Part shown: positions 1 to 64,000 of the stretch, piece after piece
Position numbering within the stretch: the first letter of the stretch is position 1
Layout: each line of letters opens with the position of its first letter
From: Rhodanobacteraceae bacterium
GTDB lineage: Bacteria > Pseudomonadota > Gammaproteobacteria > Xanthomonadales > SZUA-5
Assembly: GCA_031422315.1 (NCBI GenBank)
Contig: JANOQN010000072.1
Span: 9,048-73,047, forward strand
DNA: 64,000 nucleotides
Reading direction: 5' to 3'
Made by a program: the position numbers and the translations under genes
The notes under the pieces: generated by a model
What the model saw: only the letters and a program-made list of their open reading frames with translations
The model's database searches: none
What the model was told of the DNA's origin: nothing

Positions 1-2
1 GA

Positions 3-1793
3 GATGAACTTGAGGCAACAAAATTAGGTGGTTTTGCAGGGCTCTCAGCATCACAATCTAAGACCGCAAGTCGGCTTGTTTCATCAATCGCAGACCAGTA
101 TGCAAAAGCCTTGTATGGCCCATCCTATGCTTTGCCCAGTTCGTTTGCGGCTTTAGCGTCTCAGGTTGGGACCTCTTTTGCTGCAATTGCTGGTAACTCT
201 CTCGGGCTTGTTAAAAACAATAAGCTAAGTGGCATTGAGTCGTTGGTTGGCCTGATCTCGTCAAGAGCCGGGTTTGTCTCGTCCACGGATGCTATCGAAC
301 AAATACTTCGGGGTAGAGAAGATTGGCTAGCCTTAACCACTGGGATTGAGAATCTTGCACATCAATTTGAATCCAAGTCGAAAGAACTAGAAACAACAAC
401 GCAATCTCTCGTAAAAACTGTCAAGTCGAACCAATCATCAGCCGCGTTTTTGACGTTTCTATATTTTGTGTTGAACGCATTGTTAGGCGACGATTGGATT
501 GCTCGGATATCAGATTCAATTTCGGCTGCTCCAAATCACCCGAAACAAATAACCGTCGAAATTGAATCTAAATGCACCACCGAGCTCTGCATAGTCGCTG
601 GCACAAAACCGCGCCGAATCTTCGGCGAACCACGTAAAAGCGCGACGGTTGTAACTCGCATTTCGGCAGGCACTTTTGTCCGACCACTACACCAGTCAGG
701 CGAATGGCAGCTTATTGAGTTTTTAACCGAAAGCGGGAAAAGACTTAACGGTTGGATCGAAACTGAAGCCTTAGAAGACTTTCGGGCTCAACTAAGCAGC
801 GAGATCGTTTCCGTTTTGACCTCACAAAACAAATCGATTTCCAAAGAAGTAAAAAAGCCGGAAACCTTTGCAGTCCCTAAAATTATTAAGAACGAAGGTC
901 AGCCAGCTACAAAGCGTTTCCTAGAGTTCTTCGCAGCCAGTATTCGAAATAAAAACACACGCCTTGCCTACGCCAAGGCTTGCAATAGCTTCCTTAATTC
1001 AATGGAAAATTCAGGCCTAGCACTTCACATGATCGAACCTCTCCATATCGCGGTGCACGTTGAAAAGCTCACTCAGGAACGCTCGCCAGCAACGGTAAAG
1101 CAACACGTCGCAGCGATTCGCCAGATGTTTGATTACCTCGTCACCGGTCAAATCATCCCAAGCAATCCTGCTTCTTCAGTCAAACCGCCTAAGCATGTCT
1201 CAGACGGTGGGAAAACGCCCATTTTGCAATCAGAGGAGCTTCGCCAGCTGTTCGCAAGCTTGAACCCCGATGTATTGATCGATGTGCGCGATCGCGCAAT
1301 ATTGGCGGTGATGACGTTTTCTTTTGCGCGCGTTGGCGCAGTGGTCAAGCTTCGGGTTCGAGACTATTACCGCCAAGGCGCGCAAGCCTGGTTCTTGCTT
1401 CGCGAAAAAGGCGGGCGCGACAATAAAGTTCCAGTGCATCACGAGGCCGCAAATTACGTGGAACACTACATTGAACTAGCGGGTCTAGCAGACCAGCGGG
1501 AAATGCCACTCTTTCGTAGCTTTAAGGGGCGCACCGGCACGCTCACCGTTAAACCGATGCTACGCGGAAATGTTTTCGACATGATCAGACGGCGCGCCGC
1601 TGCGGTCGGTTTGCCTGTTGAAATTGGTTGCCATAGCTTTCGAGGATCTGGCATTACCAATTATTTAAGCAACGGTGGAACGTTGGAGGTAGCGGCGCGA
1701 ATTGCTGGCCATCGATCAACCACCACAACGCAGCTTTACGACCGGCGAAACGAACAGGTGAGTCAGGCGGAAATAGAGCGGATTCGATTTTGA
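3..1793 (+). CDS. Tyrosine recombinase with long N-terminal extension (hydrophobic helix plus SH3b-like domain); 5' end runs off the window
   Basis: Frame open from base 3. C-terminal ~310 aa has RDRAIL...FARVGA, CHSFR, AGH, QLYD (R-HxxR-H-Y). Segment RRIFGEPRKSATVVTRISAG...WQLIEF...GWIETEAL resembles SH3b. Confidence 0.85.
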   Translation, partial: DELEATKLGGFAGLSASQSKTASRLVSSIADQYAKALYGPSYALPSSFAALASQVGTSFAAIAGNSLGLVKNNKLSGIESLVGLISSRAGFVSSTDAIEQILRGREDWLALTTGIENLAHQFESKSKELETTTQSLVKTVKSNQSSAAFLTFLYFVLNALLGDDWIARISDSISAAPNHPKQITVEIESKCTTELCIVAGTKPRRIFGEPRKSATVVTRISAGTFVRPLHQSGEWQLIEFLTESGKRLNGWIETEALEDFRAQLSSEIVSVLTSQNKSISKEVKKPETFAVPKIIKNEGQPATKRFLEFFAASIRNKNTRLAYAKACNSFLNSMENSGLALHMIEPLHIAVHVEKLTQERSPATVKQHVAAIRQMFDYLVTGQIIPSNPASSVKPPKHVSDGGKTPILQSEELRQLFASLNPDVLIDVRDRAILAVMTFSFARVGAVVKLRVRDYYRQGAQAWFLLREKGGRDNKVPVHHEAANYVEHYIELAGLADQREMPLFRSFKGRTGTLTVKPMLRGNVFDMIRRRAAAVGLPVEIGCHSFRGSGITNYLSNGGTLEVAARIAGHRSTTTTQLYDRRNEQVSQAEIERIRF

Positions 1794-1887
1794 CTCTGAA
1801 GTAACCGAATTAATTTTTCTTCAAAATATTATGAACTGGTTCACAAAAATAGGCGCAGTGTTTGTCATGTCAACCACGACCTGGAGA

Positions 1888-2097
1888 ATGAAAATGCTCA
1901 TAGATAAAGCGATTTTGTCGGTTTTGATACTCGCGATTCCGGTGTGTTCAGAGGCAGGGTGGTTAAAAAAGCGTTGGAGAGAAATAGAACATGCCGCCAC
2001 TGACGCTGCGGACGCAGTAGTTACGGTAGCACATGACAGTCATTGTCGTTCGCCCAGCCATGCAGGCACGCCAGTACCTTTTCTCGATTCTCTATAG
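1888..2097 (+). pseudogene. Probable 5' fragment of a secreted protein
   Basis: GGAG then ATGAAAATG; signal-peptide-like start (ILSVLILAIPVCSEA) then GWLKKRW; runs head-on into the minus-strand ORF. Confidence 0.45.
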
Positions 2098-2608
2098 TTT
2101 CAAAGGCTGGCAGCGCGACAGCAAATCCAGCTTCTGTTTGCACAGCTTTTATAAAATCAGTTCTGCCTTTGTCCGTCGCTAAAATTCGAGCCTTCTCCAA
2201 ACCTGCAACACGAGCAAAACCTACGAGTGACGTTTGTACTCGTTTACGCCGAAGTTTCTCTCGTTTCGGCGTAAAACTAACGGTCTCTCTGCCATCGATG
2301 TCACCGTAAATTGTCAATTTAAAACCGTTTTGTTTGCTTTTTTGAAACACCAGGTTGCCAATCACATTGACAACGTCGCCCAGCTCGATAGTGCAAGCCG
2401 AGGGCAAACAAGCAGTCAAGGTTTGGGTTGCGCCCTCTAGTGACCCAATAACTGCGTATAGCTTTTTCGGAAGTATGGCTGGCCAGGGCGTTACCTCTAA
2501 TACTTTGCCTGTCACCCTAATAGTCCCGCGCGGATGTTCAACGGTTAATTGCGATACGAGCAACTCAGGAGAAAACTGAGGAAACGCTTGCGCTTTCTTG
2601 ATACTCAT
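2021..2608 (-). pseudogene. OB-fold protein resembling exonuclease VII large subunit, C-terminally truncated
   Basis: N-terminal OB-fold-like pattern (IRVTGKV...LYAVI...GDVVNVIGNL), then ILATDKGRTDF and DCHVL, ending where XseA has its RGGG motif. Confidence 0.45.
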
Positions 2609-2628
2609 AGACTTCTCAAAACGTTAAT

Positions 2629-3696
2629 CTAATTTAGATTTGGCTCCGTTACAACTTGGCGAATAACAGCCGGTAGCGCTTCAGGCTCATTTGTGTTCAC
2701 AGCAATTGGTGGAAGCCATCGCAAACTGAGCGCTTGTGTGCCCCGTTTTCCAATCCAGAAGGAATGCCAGTGCGCACGCCTAACATGTGGTCGCACTGAA
2801 TTAACATATCCATCTGCCGTTGAATGCTTAATGTTTTGGCTCGCCCATAAATCAAGCGCACTGCCGATTCGTAAGCCAACCTCCCACGTTTTCGCGAGCT
2901 TGGCAGCGATGAGCCGCCGCTGTGATCCAAAGACTGCTGACTTAGGTGCCGGCGGCGTCCAATCGTCAATTTCAGGCTTCTCGGAGCAAAGATACAGAAC
3001 CAAAGATAGCATCCCAGAAACAACTCGTTCAATTGCCCGTTTCTCTTCGATTTTGAAATCAGAATACTTCCGCTGTTTAGCGCCAGATTCCTGCGCTTCG
3101 GCGTCTTCGTTTCGCTCAAAGTGAAGTTGCACCAAGTCTGATACTGGGTGGTTTCCAAGCGGGAGAGAAAAGGCAATTAAGTCACGAAGTGGTTCGAATT
3201 TCTGCGAGTCGAATTCATTTTCATCCTTCGTGTTGCGCCGTAAAATTCCAACGATTTGCAGATCATCCTGCTTACCTAATCGCGACAAATACGCAAAAAA
3301 ACCCTCAATTGGAAAAGGCAATAATTCTGACTCAGGCGTTTCAATGTAAACCGCTTGCCCAGGCATTCTTAAGAAGAGCGAGCTTGGAATTTCACCTTCT
3401 AAAGGTGTCTTTATCAAAGCCTGAAAAATACCAGGATGAAAACGGTAGATTCCCTTAGTGGGCCGCCAGGAAACAAGCGCTCCGAATAACGCTGGATTGA
3501 ATTCTGGCGAAGGATTGTCAATTCCTTGCAGCCTAAGCGAAAGCGCATTTCCCTCAGCATTAGAGAAGATACATCCTTCTCCATGCTTTCTTTCATTTTT
3601 CAAGAAAGATTTTAGTTCATCCGCTAATCGCCACACCGTAGGGTATCGCTGCTGGACAGTGCGCAGAGCATTTAGAGCTGAGTGATTTTCATCCAT
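2629..3696 (-). CDS. AcrVA2/FinQ-family protein (putative anti-CRISPR or fertility-inhibition factor)
   Basis: Motifs WRPTKGIYRF, IPSSLFLRMP..AVYIE, GFFAY, LVLYLCSEKPEI, VGLRIG, RPHVRRAHWHSFWIG, RWLPPIAVN follow the AcrVA2 motif order as I recall it. Confidence 0.8.
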   Translation of the reverse strand: MDENHSALNALRTVQQRYPTVWRLADELKSFLKNERKHGEGCIFSNAEGNALSLRLQGIDNPSPEFNPALFGALVSWRPTKGIYRFHPGIFQALIKTPLEGEIPSSLFLRMPGQAVYIETPESELLPFPIEGFFAYLSRLGKQDDLQIVGILRRNTKDENEFDSQKFEPLRDLIAFSLPLGNHPVSDLVQLHFERNEDAEAQESGAKQRKYSDFKIEEKRAIERVVSGMLSLVLYLCSEKPEIDDWTPPAPKSAVFGSQRRLIAAKLAKTWEVGLRIGSALDLWASQNIKHSTADGYVNSVRPHVRRAHWHSFWIGKRGTQALSLRWLPPIAVNTNEPEALPAVIRQVVTEPNLN

Positions 3697-3912
3697 GGCC
3701 GATTCCTATAAATAGCACAAAGCCAGTATCCGCCTCCAACTGCGCTGGCGCATTGAGATTGTTTGGCCATTAATTGAAAAACACAACCATCTAGTTTAAG
3801 GCAAACACCAGAAACTCCAATATGCGCGATCCAAAAAGTGCGGAAATGCCTACCAAAGCCGCTAAACCTGCGTTGGCATTCAATACGAGGTTTTCGCGAT
3901 GAAGACAGTCGG

Positions 3913-4200
3913 TCATTCGTGAAACCAATAAAACATGTATTGCAAATGACCTATAAACATGACGATGCCCACGAATGCAAAAATAGGCAGTTCAAATTGG
4001 CGCGCAAGCCAAATCATCACGAAGCTGGCTATGCCGAGCCCGATGGCGACACTCAGCGGACTCATCTCGCGAATGTTTTGTGCATCCTCCAATCTCGACA
4101 CGTAGTAGGCGTAGCCAAACTCAGTATCTTCCGCTGCTTTTGCCGACTTTAAACGCTCGATATAGCGTGTTTTTGACTCAAAAAACCGCCGCCTAGCCAT
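3913..4200 (-). CDS. Small two-TM membrane protein
   Basis: 95-aa ORF with two hydrophobic segments; start overlaps the upstream gene. Confidence 0.6.
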   Translation of the reverse strand: MARRRFFESKTRYIERLKSAKAAEDTEFGYAYYVSRLEDAQNIREMSPLSVAIGLGIASFVMIWLARQFELPIFAFVGIVMFIGHLQYMFYWFHE

Positions 4201-4726
4201 CGGAATACTCCTTCTTTAACATCGGCAAAACCTGACCCTCATCCAACTCCTGACGCGCCGTGGGCCTATATCGCCGCCCAAGCTCCTTCGAAAAAAACAC
4301 GTCACGAAAGTGCGTACGTACGCCACCAATATCATCCACCGACAGTCCAAGTTCGCGCTTATACCAGCGCGCAATCTCATAAGTATCACCGCGCGAACTG
4401 CCCTGCCTCAGACGATTTTGCAACACGTCTAACTCATGTCGGCTTGCTTCCGTGAGCGGCTCAAATGCTGCGAGCAGCTCAAATACGCGCTCTGGAGGTG
4501 CGGGCATTTGCTTCATTGAATACATGCCCCACCCCTGAACTGCGATACTTGCCAGAATCGCAGGCACGTAAAGTGGCGTACCCCATAAAAAATATGCGGC
4601 CACTAGCAACGCAATTGAAAGCGCGATTATGACAAGCGGTTTGTACCGTTTAGCGCTCAGCAAATCCGCAATCTCCTGGATGCGTGCCAGATTCTCCGCA
4701 TCAATCCCAGCATCACGCGCACTCAT
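4193..4726 (-). CDS. Hypothetical two-TM membrane protein
   Basis: 177-aa ORF, ATGA-coupled to the upstream gene, two hydrophobic helices. Confidence 0.7.
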   Translation of the reverse strand: MSARDAGIDAENLARIQEIADLLSAKRYKPLVIIALSIALLVAAYFLWGTPLYVPAILASIAVQGWGMYSMKQMPAPPERVFELLAAFEPLTEASRHELDVLQNRLRQGSSRGDTYEIARWYKRELGLSVDDIGGVRTHFRDVFFSKELGRRYRPTARQELDEGQVLPMLKKEYSDG

Positions 4727-5232
4727 CGAAGTGAATCCACAATCGCGTTGAATTGGCTGATGTAAGTCGCTGCAATTTGTCGCCCACTTTTGCTTTCCAC
4801 GTACGCATTCAAAGCGCTTGCCGTAAGCCCAACAGCGATGTTTTCGTCGGTCACCACGCCATCCCTATCAAAGTCAAATAAGCTACCCACGTCGTAGTTA
4901 TCAACGTTCAAAGCATCGGTCGTCGTAATGGTGGCTTGTTTCCCAGTGGTATCTCTGAGCACCAAGTTGTTGGAATCACCCGCACCCAAAACAAAGCGCG
5001 CGGCATAACCAGGCCGAATTTCAGTAAAGCATCCAGAGGTCATGATTATGACTGCAAGTAATCGGTCAACATATTCGTAGTCCATTTGCTCGGCATCAAT
5101 TTCGCGGATGAATCCACGCGGCTCTACCGCGATGGTGGCGATTGGCGTTTCGCACTGAGTAAGCTTGGCAGGGTCAGCCGCCTGCGCTGTAAGGCATGCA
5201 AACGAGACGGCGCAAATAAAAAACAATTTCAT
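4723..5232 (-). CDS. Secreted CsgG-like protein (short paralog of 7259-8290)
   Basis: Signal peptide (AQA). LTQCETPIATIAV, LLAVIIMTSGCF and GRQIAATYISQFN parallel LERCDAPLGTLAV, LLRLLIQQSGCF and GKVIAGAFMDAFN of the CsgG-like gene. Confidence 0.7.
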   Translation of the reverse strand: MKLFFICAVSFACLTAQAADPAKLTQCETPIATIAVEPRGFIREIDAEQMDYEYVDRLLAVIIMTSGCFTEIRPGYAARFVLGAGDSNNLVLRDTTGKQATITTTDALNVDNYDVGSLFDFDRDGVVTDENIAVGLTASALNAYVESKSGRQIAATYISQFNAIVDSLR

Positions 5233-5465
5233 TGTGGATCCTCGGTAGATTTATTAATCGGCTCGCAAAACAACGTTTCGTCGTCAAACGCTGGTAACCA
5301 TTTCAATCCGTGACATAAGGCGCAGTGATAGATACCGGGTAAATCAGCATCCACGCAATCAACATCGACGCAGCGTCTGTATCCATGCTCAAAAGTGGTA
5401 GCGGCAAACGACTCCTCAATCCGTGCCAAGTTATCCGCATCGGCCACTGCACCACGCCCGCTCAA
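5229..5465 (-). CDS. Small Cys-rich (putative Zn-binding) protein
   Basis: 78 aa, CVDVDC...HCALCHG; 4-bp overlaps with both neighbours. Confidence 0.6.
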
Positions 5466-5938
5466 AACGGTATCTCATCATCAAAGTCATCGGTAGGCGG
5501 CACCTCACTGCGCGCCGGTGCCGCACGCGCAGCCGGCCGTGAACCAGGCGCGCCGGGCGCTGGACGCGCGCGCGGCTCAGCACCGGTGTTGGCATCTTGG
5601 CCGGCGCCACCCAAAAGCTGAATTTCATCCGCCAGAATATCCGTGGTGTAGCGCTCAATGCCTTCTTTATCCGTGTATTTATCGGTGCGCAGCTTGCCTT
5701 CGATATAGACAGAACGCCCTTTACGCAGATATTCGCTTGCGATTTCAGCCAGCCGCCCGAACAGCTTGACCCGATGCCATTCGGTGCGCTCTTGCATTTC
5801 GCCGGTGGCTTTATCTTTCCAGCTTTCGTTGGTCGCTAGTTTTAGCGTGGTAATCGGCGCGCCGTTCGCGCCATACCGGGTTTCAGGATCGGAACCGCAG
5901 TTGCCGATTAAAATGACTTTGTTAACGCCGCGTGCCAT
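5462..5938 (-). CDS. ssb: Single-stranded DNA-binding protein
   Basis: [13 protein letters not shown]...TEWHRV...DFDDEIPF. Confidence 0.97.
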
Positions 5939-5978
5939 AGGGGTTCCTTTGAGTTAATTGATTGGTGAAAAACAATTT

Positions 5979-6374
5979 TTATAACAGTGCTTCGCATATT
6001 GCGCGCGGATGTGTTGGATCCAGTGCGTAGAGCGCTACTCGTTGATCCACAATTCGCGTGTTGAAATCCGCCATCAAGCTCGCTGCGTCAGTGAAGTAAT
6101 CCGCCCGCTTCGCCAAAGAAGCCAGTTTCATTTCAAGACCTTCAATCGCTTCTACAGTCCTTTCTACTTCCGCCAGGCGGCTGTCTTTTCGCGCATCTAA
6201 GGTGCCTTCATTGGCGAGGTGCTGCCGTATTGCAAAACGCGCTTCTGCTTCCAACGACCTACTATTTGCTTCCGCCGAACGATTCAGCGCCGAGTGCATG
6301 CCACTTTCCAATCTAACCGTCATCCGCTCTTTTGGGTTTTCTGCAACTGTGTTTTCGTTGATGCCACGTGTCAT
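5979..6374 (-). CDS. Arc/ribbon-helix-helix DNA-binding protein with coiled-coil tail
   Basis: RMTVRLESGMHSALNRSAEANSRSLEAEARFAI is Arc-like. Confidence 0.75.
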   Translation of the reverse strand: MTRGINENTVAENPKERMTVRLESGMHSALNRSAEANSRSLEAEARFAIRQHLANEGTLDARKDSRLAEVERTVEAIEGLEMKLASLAKRADYFTDAASLMADFNTRIVDQRVALYALDPTHPRAICEALL

Positions 6375-6406
6375 GGGTGTCTCCGTTAAAAAATGTGTGC
6401 AGGTAC

Positions 6407-6991
6407 TTATGGGTTCTCAAATCCAGAACTAAATATCAGCGGCGCGACCGGCCCTTGCACCTGTCCATCACACACCACATCACCGGTTCGACTGCGAAGG
6501 CGCACTGAGTCAAACCCTGGCAAATACTGGATAACGAACGGCATGGGCTCTAAGGCAATCCGCTGATTTGCCGATCCGCTGAGCGTCAAAATCGGCGCCG
6601 GCGGATTGATAGAAAGCGCAGCGCCATTAGCGCGCCTGCAGTTACTCCATGACCCACTGCTGATCTCGATCAAGTTTGGCTGCATAAAGCTTTGCACTAG
6701 CGTGCCGGTGATTTGGTACCAAAAGCTATCCAGCTCCAACAGCATCGGCAGGGTTGATGCCGGCAGTGGATCTCGACTGATCGCGACACCCGTTGCGCCA
6801 CGCCCTAGACAGCAGTTATCCAGGTTGCCAATGGTCAAAATTAAGTTGCCGCGTGACAGCAAATGAGGCGGTATCACCGACACGCTGGTCGGTTGCCCTG
6901 CTCCATTGCTGATGGTCAGCGTTTGCGCCTGGCTAACCGAGCCCAAACCAAGCGCAACCAGGAACGCCATTCTCAAGCAGAGTTTATTCAT
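6407..6991 (-). CDS. Secreted protein with C-terminal IFxxGFE motif
   Basis: Start re-assigned to MNKLCLRMAFLVALG (signal peptide, SQA); ends LIFSSGFENP. Confidence 0.75.
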   Translation of the reverse strand: MNKLCLRMAFLVALGLGSVSQAQTLTISNGAGQPTSVSVIPPHLLSRGNLILTIGNLDNCCLGRGATGVAISRDPLPASTLPMLLELDSFWYQITGTLVQSFMQPNLIEISSGSWSNCRRANGAALSINPPAPILTLSGSANQRIALEPMPFVIQYLPGFDSVRLRSRTGDVVCDGQVQGPVAPLIFSSGFENP

Positions 6992-7259
6992 CGTCAGGCG
7001 CACGCAATAGATAAACAAAAACAATATTGAGCGATATTCTCGTTGCATTTTGCGACGTATTATCAGCCCAATCCCAAGCACGTTTCCTTAAGTCTTGTTC
7101 AATTTTCTCAAACTCTTTTTCTGATAACGGCCAACCGCAATTTTCTAAAATGACGGTGCTTGTCCTTAGTCCACTCTCCAAAGGTGAGTCTGAGGGTCCG
7201 TGTACCCCGTAGTGATAGGTAACCTTGAGGTGCGTCGTTCCTGTCATATCTGCGCTCAT
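6984..7259 (-). CDS. Hypothetical protein
   Basis: 91-aa ORF coupled to both neighbours. Confidence 0.6.
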   Translation of the reverse strand: MSADMTGTTHLKVTYHYGVHGPSDSPLESGLRTSTVILENCGWPLSEKEFEKIEQDLRKRAWDWADNTSQNATRISLNIVFVYLLRAPDDE

Positions 7260-8290
7260 TATTTCAACGCCGACAACGTGCCCGCATCCAGAACTCCGGA
7301 CGCCGGCAACCCGCGAATCGTTTGAAACTGCTTCAACGCCGCCACTGTCTTTGGACCAGGTGCACCGGTAATCGCATCCGAATAAAGCCCTAATTGCGCG
7401 AGCCGAATCTGCGCCTCGCGCCAGGTCATCGGCGCAGCTGCTGCAGCCGGTTGTGACGCAGCCACCGGCGCGGCCGTACGCGCACCATCCACCGCGAGCG
7501 CGCCCCCAGTTCCCAAACCATTCGGGCCAGTACGCTGCGCACTGTAACCGCGCGCTGCCACGGTCATTTGATTAAACGCATCCATAAACGCGCCGGCAAT
7601 CACTTTGCCTTGAGGCGTGTTCTGCCAAGCACCCATGCCGACTGCCGCGCCGCCGCCGACACCTAAACCGCCAAACGAAAAGTCCTTTTTAGACGCCACA
7701 CCTTCACTAAAGGCCACTTGCACACCGCTGCGCCCATCCACCAATATCAACGTGGTAGCGGCCTCCACTTTTCGCATACCGCCCGCCACCAGCCCGGCAT
7801 AAGGATTGAGCATGCCCACGATCGCGCCGACTGTGCCGCCACCGGTGGCTTGTGCAAATTGGATCGATGGCGTCATGGTGTAATCCGCAGCCACCATCTG
7901 CCCCGCACCCATATTTGAGCCCTGCCGAAGATCACCATTGCGCGCCATATCGCGTTCGACCTGCATTTGCTCCATCGCGCGGCCGCGATCGACAATCACA
8001 AAACACCCGGACTGCTGGATCAATAGCCGCAGCAAGGGAGTGGTAGCCGGCAATTCGTATTGCGTGGTCAACAGCGTGTACCAATCCTGCGTCGTGTCTT
8101 CAACCACGGCCAAAGTGCCGAGCGGCGCATCACAGCGCTCCAGCAGCGCACTGGCACCGACGGCATTACCACCTGCCGCAGATCCAGAAACCGGGCCGCG
8201 CGCAGAAGGATCACCGACTTGGACGCCGGTGGCGCAGCCGCCTAACAGTAGAGCAGTAAGGCAAAGGGTGAGGGGTTTGAAAGAAGTCAT
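7259..8290 (-). CDS. CsgG-family lipoprotein with C-terminal peptidoglycan-binding domain
   Basis: Lipobox LLGGC; SGCFVIVDRG...AADY; C-terminal AQIRLAQLGLY...GPKTVAALKQFQ...GLPASGVLD. Confidence 0.85.
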   Translation of the reverse strand: MTSFKPLTLCLTALLLGGCATGVQVGDPSARGPVSGSAAGGNAVGASALLERCDAPLGTLAVVEDTTQDWYTLLTTQYELPATTPLLRLLIQQSGCFVIVDRGRAMEQMQVERDMARNGDLRQGSNMGAGQMVAADYTMTPSIQFAQATGGGTVGAIVGMLNPYAGLVAGGMRKVEAATTLILVDGRSGVQVAFSEGVASKKDFSFGGLGVGGGAAVGMGAWQNTPQGKVIAGAFMDAFNQMTVAARGYSAQRTGPNGLGTGGALAVDGARTAAPVAASQPAAAAAPMTWREAQIRLAQLGLYSDAITGAPGPKTVAALKQFQTIRGLPASGVLDAGTLSALK

Positions 8291-8320
8291 TTTAGGTTCC
8301 TGGGGGTTAAATGGCGTCAA

Positions 8321-8364
8321 GTAGTCCAATTGACTACAAGCATTGGGTTAATTAGACTAGCGTC
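8321..8364 (+). promoter_or_regulatory. sigma70 promoter of mqsRA with palindromic operator; probably leaderless mRNA
   Basis: TTGACT (8330-8335), 17-bp spacer, TAGACT (8353-8358); ATG at 8365; palindrome GTAGTC-N5-GACTAC (8321-8337) overlaps the -35. Confidence 0.65.
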
Positions 8365-8670
8365 ATGGAAAAAAACACGCCGCATTACCGTTTGACGGTC
8401 GTTCAAACGGTAGTTGCCGACCCTAATTCCGAGCCATTTACTAACTTGGCCAAGATGGGTGCTATTGAGCTTGGCGTTAACGACAAACAAATGCGGGCTA
8501 TCGTTTTGGCGCTGACGCGAAGATCGTTCTACAAAAGCATGACGTCGTTTGCGGATCACAAGGTTTGGCAGGACGTTTATACCGGCACGACGGATACAGG
8601 CATTGAGGTCTATATCAAGATCACTCAGCTGCCCGGGCTTCCACCGATTATTCAATTCAAACGTAAGTAG
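8365..8670 (+). CDS. mqsR: MqsR family toxin
   Basis: MEKNTPHYRL...FYKSMTSFADHKVWQDVY...VYIKI. Confidence 0.93.
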   Translation: MEKNTPHYRLTVVQTVVADPNSEPFTNLAKMGAIELGVNDKQMRAIVLALTRRSFYKSMTSFADHKVWQDVYTGTTDTGIEVYIKITQLPGLPPIIQFKRK

Positions 8671-8679
8671 AGGATCGCT

Positions 8680-9063
8680 ATGCAATGCCCCGCTTGTGGT
8701 TTCGCTACCACTGAATTCAAAAGTTTTAACCAGGCCGTTGGCCATGGCGTCAGCGCCATACATTTGCGGCTGCGGGGAAACGTCTGCGCAAACTGCGGTG
8801 ATGCCGTGTTGGAGAGCAAAAGTTACCAGCGATTGACGGCAGCCCAGAACAAATGGGTAGACGAACACAACCGAAGCGAAACGCTGCGTCTGCGCCAGCA
8901 GCTCAACGTCACGCAGCGCGAGCTGGCTGAATTGATGGGTATAGGCACACTGGCGGTGTCTCGCTATGAGCGCGGAACAACTACACCGGCACCGACGTTT
9001 TTGAGGTTGCTGCGCGCGATGGTCAAGCACCCTAATATCATGGCGGATTTGCGTGCCAACTAA
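8680..9063 (+). CDS. mqsA: MqsA family antitoxin
   Basis: N-terminal CPAC...CANC Zn finger plus HTH (TQRELAELMG...VSRYERG). Confidence 0.92.
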   Translation: MQCPACGFATTEFKSFNQAVGHGVSAIHLRLRGNVCANCGDAVLESKSYQRLTAAQNKWVDEHNRSETLRLRQQLNVTQRELAELMGIGTLAVSRYERGTTTPAPTFLRLLRAMVKHPNIMADLRAN

Positions 9064-9421
9064 CCACAAGTTGACCCGTGCGGAACTCGGCGACCAAATT
9101 GAAGCGGCGATGCAGCAATTCAAAGCAGGACAACCGGTCACATACTCACCTATCAAAAATGCACGCGACAGCCTCGGCGTGGCACCAACCGAATTTGCCA
9201 AGTTTCTTGGCATGTCGACAAGAACGCTGGCCAGTTTGGAACAAGGCATTAAAAAACCCGGCCGCCTTGTGGTGCTGTTGATCTTTATTGCCACCAGGCA
9301 CCCCGATGCGGTGCTAGAAGTATTGGCAGAAGACGCTGAAAAACGCCGCGTCAACTGGGAATTACGGTTCAAGCGCGCCCATGCGCTCGCGGCAAACCAT
9401 GTAGCTAGTGAATCCGCATGA
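9053..9421 (+). CDS. XRE/HigA-like HTH protein
   Basis: ARDSLGVAPTEFAKFLGMSTRTLASLEQG..P. Confidence 0.8.
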   Translation: MPTNHKLTRAELGDQIEAAMQQFKAGQPVTYSPIKNARDSLGVAPTEFAKFLGMSTRTLASLEQGIKKPGRLVVLLIFIATRHPDAVLEVLAEDAEKRRVNWELRFKRAHALAANHVASESA

Positions 9422-9876
9422 GTTTCTACTACCAAACCCCTGACGGCCAGAGCGTCGGTCCCGTTACTGCCCATGAGCTCCTGCGCATGCGCGAGTTGAA
9501 CGTTATTAGCGAAACCACCTTTGTGGCTGTGGTCGGCGAACGCACTTGGGTGCCCTACGCCAAAATCAAAGCCACCATAAACCCAGGCACGAGCGTCACC
9601 AGCGCTGCACCACCCAGCGCACCGCGCATAGTTGGTGTCAATCCGGATGGCCCTCCGATGCTGATTGCGCCAAACTGGCAAGGCACCACTGTCAATTGCC
9701 CGAACTGCCAACGCGAAACCGGGCTCACCTACGATCTCAACCCGTGGTCGATTGGGTTGTTTGTACTCGGCCTCATTGTCCCACTCTGGCCCATCACCTT
9801 GCCGTTGTTTTGGATCTTGGCCTACGTCAACCGACGCGGCACCCGCCGTTGCGGCCTGTGCAAAACCCCGATGTAG
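9418..9876 (+). CDS. GYF_2 (DUF4339) plus LITAF-like zinc-ribbon membrane protein
   Basis: YYQTPDGQSVGPV...L...I...T.V...W.P; then CPNC, hydrophobic stretch, CGLC. Confidence 0.75.
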   Translation: MSFYYQTPDGQSVGPVTAHELLRMRELNVISETTFVAVVGERTWVPYAKIKATINPGTSVTSAAPPSAPRIVGVNPDGPPMLIAPNWQGTTVNCPNCQRETGLTYDLNPWSIGLFVLGLIVPLWPITLPLFWILAYVNRRGTRRCGLCKTPM

Positions 9877-9897
9877 CAACTCTAGATAAACGTTTTT

Positions 9898-10134
9898 TTG
9901 GAGCACGATAAAATGCTTAGACTCAGTACATTGACACTTTTTCTTGCGCTTTTCATAAGCGCTTGCGACAACTCTCCGGTGATGGCTACAGAGCAGGAAA
10001 TGGAAGATGGAATGAAAAAGTGCCCAGCGCTTAGCATCATTCTTAGTGTTGAGCGAATCACGACGATGACCAAAGAACGCCTCGCTCAAACGCTTATTGA
10101 TTGTGAAAATTCCAAGTCTCCGTTTCTGCGGTGA
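9898..10134 (+). CDS. Small lipoprotein
   Basis: Lipobox FISAC; true start probably the internal MLRLS. Confidence 0.6.
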   Translation: MEHDKMLRLSTLTLFLALFISACDNSPVMATEQEMEDGMKKCPALSIILSVERITTMTKERLAQTLIDCENSKSPFLR

Positions 10135-10256
10135 TGTGTCAATCGACTTGGTACTTACCGATACCGCGTCGGCAAAACCTCGCTGTAGCGCCAAAGCCCT
10201 CAATCGCGGTACCCTAGCGATAGCACCCTTCACAACCCACACCCGGAGAGATCATC

Positions 10257-10475
10257 ATGGGAATTGCCAGAAACCTGCTGCGCGCCGCACTGGACTTGCC
10301 TATCGAAAAGCCTGCTGCGCAGAGGCAGCGTAGCTTGGGCATTAGGATATTGAGGGGTAGTTTGCTTGCGGTCTCTACTGGGCTGGCAGCTAGCATCAAG
10401 GAGCCAATGTATCCGCACTTTGACCCGCGTTCCCCAGAGTACAAAGGCGATGGAGAAACCGACGCTAATTGGTGA
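10257..10475 (+). CDS. Small protein convergent on traG; candidate entry-exclusion protein
   Basis: GGAG RBS; 72 aa with one hydrophobic stretch; position as for eex genes (inference). Confidence 0.45.
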   Translation: MGIARNLLRAALDLPIEKPAAQRQRSLGIRILRGSLLAVSTGLAASIKEPMYPHFDPRSPEYKGDGETDANW

Positions 10476-10486
10476 GATAAGTGCAT

Positions 10487-12199
10487 TCACACGAGCATCT
10501 TGGCAACCATTTTAGGTGCCTCCTGAGCTACCGCAACGCCCGCCTTTGCATTTTGCCGCGCGGTCTGTTCATTTCGCTTGCCCATAGCCCCAGTCAATGA
10601 CCCCAAAGCACTCGCCCCTTGCCACCCCGCAAACGTCAAAATAAACGTCCAAATCGACGGCGCTAAAACGGCCATGGCATTGGTGACCCGATCCATCAAA
10701 ATGCGCTTGCTACCAAAGCCTTCAACAAAGCCCTCCAAAGCCCCTGAGTCCGGGTACATGGATTCGAGCAAATTGGTGTCGAGCCACATGGTGATGGTCC
10801 AGCACATTTGCCAGCAAATGACGCTCAACACCAAGACAGCGTAAGTCGCGCAAATCTTAAAATTAAACCCCGAAAACAGCGCCACAAACGGCGCCAGCAT
10901 GTACAGCCACAGCAAGACAATCGACTGCGTAATCTGCTGCAAATTATTATTCGCCAAGGTCTCCGCGCTGGCATAGGGCTGCGATACGACATTACCCAAC
11001 CAGCCTACAAACTCAGTGGCCGTCTTGCCAATGCTCTTACCTACAGCACCGCGGACGCCACTGTCAGACTTTGTTTTACCGGTGTAGTAGCTCAAATCAT
11101 CGGAAAACAACGCCACCGCATTGCTGCGATTGATCACAGCCCTCGTAATCATATCTTTCATACCGTAGGTGCCTGAATCGCTTTCATCACCCAAGCGCGG
11201 AATGCCGTTGTCGGCCATGATTGCGTTGAACGAGCTGACATAAGTGGATTGGTTAACCGTTACATCGTCCCTAATTTTGCGCCACCACTGGTTGCAATAC
11301 GGCCGCGCAGGCGGCTGCACACCGGCCACCATGGAGGTGCCATCACGATTGGCGTCATAGCTAAAATTGCGCGTGCCTTCGGTCGCTTGTAGTGAGCTGC
11401 CGCAAATTGTCGGCGTGGTGCAGGGCTTATACAATCCCGGCGTGTTCATCAAAATGATCGAGCCCATGTAGCTAATATCTTTGAGGCCCCACTCGGCTTC
11501 TAGCGCTAACAATTCCTGGCGCTTACCCTTCTGATCGTTCGACCACGTTTTCCACTTGTTGACCGCCGGGATGTAGCACTGGCTATTAAACTTGACGACA
11601 TCAGCGCGCAGATTGCCGTCCGTAAGCTTCAACTGACTCATTCCTTGATCCAGCAAGCGCAGCGATAGTCGATCCGGCAAGATGACGGTAGTCGCGCGGT
11701 TCAATCCGTGGCCAATCATCATGGCTAAGCGAACGCCCATCGGCGTTTTAATCGTCAGCGTGCCGCCCGCCGGTGATTCGGCAATATTAAAACCCCGATC
11801 CCCATGCGTTTGCAGTCCCAGAGCTTCCATAAACGTCACCATGCCATCTGGCTGTGCGACGGTAGAAAACTGCGCCGGCGGATCGTAGTTTAACGTCCGC
11901 AAATCCAGCGAACCCATTGGCCATACAAACATCAGCATGACGATATAAGTGCCCGCTAATTTCCACCACAGCGTACGCACTACGTATTGCCCGCCTTCGA
12001 GCCCGCCGATCTTTGCCGCCTCAATGCCGGTCGCAATCACCACCACTGCAAACACCAGCTTGAACAGCCCAAGTGACCACAATAATCCAAAAAACTGCTC
12101 ACCCGCCGCTAAGCCATACAACGTGGCGTAAAACTCCAGATAGGAGCCGACCGCTTCGGCAACAAACACGAAGCTCTGTAAATCCGCAACCAGGCTCAT
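10487..12199 (-). CDS. traG: TraG N-terminal domain mating-pair stabilisation protein
   Basis: SYLEFYATLYG start, F.SQCY.PA, P.C.QWW, C-terminal TM helices; end of the MPF-G operon. Confidence 0.88.
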   Translation of the reverse strand: MSLVADLQSFVFVAEAVGSYLEFYATLYGLAAGEQFFGLLWSLGLFKLVFAVVVIATGIEAAKIGGLEGGQYVVRTLWWKLAGTYIVMLMFVWPMGSLDLRTLNYDPPAQFSTVAQPDGMVTFMEALGLQTHGDRGFNIAESPAGGTLTIKTPMGVRLAMMIGHGLNRATTVILPDRLSLRLLDQGMSQLKLTDGNLRADVVKFNSQCYIPAVNKWKTWSNDQKGKRQELLALEAEWGLKDISYMGSIILMNTPGLYKPCTTPTICGSSLQATEGTRNFSYDANRDGTSMVAGVQPPARPYCNQWWRKIRDDVTVNQSTYVSSFNAIMADNGIPRLGDESDSGTYGMKDMITRAVINRSNAVALFSDDLSYYTGKTKSDSGVRGAVGKSIGKTATEFVGWLGNVVSQPYASAETLANNNLQQITQSIVLLWLYMLAPFVALFSGFNFKICATYAVLVLSVICWQMCWTITMWLDTNLLESMYPDSGALEGFVEGFGSKRILMDRVTNAMAVLAPSIWTFILTFAGWQGASALGSLTGAMGKRNEQTARQNAKAGVAVAQEAPKMVAKMLV

Positions 12200-13554
12200 G
12201 GCAATTTAGGCGCGGTGCCTAACTCAGGCTCGACTTCATCATATTCCTGCCGATCCTCGACCGGTGCCGAGCGCATAAAGTTCGCTCGATCCAACACCTG
12301 CATGGCCGTTTCTGCCACCAGCTCCTTACGCACGCGGCTTTCGTAAAGCAGATCATCCACATATGCGCGGAGCAGCTTCAGTACGCGATCATTATTATTG
12401 CCGGCGCTTTCATTATTCATCACCACCGGCTGGCTCGCACCTAAGCGAAAGATATTCATGGCCATCAAGGCGCGGCCAATCGTGTTTTGCAGCGCCATCT
12501 CATTACTGAGCCGCACTTCAATGAGCGAACGCTCCGCCAGCGCCAGCTCGCGAATGGAGTTCACTAATTGATCCGTCAATTGCGTGCCATCGGGCGATAT
12601 CGCCAGCTTTTCCGCCAGCGTCATATTGCGGTTTGACCGAATCGCCGCCTGAAACAGCGGAAAGATGCGGTTAGCCTCCCGCTCAACTTCCGGATTCAAG
12701 CCAAACCCTGGCTTAGTCGACTTTTCCCCCGCTTCGTTCGTCGTGACATACACCTCACCGGTCACGCGCTGAATCCAACCGGCTGCCGTATCGACATCGC
12801 CAAACCATGTGGTGATGAAATTCTCAAAAACTTTAGGCGTATCAGTAGACTTAGCCGCCACCCGCGCCGCGCCATAGCCACGCGCCATGCGATAGCCCGC
12901 TTTCATGACATCTCCGGTCAGCGCAATCACTGGCTGATTATCGCCACCCGCATTGCCAGGACGGCCATTGGGCACCCACGATATTCCGTTTCGTCCGGCA
13001 TTGGCTTCTACCGTTTTTTGCGCAGCCACGACGTTATTGCGACTCGCGCTCGCCTGCACTTTCCAATCGGTCAAGCGCGCTGCCTGCTTAAAGTTATCCC
13101 ACACTGCAGCAGGCCCGCCGCCGGAAGCAATAATCGTTTCTTCCATGGCTTTACAATCCAACCGCGCCGCATTCGCCATCGCCTGCACGCGCAACAACCC
13201 GTTTTGCATCATGTCGTACAGCGAGGGATTGGCGCGCTGCAGAATAATCGCAGGCAACGATGCTATGGCCGACTGCGCATTGGACACCATCAAGTTAACG
13301 TACTCATCCGCTGCCGTGCTGACATCGCGCAGCAGCGCGTTAACCGAGTTGCTCACACTGAACTTGCCACACGAATAGTTCCACGACAATTCACCGGCAG
13401 CCGTGAGCGCCACCGCATTATTCCCAGTCCACGCCGGCCGGCTTACCGGCTCAGCCCCACCCAACTCATAAAACCAAGCGGATTGCGCCTGCACGTGGCT
13501 ACTGCAAACACCAGCCAACACAGCGGCCAAAAGACAAAGACGGATGGATTTCAT
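12196..13554 (-). CDS. ICE protein, TIGR03755 (PFL_4711) family
   Basis: YELGGAEPVS, SCGKF, IASLPAIILQRANPSLYDMMQNG. Confidence 0.9.
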   Translation of the reverse strand: MKSIRLCLLAAVLAGVCSSHVQAQSAWFYELGGAEPVSRPAWTGNNAVALTAAGELSWNYSCGKFSVSNSVNALLRDVSTAADEYVNLMVSNAQSAIASLPAIILQRANPSLYDMMQNGLLRVQAMANAARLDCKAMEETIIASGGGPAAVWDNFKQAARLTDWKVQASASRNNVVAAQKTVEANAGRNGISWVPNGRPGNAGGDNQPVIALTGDVMKAGYRMARGYGAARVAAKSTDTPKVFENFITTWFGDVDTAAGWIQRVTGEVYVTTNEAGEKSTKPGFGLNPEVEREANRIFPLFQAAIRSNRNMTLAEKLAISPDGTQLTDQLVNSIRELALAERSLIEVRLSNEMALQNTIGRALMAMNIFRLGASQPVVMNNESAGNNNDRVLKLLRAYVDDLLYESRVRKELVAETAMQVLDRANFMRSAPVEDRQEYDEVEPELGTAPKLP

Positions 13555-14657
13555 TTGAAAGTTCCCAGTTGTTTTGAATTAGCAGCTTCCGCTGCATTTG
13601 GCACGAGAAAGCGCAGACACACCGCAGGCGTCGCCACTTCACGAATAAAGACAGCCCCACGATTCGGCAGGCAGCATTGATAAGGCCGCCACAGCTGCCA
13701 GGCGTAGGTGTCTTTCAGCGTATTGATCTGAAAGCTTGGCAATAAGCCCGATTCTCCGAACGGCCCACAGCCACGGCTGGGTACCGGATAAAGGTTTTGC
13801 CACAAATCGGTGCGCTCATTGGCCGCCGCACCGCGCGCCCTGATGTAGACATGCGGATTGAATGAACTGGTGGTGATGTCCGCCGCACGCTGCGCCATCA
13901 CGGCGGCGGCTTTGCGCGGCTCCGACTGCACCGACAAAAACCCGTGCCGAGGAAACACATTGCCCCAGACGCTGGTGAAGTAGTCATTGCGCACTTCGCG
14001 CAAATAGGGGATGTAAGTTGCCGGATACAACAGCTCAGCCTCGGGATTGCGCCAGCTCAGCACGTCGGTACCCGATAAAAAATAGGGAAACAAGCTGGTG
14101 GTATTGATCGGACACACACCCGGCACCGCCACCCCAAAACCGCCCAACGAGCCGCCTAAAGCCGATGCGAGCGGATGCCCATACGCCTCAGCCTCATAAA
14201 AGCGCACCTGCATGCGCCGGGTATCCTGCTGAGTTTTGGTGGTCTGATTTTGTTCCTGATTATTCGCTGGTGTATGCCGGCCGCCCTGCACTGTCGTGCC
14301 CGATAGCAAGCCATAGCTTTGCGCCGCAACGCCAGCCCCCAAGCTGATCGGTGATACCTCCAGCCACGGTTGATCGCCATGATGCTCAAACACCGTCACC
14401 ACAAGATCTGGGAAGTTATGTTTGACCTTCAGCGTTGTTTCAATGCGCGGGCCCAATGGCGTAATTCTCAGCCAAAAACAAATCCCAATCACACAGTGGT
14501 TAAAGCAAGGCAGCATGAAAGGATTGATCGTGGCCGCTGTGATCGTCGCTGAATTCATCTGCGCATTGACCGAACCACTCGCCAAAACACCCAGCAAGAG
14601 CAACCCTCGCAGCGCGCCTCCGGACGCGCGCGAAAACGAACGGTGCACGCGGCTCAT
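13551..14657 (-). CDS. ICE protein, TIGR03756 (TraU-like) family
   Basis: GICFWL, KVKHNFPDLVV, PYFLS..D...WR, WGNVFPRHG, YAWQLWRPYQCC. Confidence 0.92.
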   Translation of the reverse strand: MSRVHRSFSRASGGALRGLLLLGVLASGSVNAQMNSATITAATINPFMLPCFNHCVIGICFWLRITPLGPRIETTLKVKHNFPDLVVTVFEHHGDQPWLEVSPISLGAGVAAQSYGLLSGTTVQGGRHTPANNQEQNQTTKTQQDTRRMQVRFYEAEAYGHPLASALGGSLGGFGVAVPGVCPINTTSLFPYFLSGTDVLSWRNPEAELLYPATYIPYLREVRNDYFTSVWGNVFPRHGFLSVQSEPRKAAAVMAQRAADITTSSFNPHVYIRARGAAANERTDLWQNLYPVPSRGCGPFGESGLLPSFQINTLKDTYAWQLWRPYQCCLPNRGAVFIREVATPAVCLRFLVPNAAEAANSKQLGTFK

Positions 14658-15139
14658 AGCCCCTTCCTATATGCACCGATGGCAAATTCGACGGACGAAG
14701 CGCCGTAGTACACATGCTTCTCATTGATGACGACTGCAGGCGTGCGACTAATCTTGAAACTGTCTGCACGGGCTTGCCCATTGGCTGCATGCGCATAGTC
14801 CGCAATCTGCGCCTCACTGAGCGCATTGACCCGCTGGGCCACCATCGCCTTTGCCTGCGTTTCATTATTTGGTAAGCCTTGACCCAATCGGTCATTGAGC
14901 TTGGCCATGTCATCTAGATTGTAAATTGCCAACGTGCCGGCCTTTTCCAGACTCATAGCGTAAGAACCCGCTGCGATGGGCGTGCCGTCCTGGGTAAACA
15001 CATCAACACGGAACACCTCGCCTCGCGCTGGAGCAGCAATCGGCGCACCCCCGGCAGCCGCTGCATCCGGTGCCTGCGCGCGCAATGGCAGCAAGCCCAG
15101 CGCCAATACCAACATCAATCCACCCCAAATCATCCTCAT
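14654..15139 (-). CDS. ICE protein, TIGR03757 (DUF1525) family
   Basis: VDVFT, LP.NETQAKA, PAVVINEKHVYYG; operon position. Confidence 0.85.
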   Translation of the reverse strand: MRMIWGGLMLVLALGLLPLRAQAPDAAAAGGAPIAAPARGEVFRVDVFTQDGTPIAAGSYAMSLEKAGTLAIYNLDDMAKLNDRLGQGLPNNETQAKAMVAQRVNALSEAQIADYAHAANGQARADSFKISRTPAVVINEKHVYYGASSVEFAIGAYRKGL

Positions 15140-17925
15140 TTGCGATCACTCCACGATTTTGCCGGTGCCGCGTTGGCGTGGTTGGCGCGCTTCTCACCAA
15201 TTCGGCGCGCCACTTCATAGACAGATGCCAGTTCGTCGCAGCCTGTCGCAATTTGAATGTCTTTTCGCGCTGCACGCTCGTGCTGCTCGGTTTGCGCCAA
15301 GGCCAATGCAAGCGGTGGAAATACCGCCCTAAACAGCGCCGTGCAACTCTCATGCAACACCACGCCTTCGGAAAACAATCCCGGCGATTTAGTTGCGCTT
15401 TCCACCATGGCACCCTGTTCATTGGTCAAATTCTTCAGCGCCCGCAGCTTGGTCACGTCATCCTTGGGCATCGACAGACACAGCATCCATTCGAGCTGTG
15501 TCAATAACGAGCTCATCGAGCCCTTAAAATCATCGATCGATTGAGTGGCCTGCCAATACCACGCGCCGGCCGAGCGCCAGGTCTTGATAATCTTGGCGAT
15601 GTACGCGCCCATCATCGGGTTTGACGCCAAGGAATGCACTTCATCGACCACCACCACGGTGTTGCGGTGACCGTTCTGCTGGCGGGTGATATGCAATTGG
15701 ATAGCCTGTAATAACGACATAAACGCCACTGCCAATTGATCGCTGTAGCCCTCGCCGCCCAGCTGCGCAAATTCGACCAGCGTGACATCGACCGTTGGCC
15801 AAGGTTTACCCGGCCGATTAAAGATGCGGCCCGCAGTGCTTTGCGTGAAAAACATGAGCGCACTGCTCATCTCATGCAGGCGCGAGCGCGACTTATCATC
15901 AATCGCGTCGTTTTCGCCCGCCAACGCTAAAGCCGCAGCAACGTCTTCGGTCAACACCACACCCGTGGAGCCCTCAGACGTACGCGTTTTAACCGTCTGC
16001 GCAGCCGAAAAGATGGCTTCGGCAATCGCCGTGCGATCCGCTCGACGCATGCGTTTGGCCTCTTCGGGCTCACCGCCGGTAATCATTTGAATCGCGAGTG
16101 AAATCATTTCGCCCAATAAGTCGCGTCCGCCTTCGACGTCGGCGTCATCCATTTCCGTGCGCGCCACGGTCGGATCGAGCAGCTGCATGGCTTGATCGAA
16201 CGGATTGAGCGCCACGTCGCTATCGTTGGTAAGCCGCACGTGGTTAACACTGAGCCCTTGAGCCTTGAAATACGTCACAAGAAGCCCGAACGAGGGCGCA
16301 GGCCATTTCGGATCGATGATCCATAAATAAGGCTTATGCACGGTCATAAGCTGCAACATGGCGTACGTCAACGCCGCAGATTTGCCCGAGCCGGTCGGCC
16401 CAAACACCGTCATATGCGCGTTTCGGATTCGATTTTTGAGTGGATCAAATGTGAGCGGCTCTGCTCCACGATTAAAATACGCCAGCATCGGCGTACCCGT
16501 GCCGCGCGACCGCCCGGAGGTGGGCAGCAGTTTGGCGATTTCACTGTCCTCTTGCAGCGTTGATCTACGCGGGCCGGCCATATCGCGCTCAAACGAAAAG
16601 CCGAACGGCAAGTTGTCGATGAACGCCGTGCCGCGAAATAAATCGTAGCGCTCTTCATATACCGGCAAATTGTGCGTGCTGAGCAACGCACCACAGCGAT
16701 TGGCTTTGGCGAAGAGCTCGTCTTTCGTTTTGCCACTTAGATAGAACACCACGCTCACGCGGTATAACTTTTCGCCCCTAGACATTTTGTTGCGTGCATC
16801 AAAAATATCCTGCCTGGTATTTTCGACGTGCGCCCCGTCCCCAACGCTGACTTTGCCAAGCGAAGCCAAGTGCCTTTCAATTTGAAACTGCGGCTCACCA
16901 ATGACGGTAATAGCAATCCGCGTGCCCTCAGGCAGCTTGTCCATCAACGTGCCGGCGCTTTTGTCTTCCCCGGTCAACAATCCGAAGGCGAGCGAGCCCT
17001 CCCACATGCGCACCGTCAATGTCGTATACAGCGTTTCGTGGCACTTCCAAATGCCATCGGAGACATGCTCAGGCGCGCTGCGCAGCGTGTATTCCGCTAA
17101 ATCCCACTCAAGCGGGACTTTGCGATGAATTTCGTCCGGAAACGGCGAGAGGCGCATGAGCGCATACGGATCACCGTCGGTAATGCTGGGGCTCGGATTG
17201 AGGAACGGCTGCATCCATTCGACCAAATCCCGGCCCCGACACGCCCGCAATTTAACGCCGTTTTCCTCAAACCCGGAGATAAACACGCCGCGCGCTTCTT
17301 TGCCGCGCAACAGGCTGTCTTTAAGCTTTTCGGTTCTGAGCGCGTTGCGATACAGCGTCACAAACACCCGACGCTCTTTTCCACGCCAGGGTTTGCCATC
17401 GATGGCAAATGCGCCGCCGGGTTTGGCAATATCTTGTAGATGCGCATCGACCGCGCCGAGCCAATGCTTTGCCAGTGGCGTGCCTTTGAACGCATCGGGT
17501 ATTGCGTCGTTAAGCTGCGTCCAGAAGGGATAGAGTGACGCTTCGTCTTGCACAAAAAACTGGCTAATCCACGGGGATTGCGTATCTTCCATCAGGGCAT
17601 TGCGGACCGCTTTGGTAAACGCACCGTGCATTTCAACCAGCGTTTCCGGATCCCGACCTTCCGTGGCCAGCGGCGTCAATTCCCACAAATAGCCAATGCT
17701 GCGGCCGTCGGACAGAATAAATGCACCGGTATCGGCATCCCAATCCGAAAAGCGCAAAAAGTCCGCAAAGCTCGGTGGCAGCTCGCGAAATTTCTTTTCA
17801 GCAGCTTTGGTCAATGGTTTGCCAAGCGCAGCTGATGCGGGTTTTAACGCACGATCCGGGTCAACCGGCGGCGGGTCAAACGTTTTAACGGTCGGCAAGA
17901 ACAGCGATTTTAAGGTCGCGATCAT
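15136..17925 (-). CDS. virB4: Conjugative transfer ATPase (VirB4/TraC-like, TIGR03744)
   Basis: Walker A GPTGSGKS, Walker B VVVDEVH, FNRGAEPLTFDPL, W.WQATQ. Confidence 0.93.
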   Translation of the reverse strand: MIATLKSLFLPTVKTFDPPPVDPDRALKPASAALGKPLTKAAEKKFRELPPSFADFLRFSDWDADTGAFILSDGRSIGYLWELTPLATEGRDPETLVEMHGAFTKAVRNALMEDTQSPWISQFFVQDEASLYPFWTQLNDAIPDAFKGTPLAKHWLGAVDAHLQDIAKPGGAFAIDGKPWRGKERRVFVTLYRNALRTEKLKDSLLRGKEARGVFISGFEENGVKLRACRGRDLVEWMQPFLNPSPSITDGDPYALMRLSPFPDEIHRKVPLEWDLAEYTLRSAPEHVSDGIWKCHETLYTTLTVRMWEGSLAFGLLTGEDKSAGTLMDKLPEGTRIAITVIGEPQFQIERHLASLGKVSVGDGAHVENTRQDIFDARNKMSRGEKLYRVSVVFYLSGKTKDELFAKANRCGALLSTHNLPVYEERYDLFRGTAFIDNLPFGFSFERDMAGPRRSTLQEDSEIAKLLPTSGRSRGTGTPMLAYFNRGAEPLTFDPLKNRIRNAHMTVFGPTGSGKSAALTYAMLQLMTVHKPYLWIIDPKWPAPSFGLLVTYFKAQGLSVNHVRLTNDSDVALNPFDQAMQLLDPTVARTEMDDADVEGGRDLLGEMISLAIQMITGGEPEEAKRMRRADRTAIAEAIFSAAQTVKTRTSEGSTGVVLTEDVAAALALAGENDAIDDKSRSRLHEMSSALMFFTQSTAGRIFNRPGKPWPTVDVTLVEFAQLGGEGYSDQLAVAFMSLLQAIQLHITRQQNGHRNTVVVVDEVHSLASNPMMGAYIAKIIKTWRSAGAWYWQATQSIDDFKGSMSSLLTQLEWMLCLSMPKDDVTKLRALKNLTNEQGAMVESATKSPGLFSEGVVLHESCTALFRAVFPPLALALAQTEQHERAARKDIQIATGCDELASVYEVARRIGEKRANHANAAPAKSWSDRK

Positions 17926-18335
17926 GGGTCAATCGTGTCGGTGGCAGTGGCGGTCTCACCCGGCAAGGCGTAGGGCGCGCTATCCCACATTGGGAACGTG
18001 GTGATGTAGCCTGGCACCGGCAATTGCCCGGATAAGTGCGGAAACACATACATGGCCATTGTCGGGTTCGGCACTTTGGCAAAGCGCGTGGTCAGCTCGG
18101 TGGCCTCTGAACGCGCAAAGCCCGTTAAATCGGATCCCGCGTCGCTCAGGTCACGCCCGTGATACGGCTTTTCAATGCCAGCGCGCGCCGGCGCTTTCGA
18201 ATCCGCTTCCGGATCCACCGTTTCAACTCCGGCATAAATATCCGCCATGCTGCTGGTCGCAACCGGAAGTTTGGATTTAGCGCAGCCACCCAGGCTGGCA
18301 ACCAACAAGACGACTAAAATATCAAGAATGCGCAT
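17922..18335 (-). CDS. Conjugative transfer lipoprotein, TIGR03751 family
   Basis: Lipobox LGGC; PNPTMAMYVFPHL...PVPGYITTFP...YALPGE. Confidence 0.9.
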   Translation of the reverse strand: MRILDILVVLLVASLGGCAKSKLPVATSSMADIYAGVETVDPEADSKAPARAGIEKPYHGRDLSDAGSDLTGFARSEATELTTRFAKVPNPTMAMYVFPHLSGQLPVPGYITTFPMWDSAPYALPGETATATDTIDP

Positions 18336-18338
18336 AGG

Positions 18339-19820
18339 TTAATCCAGTGCCTGAGAATGAGATGACGCATCGTCATAGCTGAGCCGGCGCGCGGTAATGT
18401 CGTGATCGAGATTGATTTGGGCTTCAATGTGGATCGCCACTTTTTGCCCAGGCGGTGCGTAGACCGCATCAAAAATCTGCCCAAGGCGCGAATCTAAGTA
18501 TTGCTTTGCGTCCGTCGCCCCGCCCGCCAATCCAGTAAACGCGCCAAATTGCGCCGCGTCATCGATGCTGCGCACCACACCGCCCGCTTGCGTCACCACG
18601 GTTTCGGTCTGCGCTTCTGCATAGCCGCGCGCAGCCGCTTCAAAAGCCGAGGCAATAAAGCGCCCGGTTAAGACTTTCGGGGCGTTAGTCACGCGATCGC
18701 CTTTAATGCACGGCACGCCGGATTGATCGCTGATGTAACCTAGATTCTGCTTGGTGCGCGCTTGCGCGGTGCCTTGGCGCGAGGCAATCTCGCCGCCATA
18801 GGTCTGTACGCTGCCGTCTTCATAGGTAAACGTGACGCTATCGACAATGCCGCGCACGCATGACAGCGACCAGTCTCCGGAGGCTTCCCCAGAAAACACC
18901 ATTTGCTTGATATCCGGCGGCAAACGATAGCCATTGGTCGCCAAGCCATCGGCGCTGGCCAAAATCTTGAAGCGGTAGCCATCATTGACGACGCCATTGA
19001 TTGGGATGCGGCCAATAAACGCGGTCATGGCGACGTTATCTAACAAAGTGGCATTGACCGGCAAGGTAAAGCGCGGCGTGATGGCTTGCTTGACCAGTGG
19101 CGCGTTTGGCACTTCCCCAATCAGCGCATCATTCTCCGCGTCAATCACATCTGGCAACGCTTCAACGGAAGCAATATTGATGTCCGCTGGCGCGAGTTCC
19201 GACCCGCTACCGTTGCTTGAAACCACCTCAGCGCGCGCAGTCAAAGGCCTAATCCAGGTGTAGCCCGATTGCGGCACCTGCGGTGCTGCAAGGCCAACGC
19301 CCGCTATCGCCGCTTGACTCAAATCAACAGCGGGATAGCCTGTGCTGAGTCCGCCGGGCGCATCACCTGGTTCAATGCCAAACTCGGCAATGGATTCTTG
19401 CGGCGCGTTGGCGTTAGCGGCACTGTCGGCTTCCATTTGCAGCAACCGATCCTGCAGCGCGCCGTTTTGTGTGGCGATTTGCGCCAACTTATTGGAAAGC
19501 TCGCTAAAGCGCGGATCGGATTCTTGTTTCACTAACGCTTCCTCAAGCTCTGCTATCCGCGTCGCCTGTTGATCCGCTTCCACTTTTGCGGCATCCGCCT
19601 CGGCAAGCCGCGCCGTCAGTGTTTTGATTGTGGCATCCGGGCCATCCGCATCACTGGGCCTTGAGGGCACCACGGGCTGAGCTACAGCCACCTCTGGCGT
19701 GGCAGCCGATGTGTTCGCGGTGGGTTTGCTACATTGGGATATTCCAACCATGATTAGAATTCCGAGCGTGAGTAATGCCAGAACAATCGGCAGCCTATTG
19801 ACCCCTACCGGGCTACTCAT
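18339..19820 (-). CDS. ICE protein TIGR03752 (VirB10/TraB-like)
   Basis: AMTAFIGRIP..G, SG.ASGDWSLSCVRG, G.PCI.G, FDAVY.PPG. Confidence 0.92.
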   Translation of the reverse strand: MSSPVGVNRLPIVLALLTLGILIMVGISQCSKPTANTSAATPEVAVAQPVVPSRPSDADGPDATIKTLTARLAEADAAKVEADQQATRIAELEEALVKQESDPRFSELSNKLAQIATQNGALQDRLLQMEADSAANANAPQESIAEFGIEPGDAPGGLSTGYPAVDLSQAAIAGVGLAAPQVPQSGYTWIRPLTARAEVVSSNGSGSELAPADINIASVEALPDVIDAENDALIGEVPNAPLVKQAITPRFTLPVNATLLDNVAMTAFIGRIPINGVVNDGYRFKILASADGLATNGYRLPPDIKQMVFSGEASGDWSLSCVRGIVDSVTFTYEDGSVQTYGGEIASRQGTAQARTKQNLGYISDQSGVPCIKGDRVTNAPKVLTGRFIASAFEAAARGYAEAQTETVVTQAGGVVRSIDDAAQFGAFTGLAGGATDAKQYLDSRLGQIFDAVYAPPGQKVAIHIEAQINLDHDITARRLSYDDASSHSQALD

Positions 19821-20578
19821 AGCGAATCCCCATACGACTGCCCTGACACCAGATACAGCATGGTGCTGCTACTGACCGAGCCCGCAGGCTGTAAAAAGCC
19901 ATGCTGAAAGGTCGCGGTAAGCCAGCGCCCGCGCAGTAAACGCGGATCTAGTTCCCGGCCGTCTGGCGTAGTGTTTTTCATCTCGACCGCCGTGACGTAC
20001 AAATTGTGATAGCGCCACGCCGCACGCGGCAGCGCAATCACCGCCCCACCGCGATACAGCGCCGTGATCTCAATCGGCAGCGCGACACGGCTGGCTTTGA
20101 GGCCACCGCGCAAGCGATCTGGCGCATAAAACTCCCGCGCCGCAAAGCGCGTCAGTTCCATGCGTAAATCGGATTCGCCCACCGTCTCGTCGTTCTGCGC
20201 TGGGCTTTCTTTTGCAACAGCAGCCGCATCGATGAGTTGAAAACTATTTTTCGGTGCACTGGCACGCGCCGTGATGTCAATCAAATAGATTCGGTTGTTG
20301 GACTTGACGCTGCGCAGAGCCATGCGGCCTTCGACGGCCTTATTGGCGGTTATCAATACCACCTTGTTAGTAATTTCCACGCTGACCACGCCTGCAAAAG
20401 CCGCAGGCAGCCCAACTTCCACGTCTTCCGGCATGCGTAGGACGGTTTCATGATCGATCGGTATCGCAATCGACACCGGGATATCGTCATACGGCACGAT
20501 ATCGACGGCGGCAAAGCCATAGCTAGTCCAGATCAGCGCACACAGTGCGCAAGCTAAACTGATGACGTTCAATTTCAT
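19817..20578 (-). CDS. ICE protein TIGR03749 (DUF3438)
   Basis: LTRFAAREFYAPDRL, LDPRLLRG..LTATFQH. Confidence 0.9.
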   Translation of the reverse strand: MKLNVISLACALCALIWTSYGFAAVDIVPYDDIPVSIAIPIDHETVLRMPEDVEVGLPAAFAGVVSVEITNKVVLITANKAVEGRMALRSVKSNNRIYLIDITARASAPKNSFQLIDAAAVAKESPAQNDETVGESDLRMELTRFAAREFYAPDRLRGGLKASRVALPIEITALYRGGAVIALPRAAWRYHNLYVTAVEMKNTTPDGRELDPRLLRGRWLTATFQHGFLQPAGSVSSSTMLYLVSGQSYGDSL

Positions 20579-21213
20579 GGCGTTACTCCGGTTGCTGTTT
20601 TCTCAATTTTGCTCGGCGAACCGGGTGCATAGCAGTTCAGCAATAAGCCGTACGGGTTAGTTCCGGCATCCGCATTGGTGGGCTGTACATAGGTTTCATA
20701 GCGATAAAAACCCTCTTTGACGGTTTGACCGTTGACCGTTTCAGTCAGCAGCGCATCCAGCGTCACTTGCCAGGTGTTGGCGTCCATTTGCTTAACGCGA
20801 TCTGGCGTAAAGTACGCGCCGGTCATCGGTTCCCAGCGCCGAGTTCTGCTGCCGAGTTCTCCGGCATTCCGACGCTGAGCGGCATCGGCCAAAAGTAGAG
20901 ATTTGCAGTTATCCGTCAGGTAGTAGCGCATGCCTTCAATATTGGCTGCGTACTCGGTTTCACCGTTGGTTTCCCAGCGATAAAGCTGCTGGAGCAAGGT
21001 CAATGCAAAGTTAAATACGTTTTCAGCTGGCATTTGCCCTGGCGTAACGGTTTGGCGCTGCTGAATCCCTGGCCGAACGTCGACCACAATGGAAGCCTGA
21101 GAGTTCTGCCAGCCCCAGAGCGCGATGGCGAGAATGCCAAGTAGCGCGCCAATGCCGTAATCGCGTAGTTTTATTTGGCGTTGCGCTTCCAACAACGCAT
21201 CAACGTAGGCCAT
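20575..21213 (-). CDS. ICE protein TIGR03746 (DUF2895)
   Basis: QQLYRW..NGE..Y, YLT..C, NPYGL.L.CY. Confidence 0.9.
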   Translation of the reverse strand: MAYVDALLEAQRQIKLRDYGIGALLGILAIALWGWQNSQASIVVDVRPGIQQRQTVTPGQMPAENVFNFALTLLQQLYRWETNGETEYAANIEGMRYYLTDNCKSLLLADAAQRRNAGELGSRTRRWEPMTGAYFTPDRVKQMDANTWQVTLDALLTETVNGQTVKEGFYRYETYVQPTNADAGTNPYGLLLNCYAPGSPSKIEKTATGVTP

Positions 21214-21547
21214 CGTGGCCCCCTTTAGATCGCTTGTAGTAGTAGGGGCCGAGCGCCGGCTTCCACCGCGCCCGATTAAACATCACCATGATTTCTTGCA
21301 TTAAGAAATTAGCGGGCGAATCCTTTTTGCGCCGCTGCACCCACATGCCCAGCAGCAATGCCAGCACGAGCCCTCCGCATACACCGACCAACATGCCGAC
21401 CAGCAGCCCGTAGCTGCCGGATAAAATGCCGAGAACAACGCCGATTGGCAGCATGATCCCGTAGGCACCACTGACCACGATGATGATTTCGCGCTGGGTT
21501 AGGCCCATCAGTGCAATCGGCTCAATGTTTAGGTTGCGGGTGCTCAT
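21200..21547 (-). CDS. Conjugative transfer protein TIGR03750
   Basis: Start re-assigned to MSTRNLNIEPIALMGLT; two TM helices; operon position. Confidence 0.8.
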   Translation of the reverse strand: MSTRNLNIEPIALMGLTQREIIIVVSGAYGIMLPIGVVLGILSGSYGLLVGMLVGVCGGLVLALLLGMWVQRRKKDSPANFLMQEIMVMFNRARWKPALGPYYYKRSKGGHDGLR

Positions 21548-21549
21548 GA

Positions 21550-21912
21550 CTAAGGCGCGCCACCTGCTGTTGCAACTTGGGTAAAGCCGTAAGTGCCGAC
21601 GGCAATGCCGAAAATCGCCAGGAACAGCGCGCCAACGATCTGCCCTGCCGCTTCGCCGAATTTCTTTTTGCCGCCGATCCAATCCATCATGGCCGGCGCG
21701 GCAATGTAGCTTGCCAGCAGCAGCATAAATATTGCGGCCGCCACAAAGCCGTACTGCGCCATTTTCTTGAACAGACTGACGCCGGTGTCGAGCGGATTAT
21801 TGGCAGATGTAACGCCCGTTGGAAGCGGCGTGGAAGGCATGGTTTGCGCCATGACGTAACTGCTTATTCCGAACGCAACAACCGACGTAACAGCTTGTTT
21901 AAATAATTTCAT
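21550..21912 (-). CDS. ICE membrane protein TIGR03745 (pilin-like)
   Basis: Start re-assigned to MKLFKQAV; signal peptide plus two TM helices with GKKKFGE. Confidence 0.8.
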   Translation of the reverse strand: MKLFKQAVTSVVAFGISSYVMAQTMPSTPLPTGVTSANNPLDTGVSLFKKMAQYGFVAAAIFMLLLASYIAAPAMMDWIGGKKKFGEAAGQIVGALFLAIFGIAVGTYGFTQVATAGGAP

Positions 21913-21968
21913 TGGAAAACTCCTGGTGGGTGGGCTGTGCCCTGCGGTACTGCGAGAAAAAAAATGAT

Positions 21969-22226
21969 TTAGTTGGGCGCCAACGGTGAGCCGACCGCAA
22001 AAAAGGCCAGTGCTGCGACCATGACAAACGTCGCGGCCATGGCTCCGAAAATGGCGTCCTTGAGACCTATACGCTGCACATATAGGCCGCGCACGTACTG
22101 CACAATCGTCCAGGTAATCAGCAGCGAGACGCAGACGCCGCCGACCCACGCAAACACAGTGCCAAGCTGCGAAATACGCAAACCGCTACCGGCTTCAAAC
22201 GCCGCGACTGCGCCGGCAAAGCTCAT
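21969..22226 (-). CDS. ICE protein TIGR03758
   Basis: AAFEAGSG start, hydrophobic, position after the RAQPRD-family gene. Confidence 0.78.
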   Translation of the reverse strand: MSFAGAVAAFEAGSGLRISQLGTVFAWVGGVCVSLLITWTIVQYVRGLYVQRIGLKDAIFGAMAATFVMVAALAFFAVGSPLAPN

Positions 22227-22579
22227 CGGCGATAATCTCCGGAGAGCGGTTCGATCGCGCGTGGTTGGCTGATCTCACCGGCGCGGTATTCCCGAATGCC
22301 TAATCGAATGCGATCTAAATCGAGCCGCAGCGCGTCATAGTCAAACTGCAATCGACTCGATTGCGCTGCGCTTTGCGCTTCCCGAAGCAGCGGTTCTAAA
22401 AGCTGAATTTCACGTTCCAACCGTGTCAACGCGGCCAATTCGGTTTCAATGGTGCGTGGTTGAACCACGACTTCAGCAACCGGCTCGCGCACCTCTGCGC
22501 GCTTTTGCGCACAGGCCGGCAACGCGGCTAACACCAATACAAATAAAACTAGACTCAAACGATTCATAGCAATGCTCAC
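22223..22579 (-). CDS. RAQPRD-family ICE protein
   Basis: FDYDALRLDLDRIRLGI..Y....SQPR....LSGDY. Confidence 0.9.
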   Translation of the reverse strand: MSIAMNRLSLVLFVLVLAALPACAQKRAEVREPVAEVVVQPRTIETELAALTRLEREIQLLEPLLREAQSAAQSSRLQFDYDALRLDLDRIRLGIREYRAGEISQPRAIEPLSGDYRR

Positions 22580-23232
22580 AGGTATTTTTTAAATTTCGAA
22601 ACGGTGAAAAAGACGGCCAAGCCAAACAGCGGTGCTAGCAAGGTCAATACAAAATGCGGATGCACGGCGATGGGTAGCAGCAAATACACCGCCAAACCGA
22701 GTCCCACCGAGGTCGCTACGCTGCTTTTCGCATGGCGATACAAAAATGCGCTTTCCGGATCGCCACCAAATCGGCGCAGCTCGCGCTCGGTCAGACCATC
22801 CTGCACCGCCACCAGCAACACCAGTCCGAGCGGTGCCAATAGACCAAACGCAATCAGCCCTCTGCGCAAGCACAGCTGCCCAACCAACAACGCATCGTTC
22901 AAATAGGGTTTTGCCACTGGAAACGGTAATGCGTTGATATCGGTATTAATTTGCCGTGGCAACGCTGGACGAATCCGATCCACCCAGCTCGCTAGCCAGC
23001 GCGATGGATGGGTGGTGCTAATGCCTGCCAACAATCGAGCCTCGGTAGTAACCAGCTGCGTTAATCGCGCAGTCTGCGGCTTTTGCAGCGCACGGCTTCC
23101 CGCGACACCTGCAATGCCAATTAACACCGCACACAGCGTTAAAAACGCATAGAAAAACGGCACACCGATGATCCACGTTAACCATGGTGCAGGCGGATCA
23201 CCCGGGGGACTCTGGCGTGTCGCTTGGCTCAT
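22576..23232 (-). CDS. ICE membrane protein TIGR03747 (DUF4400)
   Basis: DGL..RELRRFGG..ESAFLYRHAK...FKKYL. Confidence 0.9.
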   Translation of the reverse strand: MSQATRQSPPGDPPAPWLTWIIGVPFFYAFLTLCAVLIGIAGVAGSRALQKPQTARLTQLVTTEARLLAGISTTHPSRWLASWVDRIRPALPRQINTDINALPFPVAKPYLNDALLVGQLCLRRGLIAFGLLAPLGLVLLVAVQDGLTERELRRFGGDPESAFLYRHAKSSVATSVGLGLAVYLLLPIAVHPHFVLTLLAPLFGLAVFFTVSKFKKYL

Positions 23233-25283
23233 GCAGCCTCCTGCGCCGGTGCGGCCTGATTGCGCCAGCTCACTTCGCTATCGCTCCAGGGCATATCATC
23301 GTTTGAGGTCGGCCGCGCAATGAGGGCTTTAGCCATCATCTCAACTGTCAAGGTTTTACTTTCCGGTACGGGAAGCGGAAACCGCACTTTGTAAATCCGC
23401 CCGCCTTTGGCCGCCACAAACGCATGCCCGCGCGGCAAGCCGGCGAGATCAGCGGAAGTAATCATCGGCACCGACGTTTCGGTAATGCGCTGCGTTTGGC
23501 TGGAGGTGAAATCCGTGCCGGCTTGGCCGTCGGTGGTCGCTGAGCCCCAAATTATGGAGGGCACCATGACGTCGGGCAATTGATCGGTGAGCATTTGCGC
23601 GGTGGCATCCGAGCGCACCCGCATCATGATCAGCGTGTTGAAATTATCTTCGACCTGGCGGCCTTTGTCGGCATCGCCCATACCGACGGTAATATCCGCG
23701 CGGCTTTGGGTGTAGCCTGTTATGTCCAGTCCAGCTCCACGGCCTTTATTAACCAGCGGGACAAAAGCCGCGCCCATAGATTCATTGATTTCATCGCAAT
23801 GCAGGCGCCACCGTAGCGACGTGCGCTGCACGCCTTCGCTCAAGCCCTGTTCGCGGCTGTTGTTGTAGATCCGCCCGGCTATGCTAGTCAAATCCGCGAA
23901 CATCGACGATCCAATAGCTTTTGCCACGGTCGCATCGGTCAATGCATCCAACCCGATGTAAATCACTTTATTGGTTCGAATCGCGGCATCAAAATCCAAC
24001 ATCGGGCGCGGATCATCAACGGCATCGTAATCCGGGGATAGAATGTCAGCGATCGCGCCAGTGCTCATTTTTTGCAGCAATGGAAACAGCGAGCCGACCA
24101 GCTTGTCTTGGTAACTGCGGTCATAGCCGTAGGTCTTCAGCAGCTTTTGCGACACGTCATCGTTCAAGGCAAAGCGCTGCACCAACAACACGAGTCCAAT
24201 GGTTTTAATATCGCGCTCGCCATAAGAGCGGGGAATCAAGCCTTTTTTAAGCCGATCCGGCACGGTGGCGATTTCAGCGGCTAAATCATCCTGCCAGTTG
24301 GGATGTTTGGCATTGAGTAGCTGGGTCATGTACGTCGCGACTAGCTCATCCATGTTGGTGGCGTATTGCAGCAGGACCTTAATCGTCGTGCGGCGGCCTA
24401 GCGCATGCAGCGCCACCGCAATCGTGTTGACGTACGACCAGACAAAGTCCGCGAACACCGCAGAATTACCGGTATCCGGCACGCTGTCTCGGATACGCGA
24501 AGCTATTTCCGTGACCCTGGCAAAGTTACCAAACGGGTTATAGCGCGCCGAAAACTGTGGAAAGCCCAAATGAAAGCACTGAAAATCATTGACGCGACCG
24601 CACGCCATAAGAGTTGAGTACATTTGCAACATTAAGTCTTTGTCGCCCTTTGGGTCTATGACGATGACCGGCCCGCCTCGGCGAATGTCCTGCGCCACCA
24701 GCAATTCGCACACGCGGGTTTTACCCACACCCGGCGTGCCGAGCACCAGAATATGGCCCATGCGCTCGGTGTCGGTCAGCCACAAATCGGTATCTTTGCC
24801 TTCCAAGCTGCCGACGCCATGCAATGCCGTTACGCCATCGTCAACCGCTACCGGCGTTCGAAACAGTTTGTCGGCAAACGAGCGCTGCAAATACGGCTTT
24901 GAACTTGCGCGATTGGCTTCTGCGAGCCGACGTGTATGCCGATCATCCCAGCGAAAGCCCGTGCCTAAAAACAATGCATCTTTGCGAAAGGGGATATCGG
25001 CGCTTTTGACCGCGTAAGTCGGCTGCGCCTTTAAGCTGGACTGATAGCGCCCAATCACAAAAGCCTGATGCAATCGCCTTAAGCCATTCAGCGCCAACGC
25101 AGTGACCATTGCCGCATGCCCAATCGGCAGCACGCGCCACCAGTCACCTGGCTGCTGCGTCACAGCGCTTACCCAAAACACGTCCGGCGCCAATCCAATC
25201 GCCACCGCCGCCGCTAGACTCACCGCCGCACTCGGCAGCTCCACCAGCGGGCGAATCAATGTCTCGACTGGAAACTTGCTCAC
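23229..25283 (-). CDS. traD: Type IV coupling protein TraD
   Basis: Start re-assigned to GTG (VSKFPVETLIRP); LFLG.GFRW, Walker A GTPGVGKT, IDPKGD, HCDE, NKGRGAG. Confidence 0.93.
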   Translation of the reverse strand: MSKFPVETLIRPLVELPSAAVSLAAAVAIGLAPDVFWVSAVTQQPGDWWRVLPIGHAAMVTALALNGLRRLHQAFVIGRYQSSLKAQPTYAVKSADIPFRKDALFLGTGFRWDDRHTRRLAEANRASSKPYLQRSFADKLFRTPVAVDDGVTALHGVGSLEGKDTDLWLTDTERMGHILVLGTPGVGKTRVCELLVAQDIRRGGPVIVIDPKGDKDLMLQMYSTLMACGRVNDFQCFHLGFPQFSARYNPFGNFARVTEIASRIRDSVPDTGNSAVFADFVWSYVNTIAVALHALGRRTTIKVLLQYATNMDELVATYMTQLLNAKHPNWQDDLAAEIATVPDRLKKGLIPRSYGERDIKTIGLVLLVQRFALNDDVSQKLLKTYGYDRSYQDKLVGSLFPLLQKMSTGAIADILSPDYDAVDDPRPMLDFDAAIRTNKVIYIGLDALTDATVAKAIGSSMFADLTSIAGRIYNNSREQGLSEGVQRTSLRWRLHCDEINESMGAAFVPLVNKGRGAGLDITGYTQSRADITVGMGDADKGRQVEDNFNTLIMMRVRSDATAQMLTDQLPDVMVPSIIWGSATTDGQAGTDFTSSQTQRITETSVPMITSADLAGLPRGHAFVAAKGGRIYKVRFPLPVPESKTLTVEMMAKALIARPTSNDDMPWSDSEVSWRNQAAPAQEAA

Positions 25284-25711
25284 TTCACTAATCCGTTGTG
25301 CATGATGAGCGCGGGATAGCCACGTAAGCCGGCTTGCACAAACACTTGTCCAGAGGTGGCCACCATGTGAACGTTGGTCACCGCGCGCAACTTCGCAAGA
25401 TCTGATTCGCGCGTGATGTTGACGACATAACACAAGCCACCCACGGACTGAATTGCCTTGGCGTTGAAGCTCAACCAACGCAGGGAGATATTGTCCGCAC
25501 CAATCACGCACAGGGCTCTGGCAAGCATCACGCCCAGTTTGATTTGTTTCGGATTAGCACGGCCCAGCACTAAGCCTGGCGTCTTAATCGGAAAGCGCTC
25601 AGACGATTCCATCGCTTGCACGTCTTGCGTTTCAACCAAACGCCGAGGCTTTGTAGGACCTAATACGGTCACACTGCCCAATGCGCTTGCCAGCACCCAC
25701 GACAGCACCAT
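25280..25711 (-). CDS. ICE protein PFL_4695 (TIGR03765) family
   Basis: FPIKTP.L..G, LCVIGAD..S..WL, L..YPALI; start re-assigned to 25711. Confidence 0.82.
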   Translation of the reverse strand: MVLSWVLASALGSVTVLGPTKPRRLVETQDVQAMESSERFPIKTPGLVLGRANPKQIKLGVMLARALCVIGADNISLRWLSFNAKAIQSVGGLCYVVNITRESDLAKLRAVTNVHMVATSGQVFVQAGLRGYPALIMHNGLVK

Positions 25712-26238
25712 TATTTTAAACTCGTGATGTGTGTATTGACGCCCGTGCGATACGCCGCCGCACGCCAAGGCGTACCGGAGTGATAGCAGCCAATTGCGCC
25801 CGGCCAATCGCCATGCTTGATAAAACAATCTTGCAATACCGCCGCACCGACGCGCAGGTTATGCATCGGATGCAACGCGGTCCAGGCGGTGCCCAAGCGC
25901 GCGTCGTGAAATCGGTAATGCACCTGCATCAACCCGACATCGACACGGCGCTCGCCACGCGCGAGCAACGATTGCAGTGCGCCATAGGCCGCCTTGCGTG
26001 AACCGTATCGATAGCCTTCACCCGCGACGTTCAACGTCCAGGGCCAAGGCTGGCGACGACCATTGCCGAGTGCTATTCGGCTCTCTTGCAATGCAATGGC
26101 ATACAAAATACTCGCTGGTATGCCTGACTCTTGGCTCACTACGCTATAGGCGCAGGGTATGCCTGGCTCTCGTTTTACCTTGCACTTGCGTGCTGGCGTA
26201 ACCGCCAGACTCAAGCTCGCGAGCAATGCCACAATCAT
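25711..26238 (-). CDS. Lytic transglycosylase (SLT domain)
   Basis: LYAIALQES, PWPWTLNVAG, DVGLMQV, AIGCYHS. Confidence 0.93.
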   Translation of the reverse strand: MIVALLASLSLAVTPARKCKVKREPGIPCAYSVVSQESGIPASILYAIALQESRIALGNGRRQPWPWTLNVAGEGYRYGSRKAAYGALQSLLARGERRVDVGLMQVHYRFHDARLGTAWTALHPMHNLRVGAAVLQDCFIKHGDWPGAIGCYHSGTPWRAAAYRTGVNTHITSLK

Positions 26239-26996
26239 TGCGTGATTTGCTCAATCGTGAGGGCTTCGATCGCTTTGCCGCGTCTTCGAAATGCCGCCGG
26301 TATGCGGGTCACTTCGAGCGTGGCCATAATTTCTGACGTGGCCATGTTAAGCGTAATGCGCTTGGTGGAGACTTCGTCTTGCGTCAACCCCATGGCTTTT
26401 CCGTATGCCACGACCTGCTCGCGCGTCGAATTGGTAAAATACAAATCCAGCCCGGTGCTACCATTGGATTTACCGATCGCTTGCACCGTGGTGATGGCTT
26501 CGGCGCATATCGGGCACGGCGCATTCGCATCGAACACCAATATGACCCGGTCTTGTGCTGCCAGCAAAGGCACAGGAGAGCTCGTTGTCTCTGGCGTGTA
26601 TGCAAACAATTTTTCGTGGCCGTACTTGGTTTGCCAAACTTTTCCGACGGCGCGGCTAAACTCTAGCTGCGCTTGGGTGCGCCTTCGATCCGCCTCCACA
26701 TACAACGCTGCAAAGCGCTGGCGCTCCGACTCGGATCTGGCGGTAATCCCAAGTACCATGATCGGGTCTTGATCCGCGCTATACCACGTGGCAAGCGGCG
26801 TGCTGGAGATTTCTTTGAACCTAGCCCAGTCGGATGTTGTGAGCCCAAGCGTAGTCAGCGTGGTGCGCTCGGATTGGGTGAGCGTTAATGCAGTGCTGGT
26901 CGATGCGGTGGATGTGGCGGGTGTTGACTCGGCGGCAATAACAGGCAGCGCGAAGCATAGCGAGGCAATCGTATAGGCCCAAAATTGCTGATTCAT
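26235..26996 (-). CDS. ICE protein TIGR03759 (PFL_4693) family
   Basis: DPIMVLGITARSESERQRFA, CPIC, ITLN. Confidence 0.88.
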   Translation of the reverse strand: MNQQFWAYTIASLCFALPVIAAESTPATSTASTSTALTLTQSERTTLTTLGLTTSDWARFKEISSTPLATWYSADQDPIMVLGITARSESERQRFAALYVEADRRRTQAQLEFSRAVGKVWQTKYGHEKLFAYTPETTSSPVPLLAAQDRVILVFDANAPCPICAEAITTVQAIGKSNGSTGLDLYFTNSTREQVVAYGKAMGLTQDEVSTKRITLNMATSEIMATLEVTRIPAAFRRRGKAIEALTIEQITQ

Positions 26997-27175
26997 GGTC
27001 TTGCCTGCTCCATATCAAAAATCACTAGCCTCTGGAAAGCCTCCGGCAACGCCGCAAACGCGGCGCTATATTTGATGCAAGCCGGCAGTTCACTGGGCAC
27101 ACCCGCGATCATCAGTTCGTCACTAATTTCCATAATTACCCTAAGCTCTTCGATATGGAGCGCGCGTCCAATCAC
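26993..27175 (-). CDS. Small hypothetical protein
   Basis: 60-aa ORF with 4-bp overlaps at both ends. Confidence 0.5.
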   Translation of the reverse strand: MIGRALHIEELRVIMEISDELMIAGVPSELPACIKYSAAFAALPEAFQRLVIFDMEQARP

Positions 27176-27318
27176 GTGCCATCCCGAGGAATAGTTAAAT
27201 CGCGCTCAACCACCGGCGCGTCGTCACTTACCGCTGGCGCATCCGCACGTCGGTGAAACAATCCACAGCCCGATGCCATCAGCACCGCACACAGCAGGGC
27301 AATCCACTTGCGTCTCAT
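27172..27318 (-). CDS. 48-aa lipoprotein (below ORF-track cutoff)
   Basis: Hand translation MRRKWIALLCAVLMASGCGLFHRR...; lipobox; ATGA/GTGA coupling to both neighbours. Confidence 0.65.
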   Translation of the reverse strand: MRRKWIALLCAVLMASGCGLFHRRADAPAVSDDAPVVERDLTIPRDGT

Positions 27319-27824
27319 GAGCGCGCCTTAGCGGTGCAGCTATGTGTTCCTTCAACAGTCGTGCAATTCCATTGCCCAATCGCTGAGTTAGTTTTTGCCG
27401 AGCTAATTTGCCCGGTGCGGTAGCGTCGATAGGCCGGCCGAAGCTCTAAACCAATCAGCCGATGCACATGATCGACTACTACCCGATACGCAGGACCCAC
27501 CAGCAAAACCAATGCATCGATCACGCGCACATCTTTTAGATTTTGATGTGCCAAGGGCATAGCCATTCGAAGCAGCTGCGCTTGCTCTATGGGTTCTCCC
27601 GCACCGCTTACCAGCCGATATCCGGTTTCCAGCAGGGCATCATCGACTGCCTCACCAACTGAGGCGGCAAAGAACGGTTTACTAACGCGATGCGACAGTG
27701 GCGCACCCAATTCCATGCGTTCACGCGCATATCGACCTACCACCGTCGTGGCATCCAAGGTGCTTTCCGCGCTCTTCGCAAACGCGCTGATGGTCATTAG
27801 GAGCATTACTAAAAGTGGTTTCAC
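27315..27824 (-). CDS. pilL: PilL-like protein (TIGR03748)
   Basis: VGRY, SVGEA...L..TGYRL, P..H..L....V.DAL..L.GPAY.V.VD. Confidence 0.8.
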   Translation of the reverse strand: MKPLLVMLLMTISAFAKSAESTLDATTVVGRYARERMELGAPLSHRVSKPFFAASVGEAVDDALLETGYRLVSGAGEPIEQAQLLRMAMPLAHQNLKDVRVIDALVLLVGPAYRVVVDHVHRLIGLELRPAYRRYRTGQISSAKTNSAIGQWNCTTVEGTHSCTAKARS

Positions 27825-27881
27825 AAGTTCGCCGTGATTTCAAAACATGGGCGGACTGTGGGCAAGGAACGGGCGTCTTTG

Positions 27882-28031
27882 CAAATTTAAAGTCGTTGTA
27901 CAGGGCGTTATTGTTTGTTGACTTTGGCGCGCCGAATATGCCTCGCTTGGCGTGCGCACGTACGTGGCATAACCCGCCAAATAAAGTCAAATTTAAAGTC
28001 GTTGTACAGGGCGTTATTGATTTTTGACTTT
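27882..28031. repeat. 44-bp direct repeat x2 in the pilL/relaxase divergent region; candidate oriT or operator
   Basis: 27882-27925 and 27988-28031: first 32 bp identical (CAAATTTAAAGTCGTTGTACAGGGCGTTATTG), 2 mismatches over 44 bp. Confidence 0.85.
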
Positions 28032-28193
28032 TATTGAGCAGTGTGGTTTTGCTCTCCCAACAGAAAGGTTTTCCGGATTACGCGGTTTAACTGAAAGGGG
28101 CGATTGGCTTTGCCAATAAGAGCCAATCGCAAGGGAAATGGCTTAGGGATTAGACAGCGTGAATGGATTAGAAGGCGTCAAGGGTTTAGGAAA

Positions 28194-30326
28194 ATGGTAA
28201 GGGGATTGGTGCAGGGCCTGTTCGCTCGCTTTTCGCGCTCGCCGGATGTTTCGGCCATTGATTCAGTGTCCGCTGTGTTGTTACCCAGCTATCAGGCATT
28301 GGCACAGCAAGAATGGAAACCCGTTTTAACCGCATTGGAGCTGACCCAGCTACTCAATCAAGGTGCTAAGCTGCGGCAGATTCAAGATTTGATGGGGCTG
28401 CCCCAGGCGGACTGGACGGCCTGCTGTCAATCGGCATTGGATGTATTTATGGAATCGGTGCAGCTCGCGCCTGCATCTGAGGTGCATCACCATGCGTTTT
28501 GCGGCGGGCTATTGGTACACACGCTCGACGCGCTGGTGTATGCGTTGACGCTGCGGCGCAAATACCAGCTGCCGGTCGGTGCTGGCGCGGAACGCGTGAA
28601 CCAGGCCGCGCTGTGCTGGACGTACGGCATTTTTGTCGCCGTCTTGTTGCACGATCCAGGCAAAGTAGGCTCGACCGTCACGCTACACGCGCAAACGCCC
28701 ACCGGTATTGTGCAGTGGAGTCCGCTCAGTGGCTCCATGCGCTCGCAAAACGTCAGCGCCTACAAGTTGGGTGTGGCTAAAGCTCCGTATCGCCTTCACA
28801 ACCAGGTCGCCACCGCGCTGTTCTCACAAGTTGTTCCGGCTGCCGGTAGGCAATGGCTCAGTGGCGATCATCAGCTGCTGGAACAAGTGCTTGCAGCTAT
28901 TTACGACGTGCATGCGATTGGCGCAGGCGCAATTGGTGAGATTCTGATGCAAGCCGATGGTTTGTCAGTGGCTAGGAATCTGGGCCAACCCGCGCCGCGC
29001 GGGCAAGTCACCGGTGCCAGCACGATTCCGCTGGTGGACAAATACATGCGCACCCTGCGCCAACTGCTGTCTAGCGGTAAGTTCGTGATGAACAAACCCG
29101 GCGCGCAGGTATTTGTGCCAAGAAAAAAACATCTCACTGAAGCTGATCACGACGTTTGGATCATGTGCAGAGCGGCAGCTGAAGCGATTGTGCAGGCGCT
29201 GCGCCAATCTGATCCAACCGTTCCCACTGCGCCAGAGCGGGTTTACGACACGCTGCAAGAGTTCGGCATGTGTGAGACCAATCCGCAGGGCCGCGCAATT
29301 TGGAACGTGACCGTACACGCAGGCGATTGGACAGCGGAGTTCAGCATGCTCAAGTTTCGGGCAGGCAGGCTGTTTGCCGCTACGAAAGTACCGTTATTTG
29401 CTGGCTCAGTGAAAGCCAAGAAACCCAGCACTGGGGCGAAAACCGAATCGACAAGCCCTGCACCAGCATCCAATCATCGAGCAGCTGCACCAGTGAACCC
29501 GCATGAGGCAACTGCACCCGATGGCTACACGCGGGCAACTGCACCAGAAAACAGCACACATAAATCTGCACCAGTTCACTACGATCAAGACACTGCACCA
29601 GATCACAACAGTTGGGAGGCTGATGAGCAACGTGCGGAAGCTGGGCCAATAACCTATGAGTTGGAATCTGGATCAATATCAAACCGTTCGGACGCTGCAC
29701 CAAATCCAAATCGTTCGGAAGCTGGATCTATTCGAAGCAAACCGGCGCCTGCACCAGCCCCGGCACGGCAAGCGGAGTTACTCAACTCACTGCTACAAAA
29801 GCCCAAACGCACCCCAAAACAAGCCGAGCTCATGACTACCCTACTGGCGCGCTCTACTGCCGCGCGAACCCCAGTACAAGCCAGCGCCAAATCACCGCAG
29901 GCCAAAGCGGCCGCGCGCAAACCGAATGCACCGACTGGTAGCACCGGCGTAGCGATTGGCGATGCGTTCTTCACTTGGATAAGTCAGCAGCTCACCAAAG
30001 CCGATGCGGATATCAACTCGCCGAGCGCGTTTTTGCACGTACACGACGACGGATTATTGCTTGTGACTCCCCGAATCTTTAAAGCATTTGCCGGTGAAGA
30101 ACAGTGGATGGCCACCCAAGCGGCCGTCACCGCTAGCGGGTTTAGTCTGACCGAGCAGCGCCGCCATGTTCACGCGTACCGAATCCAGGACGGACAGGGC
30201 AATATTGCGAAAGTCAGCCTGCAGTGCGTAGTGTTATTGAAAGATGCATTGCCAACGCTGTTTCCCGGCATGCAATTTCCACCGCCCAATGACAGTATTT
30301 TGTCGAGGCGTGCGCAACAAAAATAA
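28194..30326 (+). CDS. traI: MOBH-family ICE relaxase (TraI_2, HD domain)
   Basis: PASEVHHHAFCGGLLVHTL, LLHDPGK, ADGLSV; start re-assigned to ATG 28194 after AGGA. Confidence 0.92.
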   Translation: MVRGLVQGLFARFSRSPDVSAIDSVSAVLLPSYQALAQQEWKPVLTALELTQLLNQGAKLRQIQDLMGLPQADWTACCQSALDVFMESVQLAPASEVHHHAFCGGLLVHTLDALVYALTLRRKYQLPVGAGAERVNQAALCWTYGIFVAVLLHDPGKVGSTVTLHAQTPTGIVQWSPLSGSMRSQNVSAYKLGVAKAPYRLHNQVATALFSQVVPAAGRQWLSGDHQLLEQVLAAIYDVHAIGAGAIGEILMQADGLSVARNLGQPAPRGQVTGASTIPLVDKYMRTLRQLLSSGKFVMNKPGAQVFVPRKKHLTEADHDVWIMCRAAAEAIVQALRQSDPTVPTAPERVYDTLQEFGMCETNPQGRAIWNVTVHAGDWTAEFSMLKFRAGRLFAATKVPLFAGSVKAKKPSTGAKTESTSPAPASNHRAAAPVNPHEATAPDGYTRATAPENSTHKSAPVHYDQDTAPDHNSWEADEQRAEAGPITYELESGSISNRSDAAPNPNRSEAGSIRSKPAPAPAPARQAELLNSLLQKPKRTPKQAELMTTLLARSTAARTPVQASAKSPQAKAAARKPNAPTGSTGVAIGDAFFTWISQQLTKADADINSPSAFLHVHDDGLLLVTPRIFKAFAGEEQWMATQAAVTASGFSLTEQRRHVHAYRIQDGQGNIAKVSLQCVVLLKDALPTLFPGMQFPPPNDSILSRRAQQK
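29431..29775 (+). repeat. Degenerate 27-bp (9-aa) tandem repeat in the relaxase linker
   Basis: CTGCACC at 29458, 29485, 29512, 29539, 29566, 29593; second in-phase series of CTG-starting motifs at 29641, 29668, 29695, 29722, 29749. Confidence 0.85.
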
Positions 30327-30401
30327 GTGAGTCTGTAGGTTCAGCGCAGGCACTGGCGATTGACGGTTACAATTGTGTTACGAACTCAATAAGAAACGCG
30401 A

Positions 30402-31361
30402 ATGACCCTAGATGAGCTGGTCGAAGACTACGTGGCGCACCGATTTATTCGGCCAGAGACTAAAAAAGCCTACCGCCAGCGAGTTCGAACGATTACCGCG
30501 CGCTGCGGCGACATTGCAGTTGAGGACGTAACCATCGAAACCGTGCGCAAATATTTTCAAGCACTGATCAAAGACGGCAATACCCAGGCCACCTGGACAA
30601 GCAACCGACGGCATTTTTTGACGCTATGGAAGCATGCGATAGAACTCGGCCATGCGCGATCAAACCCATGGCGTTCAATACCTCCCGGCAATAGCGTCCG
30701 AACGCCTAAACCGATTGCGGATGAACACCTAAAATTAGCTTTCAACTCGATTGGATTGCGACCGGACAAATATCGGCCGCACCTGTTCTGGCGGGTGATG
30801 ATTATAATTTTTAGCCTGACCGCGATACGGCGGGCTCAGCTGGTAGGCCTTGAGTGGCGAGACATCATCATTGAAGGCGATGAAGTACCGCACCTCAAAT
30901 GCAGACGTGAAACTTCAAAAACCCACCGGGAATATCCAGTGCCGCTATGCGAAATGAGTCAGCGAGTACTGGCGAATTTCAAGCGCATATCACAGGAATT
31001 ATGGGACAGCGAACCGCAGTTTTTGGCAAGCCAAGTATTCAATTTTGAGCTGCACCGCAACGGAAATAATTCGAACCCGTTTACCCTCACCGCAGATCAT
31101 GTATCGCTGTTCTTCAAGCGGCTTTCCGAAGACTTGGGCATCAAGATATCCCCACACCGCATTCGGCACCGAACCGCCACGCAACTTGCTAGGTTGATGC
31201 ATCCGAAGGAATTGCAGGAGTTTTTGGGCCATACGCAGTACTCAACTACGGCTATGTATTTGTGGCCGCCACTGGAAGAGCAAGCTATCGCAGTTAACAA
31301 GCTCGTTGCGTTGGATGAGCAAAAACAAATTTTTTCGCGGATGCCTTGGGAAGTGGGTTAG
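30402..31361 (+). CDS. int: ICE tyrosine integrase
   Basis: TAIRRAQL, SKTHREY.VP, SPHRIRH, LGH, AMY; lies between relaxase and att site. Confidence 0.92.
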   Translation: MTLDELVEDYVAHRFIRPETKKAYRQRVRTITARCGDIAVEDVTIETVRKYFQALIKDGNTQATWTSNRRHFLTLWKHAIELGHARSNPWRSIPPGNSVRTPKPIADEHLKLAFNSIGLRPDKYRPHLFWRVMIIIFSLTAIRRAQLVGLEWRDIIIEGDEVPHLKCRRETSKTHREYPVPLCEMSQRVLANFKRISQELWDSEPQFLASQVFNFELHRNGNNSNPFTLTADHVSLFFKRLSEDLGIKISPHRIRHRTATQLARLMHPKELQEFLGHTQYSTTAMYLWPPLEEQAIAVNKLVALDEQKQIFSRMPWEVG

Positions 31362-31374
31362 TCGGCAGCTAGAC

Positions 31375-31566
31375 TCACAACACTTGCGCAGCATCGCGAG
31401 CGACTGCTGTCTGGTTTCGCGCTCGGGCTACTAGGCTTAGGGCGTCAATGATTAAAGTGGGATCGTCTAATTCATTGCATGCTTTAAAATACGCTGCGAT
31501 ATCTTCTTTACTTTTGAGGTAGTCAACCGTGTCATATCGGCGAAATCCTTTGGGAATATCCTTCAT
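31375..31566 (-). pseudogene. Addiction-module antidote protein (HI1420-like) truncated at the HTH
   Basis: YDTVDYLKSKEDIAAY...AL..VARAR..TAVARDA then stop. Confidence 0.7.
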
Positions 31567-31730
31567 TTTCTTTCTCGGCTTCTCGCCCATAACTTCACTG
31601 CGGCATGACTAAAGACTCTGCCAGCGCTAACATCTGCCATTCCTTCAAGCGTCAAACGGGTGCGTTCCTCTTCATCATGGGTCAATGGAGCTTCTGCAGA
31701 AAGCAATTTTGTATCAATCGCGAGTAGCAT
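31563..31730 (-). pseudogene. C-terminal part of a CopG/RHH-type antitoxin lacking the RHH domain
   Basis: Hand translation ...EEERTRLTLEGMADVSAGRVFSHAAVKLWARS. Confidence 0.6.
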
Positions 31731-31803
31731 TTTGAGCCGGATATAAAAGCGAATCGGTGTATTGTAGCGTCATCGCCAGAACAGCATCAGCTACGTCAGA
31801 AGC

Positions 31804-32127
31804 TTAATGCCAAAGTTGATATTCGGTTTCTGCCAGTGCTGAGGGCAAGTCTCGACGTACATGCAAAACACGCAAAACTTCTATTTCTAGTGGTTGCTCC
31901 CGATAAAGCACCAAATAAGGAAATTGAGCGAGACGACGAGCGCGCATGCCGGATATCAAATGACCAAACCGCTGGCTGCCGATCGCAGGATTTAAGCGAA
32001 TTGACATCACCAGTTTTTTGAATTCTTGGATAAATCTCAATGCGAGAGCCGGGCTTTCTTTCTCATAAAACGCAAACGCCTGGACAACATCGTTGTCCGC
32101 AAGTGGCGTTAAAAACTCAAGCTTCAT
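31804..32127 (-). CDS. parE: ParE/RelE family toxin
   Basis: A..D....FY, P.IGS, FPYLVLY, IEVLRVLH.RRD. Confidence 0.88.
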   Translation of the reverse strand: MKLEFLTPLADNDVVQAFAFYEKESPALALRFIQEFKKLVMSIRLNPAIGSQRFGHLISGMRARRLAQFPYLVLYREQPLEIEVLRVLHVRRDLPSALAETEYQLWH

Positions 32128-32375
32128 GCCTTAGCGAGAGCCGTTCCTCTCTCAATGACCGAATCGTAGTACGCGTCGTTAATGAGAATTAGTGGCCCTG
32201 AATTTAGACCTTCGATCACCATCGACTTCAATTGCGCTTCGGCTACATGGACTTGATCACGGCGCACTAGCTCGCATAAATAGTCTTCTACCGAGGTGAA
32301 GCCACCTGCCTTAATTTGCAGGTTTACGAAATCTTTCATTGGACCGGGAAATAAGACGCTCATTGCATTTACCAC
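32124..32375 (-). CDS. parD: ParD-type (CC2985-like) antitoxin
   Basis: MSVLFPGPMKDFV..QI..GGF.S..DY..ELVRRDQ...EGLNSG; ATGA overlap with parE; start uncertain (32375 or 32363). Confidence 0.85.
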   Translation of the reverse strand: MVNAMSVLFPGPMKDFVNLQIKAGGFTSVEDYLCELVRRDQVHVAEAQLKSMVIEGLNSGPLILINDAYYDSVIERGTALAKA

Positions 32376-32664
32376 ACAGGTTTTACACGACCATAAGACT
32401 ACCAAATAATTGGCATTTTCGACATGCCGAGTCTTGCACCGTAGTTTTCTAACTAATAACTGAACATCGCCATCACCAATGACTCGAACAGCACCAAAAA
32501 CCTCGTCTTCAGAACGTTGTCTCTCACACCCCAAAACTTTCGCCGGTTTCCACAACTTTTACGCTTCAATATGCCAAAAGTTTACCGCACGCTAACAAAG
32601 TGATATTAATGTAAACAAGGGACTTGATTTGTACGTAACACCCTGTACAATTCACCCTGGAAGT

Positions 32665-32709
32665 CTTTTAATCCGTTGGTCCCGAGTTCGAATCTCGGGC
32701 GACCCACCA
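32665..32709 (+). other. att site: 3' 45 bp of tRNA-Lys(UUU)
   Basis: CTTTTAATCCGTTGGTCCCGAGTTCGAATCTCGGGCGACCCACCA (anticodon loop, T arm, CCA); no 5' half upstream. Confidence 0.9.
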
Positions 32710-32797
32710 AAATTAATTGTGCTTCGGAACCCCGTTCGCAGCGTTGGACAAACCGATTGCGCGCCTAGCGATCTGCTCCAAGCACAAGGCTAACAAC

Positions 32798-33733
32798 ATG
32801 TTGCCTCGCGCACTCAAAGCGCTGTCTCGAATCGCTATCGTCATGTTAATCAGCGGATTTCTTGCGCTCACACTTGTTCGTTCATATGTGCAGCCGCCGA
32901 GCGCATCGATTCTAGGGCGGCACGCGGATGCTAGCCAGCGCGTCAATTTTGACCAAAACTTGTGGGGCGGTGCTAATTTACTGCAAAGCTACGCGAGCTT
33001 GCTGACCCACTATGTGCGTGGTGACTGGGGCAAAAGTTACGTTGATAGCGTTGATATCCGCAGCGAGTTTGGGCATCGATTGCGATTGAGCTCTGCGCTG
33101 ATGCTGCCGGGCGCGCTGCTGGCACATCTAATTGCAATGATGGCGGCGCTGTGGAGCCCGCGATTTGCTGCGCTGGCCAACTTGAGTTTGGCGGCGGGCG
33201 TGTTGCTCAGCGCGGTGTTCACTCAATACGTTCTGAGCCACCCAAGCGCGCTGAATCTATTGCCGGTTTTGCAGTTTAATCATGGCGTTCTGCAAAGCGG
33301 CTGGCTGAACTACTTCATCGCCATCGCAGCGCCCAGCATCGCGATTGTTTTAGGCGGTTTTGGCCTGTTATACCCGCACTACCTTGCGCTGCAAACGCAG
33401 GCCCTGGCTAGCCCACAGCTGCAAGCATGTCAAGCACTTGGCCTGCCGCGCTGGTACAGGTGGCGCGTGGCGTTGAGCATGGTGCAAGGCCCAGTAGCAG
33501 CTAGAGTACTGCTTAGCGTTCCGCTATTGATGTTGAGCGGCAGCGTGGTTTTAGAGGCGGTTTTCAATGCCCCTGGCGTGGGCCAATTTGCGCATGCAGC
33601 TGCGCAAAATGCCGACGCGCCTGCGCTGCTGGCGGTTGCCATGATTGGCTCTGGCATGATTGCCGCTGCGGTATCTTTGAGCGACACCGTATTAGCGCTG
33701 TTAGACCCGCGTATTGGCAGCACACCGCGGTGA
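32798..33733 (+). CDS. Peptide ABC transporter permease (OppB/DppB-like)
   Basis: GDWGKS, ACQALGL, GSVVLEAVFNAPGVG, LLDPRI. Confidence 0.85.
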   Translation: MLPRALKALSRIAIVMLISGFLALTLVRSYVQPPSASILGRHADASQRVNFDQNLWGGANLLQSYASLLTHYVRGDWGKSYVDSVDIRSEFGHRLRLSSALMLPGALLAHLIAMMAALWSPRFAALANLSLAAGVLLSAVFTQYVLSHPSALNLLPVLQFNHGVLQSGWLNYFIAIAAPSIAIVLGGFGLLYPHYLALQTQALASPQLQACQALGLPRWYRWRVALSMVQGPVAARVLLSVPLLMLSGSVVLEAVFNAPGVGQFAHAAAQNADAPALLAVAMIGSGMIAAAVSLSDTVLALLDPRIGSTPR

Positions 33734-34527
33734 AAGCCATCTATAGAAATATCGCATTGATTATATTGCTGAGCTACGCATGCATTGCGCTGCTGACCCA
33801 AATCGGCTGGCTCGGCAGCACGCTCAATAGCCAAATCAGCGCCGCACATCAGGGCATTAGCTGGACGCATCCATTGGGCACCAGTGCGCTAGGGCTTGAT
33901 TTTACCGCGCTATTTTTTCATGCCGTGCGCGCGCTTTTCGCGCAAGCGCTGCCGGGCGCAATCTTGGCGCTGGCCATCGGCGCGCTGGCCGGCATCGGAG
34001 CGGGCATGCAAAGGGGTGGCTGGCTTGATCGACTCGTACTGACGGCTGCTGATGTGTTTGACGGCGTGCCCGGATACTTATTGTTGGTCGCGTTTGCCGG
34101 AGTATTTCGGAACGTGCCTGGAGCGATGGTTTTGCTGTTGGCGGCCTCATTTTGGCCATCGGTGGCGCGGATAGTACGCATTGAAGTGCAGCGCATGAGC
34201 GCCTTGCCCTGGTCAGATGCCGCTAAATTGCTGGGCTTGAGGCCAATTCAGCTCATCACTCAGCAATATTTACCGGTGCTCAAACCGGTGCTGTGGGCCG
34301 CGTTTCTAGTTACCGCTGCTGATTGCGTCAAAGCACAGGTGGTTTTGAGCTTTTTGGGGCTAGATGCATCTACTACTTGGTCGTTCGGAACGTTAATTGC
34401 CGAGGGTAGCTACGATATGGTGGCTTTCAAGTTCAACGCCTTGCTGGTAGGTTGCACCGGCTTGCTCCTTTTTCTTTTGGCTCTTCATGCGCAAATTCGC
34501 CGAATTACTATGTTTCAATCAATCTAA
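33730..34527 (+). CDS. Peptide ABC transporter permease (OppC/DppC-like)
   Basis: HPLGT..LG.D, ARIVR, DAAKLLG, LSFLGL. Confidence 0.85.
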   Translation: MKAIYRNIALIILLSYACIALLTQIGWLGSTLNSQISAAHQGISWTHPLGTSALGLDFTALFFHAVRALFAQALPGAILALAIGALAGIGAGMQRGGWLDRLVLTAADVFDGVPGYLLLVAFAGVFRNVPGAMVLLLAASFWPSVARIVRIEVQRMSALPWSDAAKLLGLRPIQLITQQYLPVLKPVLWAAFLVTAADCVKAQVVLSFLGLDASTTWSFGTLIAEGSYDMVAFKFNALLVGCTGLLLFLLALHAQIRRITMFQSI

Positions 34528-34540
34528 TCCAGTTAACCGT

Positions 34541-35002
34541 TTGAATTTTCTACGATTACTGATCAGCTCAGTGCTGGCATTGCAGCTTTACGGCTGCGCT
34601 AATAACCCAAAAGTCGTCGCTAGCCCGCAAGTTTTGCTGCAAAGCCTGCGCATTGCCGCGGGTGCCAACGCAACAAGCAATGCCGAAGCGCGCATTTTGA
34701 TGCACAATTTTTCCAACATACCCATGACGTTTACTAGCATGCGCGGCGAATTTAAGGTAGCGGGCCGTTTCGCGGCGCCGATTGACTTAGATTTTTCGCT
34801 AGAAATTCCCGCTGAAAGCCCAGAAAACGTCAACGCTACGCTAGTGCTGAGCCCAGAGGCTGCAGTCTCATTGAGCGCATCTCACCCCCTTCAATACACA
34901 TTGCAAGGCACCATCACCACGATCAAGCCAAGCCGCAGCTTCAAGTTTTTTTACGAGGGTCAGTTGAATCCGACGCCAGGGGTAATAGGTGCTTGGCGTT
35001 AA
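34541..35002 (+). CDS. LEA_2/WHy-type lipoprotein
   Basis: Lipobox LYGC, beta-rich, ends L.PTPG..G.WR; start uncertain. Confidence 0.65.
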   Translation: MNFLRLLISSVLALQLYGCANNPKVVASPQVLLQSLRIAAGANATSNAEARILMHNFSNIPMTFTSMRGEFKVAGRFAAPIDLDFSLEIPAESPENVNATLVLSPEAAVSLSASHPLQYTLQGTITTIKPSRSFKFFYEGQLNPTPGVIGAWR

Positions 35003-35099
35003 TAGCCGTGGATAATGCTGTGGAAGTTGAGCACTCATTTGACACACAAACTCGCCAATTCACCTTAAGCTAGGCGTCAATTGGTCTCGGTGATTTCCC

Positions 35100-36218
35100 A
35101 TGCAAAGCAACTCGCCCTTATTTCAGCACATCAAACCATTTGGCTATCTACTGGCGCTTGCCGTGCCTGCACTCTTACCGCTTGGCCTATATTTGGGCAG
35201 TTGGACCGGCTACTTAAATCTGTTCACGTGGCTCCCCCTGGCGGTGTTGTTTGTCATTCTGCCGAGCGTGGACTACTTAATCGGGCGCGATACGCATAAT
35301 TTAAGCGAACAAGATTTCAATAAACTTGAGCGCCAGCCGCTCTATCAAGCGCTTACGCTGCTGTGCCTTCCGATTTATTTGCTGCTGCTTTTTTATGCCG
35401 CAGGTTGGTTTAAATTAGGCCTGCTTAACGGCTTTGGATTAACCGGGTTAGTGCTTTCACATGGCGTGATTGGCGGCGTTGTGGCGATCAATGCGGCGCA
35501 TGAGCTTATCCATAAATCTAGCCGGTTTGAGTCCACCATCGGTGGCTTACTGCTGGCCTGCGTGGGCTATGGCAGCTTCAAAGTTGAGCATGTGCGCGGG
35601 CACCACGTACATGTTTCCACGCCGCATGACGCCTCTAGTGCAACTTTTGGGCAAAACGTGTATGCGTTTGTCGTGCAATCAATTCCACGCAACGTGGTGA
35701 ACAGCTTTAAGTTGGAAGCCGAACGATTGCAAAAGCTCGGGATAACCAGATTTAGCTGGCGCAATGAAACGCTAATGTTGAGCGCTTTTAGCCTGCTGCT
35801 ATTGCTTAGCTTCGGGCTGTATTTTGGCCCGATCGGCGCATTATTTTTCGCACTGCAAGCGATCGTGGCGATTAGCACGCTGGAAGTTATCAACTACGTC
35901 GAGCATTACGGCCTAGAGCGCAAAAAACTGCCAAGCGGACGCTATGAGCGCACCACTCATTTGCATTCGTGGAATTCAAGCTATTTGCTGACAAATTTAC
36001 TACTTTTTCAACTTCAGCGACACTCCGATCACCACGAGAATCCGCGTCGGCGTTATCAAACCCTGCGGCATTTCGACGCCTCACCGCAGCTTCCGGGCGG
36101 CTATTCGGCGATGTTTTTGCTGGCACTCGTGCCGCCGCTATGGTTCAAAGTTATGAATCCGCGCGTTCCGGAGGCTGGGAAAATTATGCATGCGAATTTG
36201 GGATTGCCCACAACTTAG
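35100..36218 (+). CDS. alkB: Alkane 1-monooxygenase
   Basis: HELIHK, EHVRGHH, NYVEHYG, LQRHSDHH histidine boxes. Confidence 0.95.
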   Translation: MQSNSPLFQHIKPFGYLLALAVPALLPLGLYLGSWTGYLNLFTWLPLAVLFVILPSVDYLIGRDTHNLSEQDFNKLERQPLYQALTLLCLPIYLLLLFYAAGWFKLGLLNGFGLTGLVLSHGVIGGVVAINAAHELIHKSSRFESTIGGLLLACVGYGSFKVEHVRGHHVHVSTPHDASSATFGQNVYAFVVQSIPRNVVNSFKLEAERLQKLGITRFSWRNETLMLSAFSLLLLLSFGLYFGPIGALFFALQAIVAISTLEVINYVEHYGLERKKLPSGRYERTTHLHSWNSSYLLTNLLLFQLQRHSDHHENPRRRYQTLRHFDASPQLPGGYSAMFLLALVPPLWFKVMNPRVPEAGKIMHANLGLPTT

Positions 36219-36383
36219 CGTTCAAACTGAACTCAAGAAATCGAAATGGCAGCAAAAATGCTGTACTGCAACATTTCTGCAATGGTATCAGCCGATTTTG
36301 CAAGAACGCGCGGCTTGAAAGTTTGACACTGGTCGAGTCATTTTTTACTCACTCAACCATTTCCAACTTAGGCTTTCAAACCC

Positions 36384-37778
36384 ATGAAACTTCGATCAAA
36401 ACTTCATTACAGCATTGTCAGTGCTTTTGCGTTTGCGTTGACCAGCGTTGCAGCCGCGCAACCGGCTTTTACAAACCTCGCTTCATTGCCAGGCACCATG
36501 GAGGGTTCACCCATTATCTCCAGCAATAATCCTGAAAGCGTCAGCCGTGAAGGTTTGTTGCTATCGACCGATCAAATTACCATTACCGGTAATGCGCTGC
36601 GCCGCACCTTAAGCAACACTAATCTTGGTCAAGGCTGCCCAGCGGGCACGCTGAAAGAATTTGCCTTTTATATGCATCATTTGAACAACATTGGCACCGG
36701 CGCTCGCTATTACGTGATTCTTGAGCCAGCTACCGCGGGCACCACGCTAACCTTCAACGCCTATGGAGCAGCGATTTCGCAGTTTGATACCGGTTCGCTT
36801 GATCCTGGCAAAAGCCCTTCTTACAAGGTGAGCGAATCATTGCTGATGGGCCGACTCGCGAGCGGCGTTGCCACCAGTGGTGGTTCTACCTTTGTCAATT
36901 TGGCAGGTCAATCCATGAATGGTCCGTTTGCGATTGTCAATTTGCGTGCCGATTCGGGCAACTCAGTCGATGCACGCGTCAAAGTGCGTGCAGCTTCGTG
37001 CGTGCGGGTTCGCGTTGTAGCCGCTACTGAAGCAAACGGCTCGGTAGCGAAAGCCACCGCGCTAGGTCGAACCCAGTTTGCTTACGGCAACATTCCAACT
37101 CAATCGGGCAAACCCGGTGGCGCGCCTTGTACCGATGCCGCTGGCATCGGCTGGGGCCGATCTGCGGGCATCTATCAATTTGAACGCTGGAGCGGCGCGA
37201 CCAATGTCGGCATCAGCACAGCCGCTTCGACCCAAGGCTGGAAGTTTTTAGCCGCGCCATCGAACACACTATCAAACGGCAATTGCGTGATGAATCCGCC
37301 AACCGCAACGCCATCGAGTGATTCGCAACGCTCCAACGCGCTTGGCTACTATTTTACCAACACTTCAGGCGAATCTAGCCTACGCGACAGCGATCCATGG
37401 TCGACATCCAACTACGGTGCTGAATATAAGCTCAGCTTTAACACAACCAACCGAAGCGGCCGCTGTGTACTCGCAAGATTGCAGCTGACCAACTATCCAG
37501 GGCGTAAACTGTGCAGCGCGGTGCCACTCGCGGATTCTAGATCACGCGCGTACGACGGCGCTTTTAAAGTCACGCAAAACGGAGTCGCTCTGACCTCGTT
37601 AGCACGCGTCGCGACCAAATGCCCGGCCAGCAGCACTCTTCCTGAAGTTTCTACCATCGCGCGTAAGATTTTGACCGTGAATGAGTCTGTGCGTTGGGAC
37701 GTGCAAACCTTTATTCCAGGATTAATCTCAGCGCCAGCGGGTTTGTTGATGGTGTCTGAGCCAAGCGCCTGTCAATAG
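36384..37778 (+). CDS. Secreted hypothetical protein (possibly DUF3370-like)
   Basis: Signal peptide; ISSNNPE, GLLLST, F..HH and NYG.EY motifs. Confidence 0.6.
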   Translation: MKLRSKLHYSIVSAFAFALTSVAAAQPAFTNLASLPGTMEGSPIISSNNPESVSREGLLLSTDQITITGNALRRTLSNTNLGQGCPAGTLKEFAFYMHHLNNIGTGARYYVILEPATAGTTLTFNAYGAAISQFDTGSLDPGKSPSYKVSESLLMGRLASGVATSGGSTFVNLAGQSMNGPFAIVNLRADSGNSVDARVKVRAASCVRVRVVAATEANGSVAKATALGRTQFAYGNIPTQSGKPGGAPCTDAAGIGWGRSAGIYQFERWSGATNVGISTAASTQGWKFLAAPSNTLSNGNCVMNPPTATPSSDSQRSNALGYYFTNTSGESSLRDSDPWSTSNYGAEYKLSFNTTNRSGRCVLARLQLTNYPGRKLCSAVPLADSRSRAYDGAFKVTQNGVALTSLARVATKCPASSTLPEVSTIARKILTVNESVRWDVQTFIPGLISAPAGLLMVSEPSACQ

Positions 37779-37827
37779 TCATCTAAGAAAATTAAAGATT
37801 GGGCTTAGCGCTTTTGCTAGCCCACAC

Positions 37828-37870
37828 AATAAAAGGCCAGCGAACTTATAACTCGCTGGCCTTTTTTATT
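37828..37870. terminator. Bidirectional intrinsic terminator
   Basis: AATAAAAGGCCAGCGA-loop-TCGCTGGCCTTTTTTATT between convergent genes. Confidence 0.85.
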
Positions 37871-37890
37871 CGCTTCGAAAGCGCATTGGG

Positions 37891-38127
37891 CTAGTGCGCA
37901 ATGCCGTAGTCATCCAGCTTTTTTCGCAAGGTCGCTCGACTTAAGCCGAGCAGCTCGGCCGCATGCGTCAAATTATTGGCGCAGTGCTTGAGCGCCTCTT
38001 CAAGCAGGGGTTTTTCGACTTCCGCAAGCACCACGCGGTGCAGCTGCATCGGTGGGTGCCCGCTAGTCGCTAAAAGGTAGCGGCGCACGGCTTCCCGGCT
38101 GTGTTGGGTTAGACTGGAATTGGGCAC
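37891..38127 (-). CDS. fis: Fis-family DNA-binding protein
   Basis: VLAEVEKPLL...N...AA.LLG..R.TLRKKL; start re-assigned to GTG 38127. Confidence 0.8.
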   Translation of the reverse strand: MPNSSLTQHSREAVRRYLLATSGHPPMQLHRVVLAEVEKPLLEEALKHCANNLTHAAELLGLSRATLRKKLDDYGIAH

Positions 38128-38284
38128 GGTGATGTGAAGCTTCAGTAACACGAGCCGCAGTCTAGCGCCACACATGAGCACAAATGTGAAGGCTCGGCGC
38201 AACCTGGGAAGATGTGCAAAATGGTTACGAATTAACCTAAAAATAGTTACTTGTTATGCGCCGATTGGTCGTGACAAACAGCGG

Positions 38285-38443
38285 CTATTTCAACAGCCAA
38301 CCTAACGCAGCGAGCAGCGCAAATGCGCCGATTAACAGCCACTGGCGGCCGCTTGATACTTCGCTGCGATTTTCAATCTGGCGGCCGAACGAGGTTGATC
38401 GGCGCGCCTCATTCGCTTGCCCGTTTGTTTGAAAGTCGCTCAT
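38285..38443 (-). CDS. 52-aa protein with C-terminal TM helix (below ORF-track cutoff)
   Basis: Hand translation MSDFQTNG...WLLIGAFALLAALGWLLK; directly downstream of the dsbA pair. Confidence 0.5.
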   Translation of the reverse strand: MSDFQTNGQANEARRSTSFGRQIENRSEVSSGRQWLLIGAFALLAALGWLLK

Positions 38444-38476
38444 GAAAGTCAGCTTTGGCCCAATGCTTTACAAACG

Positions 38477-39163
38477 CTATTTCTTAACCGGCGCAGCAAT
38501 CGTCGCCGGAACTACAGGGGCTTGCACCGCTTTGCGCTCTAACAACTCTTTTTGCACCAGAAAATCAAGGGTTTTAATGACTTCTGGAAACCCAATTTTC
38601 TTTTGCGTATCGGAAACGATGCGATATTTTCCAGCAACAATAATGGTTGGCGTACCGTCTATTTCATATCGGGGAGCAAGAAGTTTTGAACGAGCAATTT
38701 TGCTGTTTACACCAAAAGATTTTGCTACTTTCAAAAAATCAGCGGGTTTGACGCCATAGTTAGCGTAAAAACTTGACAGATCCTCTGCCGTGCTCATTTT
38801 TTTATTTTGCTTAAATAAAGCATCAAAAAGCGGTGTGTGGGTTTTCTCTAAAACTCCGAGCGCCTCCGAAGCGTAATAAGCACGCGCAAAAACCTCCCAA
38901 AGCGAGTTCCAAGCCATGGGAATCCGAACGAATTTAACTTGGACCGGCGCCCTTGCCTTCCATGCCTGAATTGACGGCTCAAAACCAGCGCAACCACCAC
39001 ACGCATACGAAAACGCCTCCAGCACTTCGATTTGATCGGCGCTGGTAGACACCGGTTGAGCCTGCTTCAAACGGGTGTAATCGAAGCCTTCGCGAGGCTG
39101 CGCGATGACCGCGTTGACCCAAACGAGTGCAATCAGTGCAAAAAATTTAGTGGCGAATTTCAA
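38477..39163 (-). CDS. dsbA: Thiol:disulfide interchange protein DsbA/DsbL
   Basis: EAFSYACGGC, GTP motif; TTG start after GGAG. Confidence 0.88.
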   Translation of the reverse strand: MKFATKFFALIALVWVNAVIAQPREGFDYTRLKQAQPVSTSADQIEVLEAFSYACGGCAGFEPSIQAWKARAPVQVKFVRIPMAWNSLWEVFARAYYASEALGVLEKTHTPLFDALFKQNKKMSTAEDLSSFYANYGVKPADFLKVAKSFGVNSKIARSKLLAPRYEIDGTPTIIVAGKYRIVSDTQKKIGFPEVIKTLDFLVQKELLERKAVQAPVVPATIAAPVKK

Positions 39164-39227
39164 GTAAAGCTCCAGCAAATAAATGGGAAATGGCGAATAA
39201 GCTAATTTTCGGGGCAATCTTTCGGCG

Positions 39228-39893
39228 CTATTTTTTACGCTGCGCAGCGGTAAGCACTACCAGATAGTTAATCAGCTCCGGCACTGCTTCCATCGAGCCG
39301 GCTGAGGTCAAATCAAAGCGATATTTTCCATCAATCACCATCGCTGGCGTGCCCTCAACTTCATATTTCGGCACGCGATCAACCGAGTTTTGCAACTTGG
39401 CATCTAAGCCGGTCGCTAAGAACGCATCGCCAAACTGTTTGGCGGTAATGCCCAAGCCAGCACTGCCATACCAGTTTGCAACGTCTTCCATGCTGGCAAA
39501 CGGTTTGCGCTCAGCGTGAATCGCTTTAAAAAATGCGCCATGCGATTTATCCAACACGTTTAGAGCTTGCGCTGTATAAAACGCACGCGCGAACGGTACC
39601 CAGCTTTGATTGAAAATGGCTGGCAATAAAACTAGCTGCGCATTAGCAGGTTTTTTCGCTTTCCAAGTTTGAATAATCGGCTCAAACGTCGCGCAGTGAG
39701 AGCAGGCATAAGAAAACACTTCCAACACTTCGATGTTTGCGCCCGTGCTAACCGGTTGCGGTGCTTTTAGCTTGAAATAATGCGTGCCTTCGACGAATTT
39801 TGACTGCGCAAATGCGCTGTTTGCGCCAAAAATAAATGCGGCAGAAGCGATGGCAAGCGCGGCGCGGCGCGTCAAGTTAAAAACAAGAGACAT
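39228..39893 (-). CDS. dsbA: Thiol:disulfide interchange protein DsbA/DsbL
   Basis: EVFSYACSHC, GTP motif. Confidence 0.9.
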   Translation of the reverse strand: MSLVFNLTRRAALAIASAAFIFGANSAFAQSKFVEGTHYFKLKAPQPVSTGANIEVLEVFSYACSHCATFEPIIQTWKAKKPANAQLVLLPAIFNQSWVPFARAFYTAQALNVLDKSHGAFFKAIHAERKPFASMEDVANWYGSAGLGITAKQFGDAFLATGLDAKLQNSVDRVPKYEVEGTPAMVIDGKYRFDLTSAGSMEAVPELINYLVVLTAAQRKK

Positions 39894-40024
39894 AATTTTT
39901 CCTGGGTTGCTTATTTAATTTGGAGTTGTAACGTGTGGAGCCAGCCGCGCGGTTGGTCAATCGAGCAGCGGGCCGAGTTCCAAAACTGATTGGCAACCGC
40001 TACTACCGGTGCCTGTTTGTTCAG

Positions 40025-40711
40025 CTAATTGGACGTAGTTGGCCTAACCGTGTGCAGACCTTGCACGTAGCTAGAAAGCGCTTTGATTTCGTCGTCCGTC
40101 AAGTTGTGTGCCACTTGCGACATTACCGCATTGTTTTGCGCACCATCTTTGCCGTAAATCATGCCTTCGCGAAACCGCTCAAGCTGAGATTTGGTGTAGT
40201 CATAATGCTGCCCAGCAATTGCTGGATAGGCCGAACCCGGATTGCCGCGCCCGCTCGGGCCGTGGCAGCCCATGCAAGATGGCAAGCCATTGCGGCCGCC
40301 GCGATATAGCGCCTGACCTTTCTCGACGACAGTTTCGTCAGCATTGCCGACGCTTACTTTTTGTGTGGCGTAATAGGCTGCAATATCGGCCATGTCTTGC
40401 TCAGATAGCGCCGAAGCAAATGCCGCCATAATCGCGTTTTCGCGCTCGCCTGATTTAAACAGCTGCAAATGCCTAACCAAATAAGCGGGATGTTGCCCTG
40501 CGATTTTCGGATTGGCCGGATCAGTGCTGTTGCCATCAACGCCGTGGCAAGCGATGCACGTCGCAGCTTTTTCCTGGCCCGCTTTCGCATCGCCTGCAGC
40601 ATGTACCGATGAAACCGCTAGCAAGCCTGAAAACAACACGCCAACAGACAGGGCCGGTAAAGCCATAGCCATCAACAATCCCCTGGAGAATTCCGCAATA
40701 CGCAACGCCAT
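40025..40711 (-). CDS. Di-haem cytochrome c4
   Basis: CIACH and CMGCH; divergent from engB, the usual arrangement. Confidence 0.93.
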   Translation of the reverse strand: MALRIAEFSRGLLMAMALPALSVGVLFSGLLAVSSVHAAGDAKAGQEKAATCIACHGVDGNSTDPANPKIAGQHPAYLVRHLQLFKSGERENAIMAAFASALSEQDMADIAAYYATQKVSVGNADETVVEKGQALYRGGRNGLPSCMGCHGPSGRGNPGSAYPAIAGQHYDYTKSQLERFREGMIYGKDGAQNNAVMSQVAHNLTDDEIKALSSYVQGLHTVRPTTSN

Positions 40712-40846
40712 AATTTCAACCTCTTGATTTAATACGAAATTCTAGTTTCAAAACGAAATACTTCTCGCACCGTGCGCTTGACCAATAGCCCAAACGGTGG
40801 ATTTCAAATAATAATCGATAATAAACGATATCAGCAGGATTTGAGC

Positions 40847-41527
40847 ATGCTCAACGAAACCGAACTTAAGCAGCGCTTCAAGAGCGCGGCCTTCATCGCC
40901 AGCAGCCCGACCGTGGCGCAGTGCCCGCCCGATGGCGGCTTTGAGGTCGCTTTCGCCGGACGCTCAAACGCCGGCAAATCCAGCGCTATTAATGCCTTGA
41001 CCGATCAAGGCGATTTAGCGCGGGTATCGAAAACCCCCGGCCGTACCCAGCATTTGGTGTTTTTTGATCTGTCGCAAAATCGTCGCTTGGTCGATTTACC
41101 GGGCTATGGCTATGCCAAAGTTCCCGAAGCCATTCGCACTGCCTGGCGCGGCGTGATTGACGAATACCTGCGCGAACGCGTCGCCCTACAAGGTTTGGTA
41201 TTGGTAATGGATATCCGCCTGCCGTTCACTGATTTCGATCAGCAGATGCTGGCGTGGACTAAAGCGCGAGGTCTTGCCACGTTGGTGCTTTTGACCAAAT
41301 CCGACAAACTCAAGCGCGGCCCAGCGCTAGATGTGCTGCGTAAAGTCAAAAAAGAGCTGCCCAACCATGCGCCGAACGCGACGGTTGAACTATTTTCCGC
41401 CGAAACCAAAACCGGCGTACAAATCGCGCGCTGGAAGCTGGCTGAGTGGTACAACTGGGCCACGCCTAGGCCAGCTGCGAACGGTGCTGCTGACGCCGAT
41501 CGGGTAATCGTCAAAACGGTTACGTAG
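40847..41527 (+). CDS. engB: GTP-binding protein EngB/YihA
   Basis: GRSNAGKSS, SKTPGRT, DLPGYG, TKSD. Confidence 0.96.
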   Translation: MLNETELKQRFKSAAFIASSPTVAQCPPDGGFEVAFAGRSNAGKSSAINALTDQGDLARVSKTPGRTQHLVFFDLSQNRRLVDLPGYGYAKVPEAIRTAWRGVIDEYLRERVALQGLVLVMDIRLPFTDFDQQMLAWTKARGLATLVLLTKSDKLKRGPALDVLRKVKKELPNHAPNATVELFSAETKTGVQIARWKLAEWYNWATPRPAANGAADADRVIVKTVT

Positions 41528-41575
41528 CCGAACAAGGTATCAATATCCGCCGATATTGCCGAACCGGAGCGCGCC

Positions 41576-42181
41576 TTGATTTTACCCAATAAATTGTACA
41601 TCACCAACCAAATTGATCTGCATAAGGCAGAAGAGAAAGTCAGCAAACAAAAGGCTAAGCAGCTATTTGAAAGCGGTGAAATTCATCGCATAGAAGTCGG
41701 CACGTTCAACGGGCTTGCGCAGATTCACGCGTTCTTATTTGGTGACATTTACGATTTGGCTGGTCAAATGCGCGATGTCAATATTGCCAAAGGCAATTTT
41801 CGCTTTGCACCGCTCATGTATCTTGAGCAATCACTCACACATATCAGCAAAATGCCGCAGGGCAGCTTCGATCAAGTCATAGAAAAATACATCGAAATGA
41901 ATATCGCCCATCCTTTTCGTGAGGGCAATGGGCGTGCCACGAGAATATGGTTAGATTTGATTTTAAAACAAGAATTAAAACGCGTCATTGATTGGAATGC
42001 GGTAGATAAATCCGATTACCTATCCGCGGTGGAACGCAGCGTGGTGAAAGATATCGAGCTAAAGCACCTGCTGCAGCCCGCCCTTACCGACCAAATCGAT
42101 GACCGCGCCGTGTTTATGCAAGGAATTGACGTTAGCTATTACTACGAAGGCTATAGCGAGTTCAAGATTGAGGATGTCTAG
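41576..42181 (+). CDS. fic: Fic-domain protein adenylyltransferase
   Basis: HPFREGNGRATR. Confidence 0.92.
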   Translation: MILPNKLYITNQIDLHKAEEKVSKQKAKQLFESGEIHRIEVGTFNGLAQIHAFLFGDIYDLAGQMRDVNIAKGNFRFAPLMYLEQSLTHISKMPQGSFDQVIEKYIEMNIAHPFREGNGRATRIWLDLILKQELKRVIDWNAVDKSDYLSAVERSVVKDIELKHLLQPALTDQIDDRAVFMQGIDVSYYYEGYSEFKIEDV

Positions 42182-42289
42182 CATCAGCGCTAATGCCAAA
42201 CAATGAGGTTTCTAACGCTTTTCCTAACATTTTCTCAATTTTGACACTTACTTGCGCTATCCTGCGACATCTCAAACAGGAAGCGAAAG

Positions 42290-42859
42290 GTGATGCAAGC
42301 TCACACCGCGCGGGTTTTGTCGCTCGATAGCGCAGGACGGATTTTGGATTGGATCAGCTGGCAAGACGCTGTTTGCCTTTACGTGCGCGGGGCGGTTGCT
42401 TGGACTTTAGGTGAGCCTTGCATGTCGATTCGCGGTGGCCACAGCCGCCTACTTGGTACACAAAGCGTTATTGACTTGCACCCGATTGTCGCGAGCCGTG
42501 GCAAATCGAAAATCACGATTGCCAATCAAACCCCAACGCTGACGAATATGGCGCTGTTCGCACGTGATCGCAACCTTTGCCTGTACTGTGGCGAATCATT
42601 TACGCGCACGGAGCTCACCCGAGATCACGTGGTGCCGCTGTCCAAAGGCGGGCGCGACACCTGGATTAACGTGGTCAGCGCTTGTTTGTACTGCAATACT
42701 CGCAAGGGCTCAAGGTCCCCACAGCAAGCTAGCATGCCGTTGTTGGCAGTGCCCTATCGGCCGAGTTGGGTCGAGCATTTGGTGCTCAGTAATCGCAATA
42801 TTTTGACGGACCAAATGGAATTTTTGCGATCTCATTTGCCAAAGCGCCCTCGCGGCTAG
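42290..42859 (+). CDS. HNH endonuclease
   Basis: RD...CLYCG, TRDHVVPLSKGG, W.NVV.AC..CN.RKG. Confidence 0.9.
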   Translation: MMQAHTARVLSLDSAGRILDWISWQDAVCLYVRGAVAWTLGEPCMSIRGGHSRLLGTQSVIDLHPIVASRGKSKITIANQTPTLTNMALFARDRNLCLYCGESFTRTELTRDHVVPLSKGGRDTWINVVSACLYCNTRKGSRSPQQASMPLLAVPYRPSWVEHLVLSNRNILTDQMEFLRSHLPKRPRG

Positions 42860-42869
42860 CGATTCATTA

Positions 42870-44126
42870 GTGAGGCTTAACGCAGCAGTAAAATCAGCTG
42901 ACTTTTCGGACTGTGACATTGCGATCGTCGGCGGTGGCTTAGTTGGCTGCAGCCTTTTTTTAGCGTTAAAAAATAGCGGCTTAAGGATTGCGCTGATCGA
43001 AGCCCATACCCTAGCGGCGCAGACTGAATCAGAAGCTGATGCACGCCACTTGGCGCTTAACGCAAAAAGTGTCGCCACACTAGCAGCGCTTGGCGTGCCG
43101 CTGGATTTGCAAAATGCCAGCGCAATTATGCAGGTGCGCATCAATCGCGCGGGTGAGTTTGGCCGCGTCGATTTAATCGCAGCGGAGCATGGCCTGCCCA
43201 ATTTTGGCCAGTTGATTCCTGCGTATCGGTTGGGTGCTGCGCTGCACGCGACGGTCACGCTAGCTTGTGAAAAAAATCCGCTGATGCAGCAAATACAACC
43301 AGCTCGATTGACTGACTTAAATTTGAACGAAAGCGAGGCAGCGCTTAGCCTAGCTGTGGGTTCCGGCGACACCAAAACCAAGATGACGTTGCATGCGCAA
43401 CTCGTGATTGGCGCCGATGGAACGCAAAGCGCAGTGTGTAAGCTAGCCGGGTTGGGCAGCCTCAGCAAAAACCGTGACTATCAGCAAAGCGCGCTGGTGT
43501 TCAATTTTTCCAGCGATCTACGCCTCCAAGGCTTGGCACTAGAGCGTTTCACCAACACCGGCCCGCTGGCAGTTTTACCGCTGCCCAATCGCCGATTCGG
43601 CGCGGTTTGGACGCTGCCTAACGAACTAGCACAGGCCTTTCAAGCCGCGCCAGATGCGCTCCGCACTGCGTTCCAAAACGCACTCGGAAGCAGTTTCGGC
43701 CGCATTAGCCAGCTCAGCAAAGCCGCAATTTGGCCACTAAAAATGCAGCAATGCCAGCCAAATGTGGGCACTCGCGTGGCGCTTATTGGCAATGCCGCGC
43801 AAACCATTCACCCGCTCGGTGCGCAGGGCTTTAATTTAGGGCTGCGCGACGCGGTGCACATGGCGGAATTTATCGATCAGCTTAGCAGCCCAGCAGAGTG
43901 CGCGGCACGCGCTAGCCAGTCCGAGTTTTTTACCGAATTTGCCGCTCAGCGCGCGCCTGATCGGCAAAAAACCATTGCCTTTAGCGATGGTTTGCTGGCC
44001 GCCACGCAGAGTCAAAGCCTATTGAGCCGCGGCTTGCGCGGCGTTGGATTCGCCCTGCTTGCTGGCAATCCACTGTTACAGCGTGACGTCATACGTTTCG
44101 GCGTTGGCTACACCCGCACTGTTTAA
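42870..44126 (+). CDS. ubiH: 2-octaprenyl-6-methoxyphenol hydroxylase
   Basis: GGGLVG, GADG, GNAAQTIHPLGAQGFNLGLRD. Confidence 0.85.
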   Translation: MRLNAAVKSADFSDCDIAIVGGGLVGCSLFLALKNSGLRIALIEAHTLAAQTESEADARHLALNAKSVATLAALGVPLDLQNASAIMQVRINRAGEFGRVDLIAAEHGLPNFGQLIPAYRLGAALHATVTLACEKNPLMQQIQPARLTDLNLNESEAALSLAVGSGDTKTKMTLHAQLVIGADGTQSAVCKLAGLGSLSKNRDYQQSALVFNFSSDLRLQGLALERFTNTGPLAVLPLPNRRFGAVWTLPNELAQAFQAAPDALRTAFQNALGSSFGRISQLSKAAIWPLKMQQCQPNVGTRVALIGNAAQTIHPLGAQGFNLGLRDAVHMAEFIDQLSSPAECAARASQSEFFTEFAAQRAPDRQKTIAFSDGLLAATQSQSLLSRGLRGVGFALLAGNPLLQRDVIRFGVGYTRTV

Positions 44127-44139
44127 ACTGTCAGAACAC

Positions 44140-45357
44140 ATGAGCCCTATGGAATCTAGCCGCGAACCTAAACTCGCAACCAGGCGCGATGCGCTTGATG
44201 CCATTATCGTAGGCGGTGGCGCAGTCGCGCTGACCGCCGCGCTGGCCCTAAGCTATGCACCCGAAAATGGCAAAACAGCGCTCAAATGTGCACTCGTTCA
44301 AAAACAGGTACCCGAGCCGCTTCGCCCTGAGCTCGACCCGCGCGTGTACGCCCTTGCACCGGACGTGTTGGCTAAACTAACCCAATTGGGCGTGACCTTA
44401 GCTTCCGCACGCACCCATCCCTATCAGCACATGCGGGTGTGGGACGCTAACAGCGGGTTGGAATTTAACGCCGCCGAATATGGCTGGCATGCGCTGGGTG
44501 AAATTGTCGAGCACCGCGTACTAATTGATGCGCTTTGGCAGGCGCTAAAACGCAGCACAGTGCGCATCCTAGAAGCCAATGCTAGCCTCAGCTTCGATGC
44601 GCGCGGTGCACTGATCGACACGCCGAACGAAACCCTGCGCGCCGAGTTAATCATTGCCGCCGATGGCGCACATTCACCTTTGCGGCTAGCGGCCGGCATT
44701 AAATCAACCGCGCATGATTACCAACAAACTGCGTTGGTATTGAACGTAAAAACCGATGCGCCGCAGCCCCTCACTTGCGCATGGCAACGCTTTTATGCAG
44801 ATACCACACTGGCGTTTCTACCGCTGCCAAATGGAGTATTTAACGTAGTGTGGTCACTGCCCTCGCCCGCTGCTGAGCGCATGACGGCCTTACCAGACGC
44901 GGCGTTTTTGGCGGAGCTGCAAAGCGCAAGCGTTGATAAAGCGGGCCAGCTCAGTGCGCCTGGGCCCCGCCAATCTGCACCACTGCAGCGCATGTTGGCT
45001 GAGCGCTACGTGCAAAATGGCGTTGTGCTGGTGGGCGATTCGGCGCACTGCGTACATCCGATGGCCGGTCAAGGCTTAAATATGGGTCTGCGCGATTGCT
45101 TCGCGCTGGCTCGGCACTTACAAAACAATGTCAGCAAAGTCGAACGCCAACGTGCGCTGCGCCGCTACGAACGGGAACGCCGCAGCGAAAACAGCATCAG
45201 CACGTACGGCATTGAAACGCTACAAAGCCTATTTGCGCCTGATAAAGGCCCGATTGCATTGGCGCGTCGATTTGGCCTGCAAGCGGTGAATCAGATCTCG
45301 CCCATCAAACGGCTTTTCGCTGAACTTGCGGCCGGGAAGATTGCCGGCTGGCTATAG
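44140..45357 (+). CDS. ubiI: UbiI/VisC/UbiF family hydroxylase
   Basis: GGG, ADGAHS, GDSAHCVHPMAGQGLNMG; follows ubiH. Confidence 0.8.
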   Translation: MSPMESSREPKLATRRDALDAIIVGGGAVALTAALALSYAPENGKTALKCALVQKQVPEPLRPELDPRVYALAPDVLAKLTQLGVTLASARTHPYQHMRVWDANSGLEFNAAEYGWHALGEIVEHRVLIDALWQALKRSTVRILEANASLSFDARGALIDTPNETLRAELIIAADGAHSPLRLAAGIKSTAHDYQQTALVLNVKTDAPQPLTCAWQRFYADTTLAFLPLPNGVFNVVWSLPSPAAERMTALPDAAFLAELQSASVDKAGQLSAPGPRQSAPLQRMLAERYVQNGVVLVGDSAHCVHPMAGQGLNMGLRDCFALARHLQNNVSKVERQRALRRYERERRSENSISTYGIETLQSLFAPDKGPIALARRFGLQAVNQISPIKRLFAELAAGKIAGWL

Positions 45358-45429
45358 CTTTTGTTGAGCAACGCACATTTGAAGTGCTAACCTCAACACA
45401 AATTTCTCAAACTACGATAAAAATTGCCT

Positions 45430-48060
45430 ATGTCACATAAACACGCGGCGCTGCGAACAAGTGCGCTCTTAAGTCTATTTTGCGGCTCCGTTTGGGCGCA
45501 ATCGAATGAAATCCACGCGCAGCTGATCAATAGCGAACAATCGGTATTGGCGTACGCGAGCACACAATTGCTTGAGCGCTCAGAATCAGCGCAGAAGGAT
45601 TTTGACTACACCCGCGAATTACTAAAAGCAACCGCGCGAAACCCGGCGTTTTCTAGTCAAATTCATCAGAAAGCCGCCATTTTAGACGGTTGGACAGAAT
45701 ATCTTGCTTCTGACTCTACGGCTCTCGCACGCAAACCTGCACCTATATTGCCATTGGATTACCGTAGCGCTGAAGCGGGCGCAAGCTGTGAACAAGCCAT
45801 CACCATGGCATCTGGAACCGGCGTTCGCCTTGAGATGGCAGGCAGCGAGTCCATCTGGATGCGCATCACGCTCGCCCAGGCACACGGCATCAATATCAGC
45901 ACGCGTGGCTCAACTGTGGATGCCAAAGTGTCCGTTTTCGCCGATTGCCGCGTTACTACGAAAGAACCCTACGTTACTGCCGACGATAACTTTGGCCTAC
46001 AAGCCGATGCCGCAGTGCCTGCAGGAAAGCAGTTGTTTTGGTTGGCGAAAATTGAAAACGTGTCGACACAGCCAGGAAACATTGTGATTACTGCACCGAG
46101 CGCGGTGGTCATCACTGGCACAGTCAGGCAATCTGCCGACCAAACAGCTATTCCAAATGTCGTCATTGGGGTTTTTAGAGTCGATGTTTCTGGGTTTGTG
46201 AATTTTGAACGCAGCGCGACTACGACTGCAACTGGCGCCTACACGATTTCAACAAACTCAAGTGGAACTTTTGCGCTGAGAACAGGCAGTTTTAACTCCG
46301 AGAGGCTTGGCGCTTATATACCTGAAGCTTATGACGATCGGCCATGTGCTAGTAACGATATTTTTAATCTAAGTTCTTGCGGCACGACTGGAAACAACTT
46401 TACCCCAGTGACGCTAGCAGACCCAAGCTCGCAGATGATTAACTTTCAGTTAGAGCGTTCACCTGTTTTAATTGGTTCTGTTACCAGCAGCCTAAATGGC
46501 GCAACTATTGCCAGTGCGCGCGTATTAATTTTTGACCAAAACCGCAATTTTGTAACTGATAGCTTTACCGACGAACTCGGTCGGTACAGAATTTTTGCGC
46601 CAGTCTCACCTTTTTATGTAGGCGTTGATAGCGATAACTTTGAAGCAAAATTGTTTGATAACGTAACGTGCCCAAATCTAAACTGTGTGTTCTCTGCAGC
46701 CACACTTCTAAATTTGTCGCAAAGCCAAACCCAAAGAGCTGACTTCCAACTTAAACCTGAACGCTCGATTTTAGTCAACTACACAGTTAATGGTGTTGAG
46801 CCGAACGATAGCTTTTCTGGCAATGTAGCGTTGCTTAATTCTAACGGCGCACAATTAATCTTTAACTTTTTTCAATCAAGCTCAGCTCGCATCGGTCCGC
46901 TCTCCCCAGGAACCTACTTTCTCAGAACAACATCAAATTCAACGGTGCCTAATTTATACAACGGCATTAATTGTGGAAGCGACTGCATAACCGAATTGAG
47001 CTCTGCCACACCCATTGTGATTGGCGCCAATACAAGCTCAGTTTCAATTACCGCGAACTTAAAGTCGCTTCCAAGAATCGAAGGGCGCGTTTCTGACAGC
47101 ACGAATGGAGAACCAATCCCAAACGCGAGTCTTCGGCTGCTCTCAATAACAGGCGGTAATAGTTTCACTGTAAATTCTGCAGTAGATGGGAGGTACTCGA
47201 TCCAGAGTATTCGTCCGGGAAATTATTTGTTGCAAGCAGTATCCAACACACACACAGACGAGCTCCACGACAACATCTCATGTGAAAGCGAGAATCCCAT
47301 TCTGGAATGTCCTGGCGCAACGATTATCAGCGTAAGTAATAGCTCTGAGACTAGGTTTATAAACTTTAACCTTCAACCAACTGGACGAATTCGAGGGAAA
47401 ATACCGCCATCAAGCGGCGGCAATTTATTTTTATTTGATAGCCCAGGCAATCGGCTTAAAAGAATTTTTGTTAACAGCAGTTTTGATGGGTCTTATCTGG
47501 CGCGCGATATTCCAGTCGGCCCAATTGTTGCAGGTATCGCTTTGAATGGCTATGAGCCGCAGCTTTTTAATCAGGTGAACTGCAATGCCAACCCTAATAA
47601 TGTTGATTTTAGCACCTGCAATTTTTCTGCTGCCACCGTACTTTCAATAGCAGCGGCCAGTGAAACTACAGGCGTCGACTTCAGCCCACGTAGATTTGGC
47701 GCGCGACTAGTGCGTATCGTCTCTGCACAGTCTGGCCAGCCGATCGCCGGAGCGATTGTGGATACCTGGAACGCAAGCGGCCAGCGTTTGGAATCGAAAG
47801 TCACTGATGCCACTGGATCTGCTTGGGTTTTCCCCAACACCTTTGACAATTTAGGATTCTATGCGTCGACTGATAATTCAGCGGGCCACATAGAACAGGT
47901 CTTTCAAAACCGCGATTGTGCAGCGGGCTCAGCGTTTAATGGCCTTTGCAGCTTATCGATCGGCAGCTTGATTCCATTCACAGGGCAAGCCAATCCAACG
48001 CCAATCGTGTTTCGACTCAAGCCTGTCGGCACGCAATTTGTTGATGGCTTCGAAGACTAA
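45430..48060 (+). CDS. Large secreted protein with repeated carboxypeptidase-regulatory-like domains and C-terminal FxDGFE motif
   Basis: Repeated I.G.V...G.PI..A...TD..G.Y modules with Cys pairs; ends QFVDGFED. Confidence 0.8.
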   Translation: MSHKHAALRTSALLSLFCGSVWAQSNEIHAQLINSEQSVLAYASTQLLERSESAQKDFDYTRELLKATARNPAFSSQIHQKAAILDGWTEYLASDSTALARKPAPILPLDYRSAEAGASCEQAITMASGTGVRLEMAGSESIWMRITLAQAHGINISTRGSTVDAKVSVFADCRVTTKEPYVTADDNFGLQADAAVPAGKQLFWLAKIENVSTQPGNIVITAPSAVVITGTVRQSADQTAIPNVVIGVFRVDVSGFVNFERSATTTATGAYTISTNSSGTFALRTGSFNSERLGAYIPEAYDDRPCASNDIFNLSSCGTTGNNFTPVTLADPSSQMINFQLERSPVLIGSVTSSLNGATIASARVLIFDQNRNFVTDSFTDELGRYRIFAPVSPFYVGVDSDNFEAKLFDNVTCPNLNCVFSAATLLNLSQSQTQRADFQLKPERSILVNYTVNGVEPNDSFSGNVALLNSNGAQLIFNFFQSSSARIGPLSPGTYFLRTTSNSTVPNLYNGINCGSDCITELSSATPIVIGANTSSVSITANLKSLPRIEGRVSDSTNGEPIPNASLRLLSITGGNSFTVNSAVDGRYSIQSIRPGNYLLQAVSNTHTDELHDNISCESENPILECPGATIISVSNSSETRFINFNLQPTGRIRGKIPPSSGGNLFLFDSPGNRLKRIFVNSSFDGSYLARDIPVGPIVAGIALNGYEPQLFNQVNCNANPNNVDFSTCNFSAATVLSIAAASETTGVDFSPRRFGARLVRIVSAQSGQPIAGAIVDTWNASGQRLESKVTDATGSAWVFPNTFDNLGFYASTDNSAGHIEQVFQNRDCAAGSAFNGLCSLSIGSLIPFTGQANPTPIVFRLKPVGTQFVDGFED

Positions 48061-48072
48061 TTATTTCGCCTT

Positions 48073-48110
48073 CACCCCTTTTTGGTGTTTCACAATGCCA
48101 AAAAGGGGTG
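48073..48110 (+). terminator. Hairpin, probable terminator
   Basis: CACCCCTTTTTGG...CCAAAAAGGGGTG just after the stop codon. Confidence 0.6.
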
Positions 48111-48223
48111 CCTACCACGATTCGACCTCCACTCACCGCGCGAACCACTCTCTTCGCGGTTTTTTTGAAAGCACGTGTGTAAATCTGAAATACTAAGCGG
48201 CTGATACGTCAAGGTGAATCGTT

Positions 48224-49333
48224 ATGACGACACCGCAAACTGAGCCCGCGACAGTGAGCGCACTCCAAAGCAATCCTTTGCTTGGCGGCGCTCGTTTTTG
48301 GCCTTTGCAAAACATCGGCTGGCTGGGGTTTTTTTTGGTGCATTGGCTCAGCGGCGTGGCCAACGGCAAGTCCAGCACATTTATTGGCATGTCGATCGTT
48401 ATGTCGGTAACTGGCTGGTGCGTCACCCTGGTGCTGAACCGGGTTTACTCGCGCTTGTGGCAGCGCCCGTTAGCAAGCTTAGTGCCCGCGGTTTTGCCGT
48501 GGTTTTTAGCGGCGGTGGTGATTATGACGTTAGCTAACTCGCGTGCCGCGCACGATTTTTGTGAAGAATGTAAGCCGAATCATTGGTGGGGCTATTTGAC
48601 CTATTCCGGCTTTGCCAGCTACGTGTTGCTGAGCTGGTCTGGGCTTTGGTTTGGTATTAAAAACTCGCGCGCTTATCATCAAGCCCAGGCGCAAACCGTA
48701 GCCGCGCAGGCACAAACGCTGGCCGCACAGGCGCAGGCGAATTTAGCGCAGCTAAAAATGCTGCGCTATCAGCTCAATCCGCATTTTTTATTCAACACGC
48801 TGAACGCGATTTCAACGCTGACGATGGAACGCGATAGCGATACCGCCGAACGCATGCTTAGCGGGCTGGCGCGTTTTTTACGCTACACGCTAGAGCAAGA
48901 GCCGCAGCAAAAGGTAACGCTCGCTAACGAGATGGACATGCTGCGCCTGTATTTGGACATTGAAACGCTGCGGTTTTCGGATCGATTTGTGGTGCAATTT
49001 GAGATGAGCGATGCGGCAAAAAGCGCATTAATTCCAAGCCTGCTTTTGCAACCGTTGGTGGAAAACACCACCAAGCACGCGGTCGCAAAAAGCGAAGCCA
49101 TTTGCACGCTAGTCATATCCGCCCGAATAGTGGCTGATCAACTACACATCGAGCTACGTGATAACGGCGTACGCATTGAATCGCCAGCGCCCAAAGGCGC
49201 GGGCGTAGGACTACGCAACACGGCCGAGCGTTTGCAAACGCTTTATGGATCCGCGCACGAGCTGCAATTTGGCCCGGGTGAAATCGGCGGTTTCGTTGTG
49301 CGCATCCGATTGCCATTTGAGCGAGGCGAATAG
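48224..49333 (+). CDS. LytS/YehU-type sensor histidine kinase
   Basis: LRYQLNPHFLFNTLN, LQPLVEN, G.GL.N..ERL. Confidence 0.92.
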   Translation: MTTPQTEPATVSALQSNPLLGGARFWPLQNIGWLGFFLVHWLSGVANGKSSTFIGMSIVMSVTGWCVTLVLNRVYSRLWQRPLASLVPAVLPWFLAAVVIMTLANSRAAHDFCEECKPNHWWGYLTYSGFASYVLLSWSGLWFGIKNSRAYHQAQAQTVAAQAQTLAAQAQANLAQLKMLRYQLNPHFLFNTLNAISTLTMERDSDTAERMLSGLARFLRYTLEQEPQQKVTLANEMDMLRLYLDIETLRFSDRFVVQFEMSDAAKSALIPSLLLQPLVENTTKHAVAKSEAICTLVISARIVADQLHIELRDNGVRIESPAPKGAGVGLRNTAERLQTLYGSAHELQFGPGEIGGFVVRIRLPFERGE

Positions 49334-50085
49334 TGGAACGTCGAAAAATTACCGCATTGATTGTAGATGATGAGCCTTTAGCCAGGCGCGGTTTGCGGCT
49401 GCGCATGGCTAGGTTGCAGGCCGAGGCAACGCCCAATATGCAGGGTTTGCTGCTGATTGACGCCCATTCAGCTCGCGATTGCCTGGAAAAACTTGCCGAA
49501 AATCAAATTGACGTATTGTTTCTCGACATTCAAATGCCGGGGGTTGATGGCCTATCCATGATTCGCGCACTACCGCACGAAAAGCGCCCACTGGTTATCT
49601 TCACCACCGCGTTCGAGCAATTTGCGCTTGATGCATTTGGTGTGCAGGCCGTCGATTATCTACTCAAACCAGTTGATGGCGTTGCGCTCAAGCGCGCATG
49701 GCAGCGTGCGATGCAGCTGCTGGCAGCGCCACCAAGCAACCAGCTGCCACGCGCCGAGGCACCCGATTCGCTCGCGCTCAAAGATGGTAAGGACGTTAAC
49801 TTAATCAGCTTTGATAAACTACTGTGGATCGAAGCTGCGGGTGATTATGTGGTGGCACACACACCCGGCGAACGATTCATCGGTCGGGTGACACTCAATG
49901 AGCTAGAGGCCAGCCTACCTAGCCAACGCTTTGTGCGCATCCACCGTTCAACCATCGTGCAAAAGCGCTGCATCGTGCGGCTACGTCCACACGATAATGG
50001 TGAGTTTTTTCTAGAGTTAGAAAACGGCCATCGTTTGAAACTCTCACGCGGTTATCGGGATCGCGTCGCAGCGTTGATCGGATGA
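49333..50085 (+). CDS. LytTR response regulator
   Basis: IVDDE, FLDIQMP, DYLLKP, FVRIHRS. Confidence 0.93.
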   Translation: MERRKITALIVDDEPLARRGLRLRMARLQAEATPNMQGLLLIDAHSARDCLEKLAENQIDVLFLDIQMPGVDGLSMIRALPHEKRPLVIFTTAFEQFALDAFGVQAVDYLLKPVDGVALKRAWQRAMQLLAAPPSNQLPRAEAPDSLALKDGKDVNLISFDKLLWIEAAGDYVVAHTPGERFIGRVTLNELEASLPSQRFVRIHRSTIVQKRCIVRLRPHDNGEFFLELENGHRLKLSRGYRDRVAALIG

Positions 50086-50127
50086 GCGTCCAGCCGGATA
50101 ACGCTGATCGAATAGCCGCGCTGCGCA

Positions 50128-52050
50128 TCACTCACCCAAAATCAACTGCACATCAAGTCGGCGCGGTGCACTAAATATTTGCAGACTGTTGGGCGTGGCT
50201 ACCCAAGCTTGGTGATTGCCAGCGTTGAATAGTCGAACGCGCCACTGCGCCGGAATCGCACCTAACTTGAACGCATAGCGTAGTCCAAATGCGAGTGTGC
50301 TGTTCCCGCCGGTGTAGCGTGTATTTGCAGCGTTTGCGGGCCGCCTGCCGAAATAGTTCAGCGACGCATCCGCGCTCCAAGCGCCTTGGCTGGGTGCGTA
50401 GCTTAGGCTCAACAAACCGAGCTCAGCGGAGCGCCCAACCGGCTGATCGCCAATCAATCCCCGTGCGACGTTGTCGCCCGATAAGCGTGGCGACATGCGC
50501 ATGGCGCCGGCAACGATATTCCATTGCGGCGTAAGCGCGCCTGCCAGCGAGGCTTCAACGCCGCGATGACGCACCAGGCCTACGTAATCGTAACGATTAT
50601 CAGCGCCCAAGCCAGCGTCGGGTTTGCTTAGATCAAATCCTGTCACGATCGCTAATAGCGCTTCGGTTGCCTGCCATTTGAGCCCAAGCTCAAATTGTTT
50701 GGACTGCACCGGAGCCAATGCCGCAAAACGATTCGTCGCGTTGGCCGGTGCAAAACCGGCTTCTTCTAGCCCACGCGTGGTAGTGGCAAACGCCGTGAGT
50801 TGCTTAGTCAACGGCAGCACCAGCGCGGCATTATAAAGCAAGGTTTGACGACTAAGCTCAGTTGATGGCACCGCGAGCGGTGAATTGCGCAAACGCGTGC
50901 GGATAGAGCGCACTCCCAAATTAAGCGCAAGTTGATTTTGATGGCGCCACTGATAGGCAATTCCAACATCGTCTTGATCGGTGCTGCTGCTCGCAAATGA
51001 TTCGGGCGCAAACAAATCAGGGCGCGCAATTTGCGGGGCCCATTCGAAAATAGAAAAGCTTGGCGTTACAAAGACATCGCTTTTAGGGCTTCGAAAATCA
51101 CTGCGCCGTATGCGCGTACTGATACCCAGTTGCGAACGCGTGGATGTTGTTTCAAACTGACGTAGCGCGGAAAATTCATGGCCTCGACCCACAACCTTAC
51201 GGCCCTGATTCACAACCGCGCGCGCAGTCGCTTCGCCATTTTCTGCCAAGCTAAAGAGACTAAATCCATAGATTGGCGCTTCGGTTTGCGACACAATACT
51301 GGAAGCGGAAATGCTCCAGTTCTCGATGCCCTGATAGCGGCTAATGACGCCTAAATTTCGATCTTTGGAATGCGAGCGGTTCCAAGCTTGCCCTAAGTAA
51401 TTGAACCAGCGGGCACGTGGCGCATTCGGGCTCGTTTCGCTGATCGCGTAAAGCTGATCTGCATTGCGTTGCCAGTCGGCAAAATCAATCAGCGTCGTTA
51501 TTTTTAACGCTTCAATCGGCTGCCAACGTGCAACCAAGCCAAGCGAGTAGAAGCGACCTTCAACCCCATCGCTCGCGCGCTGATTAGGAAACGCAACCAA
51601 GCCCGCACTGATCGAATTGCCCGCTTCTGATTTGCGACTGAAGTAACCACGCGCAAAAGGCACAAGATTGGATTCCAGCGCATCTGCAATGCCGAGCTGC
51701 AATTCACTGCGATCTCGCGCATCGCTCAGAAGCGAGTATTGGACCACGCCCGAGGGCGATGGAAAGTCAAAACCCAGCGCGTTCGGACCAATACGCACGG
51801 TCGAACCGCCGACTACCGAGTTACTCAATAGCCGCGCACCCCGCACAAAATAGGCATCTTCAATGCGGTAGTTACCCGCTTCCTGTAAGCTAAAACCGCG
51901 CACTTGGGCTTCGGAATACAGCCCAACGCTTTCATCACCAATGCGTGTGCCGAAGGCATCGCTCGCCGCCCGCTGCACGGATTGCGCCGATATGTAAGTG
52001 CAAAAAAACGCGACTGCGATCGCAAGCAGGCCGATATTTTGAGTCTTCAT
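50128..52050 (-). CDS. TonB-dependent receptor
   Basis: Signal peptide, VRGFS plug region, beta-barrel pattern (Q.ELGLK, GVE, N..N). Confidence 0.85.
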   Translation of the reverse strand: MKTQNIGLLAIAVAFFCTYISAQSVQRAASDAFGTRIGDESVGLYSEAQVRGFSLQEAGNYRIEDAYFVRGARLLSNSVVGGSTVRIGPNALGFDFPSPSGVVQYSLLSDARDRSELQLGIADALESNLVPFARGYFSRKSEAGNSISAGLVAFPNQRASDGVEGRFYSLGLVARWQPIEALKITTLIDFADWQRNADQLYAISETSPNAPRARWFNYLGQAWNRSHSKDRNLGVISRYQGIENWSISASSIVSQTEAPIYGFSLFSLAENGEATARAVVNQGRKVVGRGHEFSALRQFETTSTRSQLGISTRIRRSDFRSPKSDVFVTPSFSIFEWAPQIARPDLFAPESFASSSTDQDDVGIAYQWRHQNQLALNLGVRSIRTRLRNSPLAVPSTELSRQTLLYNAALVLPLTKQLTAFATTTRGLEEAGFAPANATNRFAALAPVQSKQFELGLKWQATEALLAIVTGFDLSKPDAGLGADNRYDYVGLVRHRGVEASLAGALTPQWNIVAGAMRMSPRLSGDNVARGLIGDQPVGRSAELGLLSLSYAPSQGAWSADASLNYFGRRPANAANTRYTGGNSTLAFGLRYAFKLGAIPAQWRVRLFNAGNHQAWVATPNSLQIFSAPRRLDVQLILGE

Positions 52051-52234
52051 AAGCGTCTTCCGATGAGCGTGATCCGGAGCCTAACCGCAGGTTGATCGGG
52101 TCAGTGCGTGAAATCTGTCAGCTGAGTCGGGCATGCGCTGAGAGGAGGCTTAAGCTGTGCAAAAGCCGCTTTAAATCGAATCATCGAAGCATGGATGGCT
52201 TGATCCTTATCTGCACCAGCTGCATGGGTGGGAT

Positions 52235-52394
52235 CTAACGCTGCATACTTCGGCTATTTTGATAGGCAAAGCGCACATGACCATTGTCAGTGCTCAAGTT
52301 ATCTTGCTCGCGGATCACGCCGCAATACAGGTATCGACCCATATAAATCAGCGCCTTTTGTCCGCTACCGACTGACTTGCAATCGACGATCCAT
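52235..52394 (-). pseudogene. IS91-family (Y2) transposase fragment
   Basis: WIVDCKSVGSGQKALIYMGRYLYCGVI...VRFAY, then stop. Confidence 0.75.
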
Positions 52395-52628
52395 GTTCGC
52401 GGCCCCTCATCTCCGCCTTCTCCCCGCGCCAACATCGCGCTGCTTTTCGAAAACGTGGGCGTGGAGAAGGAGCCCTTCGTGGAGCTTCTGGCTTTGATGC
52501 TGCGAAGCTTGTTCATCCTACGGGCTGGGCGCACTTGCTGTGCTTACAAAACATTCCAGACCAACCACGCCTTTTGCGATATCGCGCTATCATCCATTTT
52601 TCGGCCACTCGCCGATTGAATTTAATGA

Positions 52629-53537
52629 TTAGGCAGCACGGATGCATCTGTCGCACTCAAAACTACTTTTAATCGCTGTACCGGCTGTTGCCGCTAGCAT
52701 GGCTATCCTTGCGTTCGGTGAGGTAGCCAGGAGCACTTGGATTATTCAAGTGGTTGCGACTTGCTTGGCGTGTGCGCTTGCGTTGGTGGGTGCGCTGCTG
52801 AGTCGCCGTAACAGCGCCCGTTCCCCAGCCGCCCTGATCATCGTTTTCACACTGTTCGGGATCGCGGTTACCTTGCTTGCGGACTCGCCAGGGCCCGAGC
52901 GCTGGGCATCGCTTGGGCCGATAAACCTCTACGTGGCGCCGGCTCTGTTGCCATCATTTCTTGTTGCGTGTTCAGTATGGCTTACCCGGGGTGGGCGATC
53001 ACAGCACTTCGCGCTCACTGCAATGGTGGGTGCAAGCGTATTGCTGGCGGCTCAGCCAGATGCATCTCAGGCCCTGGCTTTGCTGGCCGCCTCAGCGCTA
53101 GCCGTAGTCAAATCTCCATCAAGATCTTCAGTGTCTATCGTTGCCTTGGCCTTTGTTGCCCTCGCAACAGTTTGGGCTTTCTTGCAGCCAGATCCGTTGC
53201 AGCCCGTTGCGCACGTTGAGGGCGTCTTCGCTTTGGCGCTGGGTCATTCGCTGTTTGCAGGCGCCGCGGTTATCGCCAGCGCTGCCGCTCTGGTGGTAGG
53301 GCTGCATTTGAACGCGTCAAGCGGGCGAAATTGGCTGTCGGTGGTAGCTGTTTACTATGCGGTGCTTTTCGCGTGCTCAGTTGCGGGGCTGACACCAGCG
53401 CCGCTGATTGGTTACGGCGCGGGCCCCTTGCTCGGCTTTGGGCTTATGGTTGCGGCGGCAAGTTGGCTCGACGCGAAAGTGCTACCTAACAGTTCGTCGA
53501 AACCAACGCCGCTTGGCGACGAGGCTTAGCTTAGATG
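52629..53537 (+). mobile_element. Orphan integron gene cassette
   Basis: Starts TTAGGCAGCAC 13 bp before the ATG and ends in an attC; this 5' end is complementary (10/11) to GTGCTACCTAA at the attC left end. Confidence 0.8.
52642..53529 (+). CDS. Multi-pass membrane protein (distantly FtsW/RodA-like), cassette-borne
   Basis: Many TM helices; RW..LGP, AQPD, PLIGYG motifs; stop falls inside the attC. Confidence 0.75.
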   Translation: MHLSHSKLLLIAVPAVAASMAILAFGEVARSTWIIQVVATCLACALALVGALLSRRNSARSPAALIIVFTLFGIAVTLLADSPGPERWASLGPINLYVAPALLPSFLVACSVWLTRGGRSQHFALTAMVGASVLLAAQPDASQALALLAASALAVVKSPSRSSVSIVALAFVALATVWAFLQPDPLQPVAHVEGVFALALGHSLFAGAAVIASAAALVVGLHLNASSGRNWLSVVAVYYAVLFACSVAGLTPAPLIGYGAGPLLGFGLMVAAASWLDAKVLPNSSSKPTPLGDEA

Positions 53538-53543
53538 TTAGGG
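53484..53543 (+). other. attC site (60 bp, partly degenerate)
   Basis: ACCTAAC AGTTCGTCGAAACCAACGCCGCTTGGCGACGAGGCTTAGCTTAGAT GTTAGGG. Confidence 0.8.
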
Positions 53544-53877
53544 CCCAAACCAATCATCCGAGGCGATCTAATACAACGTGCGCGGTGGGGAGCCATTTTC
53601 TCAATCATTTATCAAGAACTCGTTGGGCAAAACCGCACACTAGTCATCTATGGGTTCTAGCGAATTATGCTAGGACGCGCGCAGCCGCTCCCTATCTTGG
53701 GTTGAACGAGCCCGGCAGGGTTGCATGAGCTTGGTTTTTCGAGGTCTTTAACAGTTGGGAGAAGCATTTTGCGCATGTGTTTGTCGACGCAGCGGGCGCT
53801 CCTCTATCTGCGTAGAAATGCCTTGCGGGTCGTTACGCTAAGCAAAGCTCGTCTGCCAAAACCCAAGCTTTATCGAA

Positions 53878-56064
53878 CTACGTCTGCCCCACCCGATGCG
53901 CTTTTTGCACGACATCCACGCCGCGCATGCGCCGCAGCAAATCTTCCAGCTGATTGACGTGCTGCACTTGCACGGTGAATACGATGACCGCGCTGTCGCC
54001 ATCGCTAGTGGTTTTTTGAAAATCAATAATATTGACGCGCGCATCGGCAAATGCAGTAGTCACCCTCGCTAGCACGCCGGGTTGATCGCTGACTTCGATG
54101 CGCACCGGCACTAGGAACTCACCGAGCACCGCTTCGTCCCATTTGAGTTGCAGCATGCGCTCGGGGATTCGGCTGAGCTCCGCTACGTTGTGGCATTCGG
54201 CGCGGTGCACCATCAGGCCGCGGCCGGGGCTTAAATAGCCGATAATCAAATCGCCAGGGATCGGATGGCAGCAGTTGGCAAAGGTTATCGCGCCGCGTTC
54301 GGCGCCGCTGATACGGATTACATCTTGGCGCGATTGCAATGCGGCGGCTACCACGCCAATGGCTAGTTGACGCGATACCACTTCCGGGGTTCGGTTGCCT
54401 AAGCCGACATCGTGCAGCAATTCTTCTAAGCCTTTGAACTTCAAATCGGCCAATGTTTGGTGTAGCTGCGCTTCGGGTATGGCGTCTAGCGTGGTGCCTA
54501 GGCTGCCGAGGGCGCGATCCAGCATCCGGTGCCCGAGGCTAATAATTTCGTTGTGCGTCAATGATTTAAGATGCGCGCGAATCGCGGTTCGGGCTTTCGC
54601 CGTTACTACTAATTCCAACCACTGTGCTTTCGGCGCGGCGGAGTTTGCCGTCACGATTTGAATCGTCTGCCCGGATTGCACCCGCGTATGCAGTGGCACG
54701 GTACGGCCGTCAATGCGTGCGGTAACGGCATGATCGCCAACCCAGCTGTGCACGGCGTAAGCAAAATCAATCACGCAAGCGGTTGCCGGTAGCGTGATCA
54801 CTAAGTTTTGCGGAGTGAACACATAGGCTTCGTCGAAAACCAAATCCGATTTCACTGCTTCTAAAAACTCAAACGAGCTGCCGACTGCGCTTTGTGCTTT
54901 GACCAATTCGCGCATCCATTCGCTGGTTTTTGCACTCGCGGCATCGGCGCTACTGGAGCCGGCTTTGTACAGCCAATGCGCCGCCATGCCGCGTTCGGCC
55001 ACTGAATTCATTTCTTCGGTGCGAATTTGCATTTCAATTGGCAAGCCCGCTGGTCCTTGCACGCCAGTGTGCAGGCTTTGATAGCCATTGGCTTTCGGTA
55101 CTGCGATAAAGTCCTTGAAGCGGCCATCTTTGGGCGGATAAAGCCCGTGAATAATGCCGAGCACCGCGTAGCAGTGCAGCGGCCGTGGCGTAACCACACG
55201 AAAGCCGTAGACATCCGTGACGCGATCAAAGGTTTTTTGCTTGATGCCGCTTTGGTTCATCGAATTTTTTAGCTGGCGATCCGCTTTGAGCTTGCGAATT
55301 TTGGCGTAAATGCTGTATGCGGTTTTGACCCGGCTGACGATGCGCGCACCGATTTGCTCATCACGCAGTTTTTGGCTCAGCTTGGCGGATATTTCACTCA
55401 ACACTTCCGTGCGCCGGCCCAGTTTATTTTTTGCCCAGGCTTCAATGACGCGATGCCGGATCGGATACAGCGTCTTGAAGCCTAGCTCCTGCAACTCCGA
55501 CTTAATTGCGTTCATGCCCAAGCGCTGCGCGATTGGGGCGTATACGTCCAGAGTTTCTCTCGCGATGCGGCGCGCGCTGGCCGAACTTTGTGCGCCGAGC
55601 GTGCGCATATTGTGCAGCCGATCTGCCAGCTTGATTAGAATCACGCGCGGGTCGCGCGCCATTGAGAAAAACATCTTGCGCAAACTTTCCGCAGCTTGAT
55701 GTTCTTTGCTTTCAAAATGCACTTTATCAAGCTTGGTTACGCCATCCACCAACTCGGCTACGCGCGAACCGAATTCACGCTCAATATCGGCTTTTTTGAC
55801 GTCGGTGTCTTCAATCGCATCGTGCAAAATCGCCGCGACTAGCGTTTCGGTGTCAAGCCGCAGCTCAGCCAGTATTTTCGCGACCGCCACCGGATGCGTG
55901 ATGTAAGGCTCACCGCTTTTGCGATTTTGCCCCCGATGCGCATGCTCGCCGAGCACAAAAGCCCGCTCCACTTCGGCCATGCCGAGTGGATCCAGATAAT
56001 TTTGCAGCTCTTGCTTTAACTCCAGCAAATAGTGCATCAACAGCTCGTTCGGGGTTTCGCTCAT
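53878..56064 (-). CDS. spoT: Bifunctional (p)ppGpp synthetase/hydrolase
   Basis: H.GQ.RKSGEPYITHP, intact HD (LHD), KLADRLHNMRT, PK.NGYQSLHT, TGS and ACT domains. Confidence 0.95.
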   Translation of the reverse strand: MSETPNELLMHYLLELKQELQNYLDPLGMAEVERAFVLGEHAHRGQNRKSGEPYITHPVAVAKILAELRLDTETLVAAILHDAIEDTDVKKADIEREFGSRVAELVDGVTKLDKVHFESKEHQAAESLRKMFFSMARDPRVILIKLADRLHNMRTLGAQSSASARRIARETLDVYAPIAQRLGMNAIKSELQELGFKTLYPIRHRVIEAWAKNKLGRRTEVLSEISAKLSQKLRDEQIGARIVSRVKTAYSIYAKIRKLKADRQLKNSMNQSGIKQKTFDRVTDVYGFRVVTPRPLHCYAVLGIIHGLYPPKDGRFKDFIAVPKANGYQSLHTGVQGPAGLPIEMQIRTEEMNSVAERGMAAHWLYKAGSSSADAASAKTSEWMRELVKAQSAVGSSFEFLEAVKSDLVFDEAYVFTPQNLVITLPATACVIDFAYAVHSWVGDHAVTARIDGRTVPLHTRVQSGQTIQIVTANSAAPKAQWLELVVTAKARTAIRAHLKSLTHNEIISLGHRMLDRALGSLGTTLDAIPEAQLHQTLADLKFKGLEELLHDVGLGNRTPEVVSRQLAIGVVAAALQSRQDVIRISGAERGAITFANCCHPIPGDLIIGYLSPGRGLMVHRAECHNVAELSRIPERMLQLKWDEAVLGEFLVPVRIEVSDQPGVLARVTTAFADARVNIIDFQKTTSDGDSAVIVFTVQVQHVNQLEDLLRRMRGVDVVQKAHRVGQT

Positions 56065-56224
56065 GCTTTTGATGGTGTTACGAGTTGTGCGTTACGTCAA
56101 TCTAACAATCGTGCAAATTACAAGATAATCGCGGCAAAGGGGTTTTCGAATTGAATTGCGTTGCAAAATCAACCGGCAAGTCGCGCTTATGACAATCTCT
56201 TCGCATATGTAAAGGTATCTTTCG

Positions 56225-56330
56225 CGCCAGAGGGGAGTAGCTACCCGCGATTTGTCGTCAATACGTGGTGACCCCACCGGCTAAATCGGCGCAATTGCAG
56301 TTTGATTGTGTAAGCAAGACCTCGACCCGC
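56225..56330 (+). ncRNA. yybP-ykoY (Mn2+) riboswitch
   Basis: GAGGGGAGTAG, CGTCAATAC, GCAAGACCTC, directly upstream of a TerC/Alx gene. Confidence 0.88.
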
Positions 56331-56389
56331 CCCGGTCGAGTTACGTCTAAAGCTTCCGGGTCTCAATAAATCTCAACTCGGAAATAATT

Positions 56390-57352
56390 ATGGAAACGAT
56401 TGGCACGCCGTTTATGTGGGCGCTATTTGCCGTCCTGGTGGTGATTGCGACTATCGCTGACTTGCTACTGATGAAGCAGCAAGGCGCGCACAAAGTATCA
56501 ATGAAAGAAGCGCTGAGCTGGACGGTCATTTGGGTCGTCGCCGCCATGGCCTTCAATTTGTGGATGTGGTGGTACATGGGCGGGCTAGGCTCAGATGCTG
56601 CGCAGGCAGCAATTGCCAATCAAAAAGCGCTGGAGTTTTTAACCGGCTATTTGGTCGAAAAATCCTTAGCAGTCGACAATATTTTCGTATTTTTGATGAT
56701 CTTTTCGTTCTTTGCCGTGCCGCTGGAATTCCAAAAGCGCGCACTGATTATTGGCGTGATATTAGCGATCGTGCTCCGCACCGTTATGATTTTGGTGGGC
56801 GCATGGCTGCTCGCGAAATTCCATTGGCTGTTATACGTGTTCGGGCTGTTCTTGCTCATTACCGGTATCAAAATGTGGTGGGCCGCCGATAAAAAACCCG
56901 ATTTGGATCAGAATCCAGTACTGATATTTTTGCGCAAGCATATGAAAATCAGCAAAAATTTTGATAGTGAAAAGTTTTTTACCATGGAAAACGGAATCCG
57001 CTTTGCCACACCGATGTTGCTGGTGGTACTTATGATAGGTATTACCGACGTGATTTTTGCGGTGGATTCCATTCCAGCTATCTTTGCGATCACCAGCGAT
57101 CCTTTTATCGTGTTGACCAGCAATATTTTCGCGATTTTGGGCCTGCGCGCGCTGTATTTCGTGCTGGCCGGCATGGCAGATAAGTTTCATCTGCTCAGCT
57201 ACGGCTTGGCGATAGTGTTGATCTTTATTGGCCTAAAAATGCTGCTGATCGATTTCTACAAAATCCCGATCATGATCTCGCTTGGTTTTGTCGCATTCAC
57301 CATAGCGGCCACGATGGTTCTGTCGGTGATGCGGCCCAAAGCAGTGCATTGA
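56390..57352 (+). CDS. alx: TerC/Alx family membrane protein
   Basis: GYLVEKSLAVDNIFVF, DVIFAVDSIPAIFAIT.DPFIV.TSN.FAILGLR. Confidence 0.92.
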   Translation: METIGTPFMWALFAVLVVIATIADLLLMKQQGAHKVSMKEALSWTVIWVVAAMAFNLWMWWYMGGLGSDAAQAAIANQKALEFLTGYLVEKSLAVDNIFVFLMIFSFFAVPLEFQKRALIIGVILAIVLRTVMILVGAWLLAKFHWLLYVFGLFLLITGIKMWWAADKKPDLDQNPVLIFLRKHMKISKNFDSEKFFTMENGIRFATPMLLVVLMIGITDVIFAVDSIPAIFAITSDPFIVLTSNIFAILGLRALYFVLAGMADKFHLLSYGLAIVLIFIGLKMLLIDFYKIPIMISLGFVAFTIAATMVLSVMRPKAVH

Positions 57353-57634
57353 TAGCGGCTAGCTTAAGCCTACCCAGGGTTGCACTTGGCACTGCCCTGG
57401 GTAAGGCTTGAGTTTGCCCTTCAGTGCGCAAGCCCAAACGGCTTGTGCCCTTCAGCCTAAAGCCTACCAAATGAAATGGGGCCACCCTAAGAATTTAGTT
57501 AAACTTTGCTTTGCGCACAACTCTAGGCTGGAGGACGCAGCCCCGTTGGCGTTGAAACTCAAAGTAGCCTATCCTTCGCAGCGGTTTCGTCTGACGAAAC
57601 AAGGAATCAAAAATCTATTTTTACTTGAGCTGCT

Positions 57635-58873
57635 ATGCCAAACCGATTTACTATTTATGTGCTGATTGCAATGGTTTTGGGCCTGTTGACTGGCTGGGGC
57701 TGTAACGTAAACCTGGATGCAGCGCAAAACGCGAACTTGGCTGCTAACTTCAAAATCGCGACCGACGTATTTTTGCGGCTCATCAAGATGATCATTGCCC
57801 CGCTAGTAGTGTCAACGCTGATCGTTGGTATTGCGCACATGGGTGATACCAAAGCGCTCGGCAGGGCGGGCGCGAAAACTATGGCTTGGTTTCTTACGGC
57901 ATCAGTCATTTCATTGGCGTTGGGTGCAATGATGGTGACTTGGCTGGAACCTGGCGTAGGTTTGAATGTGCCAAAGCCTGATACAAATGCAGAGGTTGCG
58001 ATCAAGAGTGCCGGGTTAGGGCTGGCAGAGTTTGTGACTTTCATGGTTCCGATGTCGATTTTTGATGCAATGGCCAAGAATCAAATCTTGCCCATTGTGC
58101 TGTTTTCAGTATTTTTCGGCGTGGCTTGTGCGTCGCTTGGCAAAAAAGCCGAAACTGTCGTTGCGTTTTTTGAACAGCTCAGCTACGTCATGTTGAAAGT
58201 CACCGGATACGTCATGCTTTTCGCCCCGATAGCGGTTTTTGCTGCGTTGGCGGGAACAGTCGCCGTGCAGGGTTTGGATATCTTGGGTACCTACGCAAAG
58301 TTTGTAGCTGGATTTTTTGCTTCACTTGCCATTCTGTGGCTGATTCTGATCGCGGCAGGCTACGCATTTTTGGGTTCTAGTGTGTTTTCACTTGTGCGTG
58401 GCATTCGTGAACCAGTCGCCATTGCATTTTCTACAGCGAGCTCGGAAGCGGCCTATCCGCGCACGCTAGATCAGCTAGAAAAATTTGGGGTGTCGCGCCG
58501 TATTGCCAGCTTTGTTTTACCGCTTGGATACTCGTTTAACCTTGACGGTTCAATGATGTACTGCACTTTTGGTACGATATTTATTGCACAGTATTACGGC
58601 ATTACGCTGACTTTCGCGGAAATTTCAACGATGCTGCTCATGCTCATGGTGACCAGCAAAGGCATGGCCGCTGTGCCACGCGCATCGCTGGTGGTCATTG
58701 CCGCTACGCTGCCGCATTTTGGCATTCCCGAATCGGGTTTGCTGCTGTTACTCGCGGTCGATCACTTTTTGGATATGGGCCGCAGCGCAACCAATGTGGT
58801 TGGCAACTCCATTGCGTCGGCGGTAGTGGCGAAGTGGGAGGGTGAGTTAGACCGTAGCAAGGCGGAAATTTAG
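57635..58873 (+). CDS. Dicarboxylate/amino acid:cation symporter (GltP/DctA family)
   Basis: FLRLIKMIIAPL, FSTASSE, LPLGYSFNLDG, DMGRSATNVVGN. Confidence 0.93.
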   Translation: MPNRFTIYVLIAMVLGLLTGWGCNVNLDAAQNANLAANFKIATDVFLRLIKMIIAPLVVSTLIVGIAHMGDTKALGRAGAKTMAWFLTASVISLALGAMMVTWLEPGVGLNVPKPDTNAEVAIKSAGLGLAEFVTFMVPMSIFDAMAKNQILPIVLFSVFFGVACASLGKKAETVVAFFEQLSYVMLKVTGYVMLFAPIAVFAALAGTVAVQGLDILGTYAKFVAGFFASLAILWLILIAAGYAFLGSSVFSLVRGIREPVAIAFSTASSEAAYPRTLDQLEKFGVSRRIASFVLPLGYSFNLDGSMMYCTFGTIFIAQYYGITLTFAEISTMLLMLMVTSKGMAAVPRASLVVIAATLPHFGIPESGLLLLLAVDHFLDMGRSATNVVGNSIASAVVAKWEGELDRSKAEI

Positions 58874-58975
58874 TTAGCCGGTTTTAGTCAGCGCGAAAAT
58901 GAGCGCTGGCTTGAATACGTAAAATGCGGCCATAGGTTGTTAGTAACAAAACAATTTCGCATTTTTGGATTACGT

Positions 58976-60034
58976 ATGACTGATTTATTTGCACCGCTTA
59001 AGCTGGGCGTGCTTACGCTACCCAATCGCGCCATTATGGCCGCGCTTACCCGCGCACGCGCTGGGCGCAGCCACATTCCGAATGCGCTGATGGCCGAATA
59101 TTACGCACAGCGCGCCAGCGCAGGATTGATTATCACCGAAGCCACGATGGTGGCTGCTGATGGCTGCGCCTTCACGGGTGAAGCTGGCTTGTTTGACGCG
59201 CATTGTGTAGCGGGTTGGAAGTTAGTCACTGACGCCGTACACGCCGCCGGTGGCCGCATAGCCGTGCAGCTTTGGCACCCAGGCAGGGCCGCGCATTCAT
59301 CGCTCAACGGCGGCGCGCAGCCAGTGTCGTCCAGCGATCGTGCAATTGCAGGCGATACGATTCGCACGCCAACCGGAACGCATGCTTATGAAGTGCCTCG
59401 CCGGTTGGCCACTGAAGAAGTCGCGGGCTATGTTTCGCTATTTTCTGCCGCTGCTGAGCGCGCAAAAGCGGCGGGTTTTGACGGCATACAAATCCATGCC
59501 GCGCACGGTTATTTGATCGATCAATTTTTGCGCGATTCGCTCAATGATCGTAGCGATGCTTATGGCGCAAGCGTTCCCGCAAGAGCGAGGTTTTTGTTTG
59601 AAATCGTCGATGCTGTTGCAAATGTGTTTGATCCTGCGCTGATTTCCGTGCGTATATCCCCCTTGGTGCCGTTTAACGATATGTCCGATAGCGATCCAGA
59701 AACGCTGGTCCGATATGTGGCTGAGCAGCTGCAAGTGCGCGGCATTGGCGCGCTCGAATTGCGCCACGCTGATTACGCATCGCCTGCCGAGCGGGCGCTT
59801 GCAAAAGTGGCGCGTGCAAGCTTCAAAGGCAGTCTTTGGGCGAATGGCAACTATGATTTAGCCAGTGCGCAAGCAGCCATTCAAAGCGGTGCGCTTGATG
59901 CAGTGGTGTTCGGCCGACCTTTTATCGCCAATGCCGATTTAGTGCAGCGCTATCGCAGCGGGCAAGTGCTCAATGCAGTGGATTTTTCTACGCTTTATAC
60001 GTCTGGCGCGAAGGGCTATACGGACTACTCTTGA
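58976..60034 (+). CDS. nemA: Alkene reductase (old yellow enzyme, NemA-like)
   Basis: LPNRAIMA.LTR, YY.QRASAGLII.E, QLWH.GR, GYLIDQFL, FGRPFIAN.DL, KGYTDY. Confidence 0.9.
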   Translation: MTDLFAPLKLGVLTLPNRAIMAALTRARAGRSHIPNALMAEYYAQRASAGLIITEATMVAADGCAFTGEAGLFDAHCVAGWKLVTDAVHAAGGRIAVQLWHPGRAAHSSLNGGAQPVSSSDRAIAGDTIRTPTGTHAYEVPRRLATEEVAGYVSLFSAAAERAKAAGFDGIQIHAAHGYLIDQFLRDSLNDRSDAYGASVPARARFLFEIVDAVANVFDPALISVRISPLVPFNDMSDSDPETLVRYVAEQLQVRGIGALELRHADYASPAERALAKVARASFKGSLWANGNYDLASAQAAIQSGALDAVVFGRPFIANADLVQRYRSGQVLNAVDFSTLYTSGAKGYTDYS

Positions 60035-60200
60035 AAGCGCAGTTGATTTGAACAAGACCAGCTACGGCTCGATCATTTCGGAATCTACGCTAAGTAAATC
60101 ATCGACTGCGAGAATTGCTTGGAGAACCACCAGAGCAATTCGTCTTATCTCTAAAAAGTGGCTTTGGACGACCTCCAAAACCACTCGATTTAAGCGCTTG

Positions 60201-61373
60201 CTAAGCCGCTTTCAAACTCACCAACTGCTTCATTAAACCCTCAACGCCGCCGAGTACCGTCAAGCTGCCAACTTTCTCAGCAATTTTTTCCAGCGATTCC
60301 AACTCTTTTAGGCGCAGCAAAATTGGGCTTTCTTCCATCAGCTTGGCGGTGTTGAGCAAGTTGCGCGTAGCGGAAGTTTCTTCACGCCGTTTGATCACAT
60401 TCGCAAGCGCTGCTTTTTCCGCATGCACAACTTGGTTTAGCAGCTCACGCAGCTCGCCCGGTAAAATCAAATCCTTTACGCCAACGCTGATCAGCCGTAC
60501 GCCAAACGCAGCGATCTTCGCAGCGGCGAACTCGTGGATTACCGTATCAAGCGCGCTTTTATTCGCTAGCAGCTCATCTAACGTACGCGTGCCAATGGCA
60601 TGCCGTAAAGCAAATTGTAGCTCTCGATATAGGCCCTCTTTGTAATCCACAATTTCAAATTTTGCCGCATGTGCGTCCACCACTTTCCAGCTCGCGCTTA
60701 GGTTGACCCGCAGGCTTAGTTTATCGCGTGTCAATATTTCTTGACCGCTGACTTCGCTGGCTTGCGCACGGGTATCTAACACGTCAATCTGGACATGCCG
60801 CGCGGATTTCCAAAAACCATAGTTGCCGGGTTTCAGCAAGTTTTGATATTGGCCATCAATGCTCAGCACGCCTAATTCGTGCGGGGCGATCACTTTCAAC
60901 ACGCACAGCCGCTGCACATCTTGCGCCAGTGCTGAGTTAACCGCCGCCGCCAGCATTGTACGCACCAGCGCATCGGCAATTGCAGGCGTACTGAGAGGCA
61001 CGCGTTCAATACGTACGGGTACCGAGCTAACTTGCGCAGTTTTTTTCCAGTACAGCGCACGTGCGCCGGGTGGTAAAATCGCGCTTAAACGTTCTTGTTT
61101 GTACACCAAGCCCAGCTGATCGGGCGCAATATCCACCGCTTCAATATGCTGAGCTAGCTTACCGTTCGGATCACGCAAATGGCTCTCGACGTTCGCCAAC
61201 TTTACTTCGGGCTCGGATACGTCAACCAGTAAAAATTCGCGGCGGCCTGATGGTAAAAAGCGGGAAATCACGCCGGGGCCAGTAATAGCCTCTACGCGGC
61301 CATCGAAAAATTCGATAGCGCAGTGAGCGGGTGAAACAGTGATGCGTCGAAAGCCAAAAATCGAGCCTAACAT
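60201..61373 (-). CDS. Slipin/SPFH (band 7) family protein of the type found in rtc operons
   Basis: VSGQEILTRDK..LRVN, LQFALR..IG.RTLDELL, VKD.ILPGE, RREET.ATR.LLNTAK; AGGAG RBS. Confidence 0.9.
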   Translation of the reverse strand: MLGSIFGFRRITVSPAHCAIEFFDGRVEAITGPGVISRFLPSGRREFLLVDVSEPEVKLANVESHLRDPNGKLAQHIEAVDIAPDQLGLVYKQERLSAILPPGARALYWKKTAQVSSVPVRIERVPLSTPAIADALVRTMLAAAVNSALAQDVQRLCVLKVIAPHELGVLSIDGQYQNLLKPGNYGFWKSARHVQIDVLDTRAQASEVSGQEILTRDKLSLRVNLSASWKVVDAHAAKFEIVDYKEGLYRELQFALRHAIGTRTLDELLANKSALDTVIHEFAAAKIAAFGVRLISVGVKDLILPGELRELLNQVVHAEKAALANVIKRREETSATRNLLNTAKLMEESPILLRLKELESLEKIAEKVGSLTVLGGVEGLMKQLVSLKAA

Positions 61374-61467
61374 GAGAAGTCTCCTAATTATTTATAATGT
61401 GATTTTCTTTATTTTAATAGTCTGTTGTCAGTGGATTGAGGCTGGGTTTGTTAAAAAATAAGTGTTG

Positions 61468-61662
61468 CCACCCCACGTCTAAGCTGCGGGCTAACGCAAA
61501 GCGAGCGCGGCTTTCCTTGAGAATTACTCGCAATTCATGCAAGGCATCTGCATGAACTTGCACAGCAATTCAGCTGGCGCGGTGCGAGCCCTTAAATCGT
61601 TAGCGCGGGCGCTATTGACGCTGCTGCGCTACCCGGTGTTTTGGGTAGTCAGCCTGGGGTGG
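61468..61662 (-). ncRNA. Putative ~195-nt multi-stem structured RNA
   Basis: Ends pair (CCACCCCA / TGGGGTGG); nested helices CTACCC/GGGTAG, GCTAACG/CGTTAGC, TTCATGCA/TGCATGAA. Confidence 0.55.
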
Positions 61663-61715
61663 AAACGTGCTCAAACTTTCGTTCAAGCGGTTTGTTACAA
61701 GATCGCGTTGTAGGC

Positions 61716-61788
61716 GATAAACGGCAGGATTCGAACCCGCTACCGGCAAATTATGCGTTTGCTGCTCTACCCAATGAGCTACGTTAAT
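61716..61788 (-). tRNA. tRNA-like RNA with CAT at the anticodon position, non-canonical (G33, acceptor mismatch, no CCA)
   Basis: ATTAACG TA GCTC ATTGGGTA GAGC A GCAAA CGCATAA TTTGC CGGTA GCGGG TTCGAAT CCTGC CGTTTAT C folds as a cloverleaf. Confidence 0.8.
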
Positions 61789-61790
61789 TG

Positions 61791-61836
61791 TGCGAATGTA
61801 AGGAATCGAACCTTGTTTAGCACCAGCTGCATTCGC
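61791..61836 (-). ncRNA. Mini tRNA-like element (acceptor stem plus T arm, no anticodon arm)
   Basis: GCGAATG-CAGCTGGTGCTAAAC-AAGG TTCGATT CCTT-A-CATTCGC: 7-bp perfect stem and T-loop hairpin. Confidence 0.65.
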
Positions 61837-61850
61837 CATTGAAAAGCTTC

Positions 61851-61922
61851 TCCGCATCGGTACGTCAGATTCCAAAGGAAGTGACGCCAGGCCGCTTACA
61901 AGCGGCTTTCTTAGCTGCGTGG
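61851..61922 (-). ncRNA. Possible Y-RNA-like structured element
   Basis: CGCA...GCCGCTT/AAGCGGC hairpin...GCGTCA CTTCCTTTGGAATC TGACGT...TGCG. Confidence 0.4.
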
Positions 61923-62026
61923 TTACTTGTTCAATGAGTGCTCGACTTGCGTCGAAATTTGGAAGGTGTTGCTGGCATTTGTATTGCTGGCATTTATGGG
62001 CCTTAGCTTGGAAAGATAAAATGTCT

Positions 62027-62043
62027 TTGCAGGAACCGTGCCA
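62027..62043 (-). promoter_or_regulatory. sigma54 (-24/-12) promoter
   Basis: Minus strand TGGCACGGTTCCTGCAA, pointing into the RNA array and slipin gene. Confidence 0.85.
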
Positions 62044-62260
62044 GGGGGTTTTGGCGGTTTATTGGCTTGATTGCTATACGTTTGGATAAAAACGTGTGTT
62101 TTTAGATCATTAAAATCTCAATCAGCTATCGAAATCCGAGGGCACATGGATAGCATTGATGATTAGGAAACGCATACCGTTTGAAGCTTGTTAGATTGCA
62201 TGCGCGCGCATTGTGGATTTGCAGTGCCGCTTTAAGCTGATTGAAATTTGAATCATCCTA

Positions 62261-62295
62261 GAAAAGAAAAACCGCCCAAAGGCGGTTTTTCTTTT
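62261..62295. terminator. Intrinsic terminator of the TonB receptor gene
   Basis: AAAAGAAAAACCGCC-CAAA-GGCGGTTTTTCTTTT. Confidence 0.88.
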
Positions 62296-62314
62296 GTTCA
62301 ACTGCAAGTTCGGC

Positions 62315-64000
62315 TTAGAAAGAAACCCGAAAACCTAACTGCGCGCCCCAACGGCTTTGACCGCGTGTGTCTTGCCGGACGAATTCACTTGGCGCGCCGG
62401 TAAAGCGATACACGTAGCGCTGGCCAGCTGCACCCGGTTTTTGCTCGGTACCGATGAAATCCGCAACCCCAACCGTGCCGCCAAAGCCGGTGTCATCAAT
62501 GTAGCCATAGCGATCATTGATTAAGTTGCCGATATTGAGGATAGTTAAATAAACCTCGCTCTTGGTATCAAACAGAGCGGGCAGCTCTTGCGTTAGCCGG
62601 AAGTCAAACTGGGTCACCCAGGGTGCATCTTGGCCGTTACGTGCCGTGGCTTGGCCGCGTCTTTCGTTCAAATAGCTATTTGATTCGATGTAGCTCCAGA
62701 ACAAATCCGCCTGCTGTTGCGCAGTTACGGTAGTTACACCATTGACCACGATATCGCGAAAGCCCACATCATTTCGATCTGTCGGTACGTAGAACAAATC
62801 GTTTGATGCATTCGCGTTATCGCCGTTGGCATCATTTCTAAACACATAGCTGAACTTTCGGCCTGTGCGGCCTTCACCGAACAAGCTGAAAGTTGTATTC
62901 AAGTCAGCAAAAAACGCGTGCTTGTAGCTTAAAGCCAAGGTCAGGCGGTCGCTGATCTCAAAGTTCGAAGTGGCGCTGACTTCTTCATTGGTGTTAAACA
63001 CCGGGCGCTGTGACCAGTTGGTAATCGCGCGCGCTTCTGCACCAGGGTTTGGCTCAGATGATTCGCCTAAAGTGTAGCTTAGCTTGGCGTACCAATTGTC
63101 CAGCATTGGTTTTTCTAAGCCAATCGTATAGTTGCGGGTTTTGCCTTTGTTGGTATTACGAAGCAGCAATACATCGAAGAAATTCGCGTTTTCAGTTGCG
63201 CGTCGGCCAGCAGAGGTTGCAGGCGTGCCGGGGTTGGTGAAACCAGTTGGGTTCAAATTTTGATAGTAGTGGATTCGACCATCCGGTAATCTGCCCAGCG
63301 CGCCGTTATTAGGGGAGCCCAGATTTAAGTTTTCATAAAAAATGCCGTTTTCCGTTTCCGTGAATAGCGCTTCAATGCTGCCAACAAGATCAAAAAAGCC
63401 CAGCTCGGATTCAAATGCTAAGCTGCTTTTCCACACCGTTGGCATTTCGAAATTTTTGTCCAGCAGGTTGACAGTTGCACGCGGTGGCGTGCCGCCCACG
63501 GTAGGCTGCGGAACGCGCGTAGGATCGGCGGTGATTAGCAATGGCGTGGTAGGGTTGGTGACTACGAATTCGCGAATCAGCGTGCCGGTTTCGGAGAAGT
63601 TGTTGCTCAGCCAAACGCCTGGCGGCGATCCGGTAAATAAACCCAAACCACCGCGCAGCTGCATGCGGCGCTCGCTATCAAAGGTGTAGTTGAAGCCGGC
63701 GCGCGGCTGTACTACGCCGTTGCCGTCTGGCGTGCCGGTGTTATTCAAGCCTAGTCCGCCGAGGGGACGCAAGCTGCCAGCGGCAGGTGGTAGCGCACCG
63801 CTTGCAAGTAGCGCGTTGAACTCTGGTTGTTCGTCGATTTGGGGTAAGTCGTAGCGAAAGCCGTAGTTGACGGTCAAATTCGAGTTCACAATCCAAGTGT
63901 CTTGCGCAAACACGCCAATTGAATCAAGCGACCAGTCTGCCGCTGCAGCGTCAACATTGGTGCCTGCGCCTGCGCCCGGGAAACGCAGCGTATAGCGCGC
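62315..64000 (-). CDS. Oar-like TonB-dependent receptor, 3' part (5' end outside window)
   Basis: Frame open to the window end; FAQDTW, PRAGFNY, LRGGLGLF.G, N.GNLIN, terminal F. Confidence 0.9.
   Translation of the reverse strand, partial: ARYTLRFPGAGAGTNVDAAAADWSLDSIGVFAQDTWIVNSNLTVNYGFRYDLPQIDEQPEFNALLASGALPPAAGSLRPLGGLGLNNTGTPDGNGVVQPRAGFNYTFDSERRMQLRGGLGLFTGSPPGVWLSNNFSETGTLIREFVVTNPTTPLLITADPTRVPQPTVGGTPPRATVNLLDKNFEMPTVWKSSLAFESELGFFDLVGSIEALFTETENGIFYENLNLGSPNNGALGRLPDGRIHYYQNLNPTGFTNPGTPATSAGRRATENANFFDVLLLRNTNKGKTRNYTIGLEKPMLDNWYAKLSYTLGESSEPNPGAEARAITNWSQRPVFNTNEEVSATSNFEISDRLTLALSYKHAFFADLNTTFSLFGEGRTGRKFSYVFRNDANGDNANASNDLFYVPTDRNDVGFRDIVVNGVTTVTAQQQADLFWSYIESNSYLNERRGQATARNGQDAPWVTQFDFRLTQELPALFDTKSEVYLTILNIGNLINDRYGYIDDTGFGGTVGVADFIGTEQKPGAAGQRYVYRFTGAPSEFVRQDTRGQSRWGAQLGFRVSF

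Follow-up and report, generated by a model that had tools for sequence, protein, structure and literature searches.

An AcrVA2/FinQ-family gene carried as exchangeable cargo of an MPF-G ICE in a host in which no Cas12a was found

AcrVA2, encoded beside acrVA1 in a Moraxella bovoculi prophage, is described in the consulted part of a preprint by Marino et al. (10.1101/2022.11.29.518452) as binding the N-terminal peptide of Cas12a and causing a translation-dependent loss of its mRNA. The same source reports that the substitutions H286A, R288A and H291A diminish activity and that W79A and D89A lead to a moderate loss, while E98 and D129 contact the 620-636 peptide of Cas12a in the crystal but are dispensable in vivo. 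The C-terminal part of the protein is stated to associate with ribosomes, and the cutting to be performed by a host enzyme, in the accessible text of an editorial (PMC13728456) on a 2026 paper. In the literature covered, an activity is described for just one further family member, FinQ, a fertility inhibitor of IncI1 conjugative plasmids, which lowers the mRNA of F transfer genes, an effect first read as transcription termination (PMC8744291, in the part consulted). AcrVA2 and FinQ agree in their C-termini and diverge in their N-termini, and about 1,800 AcrVA2 orthologs have been counted on diverse mobile elements, typically without Cas12a, for which other targets are predicted (10.1101/2022.11.29.518452, same part). 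The family and its occurrence in Cas12a-less hosts are already published, and the ortholog list of the preprint may include members of the subclade described below. A search of titles and abstract beginnings, with most subscription papers outside it, found no report of a PFGI-1-class ICE that carries a gene of this type, and neither AcrVA2 nor FinQ is mentioned in the main text, as far as consulted, of a study that surveyed hotspots in Pseudomonas islands (PMC12629846).

The main question regarding this family is what its homologs silence in hosts without Cas12a. The value of the locus presented here lies in a distinct, well-sampled subclade with its own N-terminal signature, and in a pair of ICEs, one with the gene and one without it, in a single genome; since that genome also holds two type I CRISPR-Cas systems, both intact, there are only a few candidate targets, and these can be named. 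The window, as the whole stretch of DNA that was analysed is called here, comprises 64,000 nucleotides from a Rhodanobacteraceae bacterium, and the gene under study has the following features:

2629..3696, minus strand: intact acrVA2/finQ-family gene, 355 aa, GC 0.47, GC3 0.42
2749..2793, minus strand: motif RPHVRRAHWHSFWIG, residues 302-316, which holds H304, R306 and H309 (H286, R288 and H291 of AcrVA2)
3704..3707, minus strand: Shine-Dalgarno-like AGGA, 7 nt before the ATG of the gene

The ORF starts with ATG and reads from 3696 to 2629; a promoter scan of the 216-bp gap upstream revealed no sigma-70-like promoter, with site counts near shuffle level. The host genome carries one copy of the gene, and the H[IV]RRxHW pattern occurs only once in its 5.08 Mb, all six frames considered. 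Read-derived contigs also cover the locus in whole or in part: window positions 1-3857 are matched without a difference by a contig from a public run, which is possibly the source of this DNA, contigs of a second study span most of the gene with 9 differences in 265 nt and 9 in 617, and a contig of a third study covers the 5' end of the gene and its junction to the backbone (3435-3857) with 18 differences. In a comparison of 350 aligned codons with the Vogesella copy (locus L007), 97, 60 and 226 differences fall at first, second and third positions, and another codon is used at 145 of 230 conserved residues. The predominance of third-position changes indicates that the gene is under purifying selection.

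An earlier note on this DNA, made from its letters and translated reading frames, had assigned the gene to the AcrVA2/FinQ family on an ordered set of motifs that included RPHVRRAHWHSFWIG. The motif is present as noted, at residues 302-316 of the 355-residue protein, and the family assignment is borne out by a match to AcrVA2 in both sequence (E 2e-13) and fold (Z 20.5); in the HMM and structure searches that the note had called for, similarity to AcrVA2 was found by sequence and by structure, and similarity to FinQ by sequence and profile. In a phmmer search of the PDB, AcrVA2 (7CI1/7CI2) was the only significant match, the next having an E value of 0.19. An AlphaFold2 model generated without templates (mean pLDDT 83.5) retrieved with Foldseek three AcrVA2 chains as the sole matches at E<=0.001 (E 1e-13 to 1e-11, TM 0.55-0.65), and the VIA fold search over 48,161 representative chains placed 7CI1 at Z 20.5 (rmsd 3.6 A over 269 aligned residues, 18% identity), with a runner-up at Z 3.5. 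Because AlphaFold2 may have seen the AcrVA2 structures, the sequence evidence is the independent part of this argument. The gene thus encodes an AcrVA2/FinQ-family protein.

The homolog search retained 744 proteins out of 4,833 candidates. The family model PF26125.1 is precomputed on the 355-residue protein and on all 120 homologs among the matches listed; phrog_6160 matches it with an E value of 3e-41 over residues 73-338, and two close homologs carry the NCBI name 'AcrVA2 family anti-CRISPR protein'. Scans with NCBIfam, PADLOC and Pfam models yielded no model matching the protein. In a plasmid collection, 700 of 72,556 records match it, including one at 60-80% identity and annotated finQ genes at 25% identity over residues 45-345 (E 5e-18 to 6e-17). 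A profile built from 41 query-side homologs scored FinQ at 190 bits and a Moraxella phage protein at 124 bits; BLASTP gave E 1.5e-24 over 336 columns for FinQ versus E 3.7e-16 over 283 columns for the Moraxella phage protein. The latter, from phage Mcat5, is annotated as hypothetical, and 'AcrVA2-like' is a label given to it in this analysis. A C-terminal LPxVI tail is common to the 355-residue protein and FinQ only. Identity to AcrVA2 (18% in the structural alignment) and to FinQ (25%) is too low for the target to be transferred from either.

The residues that matter for AcrVA2 activity are kept. In an alignment with the PDB sequence, whose chain numbering is that of the preprint plus one (checked on W79, D89, E98 and D129), W79, H286, R288 and H291 correspond to W77, H304, R306 and H309, and these four are invariant in 48/48 subclade members and 71/71 other homologs among the matches listed (119 rows, the partial sequence P0049 being left out). 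In AcrVA2, the mutant equivalent to H304A traps the target. The column of D89 holds H87 in the protein, H in 38 of the 48 subclade rows and D in 66 of the 71 others; it holds S in FinQ, and D89 is therefore not required for family membership. E98 and D129 align to K96 and P129. In comparison with AcrVA2, the overall fold is the same and the length similar, with D89->H, E98->K and D129->P, whereas hardly any alignment is possible in the first 70 residues and in the middle part; AcrVA2 stands beside acrVA1 in a prophage, while the gene studied here is a lone ICE gene. FinQ has the same W and HxRxxH residues and is likewise encoded by a lone gene of a conjugative element, but it is found on an MPF-I plasmid and not an MPF-G ICE, and its N-terminus is different.

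Within the PF26125/phrog_6160 family, the protein belongs to a distinct subclade, with 47 relatives among the matches listed at 42-66% identity over 97-100% of the length; below it, full-length matches fall to at most 37% identity, again among the matches listed. The subclade stem measured 1.33 in a quick tree of 102 rows (28 from the subclade; SH-aLRT 100) and 1.24 changes per column in a careful tree of 25 rows, with support of 93/97, just below the starring threshold. Neither tree places the subclade with FinQ, although FinQ and the Mcat5 protein both sit on long branches and their position is unsure. The N-terminal signature W-x-x-W of the other homologs is replaced by H38-x-x-G41 in the subclade (H38 in 43/48, versus W in 63/71 others; G41 in 48/48, versus W in 62/71), to which E48 is added in 47/48. 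The Mcat5 protein is 6% identical over residues 1-70, 7% over 141-225 and 33% over 301-348; for FinQ the values are 14% over residues 1-70 and 44% over 301-348. Such C-terminal agreement combined with N-terminal divergence finds its natural reading in a conserved effector end and an altered recognition end, and the subclade's own N-terminal signature, together with the His at the AcrVA2 D89 position, suggests that its target is another one.

The carrier had also been read correctly as an MPF-G ICE, since it shows NCBIfam models of the PFGI-1 class and a MobH relaxase. Its main features in the window are:

3913..8329, minus strand: co-directional ICE backbone run upstream of the gene, with a peptidoglycan-binding lipoprotein, a ribbon-helix-helix protein (5979-6374), ssb (5462-5938) and small ORFs
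10487..27824, minus strand: MPF-G (PFGI-1 class) transfer cluster, with TraG_N, TraU, TraC/VirB4, the TraD coupling protein and TIGR037xx genes
28104..30326, plus strand: MobH relaxase (NF041494, 245 bits, cut-off 200)
30402..31361, plus strand: tyrosine integrase
32665..32710, plus strand: 46-bp att copy, identical to the 3' end of tRNA-Lys(TTT) (contig C52, 16024-15979); right end of the ICE

TIGR03744, 46, 49, 51, 52, 55 and 56 score over their NCBIfam cut-offs, certain short tra genes falling under theirs. The att copies of this ICE sit on two contigs, C52 and C72 (that of the window), and the parA/parB-like genes beside tRNA-Lys on C52 lie at its far end. The left ends of C52 and C72 overlap by 141 nt; an equal overlap exists with the left end of C66, and the C52-C72 join, from which an ICE of about 57.6 kb would result, is therefore likely without being the only one possible. 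The element shares with PFGI-1-class (MPF-G, MOBH) ICEs its MobH relaxase, its integrase, an att at a tRNA 3' end, the parA/parB-like far end and variable cargo downstream of traG. It also carries MqsR/MqsA with an extra HTH gene (8365-9421, plus strand) and a ParE/ParD-like pair (31804-32555, minus strand). A 44-nt direct repeat (95% identical; 27882-27925 and 27988-28031) lies between the divergent pilL-like gene and the relaxase, and is a candidate oriT or regulator-binding region, while short tandem and dispersed repeats occur in and after a 420-aa replication-initiator-like ORF of the left arm (C52:10888-12617).

The same genome contains a second MPF-G ICE (C52:24375-56609, probably with C83 and C66:1-12539), whose att is at tRNA-Met. 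Its gene order is the same, its Tra proteins are 35-64% identical to those of the window ICE, and the backbone run at 3913..8329 is mostly common to both. Homology between the two elements at the DNA level ends 80 nt upstream of the ATG, at window position 3776; the next 6.7 kb, beyond which it returns, define a variable cargo slot:

1..3775, unstranded: window part of the variable cargo slot (C72:6090-12822; 6.7 kb, GC 0.48), absent from the sister ICE
1..1793, plus strand: slot gene, 3' part, whose 765-aa product carries a tyrosine recombinase domain at its C-terminus
2021..2608, minus strand: 195-aa ORF, 21 nt downstream of the acrVA2/finQ-family gene, not a conserved partner

The acrVA2/finQ-family gene is the first gene of this slot. 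The GC content of the slot is 0.48 versus 0.56 in the tra cluster, the GC3 of the gene is 0.42 versus about 0.65, and the sister ICE does not have the gene, its own 4.1-kb slot holding addiction-module and BrnA antitoxins, a DUF5615 protein and another tyrosine recombinase. A variable slot, low GC and GC3, and absence from the sister ICE identify the gene as exchangeable ICE cargo, not backbone. As regards the remaining slot genes, the 765-aa protein (L001:8543-10840, plus strand) has a long low-complexity N-terminal part with a weak SH3_3 match, and a 591-aa ORF (L001:6639-8414, minus strand) has no Pfam, NCBIfam, PADLOC or PHROG match. In the backbone, ssb, the peptidoglycan-binding lipoprotein and a GYF_2 gene are 89-94% identical in DNA between the two ICEs, versus 65-74% for the tra genes where alignable, a contrast that suggests recent exchange between the two elements.

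As the earlier note had claimed, no aca-like HTH gene adjoins the gene: none of the three flanking ORFs (95, 195 and 88 aa) has a match to an HTH family or to any other Pfam or PHROG family (PHROGs scan only for the 88-aa ORF), and the nearest DNA-binding gene is the ribbon-helix-helix gene of the backbone, 2.3 kb upstream. An acr-aca operon was not found, there being neither an adjacent HTH aca gene nor an acr cluster at the locus. The 195-aa ORF aligns at 26% identity with a 295-aa paralog (C70:433-1320, minus strand), but only over the first two thirds of the latter; it lacks the last 100 residues and is thus probably truncated. Neither has a family match, and by eye we take both to resemble exonuclease VII large-subunit-like proteins.

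Elsewhere, the closest GTDB relative with long flanks (L008, a Pseudomonadales MAG, 65%) belongs to another MPF-G ICE, where it lies 2 kb past TraG_N, is oppositely oriented and has different neighbours; a Sir2-HerA defence pair is located 2.3 kb upstream of it (L008:2001-4949). The L008 protein is identical to that of L007 (Vogesella) at 342 of 351 residues, and the two share a nearly unchanged cassette (L007:2118-3002 and L008:8066-9508) composed of a DUF2807 gene, the acrVA2-like gene, a ParD/ParE-like pair (by eye) and a DUF6904 gene, the last being cut short in L007. This near-identity in Vogesella and a Pseudomonadales MAG points to recent horizontal transfer. The copy of Paraburkholderia (L009) adjoins a Fic gene and an integrase, and a TraC search had no match in the genomes behind L007 and L009; an MPF-G ICE is thus the context in two of the four known subclade contexts (the window and L008). 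Metagenome, viral, order-level and phylum-level searches found no subclade context beyond L007-L009. A survey of 165 family loci, which fall into 127 groups at 70% identity, revealed no conserved partner gene: tyrosine recombinases, the neighbours met most often within 3 kb, occurred in 9 of these groups.

A listing of the CRISPR-Cas types of the host, which the earlier note had proposed, gave types I-F and I-C and no Cas12a, a result that fits its inference of a target different from Cas12a, which it took to be possibly another defence protein or a rival conjugation system. The two Cas1 genes of the host belong to a type I-F operon (C31) and a type I-C operon (C48), in which all 13 scanned genes exceed an NCBIfam cut-off. 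Cas12a was not found in the host with TIGR04330, the same search being positive in the control genome G066, and tblastn of the G066 Cas12a against the host genome gave no match at E<=0.1; with a genome 95.7% complete in 85 contigs, absence of Cas12a from the host is probable, not proven. Nor was Cas12a found in the three other subclade genomes tested, two of which matched Cas1. Cas12a occurs in 1 of 401 genomes of the class (G066) and family genes in 4 of 400, rates so low that their non-overlap is expected by chance and is not counted here. None of the 66 host spacers matches either ICE with fewer than 9 mismatches, which is also the value of the chromosomal control; the arrays end at contig ends, and spacers may therefore be missing. 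An LSKT-like motif is absent from the N-termini of the host Cas proteins, a weak test given that specificity has probably changed, and when 3,699 host ORFs were scanned for [LV][SQ]KT within their first 40 residues, the one match was unrelated. A VirB4 of the PF03135 type was not found in the host, the control being positive. Complex prediction of the 355-residue protein with the first 50 residues of the G066 Cas12a scored 0.09 against a mark of 0.32, which is not evidence either way.

On the model of AcrVA2, the protein would recognise one specific polypeptide by its N-terminal peptide while this is still nascent on the ribosome, and this binding would trigger decay of the corresponding mRNA. 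Ribosome association would occur through the C-terminal HxRxxH part, a host nuclease would be recruited, and the divergent N-terminal and middle parts would choose the target, as AcrVA2 leads one to expect. Since fold and essential residues are kept, the mechanism of AcrVA2 is favoured, and we consider it quite likely to operate here, although FinQ has been described as a transcription terminator and the family may not share one mechanism. The target would most likely not be Cas12a but a gene for transfer or regulation on a mobile element that competes with this ICE, given a lone gene on a conjugative element, as finQ is, no sign of CRISPR pressure and a related ICE in the cell; FinQ, on its IncI1 plasmids, sets the precedent by lowering F transfer-gene mRNA, and in BLASTP the protein is somewhat more alike to FinQ than to the Moraxella phage AcrVA2-like protein. 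The combination of an AcrVA2-type mechanism and a rival-element target is nevertheless proposed tentatively, with chances somewhat short of even, as the subclade is not placed with FinQ in the trees, the position of D89 is occupied by H87, only two of four subclade contexts are on an MPF-G ICE, and the two intact host CRISPR-Cas systems are equally possible targets. The latter consideration leads to a reading in which the same co-translational decay is directed at a host defence protein other than Cas12a, such as a Cas subunit of type I-F or I-C, or a protein acting in restriction or against plasmids, so that the gene would help the ICE to stay in, or to enter, defended hosts. The I-F and I-C operons with their 66 spacers are consistent with it, as are the position of the gene downstream of the ssb-containing run on the same strand and the defence and anti-defence cargo held beside conjugation genes by related Pseudomonas islands (PMC12629846, in the part consulted); however, there is no self-targeting spacer, the best ICE match equalling the chromosomal control, neither an aca nor a second acr adjoins the gene, Cas content varies among subclade hosts, and the LSKT-like motif is missing from the host Cas N-termini. 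We regard this reading as possible but lean against it, and a rival mobile element ranks slightly ahead of a host defence protein, in an ordering that is soft.

That the protein is a true anti-Cas12a, kept for other hosts through which the ICE or the cassette passes, would agree with the wide mobility of a cassette whose Vogesella and Pseudomonadales copies differ at only 9 of 351 residues, and with the NCBI name of close homologs; it is very improbable in view of the lack of a Cas12a match in the host and three further subclade genomes, the rarity of Cas12a in the class, the near-absent identity to the Moraxella AcrVA2-like protein over residues 1-70 and 141-225, and the alignment of the peptide contacts E98 and D129 to K96 and P129. 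The fold could also be shared while the action differs, for instance on transcription or on a gene of the ICE itself, or the gene could be a passenger without a matching local target. A stem branch of 1.24-1.33 changes per column, the loss of W-x-x-W and of D89, and a sister ICE that shows the gene to be dispensable for this type of element speak in this direction, but all residues essential for mRNA decay are invariant, the gene is under purifying selection, and near-identical copies are present in runs of two other studies, and we judge it unlikely. Returning to an AcrVA2-type silencer, a more specific version would see the subclade as retargeted, with a rebuilt N-terminal pocket (H38/G41/F44/E48/H87) that reads a new nascent peptide and with destruction of an mRNA that encodes either a transfer protein of the sister MPF-G ICE or a type I Cas subunit. 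This version is doubtful. If true, co-translational mRNA decay would be a means by which one ICE inhibits the fertility of another, or by which an anti-CRISPR counters a type I system, and the AcrVA2/FinQ family would gain a naturally occurring variant of altered specificity that acts on a new target. A new target, if found, would show how specificity is encoded and widen the use of the family as a peptide-programmable tool for mRNA knock-down. Finally, a search for fusions among longer proteins, weak in that only 7,995 candidates were scored, gave one match, P0154, whose 721 aa look like a tandem duplication of an AcrVA2-type unit with a degenerate first copy.

Follow-up and report, generated by a model that had tools for sequence, protein, structure and literature searches.

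A probable stand-alone Band-7/b7a-tRNA cassette: a sigma54-type promoter, a composite tRNA-like leader RNA and a slipin gene set apart from rtcB

Described Rtc-linked modules and the layout of the locus

Few components of bacterial RNA-repair systems are as poorly understood as the pair formed by a Band-7 protein and a tRNA-like RNA (b7a-tRNA). It was predicted in silico beside RtcB in 2016 by Burroughs and Aravind, as cited in a preprint that gives the prediction as lacking experimental validation (bioRxiv 10.1101/312249), and in the literature we searched the pair is mentioned in that preprint only. Three other systems offer points of comparison. The rtc locus of Pseudomonas aeruginosa is reported to comprise rtcR, PA4582 (an SPFH protein, PaFlo8), rtcB, PA4584 and rtcA (PMC8619066, PMC13086221). 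The Salmonella rsr-yrlBA-rtcBA operon, as described in PMC7790460 and PMC4201824, joins a Ro60 orthologue with the tRNA-like Y RNA YrlA under RtcR and sigma54 control. In the account given of the Anabaena TrcR regulon (PMC10272220), de-repression jointly affects rtcB, an HNH gene, a tRNA operon and a slipin gene (alr0740) that is not linked to rtcB.

The locus studied here lies in a window of 64,000 nucleotides (the whole stretch of DNA that was analysed) from a 5.08 Mb genome that is 95.7% complete (label G000). Promoter, RNA and protein form a compact, self-contained unit of 1.9 kb with the following features, listed in the direction of transcription together with the neighbouring gene:

62065..62098, strand not assigned: RtcR-box-like element (TATCC-N5-TATAGC type), found by position weight matrix (PWM), its start lying 45 nt ahead of the -24 element
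62028..62043, minus strand: sigma54-type promoter TGGCACGGTTCCTGCA (GG-N10-GC), from sequence, pattern scan and genus conservation
61942..61955, minus strand: small GNRA-loop hairpin, from sequence, lying in the initial ~105 nt of the transcript, where conservation is poor
61857..61910, minus strand: 5' domain (P1 61906-61891, long P2 61887-61862), from covariation and fold z
61792..61836, minus strand: unit 1, a mini tRNA-like module (7-bp acceptor stem, short hairpin, T arm), from sequence and T-arm covariation
61716..61788, minus strand: unit 2, a non-decoding cloverleaf (the b7a-tRNA proper), from ARAGORN, Rfam tRNA and alignment A3
61669..61718, minus strand: a pair of short hairpins that follow the cloverleaf (61718-61702, and 61688-61669 with a GAAA loop), from RNAalifold and minimum free energy (MFE) folding
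61464..61666, minus strand: 3' domain, multi-stem, about 200 nt, from fold z, with an 11-bp closing helix (61666-61656 with 61474-61464)
61453..61458, minus strand: U-rich tail, separated from the preceding closing helix by 5-10 nt (ACYUUUU or CCUAUUU in relatives)
61385-61381, minus strand: Shine-Dalgarno sequence AGGAG of the slipin gene
60201..61373, minus strand: slipin gene (SPFH/Band-7, 390 aa; Pfam Band_7, E 4e-25)
58937-60034, plus strand: Oxidored_FMN (nemA-like) gene, on which the slipin gene converges

The original prediction had described a near-consensus sigma54 promoter, about 650 nt without a credible ORF, an array of four separate RNAs (a hairpin-rich element, a mini-tRNA, a non-canonical cloverleaf and a multi-stem RNA of ~195 nt) and a single SPFH gene converging on nemA, with rtcB, rtcA and rtcR absent from the neighbourhood. 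We found the promoter, the four RNA elements and the SPFH gene all at the places it had given; positions 61374-62027 hold frames of 40-87 aa only and no credible ORF, and the window contains no rtcB, rtcA or rtcR. The description as four separate RNAs did not hold up, and the elements are better taken as domains of one conserved leader RNA. We also considered a conserved small leader peptide and rejected it, as tblastn of the leader frames matches close relatives in all three frames; the conservation is thus at the nucleotide level and not coding.

Like the predicted Band-7/b7a-tRNA pair, the cassette has a tRNA-like RNA directly upstream of a Band-7 protein gene and on the same strand. Unlike it, RtcB is encoded on another contig, and the RNA far exceeds a single tRNA-like unit, with a covarying 5' domain, a minimal second unit and a 200-nt 3' domain. 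Pseudomonas loci (L095, L098, L107 and L109) share the promoter type, the 5' domain, the two tRNA-like units and the slipin family, but in these rtcR is both divergent and adjacent, and rtcB follows the slipin gene, whereas the cassette here is detached and its unit 1 is reduced to acceptor stem and T arm. The Salmonella operon as described is similar in pairing a tRNA-mimicking non-coding RNA with a scaffold-type protein, with co-transcription and RtcR/sigma54 control being predicted for our locus; it differs in that our RNA carries a tandem of linear tRNA-like units instead of the permuted one of YrlA, and the partner is SPFH, not Ro/TROVE. The Anabaena regulon, in the part described, likewise has a slipin gene unlinked from rtcB, with co-induction under translational stress, but uses the repressor TrcR and no sigma54. 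Since both slipin and leader are homologous to RtcB-linked ones, we file the locus as an unlinked variant of the Band-7/b7a-tRNA module, and consider it likely to be a stand-alone copy of this accessory module of Rtc-type RNA-repair systems.

The composite leader RNA

The four RNA elements fit best into a single composite leader of about 450 nt, which runs from a two-hairpin 5' domain through a mini tRNA-like unit and a short-acceptor cloverleaf to the 200-nt 3' domain. At 25 of 26 loci of relatives, the slipin orthologue is preceded on its own strand by an Rfam tRNA match that exceeds the gathering score. The upstream DNA of the sole relative with no such match is only 538 nt long. The leader exceeds 400 alignment columns, and covariation was analysed in separate pieces. 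Covariation among orthologous leaders, whose absence the original prediction had named as contrary evidence, was found in the 5' domain, the cloverleaf and the 3' closing helix, which supports the view that the RNA partner is a large multi-domain RNA with good covariation.

At the 5' end, the stem of the GNRA-loop hairpin changes in sequence across the genus alignment with pairing kept, as judged by eye. The hairpin-rich element is real as the 5' domain, with a fold z of -2.63 and a P2 helix built from a conserved CUGGYG linker and a CGUAYC flank. Pairing across the 38 homologues of alignment A2 is present in 94.5% of cells versus 70.9% after shuffling (26-51% in slid controls), and double changes number 115 against 30.8 in shuffles.

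The mini-tRNA that follows (unit 1) has neither a D arm nor an anticodon arm. Both of its claimed parts, the 7-bp acceptor stem and the T arm, are present; the T arm covaries in 17 homologues (double changes at four of five pairs), and the acceptor was judged by eye only, keeping complementarity with differing sequences among relatives, many of which have an NCCA end. The model of the tmRNA tRNA-like domain matches the homologous element of one other locus (L010) at 17.3 bits, which is under its gathering score.

Unit 2 is called tRNA-Met(cat) by ARAGORN and scores 49.5 bits with the Rfam tRNA model (gathering score 29), and is non-canonical in having a T-T mismatch in the acceptor, a G at position 33 and no CCA. 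Cloverleaf pairing in alignment A3 amounts to 91.9% versus 66.7% shuffled; across its 65 sequences the D stem is invariant, the anticodon stem 98.7% and the T stem 100% paired, and each of the three outer acceptor pairs fails to form in 22-39 of them, so that an invariant D/T ‘elbow’ goes with a shortened acceptor stem. Even among four congeners the ‘anticodon’ varies (cat, att, aag, tag), and 12 of 73 proximal tRNA-like units have loops of 6 or 8 nt at this place. On account of the acceptor mismatch, G33 and the unkept anticodon, we rejected a canonical decoding tRNA gene as the identity of unit 2; of the roles that the original prediction proposed for the tRNA mimics (decoy, RtcR ligand or scaffold), a sequence-specific decoy would be disfavoured by ‘anticodon’ loops that vary and often measure 6 or 8 nt.

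These observations bear on the idea that the tRNA-like units are spare or decoy tRNAs, excised by RNase P and 3' nucleases to replace damaged tRNAs or absorb anticodon nucleases, with the slipin as a passenger. In some relatives, the slipin gene does follow a long array of tRNA genes that look ordinary (at least four same-strand tRNA calls at 12 loci), and this idea would fit those arrays, the NCCA end of unit 1 in several relatives, the CCA encoded by some unit-2 homologues and the Anabaena tRNA operon that is described as co-regulated with slipin and rtcB (PMC10272220). It is at odds with the defects of unit 2 given above, the differing ‘anticodons’ and loop lengths and the frayed outer acceptor, as well as with the position of the units between conserved, covarying 5' and 3' domains, and we regard it as quite improbable.

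Past the cloverleaf, both short hairpins were recovered by RNAalifold on four genus leaders and by single-sequence MFE folding, and their stems differ in sequence between L004 and L005-L007 with pairing kept (by eye). The multi-stem RNA is likewise real as the 3' domain: its MFE of -85.6 compares with -67.7 +/- 4.3 for shuffled sequences (z -4.2; 0 of 200 shuffles as good). Its closing helix covaries, being 91.7% paired at the 18 loci of alignment A4 (77.9% shuffled) with double changes at 9 of 11 pairs, a pairing value that is inflated by selection because the rows were picked by a helix search for this same helix. A generic long-range helix search proved worthless as a statistic, given that helices of at least 10 of 11 pairs appeared in 71 of 71 loci but also in 39 of 40 shuffles, and only the positionally conserved helix was carried forward from it. 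Mimicry of rRNA by the leader was another candidate that we dropped, with no rRNA-like Rfam match at E up to 10 (the genome has no SSU or LSU rRNA for comparison).

Contigs from two metatranscriptome runs of two different studies span 61605-61906 and 61638-61910 and start at 61906 and 61910, and none matches the slipin coding sequence except for one 42-nt piece that continues unlike the window. This hints that part of the leader is present in RNA libraries, the support consisting of contigs only, which are not strain-resolved, from a type of library that can contain DNA. Two further runs (X3 and X7, of DNA or of unrecorded kind) match related strains over both leader and coding sequence and are silent on expression.

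Contigs that span the leader and not the coding sequence are what premature termination would yield, and could thus indicate that the leader is a cis-acting 5' UTR, an attenuator or sensor that gates entry into the slipin gene (for example in response to tRNA-binding factors or ribosome state) and not a partner in trans. The leader does lie wholly between promoter and slipin start, and at many loci a GC-rich closing helix is followed by the U-rich tail. However, a terminator scan called no canonical terminator on the minus strand of 61374-62027, the U run in the window lies 9 nt past the closing helix, and an unconserved spacer of 80-280 nt separates the RNA from the Shine-Dalgarno sequence. 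A tandem of tRNA-like units that keeps an invariant elbow is characteristic of the RNAs of ribonucleoproteins (YrlA, tmRNA) and not of known attenuators, which also counts against a cis-acting leader. Overall, we judge this explanation improbable and favor a composite non-coding RNA that is made together with the slipin.

Promoter, RtcR link and distribution among relatives

The sigma54-type promoter at 62043-62028 of the minus strand agrees with TGGCAC-N5-TTGCW at 10 of 11 consensus positions, in keeping with its original description as near-consensus. A looser pattern (TGGCA[CT]-N5-[TC]TGC[AT]) has 58 matches on both strands of the 5.08 Mb genome, or ~0.001 expected per 250-nt spacer. The motif is present at the same place in all four loci of the genus, its form is that of the TGGCACG-N4-(T/C)(C/T)GC promoters seen at every one of 19 rtcR-linked slipin loci, and rpoN is encoded in the source genome (contig C85). 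Ahead of the leader in other genera of the family, we found no convincing sigma54 promoter, with palindromes there instead; a candidate in one of them (CGGCAT-N5-TTGCG at L013) was rejected after it turned out not to be kept in L018. Regulation of the cassette has clearly been swapped between genera.

For the RtcR box, we used a PWM trained on seven rtcR-rtcB intergenic sites of related genomes. Among 10.16 million positions, it puts the source genome's own rtcB site within the first four. The site upstream of the slipin gene ranks 56th among the same 10.16 million positions (179th when read on the opposite strand), and a rank of 56 is expected by chance about 0.002 times in the 300 positions tested. 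Congener loci L005 and L007 score at the same box position, and L006, one of the four congeners, fails to do so. The distance from box to -24 element is 45 nt here versus about 110-147 nt in rtcR-rtcB and rtcR-slipin loci. An alternative PWM built from 12 Pseudomonas/Burkholderia-type sites ranked the slipin upstream region 404th and the genome's own rtcB site 150th, and was replaced by the one from closer relatives. The candidate box-like site hints at a link to RtcR, and we infer from site and promoter that RtcR probably controls the cassette in this genus.

An enhancer-binding protein other than RtcR, acting at a real sigma54 promoter in response to a signal unrelated to RNA damage, would account for a box-like site unusually near the promoter, for the congener with no scoring site (L006), for a genome that has the cassette and in which RtcR was not found (G004, 72% complete), and for the differing regulation between genera. 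Such an activator is nonetheless rather unlikely in our estimation, the promoter core being nearly the same as at the 19 rtcR-linked slipin loci, the leader being homologous to leaders that begin beside rtcR, and the PWM that recovers the genome's own rtcB site also picking the slipin-upstream site.

A search for rtcR, rtcB and rsr elsewhere in the genome, proposed along with the original prediction, located a single RtcB and a single RtcR match, both on contig C66, where a putative rtcA (named from its sequence and tblastn matches) follows rtcB. The best match to a Ro/TROVE protein, on another contig, reaches 21 bits and is below the 23-bit cut-off. The YrlA model (RF02553) scores 29.8 bits, against a gathering score of 69, over the unit 1 T arm and unit 2 D arm, and 30-33 bits in leaders of relatives. 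The tie to Rtc-type RNA repair is supported by the same leader-slipin arrangement beside rtcR and rtcB at other loci; the proposed tie to Y RNAs is not supported, with YrlA sub-threshold and no TROVE protein above the cut-off. A third Rtc locus was considered at RlaP (PF10127) matches on contig C11 and rejected, since the nearby high-scoring PWM site is within a coding sequence of a polysaccharide cluster.

Homologous loci number more than 524. Among 105 homologous slipin loci, 42 have rtcB after the slipin gene, either as rtcR, leader, slipin and rtcB (18) or as leader, slipin and rtcB (24), and the stand-alone form accounts for 39 of 90 classifiable loci. Of 27 slipin-bearing genomes, 12 show no RtcR and five show no RtcB, some of them being 95-100% complete. 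Judging by this gene content, the module is apparently not generally dependent on Rtc, and the pattern supports the Band-7/b7a-tRNA pair as an independent cassette. As the cassette is often found in genomes without RtcB or RtcR, its job cannot be ligase assistance alone.

The order seen in many other bacteria, with rtcB directly after slipin, raises the question of whether a recent rtcB deletion has left an rtc operon decaying at this locus, which was another ground given for abandoning the original prediction. This reading is already contradicted and hardly tenable: the slipin frame is intact, without stops and 78% identical to three congeners, pairing is kept in all RNA domains, stand-alone cassettes are frequent, and rtcR-rtcB-rtcA is intact elsewhere in the genome with its own promoter. 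The intact frame and the presence of the cassette in four species of the genus, in four different neighbourhoods, indicate that it is not a recent decay product, and bear out its description as a stand-alone module.

The slipin protein and a proposed role

The Band_7 match covers slipin residues 161-332, and a search of NCBIfam gave sub-threshold HflK/HflC matches only. The maximum Kyte-Doolittle value (window 19) is 1.52 at residue 287, within the SPFH domain, and the N terminus is beta-rich; on hydropathy and predicted structure, the slipin is a soluble protein without an N-terminal hydrophobic anchor or hairpin. The predicted structure (pLDDT 80.9) has three beta-rich repeats leading into the SPFH domain and a long helix. 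A homodimer prediction gave no answer (score 0.00) and weighs neither way.

When the model was compared with solved structures, the closest relatives were ring or cage formers, and the only solved fold spanning residues 9-373 was the major vault protein (MVP residues 272-715; Z 11.6, 226-252 residues aligned, Foldseek E 2e-11). Identity is 13-14% with an rmsd of 4.6-6.7 A, and the SPFH core is nearer to stomatin (Z 18.1; 104 residues at an rmsd of 1.1). Foldseek also returned folds of the ribosomal protein S3a type and of FliL, which were discarded because they match the SPFH core only. Slipin and MVP have in common the domain order of beta-rich repeats, an SPFH ‘shoulder’ and a long helix, the absence of a membrane anchor and pairing with a small structured RNA. 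MVP has nine repeats, compared with only three in the slipin model, and the vault is a cage, which for the slipin would be a prediction.

We propose that a single transcript would be made from the sigma54 promoter, with an activator that is probably the RtcR encoded with rtcBA on another contig. Its first ~450 nt would give the composite non-coding RNA, and the remainder would encode the soluble SPFH protein. Damaged tRNA ends could activate RtcR, so that RNA and slipin would be produced together; the leader may then be trimmed to a stable species and join an oligomeric SPFH assembly as a ribonucleoprotein scaffold, whose tRNA-shaped surfaces might serve to hold broken tRNAs or tRNA-binding factors, or to present them, at times of RNA damage. 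This role would be analogous to that of Ro and the tRNA-like Y RNA YrlA in Salmonella rtc operons; the processing, the RNA-protein binding and the biochemical role of the RNA and slipin are likewise proposals.

A bolder version, tentative and on balance unlikely, is that the ~450-nt RNA and the membrane-free slipin make a soluble, vault-like ribonucleoprotein cage, switched by RtcR, in which the tRNA modules recruit or enclose damaged tRNAs or tRNA-binding enzymes. Such a cage could act without the RtcB ligase, because some genomes carry the cassette and no RtcB. If true, eukaryotic vault particles would have a counterpart in prokaryotes, which might even be their forerunner, and its RNA would belong to an unrecognised class of large structured RNA.

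A module of this kind had already been predicted. To that prediction our analysis adds its frequent stand-alone form, the rtcR-type promoter with a box-like site, metatranscriptome contigs of the leader only and an anchorless slipin whose model aligns over its whole length with MVP only. At 1.9 kb, the cassette is a convenient object for studying the function of SPFH proteins with RNA, and tRNA mimicry as scaffold, sensor or decoy.

The slipin locus and its leader RNA

All elements named in the original prediction are present in the window on sequence, ARAGORN, Rfam, ORF and Pfam evidence, because the sigma54 motif, the tRNA-like calls, the ORF-free stretch and the SPFH gene were found in place.

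Features of the slipin locus (window positions)
62315 upward, minus strand: TonB-dependent receptor gene, end
near 62260-62295, minus strand: terminator hairpin after the receptor gene
270 nt, minus strand: spacer between the receptor gene and the sigma54 motif
62043-62028, minus strand: sigma54 motif TGGCACGGTTCCTGCA
654 nt, minus strand: stretch without credible ORF between the sigma54 motif and slipin
61373-60201, minus strand: slipin, a 390-aa SPFH/Band-7 gene preceded by a Shine-Dalgarno sequence
plus strand: Oxidored_FMN gene, convergent with slipin

The absence of neighbouring rtc genes was also correctly stated: a genome search placed the only rtcR-rtcB pair on another contig, C66, where an rtcA-like ORF (named from its own sequence and tblastn matches, without Pfam) follows rtcB. 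The genome contains rpoN, and the genome search returned no TROVE protein above the cut-off.

We found full-length slipin orthologues in 26 of 60 related genomes (39-78% identity), and in 25 of these 26 loci the same strand carries, upstream, at least one tRNA-like element that exceeds its Rfam gathering score, the sole exception having just 538 nt of upstream DNA to search. The last tRNA-like unit lies 317-741 nt from the slipin start in every locus measured, and this gap is non-coding because similarity among relatives occurs in all three frames. Across Gamma- and Betaproteobacteria, a broader scan brought up at least 524 relatives, with a Rhodanobacteraceae MAG the closest named one among the matches listed (76% identity). 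The predicted array of four separate RNAs is not supported; the most likely reading makes the four the domains of a single ~450-nt leader.

The 5' domain consists of two hairpins, with a conserved linker CUGGYG that pairs with the flank CGUAYC, and was found by regular expression in 66 of 107 loci. In the covariation alignment of 38 of these 66, 94.5% of pair cells are standard versus 70.9% in shuffles, double-sided changes number 115 versus 30.8, slid controls are 26-51% paired, and one pair is U-A in 22 sequences and C-G in the other 16. The first hairpin, P1, is often T-arm-like in relatives such as loci L023 and L024 (GGGUUC...CCC, 7-nt loop), so that a third, cryptic module of tRNA origin may be present in the leader. 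Unit 1, the mini tRNA-like module, has only an acceptor stem and T arm in the window. Its T arm covaries (17 homologues), and by eye its acceptor pairing is kept with differing sequences in relatives, several of which end NCCA-like.

In the ORF-free stretch, the tools proposed with the original prediction returned a tRNA-Met(cat) call at 61716-61788 for the cloverleaf, unit 2 (ARAGORN), an Rfam tRNA match of 49.5 bits and a YrlA match at 61740-61839 of 29.8 bits, below the gathering score of 69. Proximal units 70-77 nt long were called 69 times by ARAGORN; 65 were aligned and 4 near-duplicates left out. Among these 65, a set biased toward cloverleaves by selection with a tRNA finder, the D stem does not vary, pairing reaches 98.7% in the anticodon stem and 100% in the T stem, and pairing at the three outer acceptor positions is absent from 22-39 sequences. 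The 'anticodons' differ even between congeners, and 12 of 73 proximal units have 'anticodon' loops of 6 or 8 nt; unit 2 is therefore non-decoding. Spare or decoy tRNAs, as which such cloverleaves might otherwise be read, are very unlikely.

The 3' domain (~200 nt, 61666-61464, minus strand) has a fold z of -4.2, with 0 of 200 shuffles folding as well. Its closing helix of 11 bp varies in sequence by lineage with pairing retained, and a U-rich tail comes after it. In 18 loci, picked since the helix search returned that helix (a search non-discriminating alone, as 39 of 40 shuffles also score), 91.7% of cells are paired versus 77.9% in shuffles, with double changes at 9 of 11 pairs.

Two metatranscriptomic runs from two studies contain contigs 97-99% identical to the leader, covering 61605-61906 and 61638-61910, and neither run contains slipin coding sequence except for one 42-nt piece with unlike flanks. 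Upstream, the contigs reach as far as hairpin P1 of the 5' domain, ~105 nt into the expected transcript, which fits a stable, 5'-trimmed RNA, these being contigs only and RNA libraries being able to carry DNA. That the leader is instead a cis-acting attenuator of the gene it precedes is clearly unlikely.

Promoter and regulation

All 4 genus loci retain the sigma54 motif, which closely resembles the TGGCACG-N4-(T/C)(C/T)GC promoters of all 19 loci with rtcR as the leader's divergent neighbour. Related genomes share a TATCC-N5-GATAAA-type box in the spacer between rtcR and rtcB. A matrix derived from 7 of these sites, none of them from the window's genome, placed that genome's own rtcB site among the 4 best of 10.16 million positions and the site at 62065-62098 56th and 179th (two strands). 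A matching site occupies the same position in two of three congeners and the third does not score; the window site is 45 nt from the -24 element, with roughly 110-147 nt elsewhere. Taken with the non-scoring congener and the short spacing, the shared promoter form and box-like site therefore make RtcR control of the cassette (leader plus slipin) plausible, leaving an activator other than RtcR as a minor possibility to be kept in mind.

Family rtcB promoters (C66 about 40300-40440; loci L034-L051) read TGGCACGG-N3/4-(C/T)TGA, with GA for the usual GC at -12, and have a AAATCAAT-type (IHF-like) block ~35 nt upstream. Within the transcript's first ~105 nt, a 15-nt tandem duplication (61960-61990, minus strand), which the three congeners lack, creates a near-consensus sigma54 motif TGGCAT-N5-TTGCT on the plus strand (61973-61988), probably a by-product of the repeat. 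A sigma70-like match, CTGACA-18-GAAAAT (61402-61431, minus strand), lies in an A/T-rich spacer between RNA and slipin start seen in this genome only, and could be a source of RtcR-independent slipin expression.

In other genera of the family, no recognisable sigma54 promoter precedes the homologous leader and palindromic sequences stand there instead, so that regulation has evidently been exchanged between genera. These palindromes, perfect or near-perfect, lie ~80-130 nt before the 5' domain in L014-L016 and occur likewise in L010, L011, L020 and L021; examples are GATTTATCGA-N5-TCGATAAATC and TTCGAATCGA...TCGATTCAA. Their form suggests repressor-type control of the cassette there.

The stand-alone cassette and its protein

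Among 105 slipin loci, 18 have rtcR, leader, slipin and rtcB, 24 have leader, slipin and rtcB with no rtcR seen, one has rtcR and slipin without rtcB, 39 have neither rtcR nor rtcB within their flanks, and 23 were unclassified because of short flanks. With 39 of 90 classifiable loci lacking rtc neighbours, the stand-alone form found in the window is thus common. RtcR was not found in 12 of 27 cassette genomes and RtcB in 5 of 27, several of them 95-100% complete, and the cassette occupies four different neighbourhoods within the genus. Judged by its distribution, the cassette acts as an autonomous unit rather than an operon stump; a decayed remnant is hardly credible.

This kind of module is already predicted in the literature: according to the available text of bioRxiv 10.1101/312249, Burroughs and Aravind (2016) predicted RtcB beside a Band-7 protein and a tRNA-like b7a-tRNA in some bacteria, a prediction described there as unvalidated. 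The rtc locus of P. aeruginosa includes an SPFH gene, PA4582/PaFlo8 (PMC8619066, PMC13086221), and the Anabaena TrcR regulon, where slipin is unlinked yet co-regulated, is a precedent for the split arrangement (PMC10272220).

In two congeners rtcR and rtcB are not adjacent. In L052 (genome G002) rtcR is ~3 kb from rtcB, and the DNA between them includes an antitoxin-like ORF and a run of CAGCTTGA repeats; in L054 (G003, 74% complete) rtcR is followed by a mutS-like gene and RtcB was not found in the genome. In twelve slipin loci (L059, L063, L070, L086, L112, L115, L118, L122, L127, L130, L133 and L029) the cassette is surrounded by arrays in which 4 to 28 tRNA genes share one strand; in L127 they flank slipin on both sides and precede rtcB. 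These arrays recall the stress-induced tRNA operon of Anabaena (PMC10272220).

Hydropathy of the slipin sequence revealed no hydrophobic anchor. In its model (pLDDT 80.9), three beta-rich repeats precede an SPFH domain, and a long helix follows; stomatin matches the SPFH core at Z 18.1, and the nearest solved relatives by sequence are stomatin, QmcA and HflK/C. The likeness of the three repeats to one another suggests, in the model, that N-terminal SPFH strands were duplicated. A weak internal repeat joins residues 81-115 and 161-194 (local score 44). Major vault protein (MVP) residues 272-715 form the only solved fold spanning model residues 9-373 (Z 11.6, Foldseek E 2e-11). Burroughs and Aravind reportedly also drew a link in 2016 between the vault particle and scaffolds of the Band-7 and TROVE types. 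The homology of the MVP shoulder to Band-7 is taken up in a preprint on MVP-like proteins from bacteria (10.1101/872010); its subjects are other, much longer proteins, and RNA repair goes unmentioned in its available text.

RtcR activation by damaged tRNA ends is established in Salmonella (PMC7790460). We propose that such ends would activate RtcR here, firing the cassette promoter together with that of rtcBA, and that trimming of the leader would yield a stable RNA whose two tRNA-shaped modules and flanking domains may associate with a soluble SPFH oligomer. As Ro and YrlA suggest by analogy, the particle could provide tRNA-binding factors or broken tRNAs with a scaffold. The original observation stands, and its interpretation, a stand-alone RNA-damage module separated from the ligase, is borne out in part. 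This analysis adds covariation across a multi-domain RNA, figures on how frequent and how autonomous the stand-alone cassette is, a vault-like order of domains in slipin, and the hints from the RtcR box and the RNA libraries.
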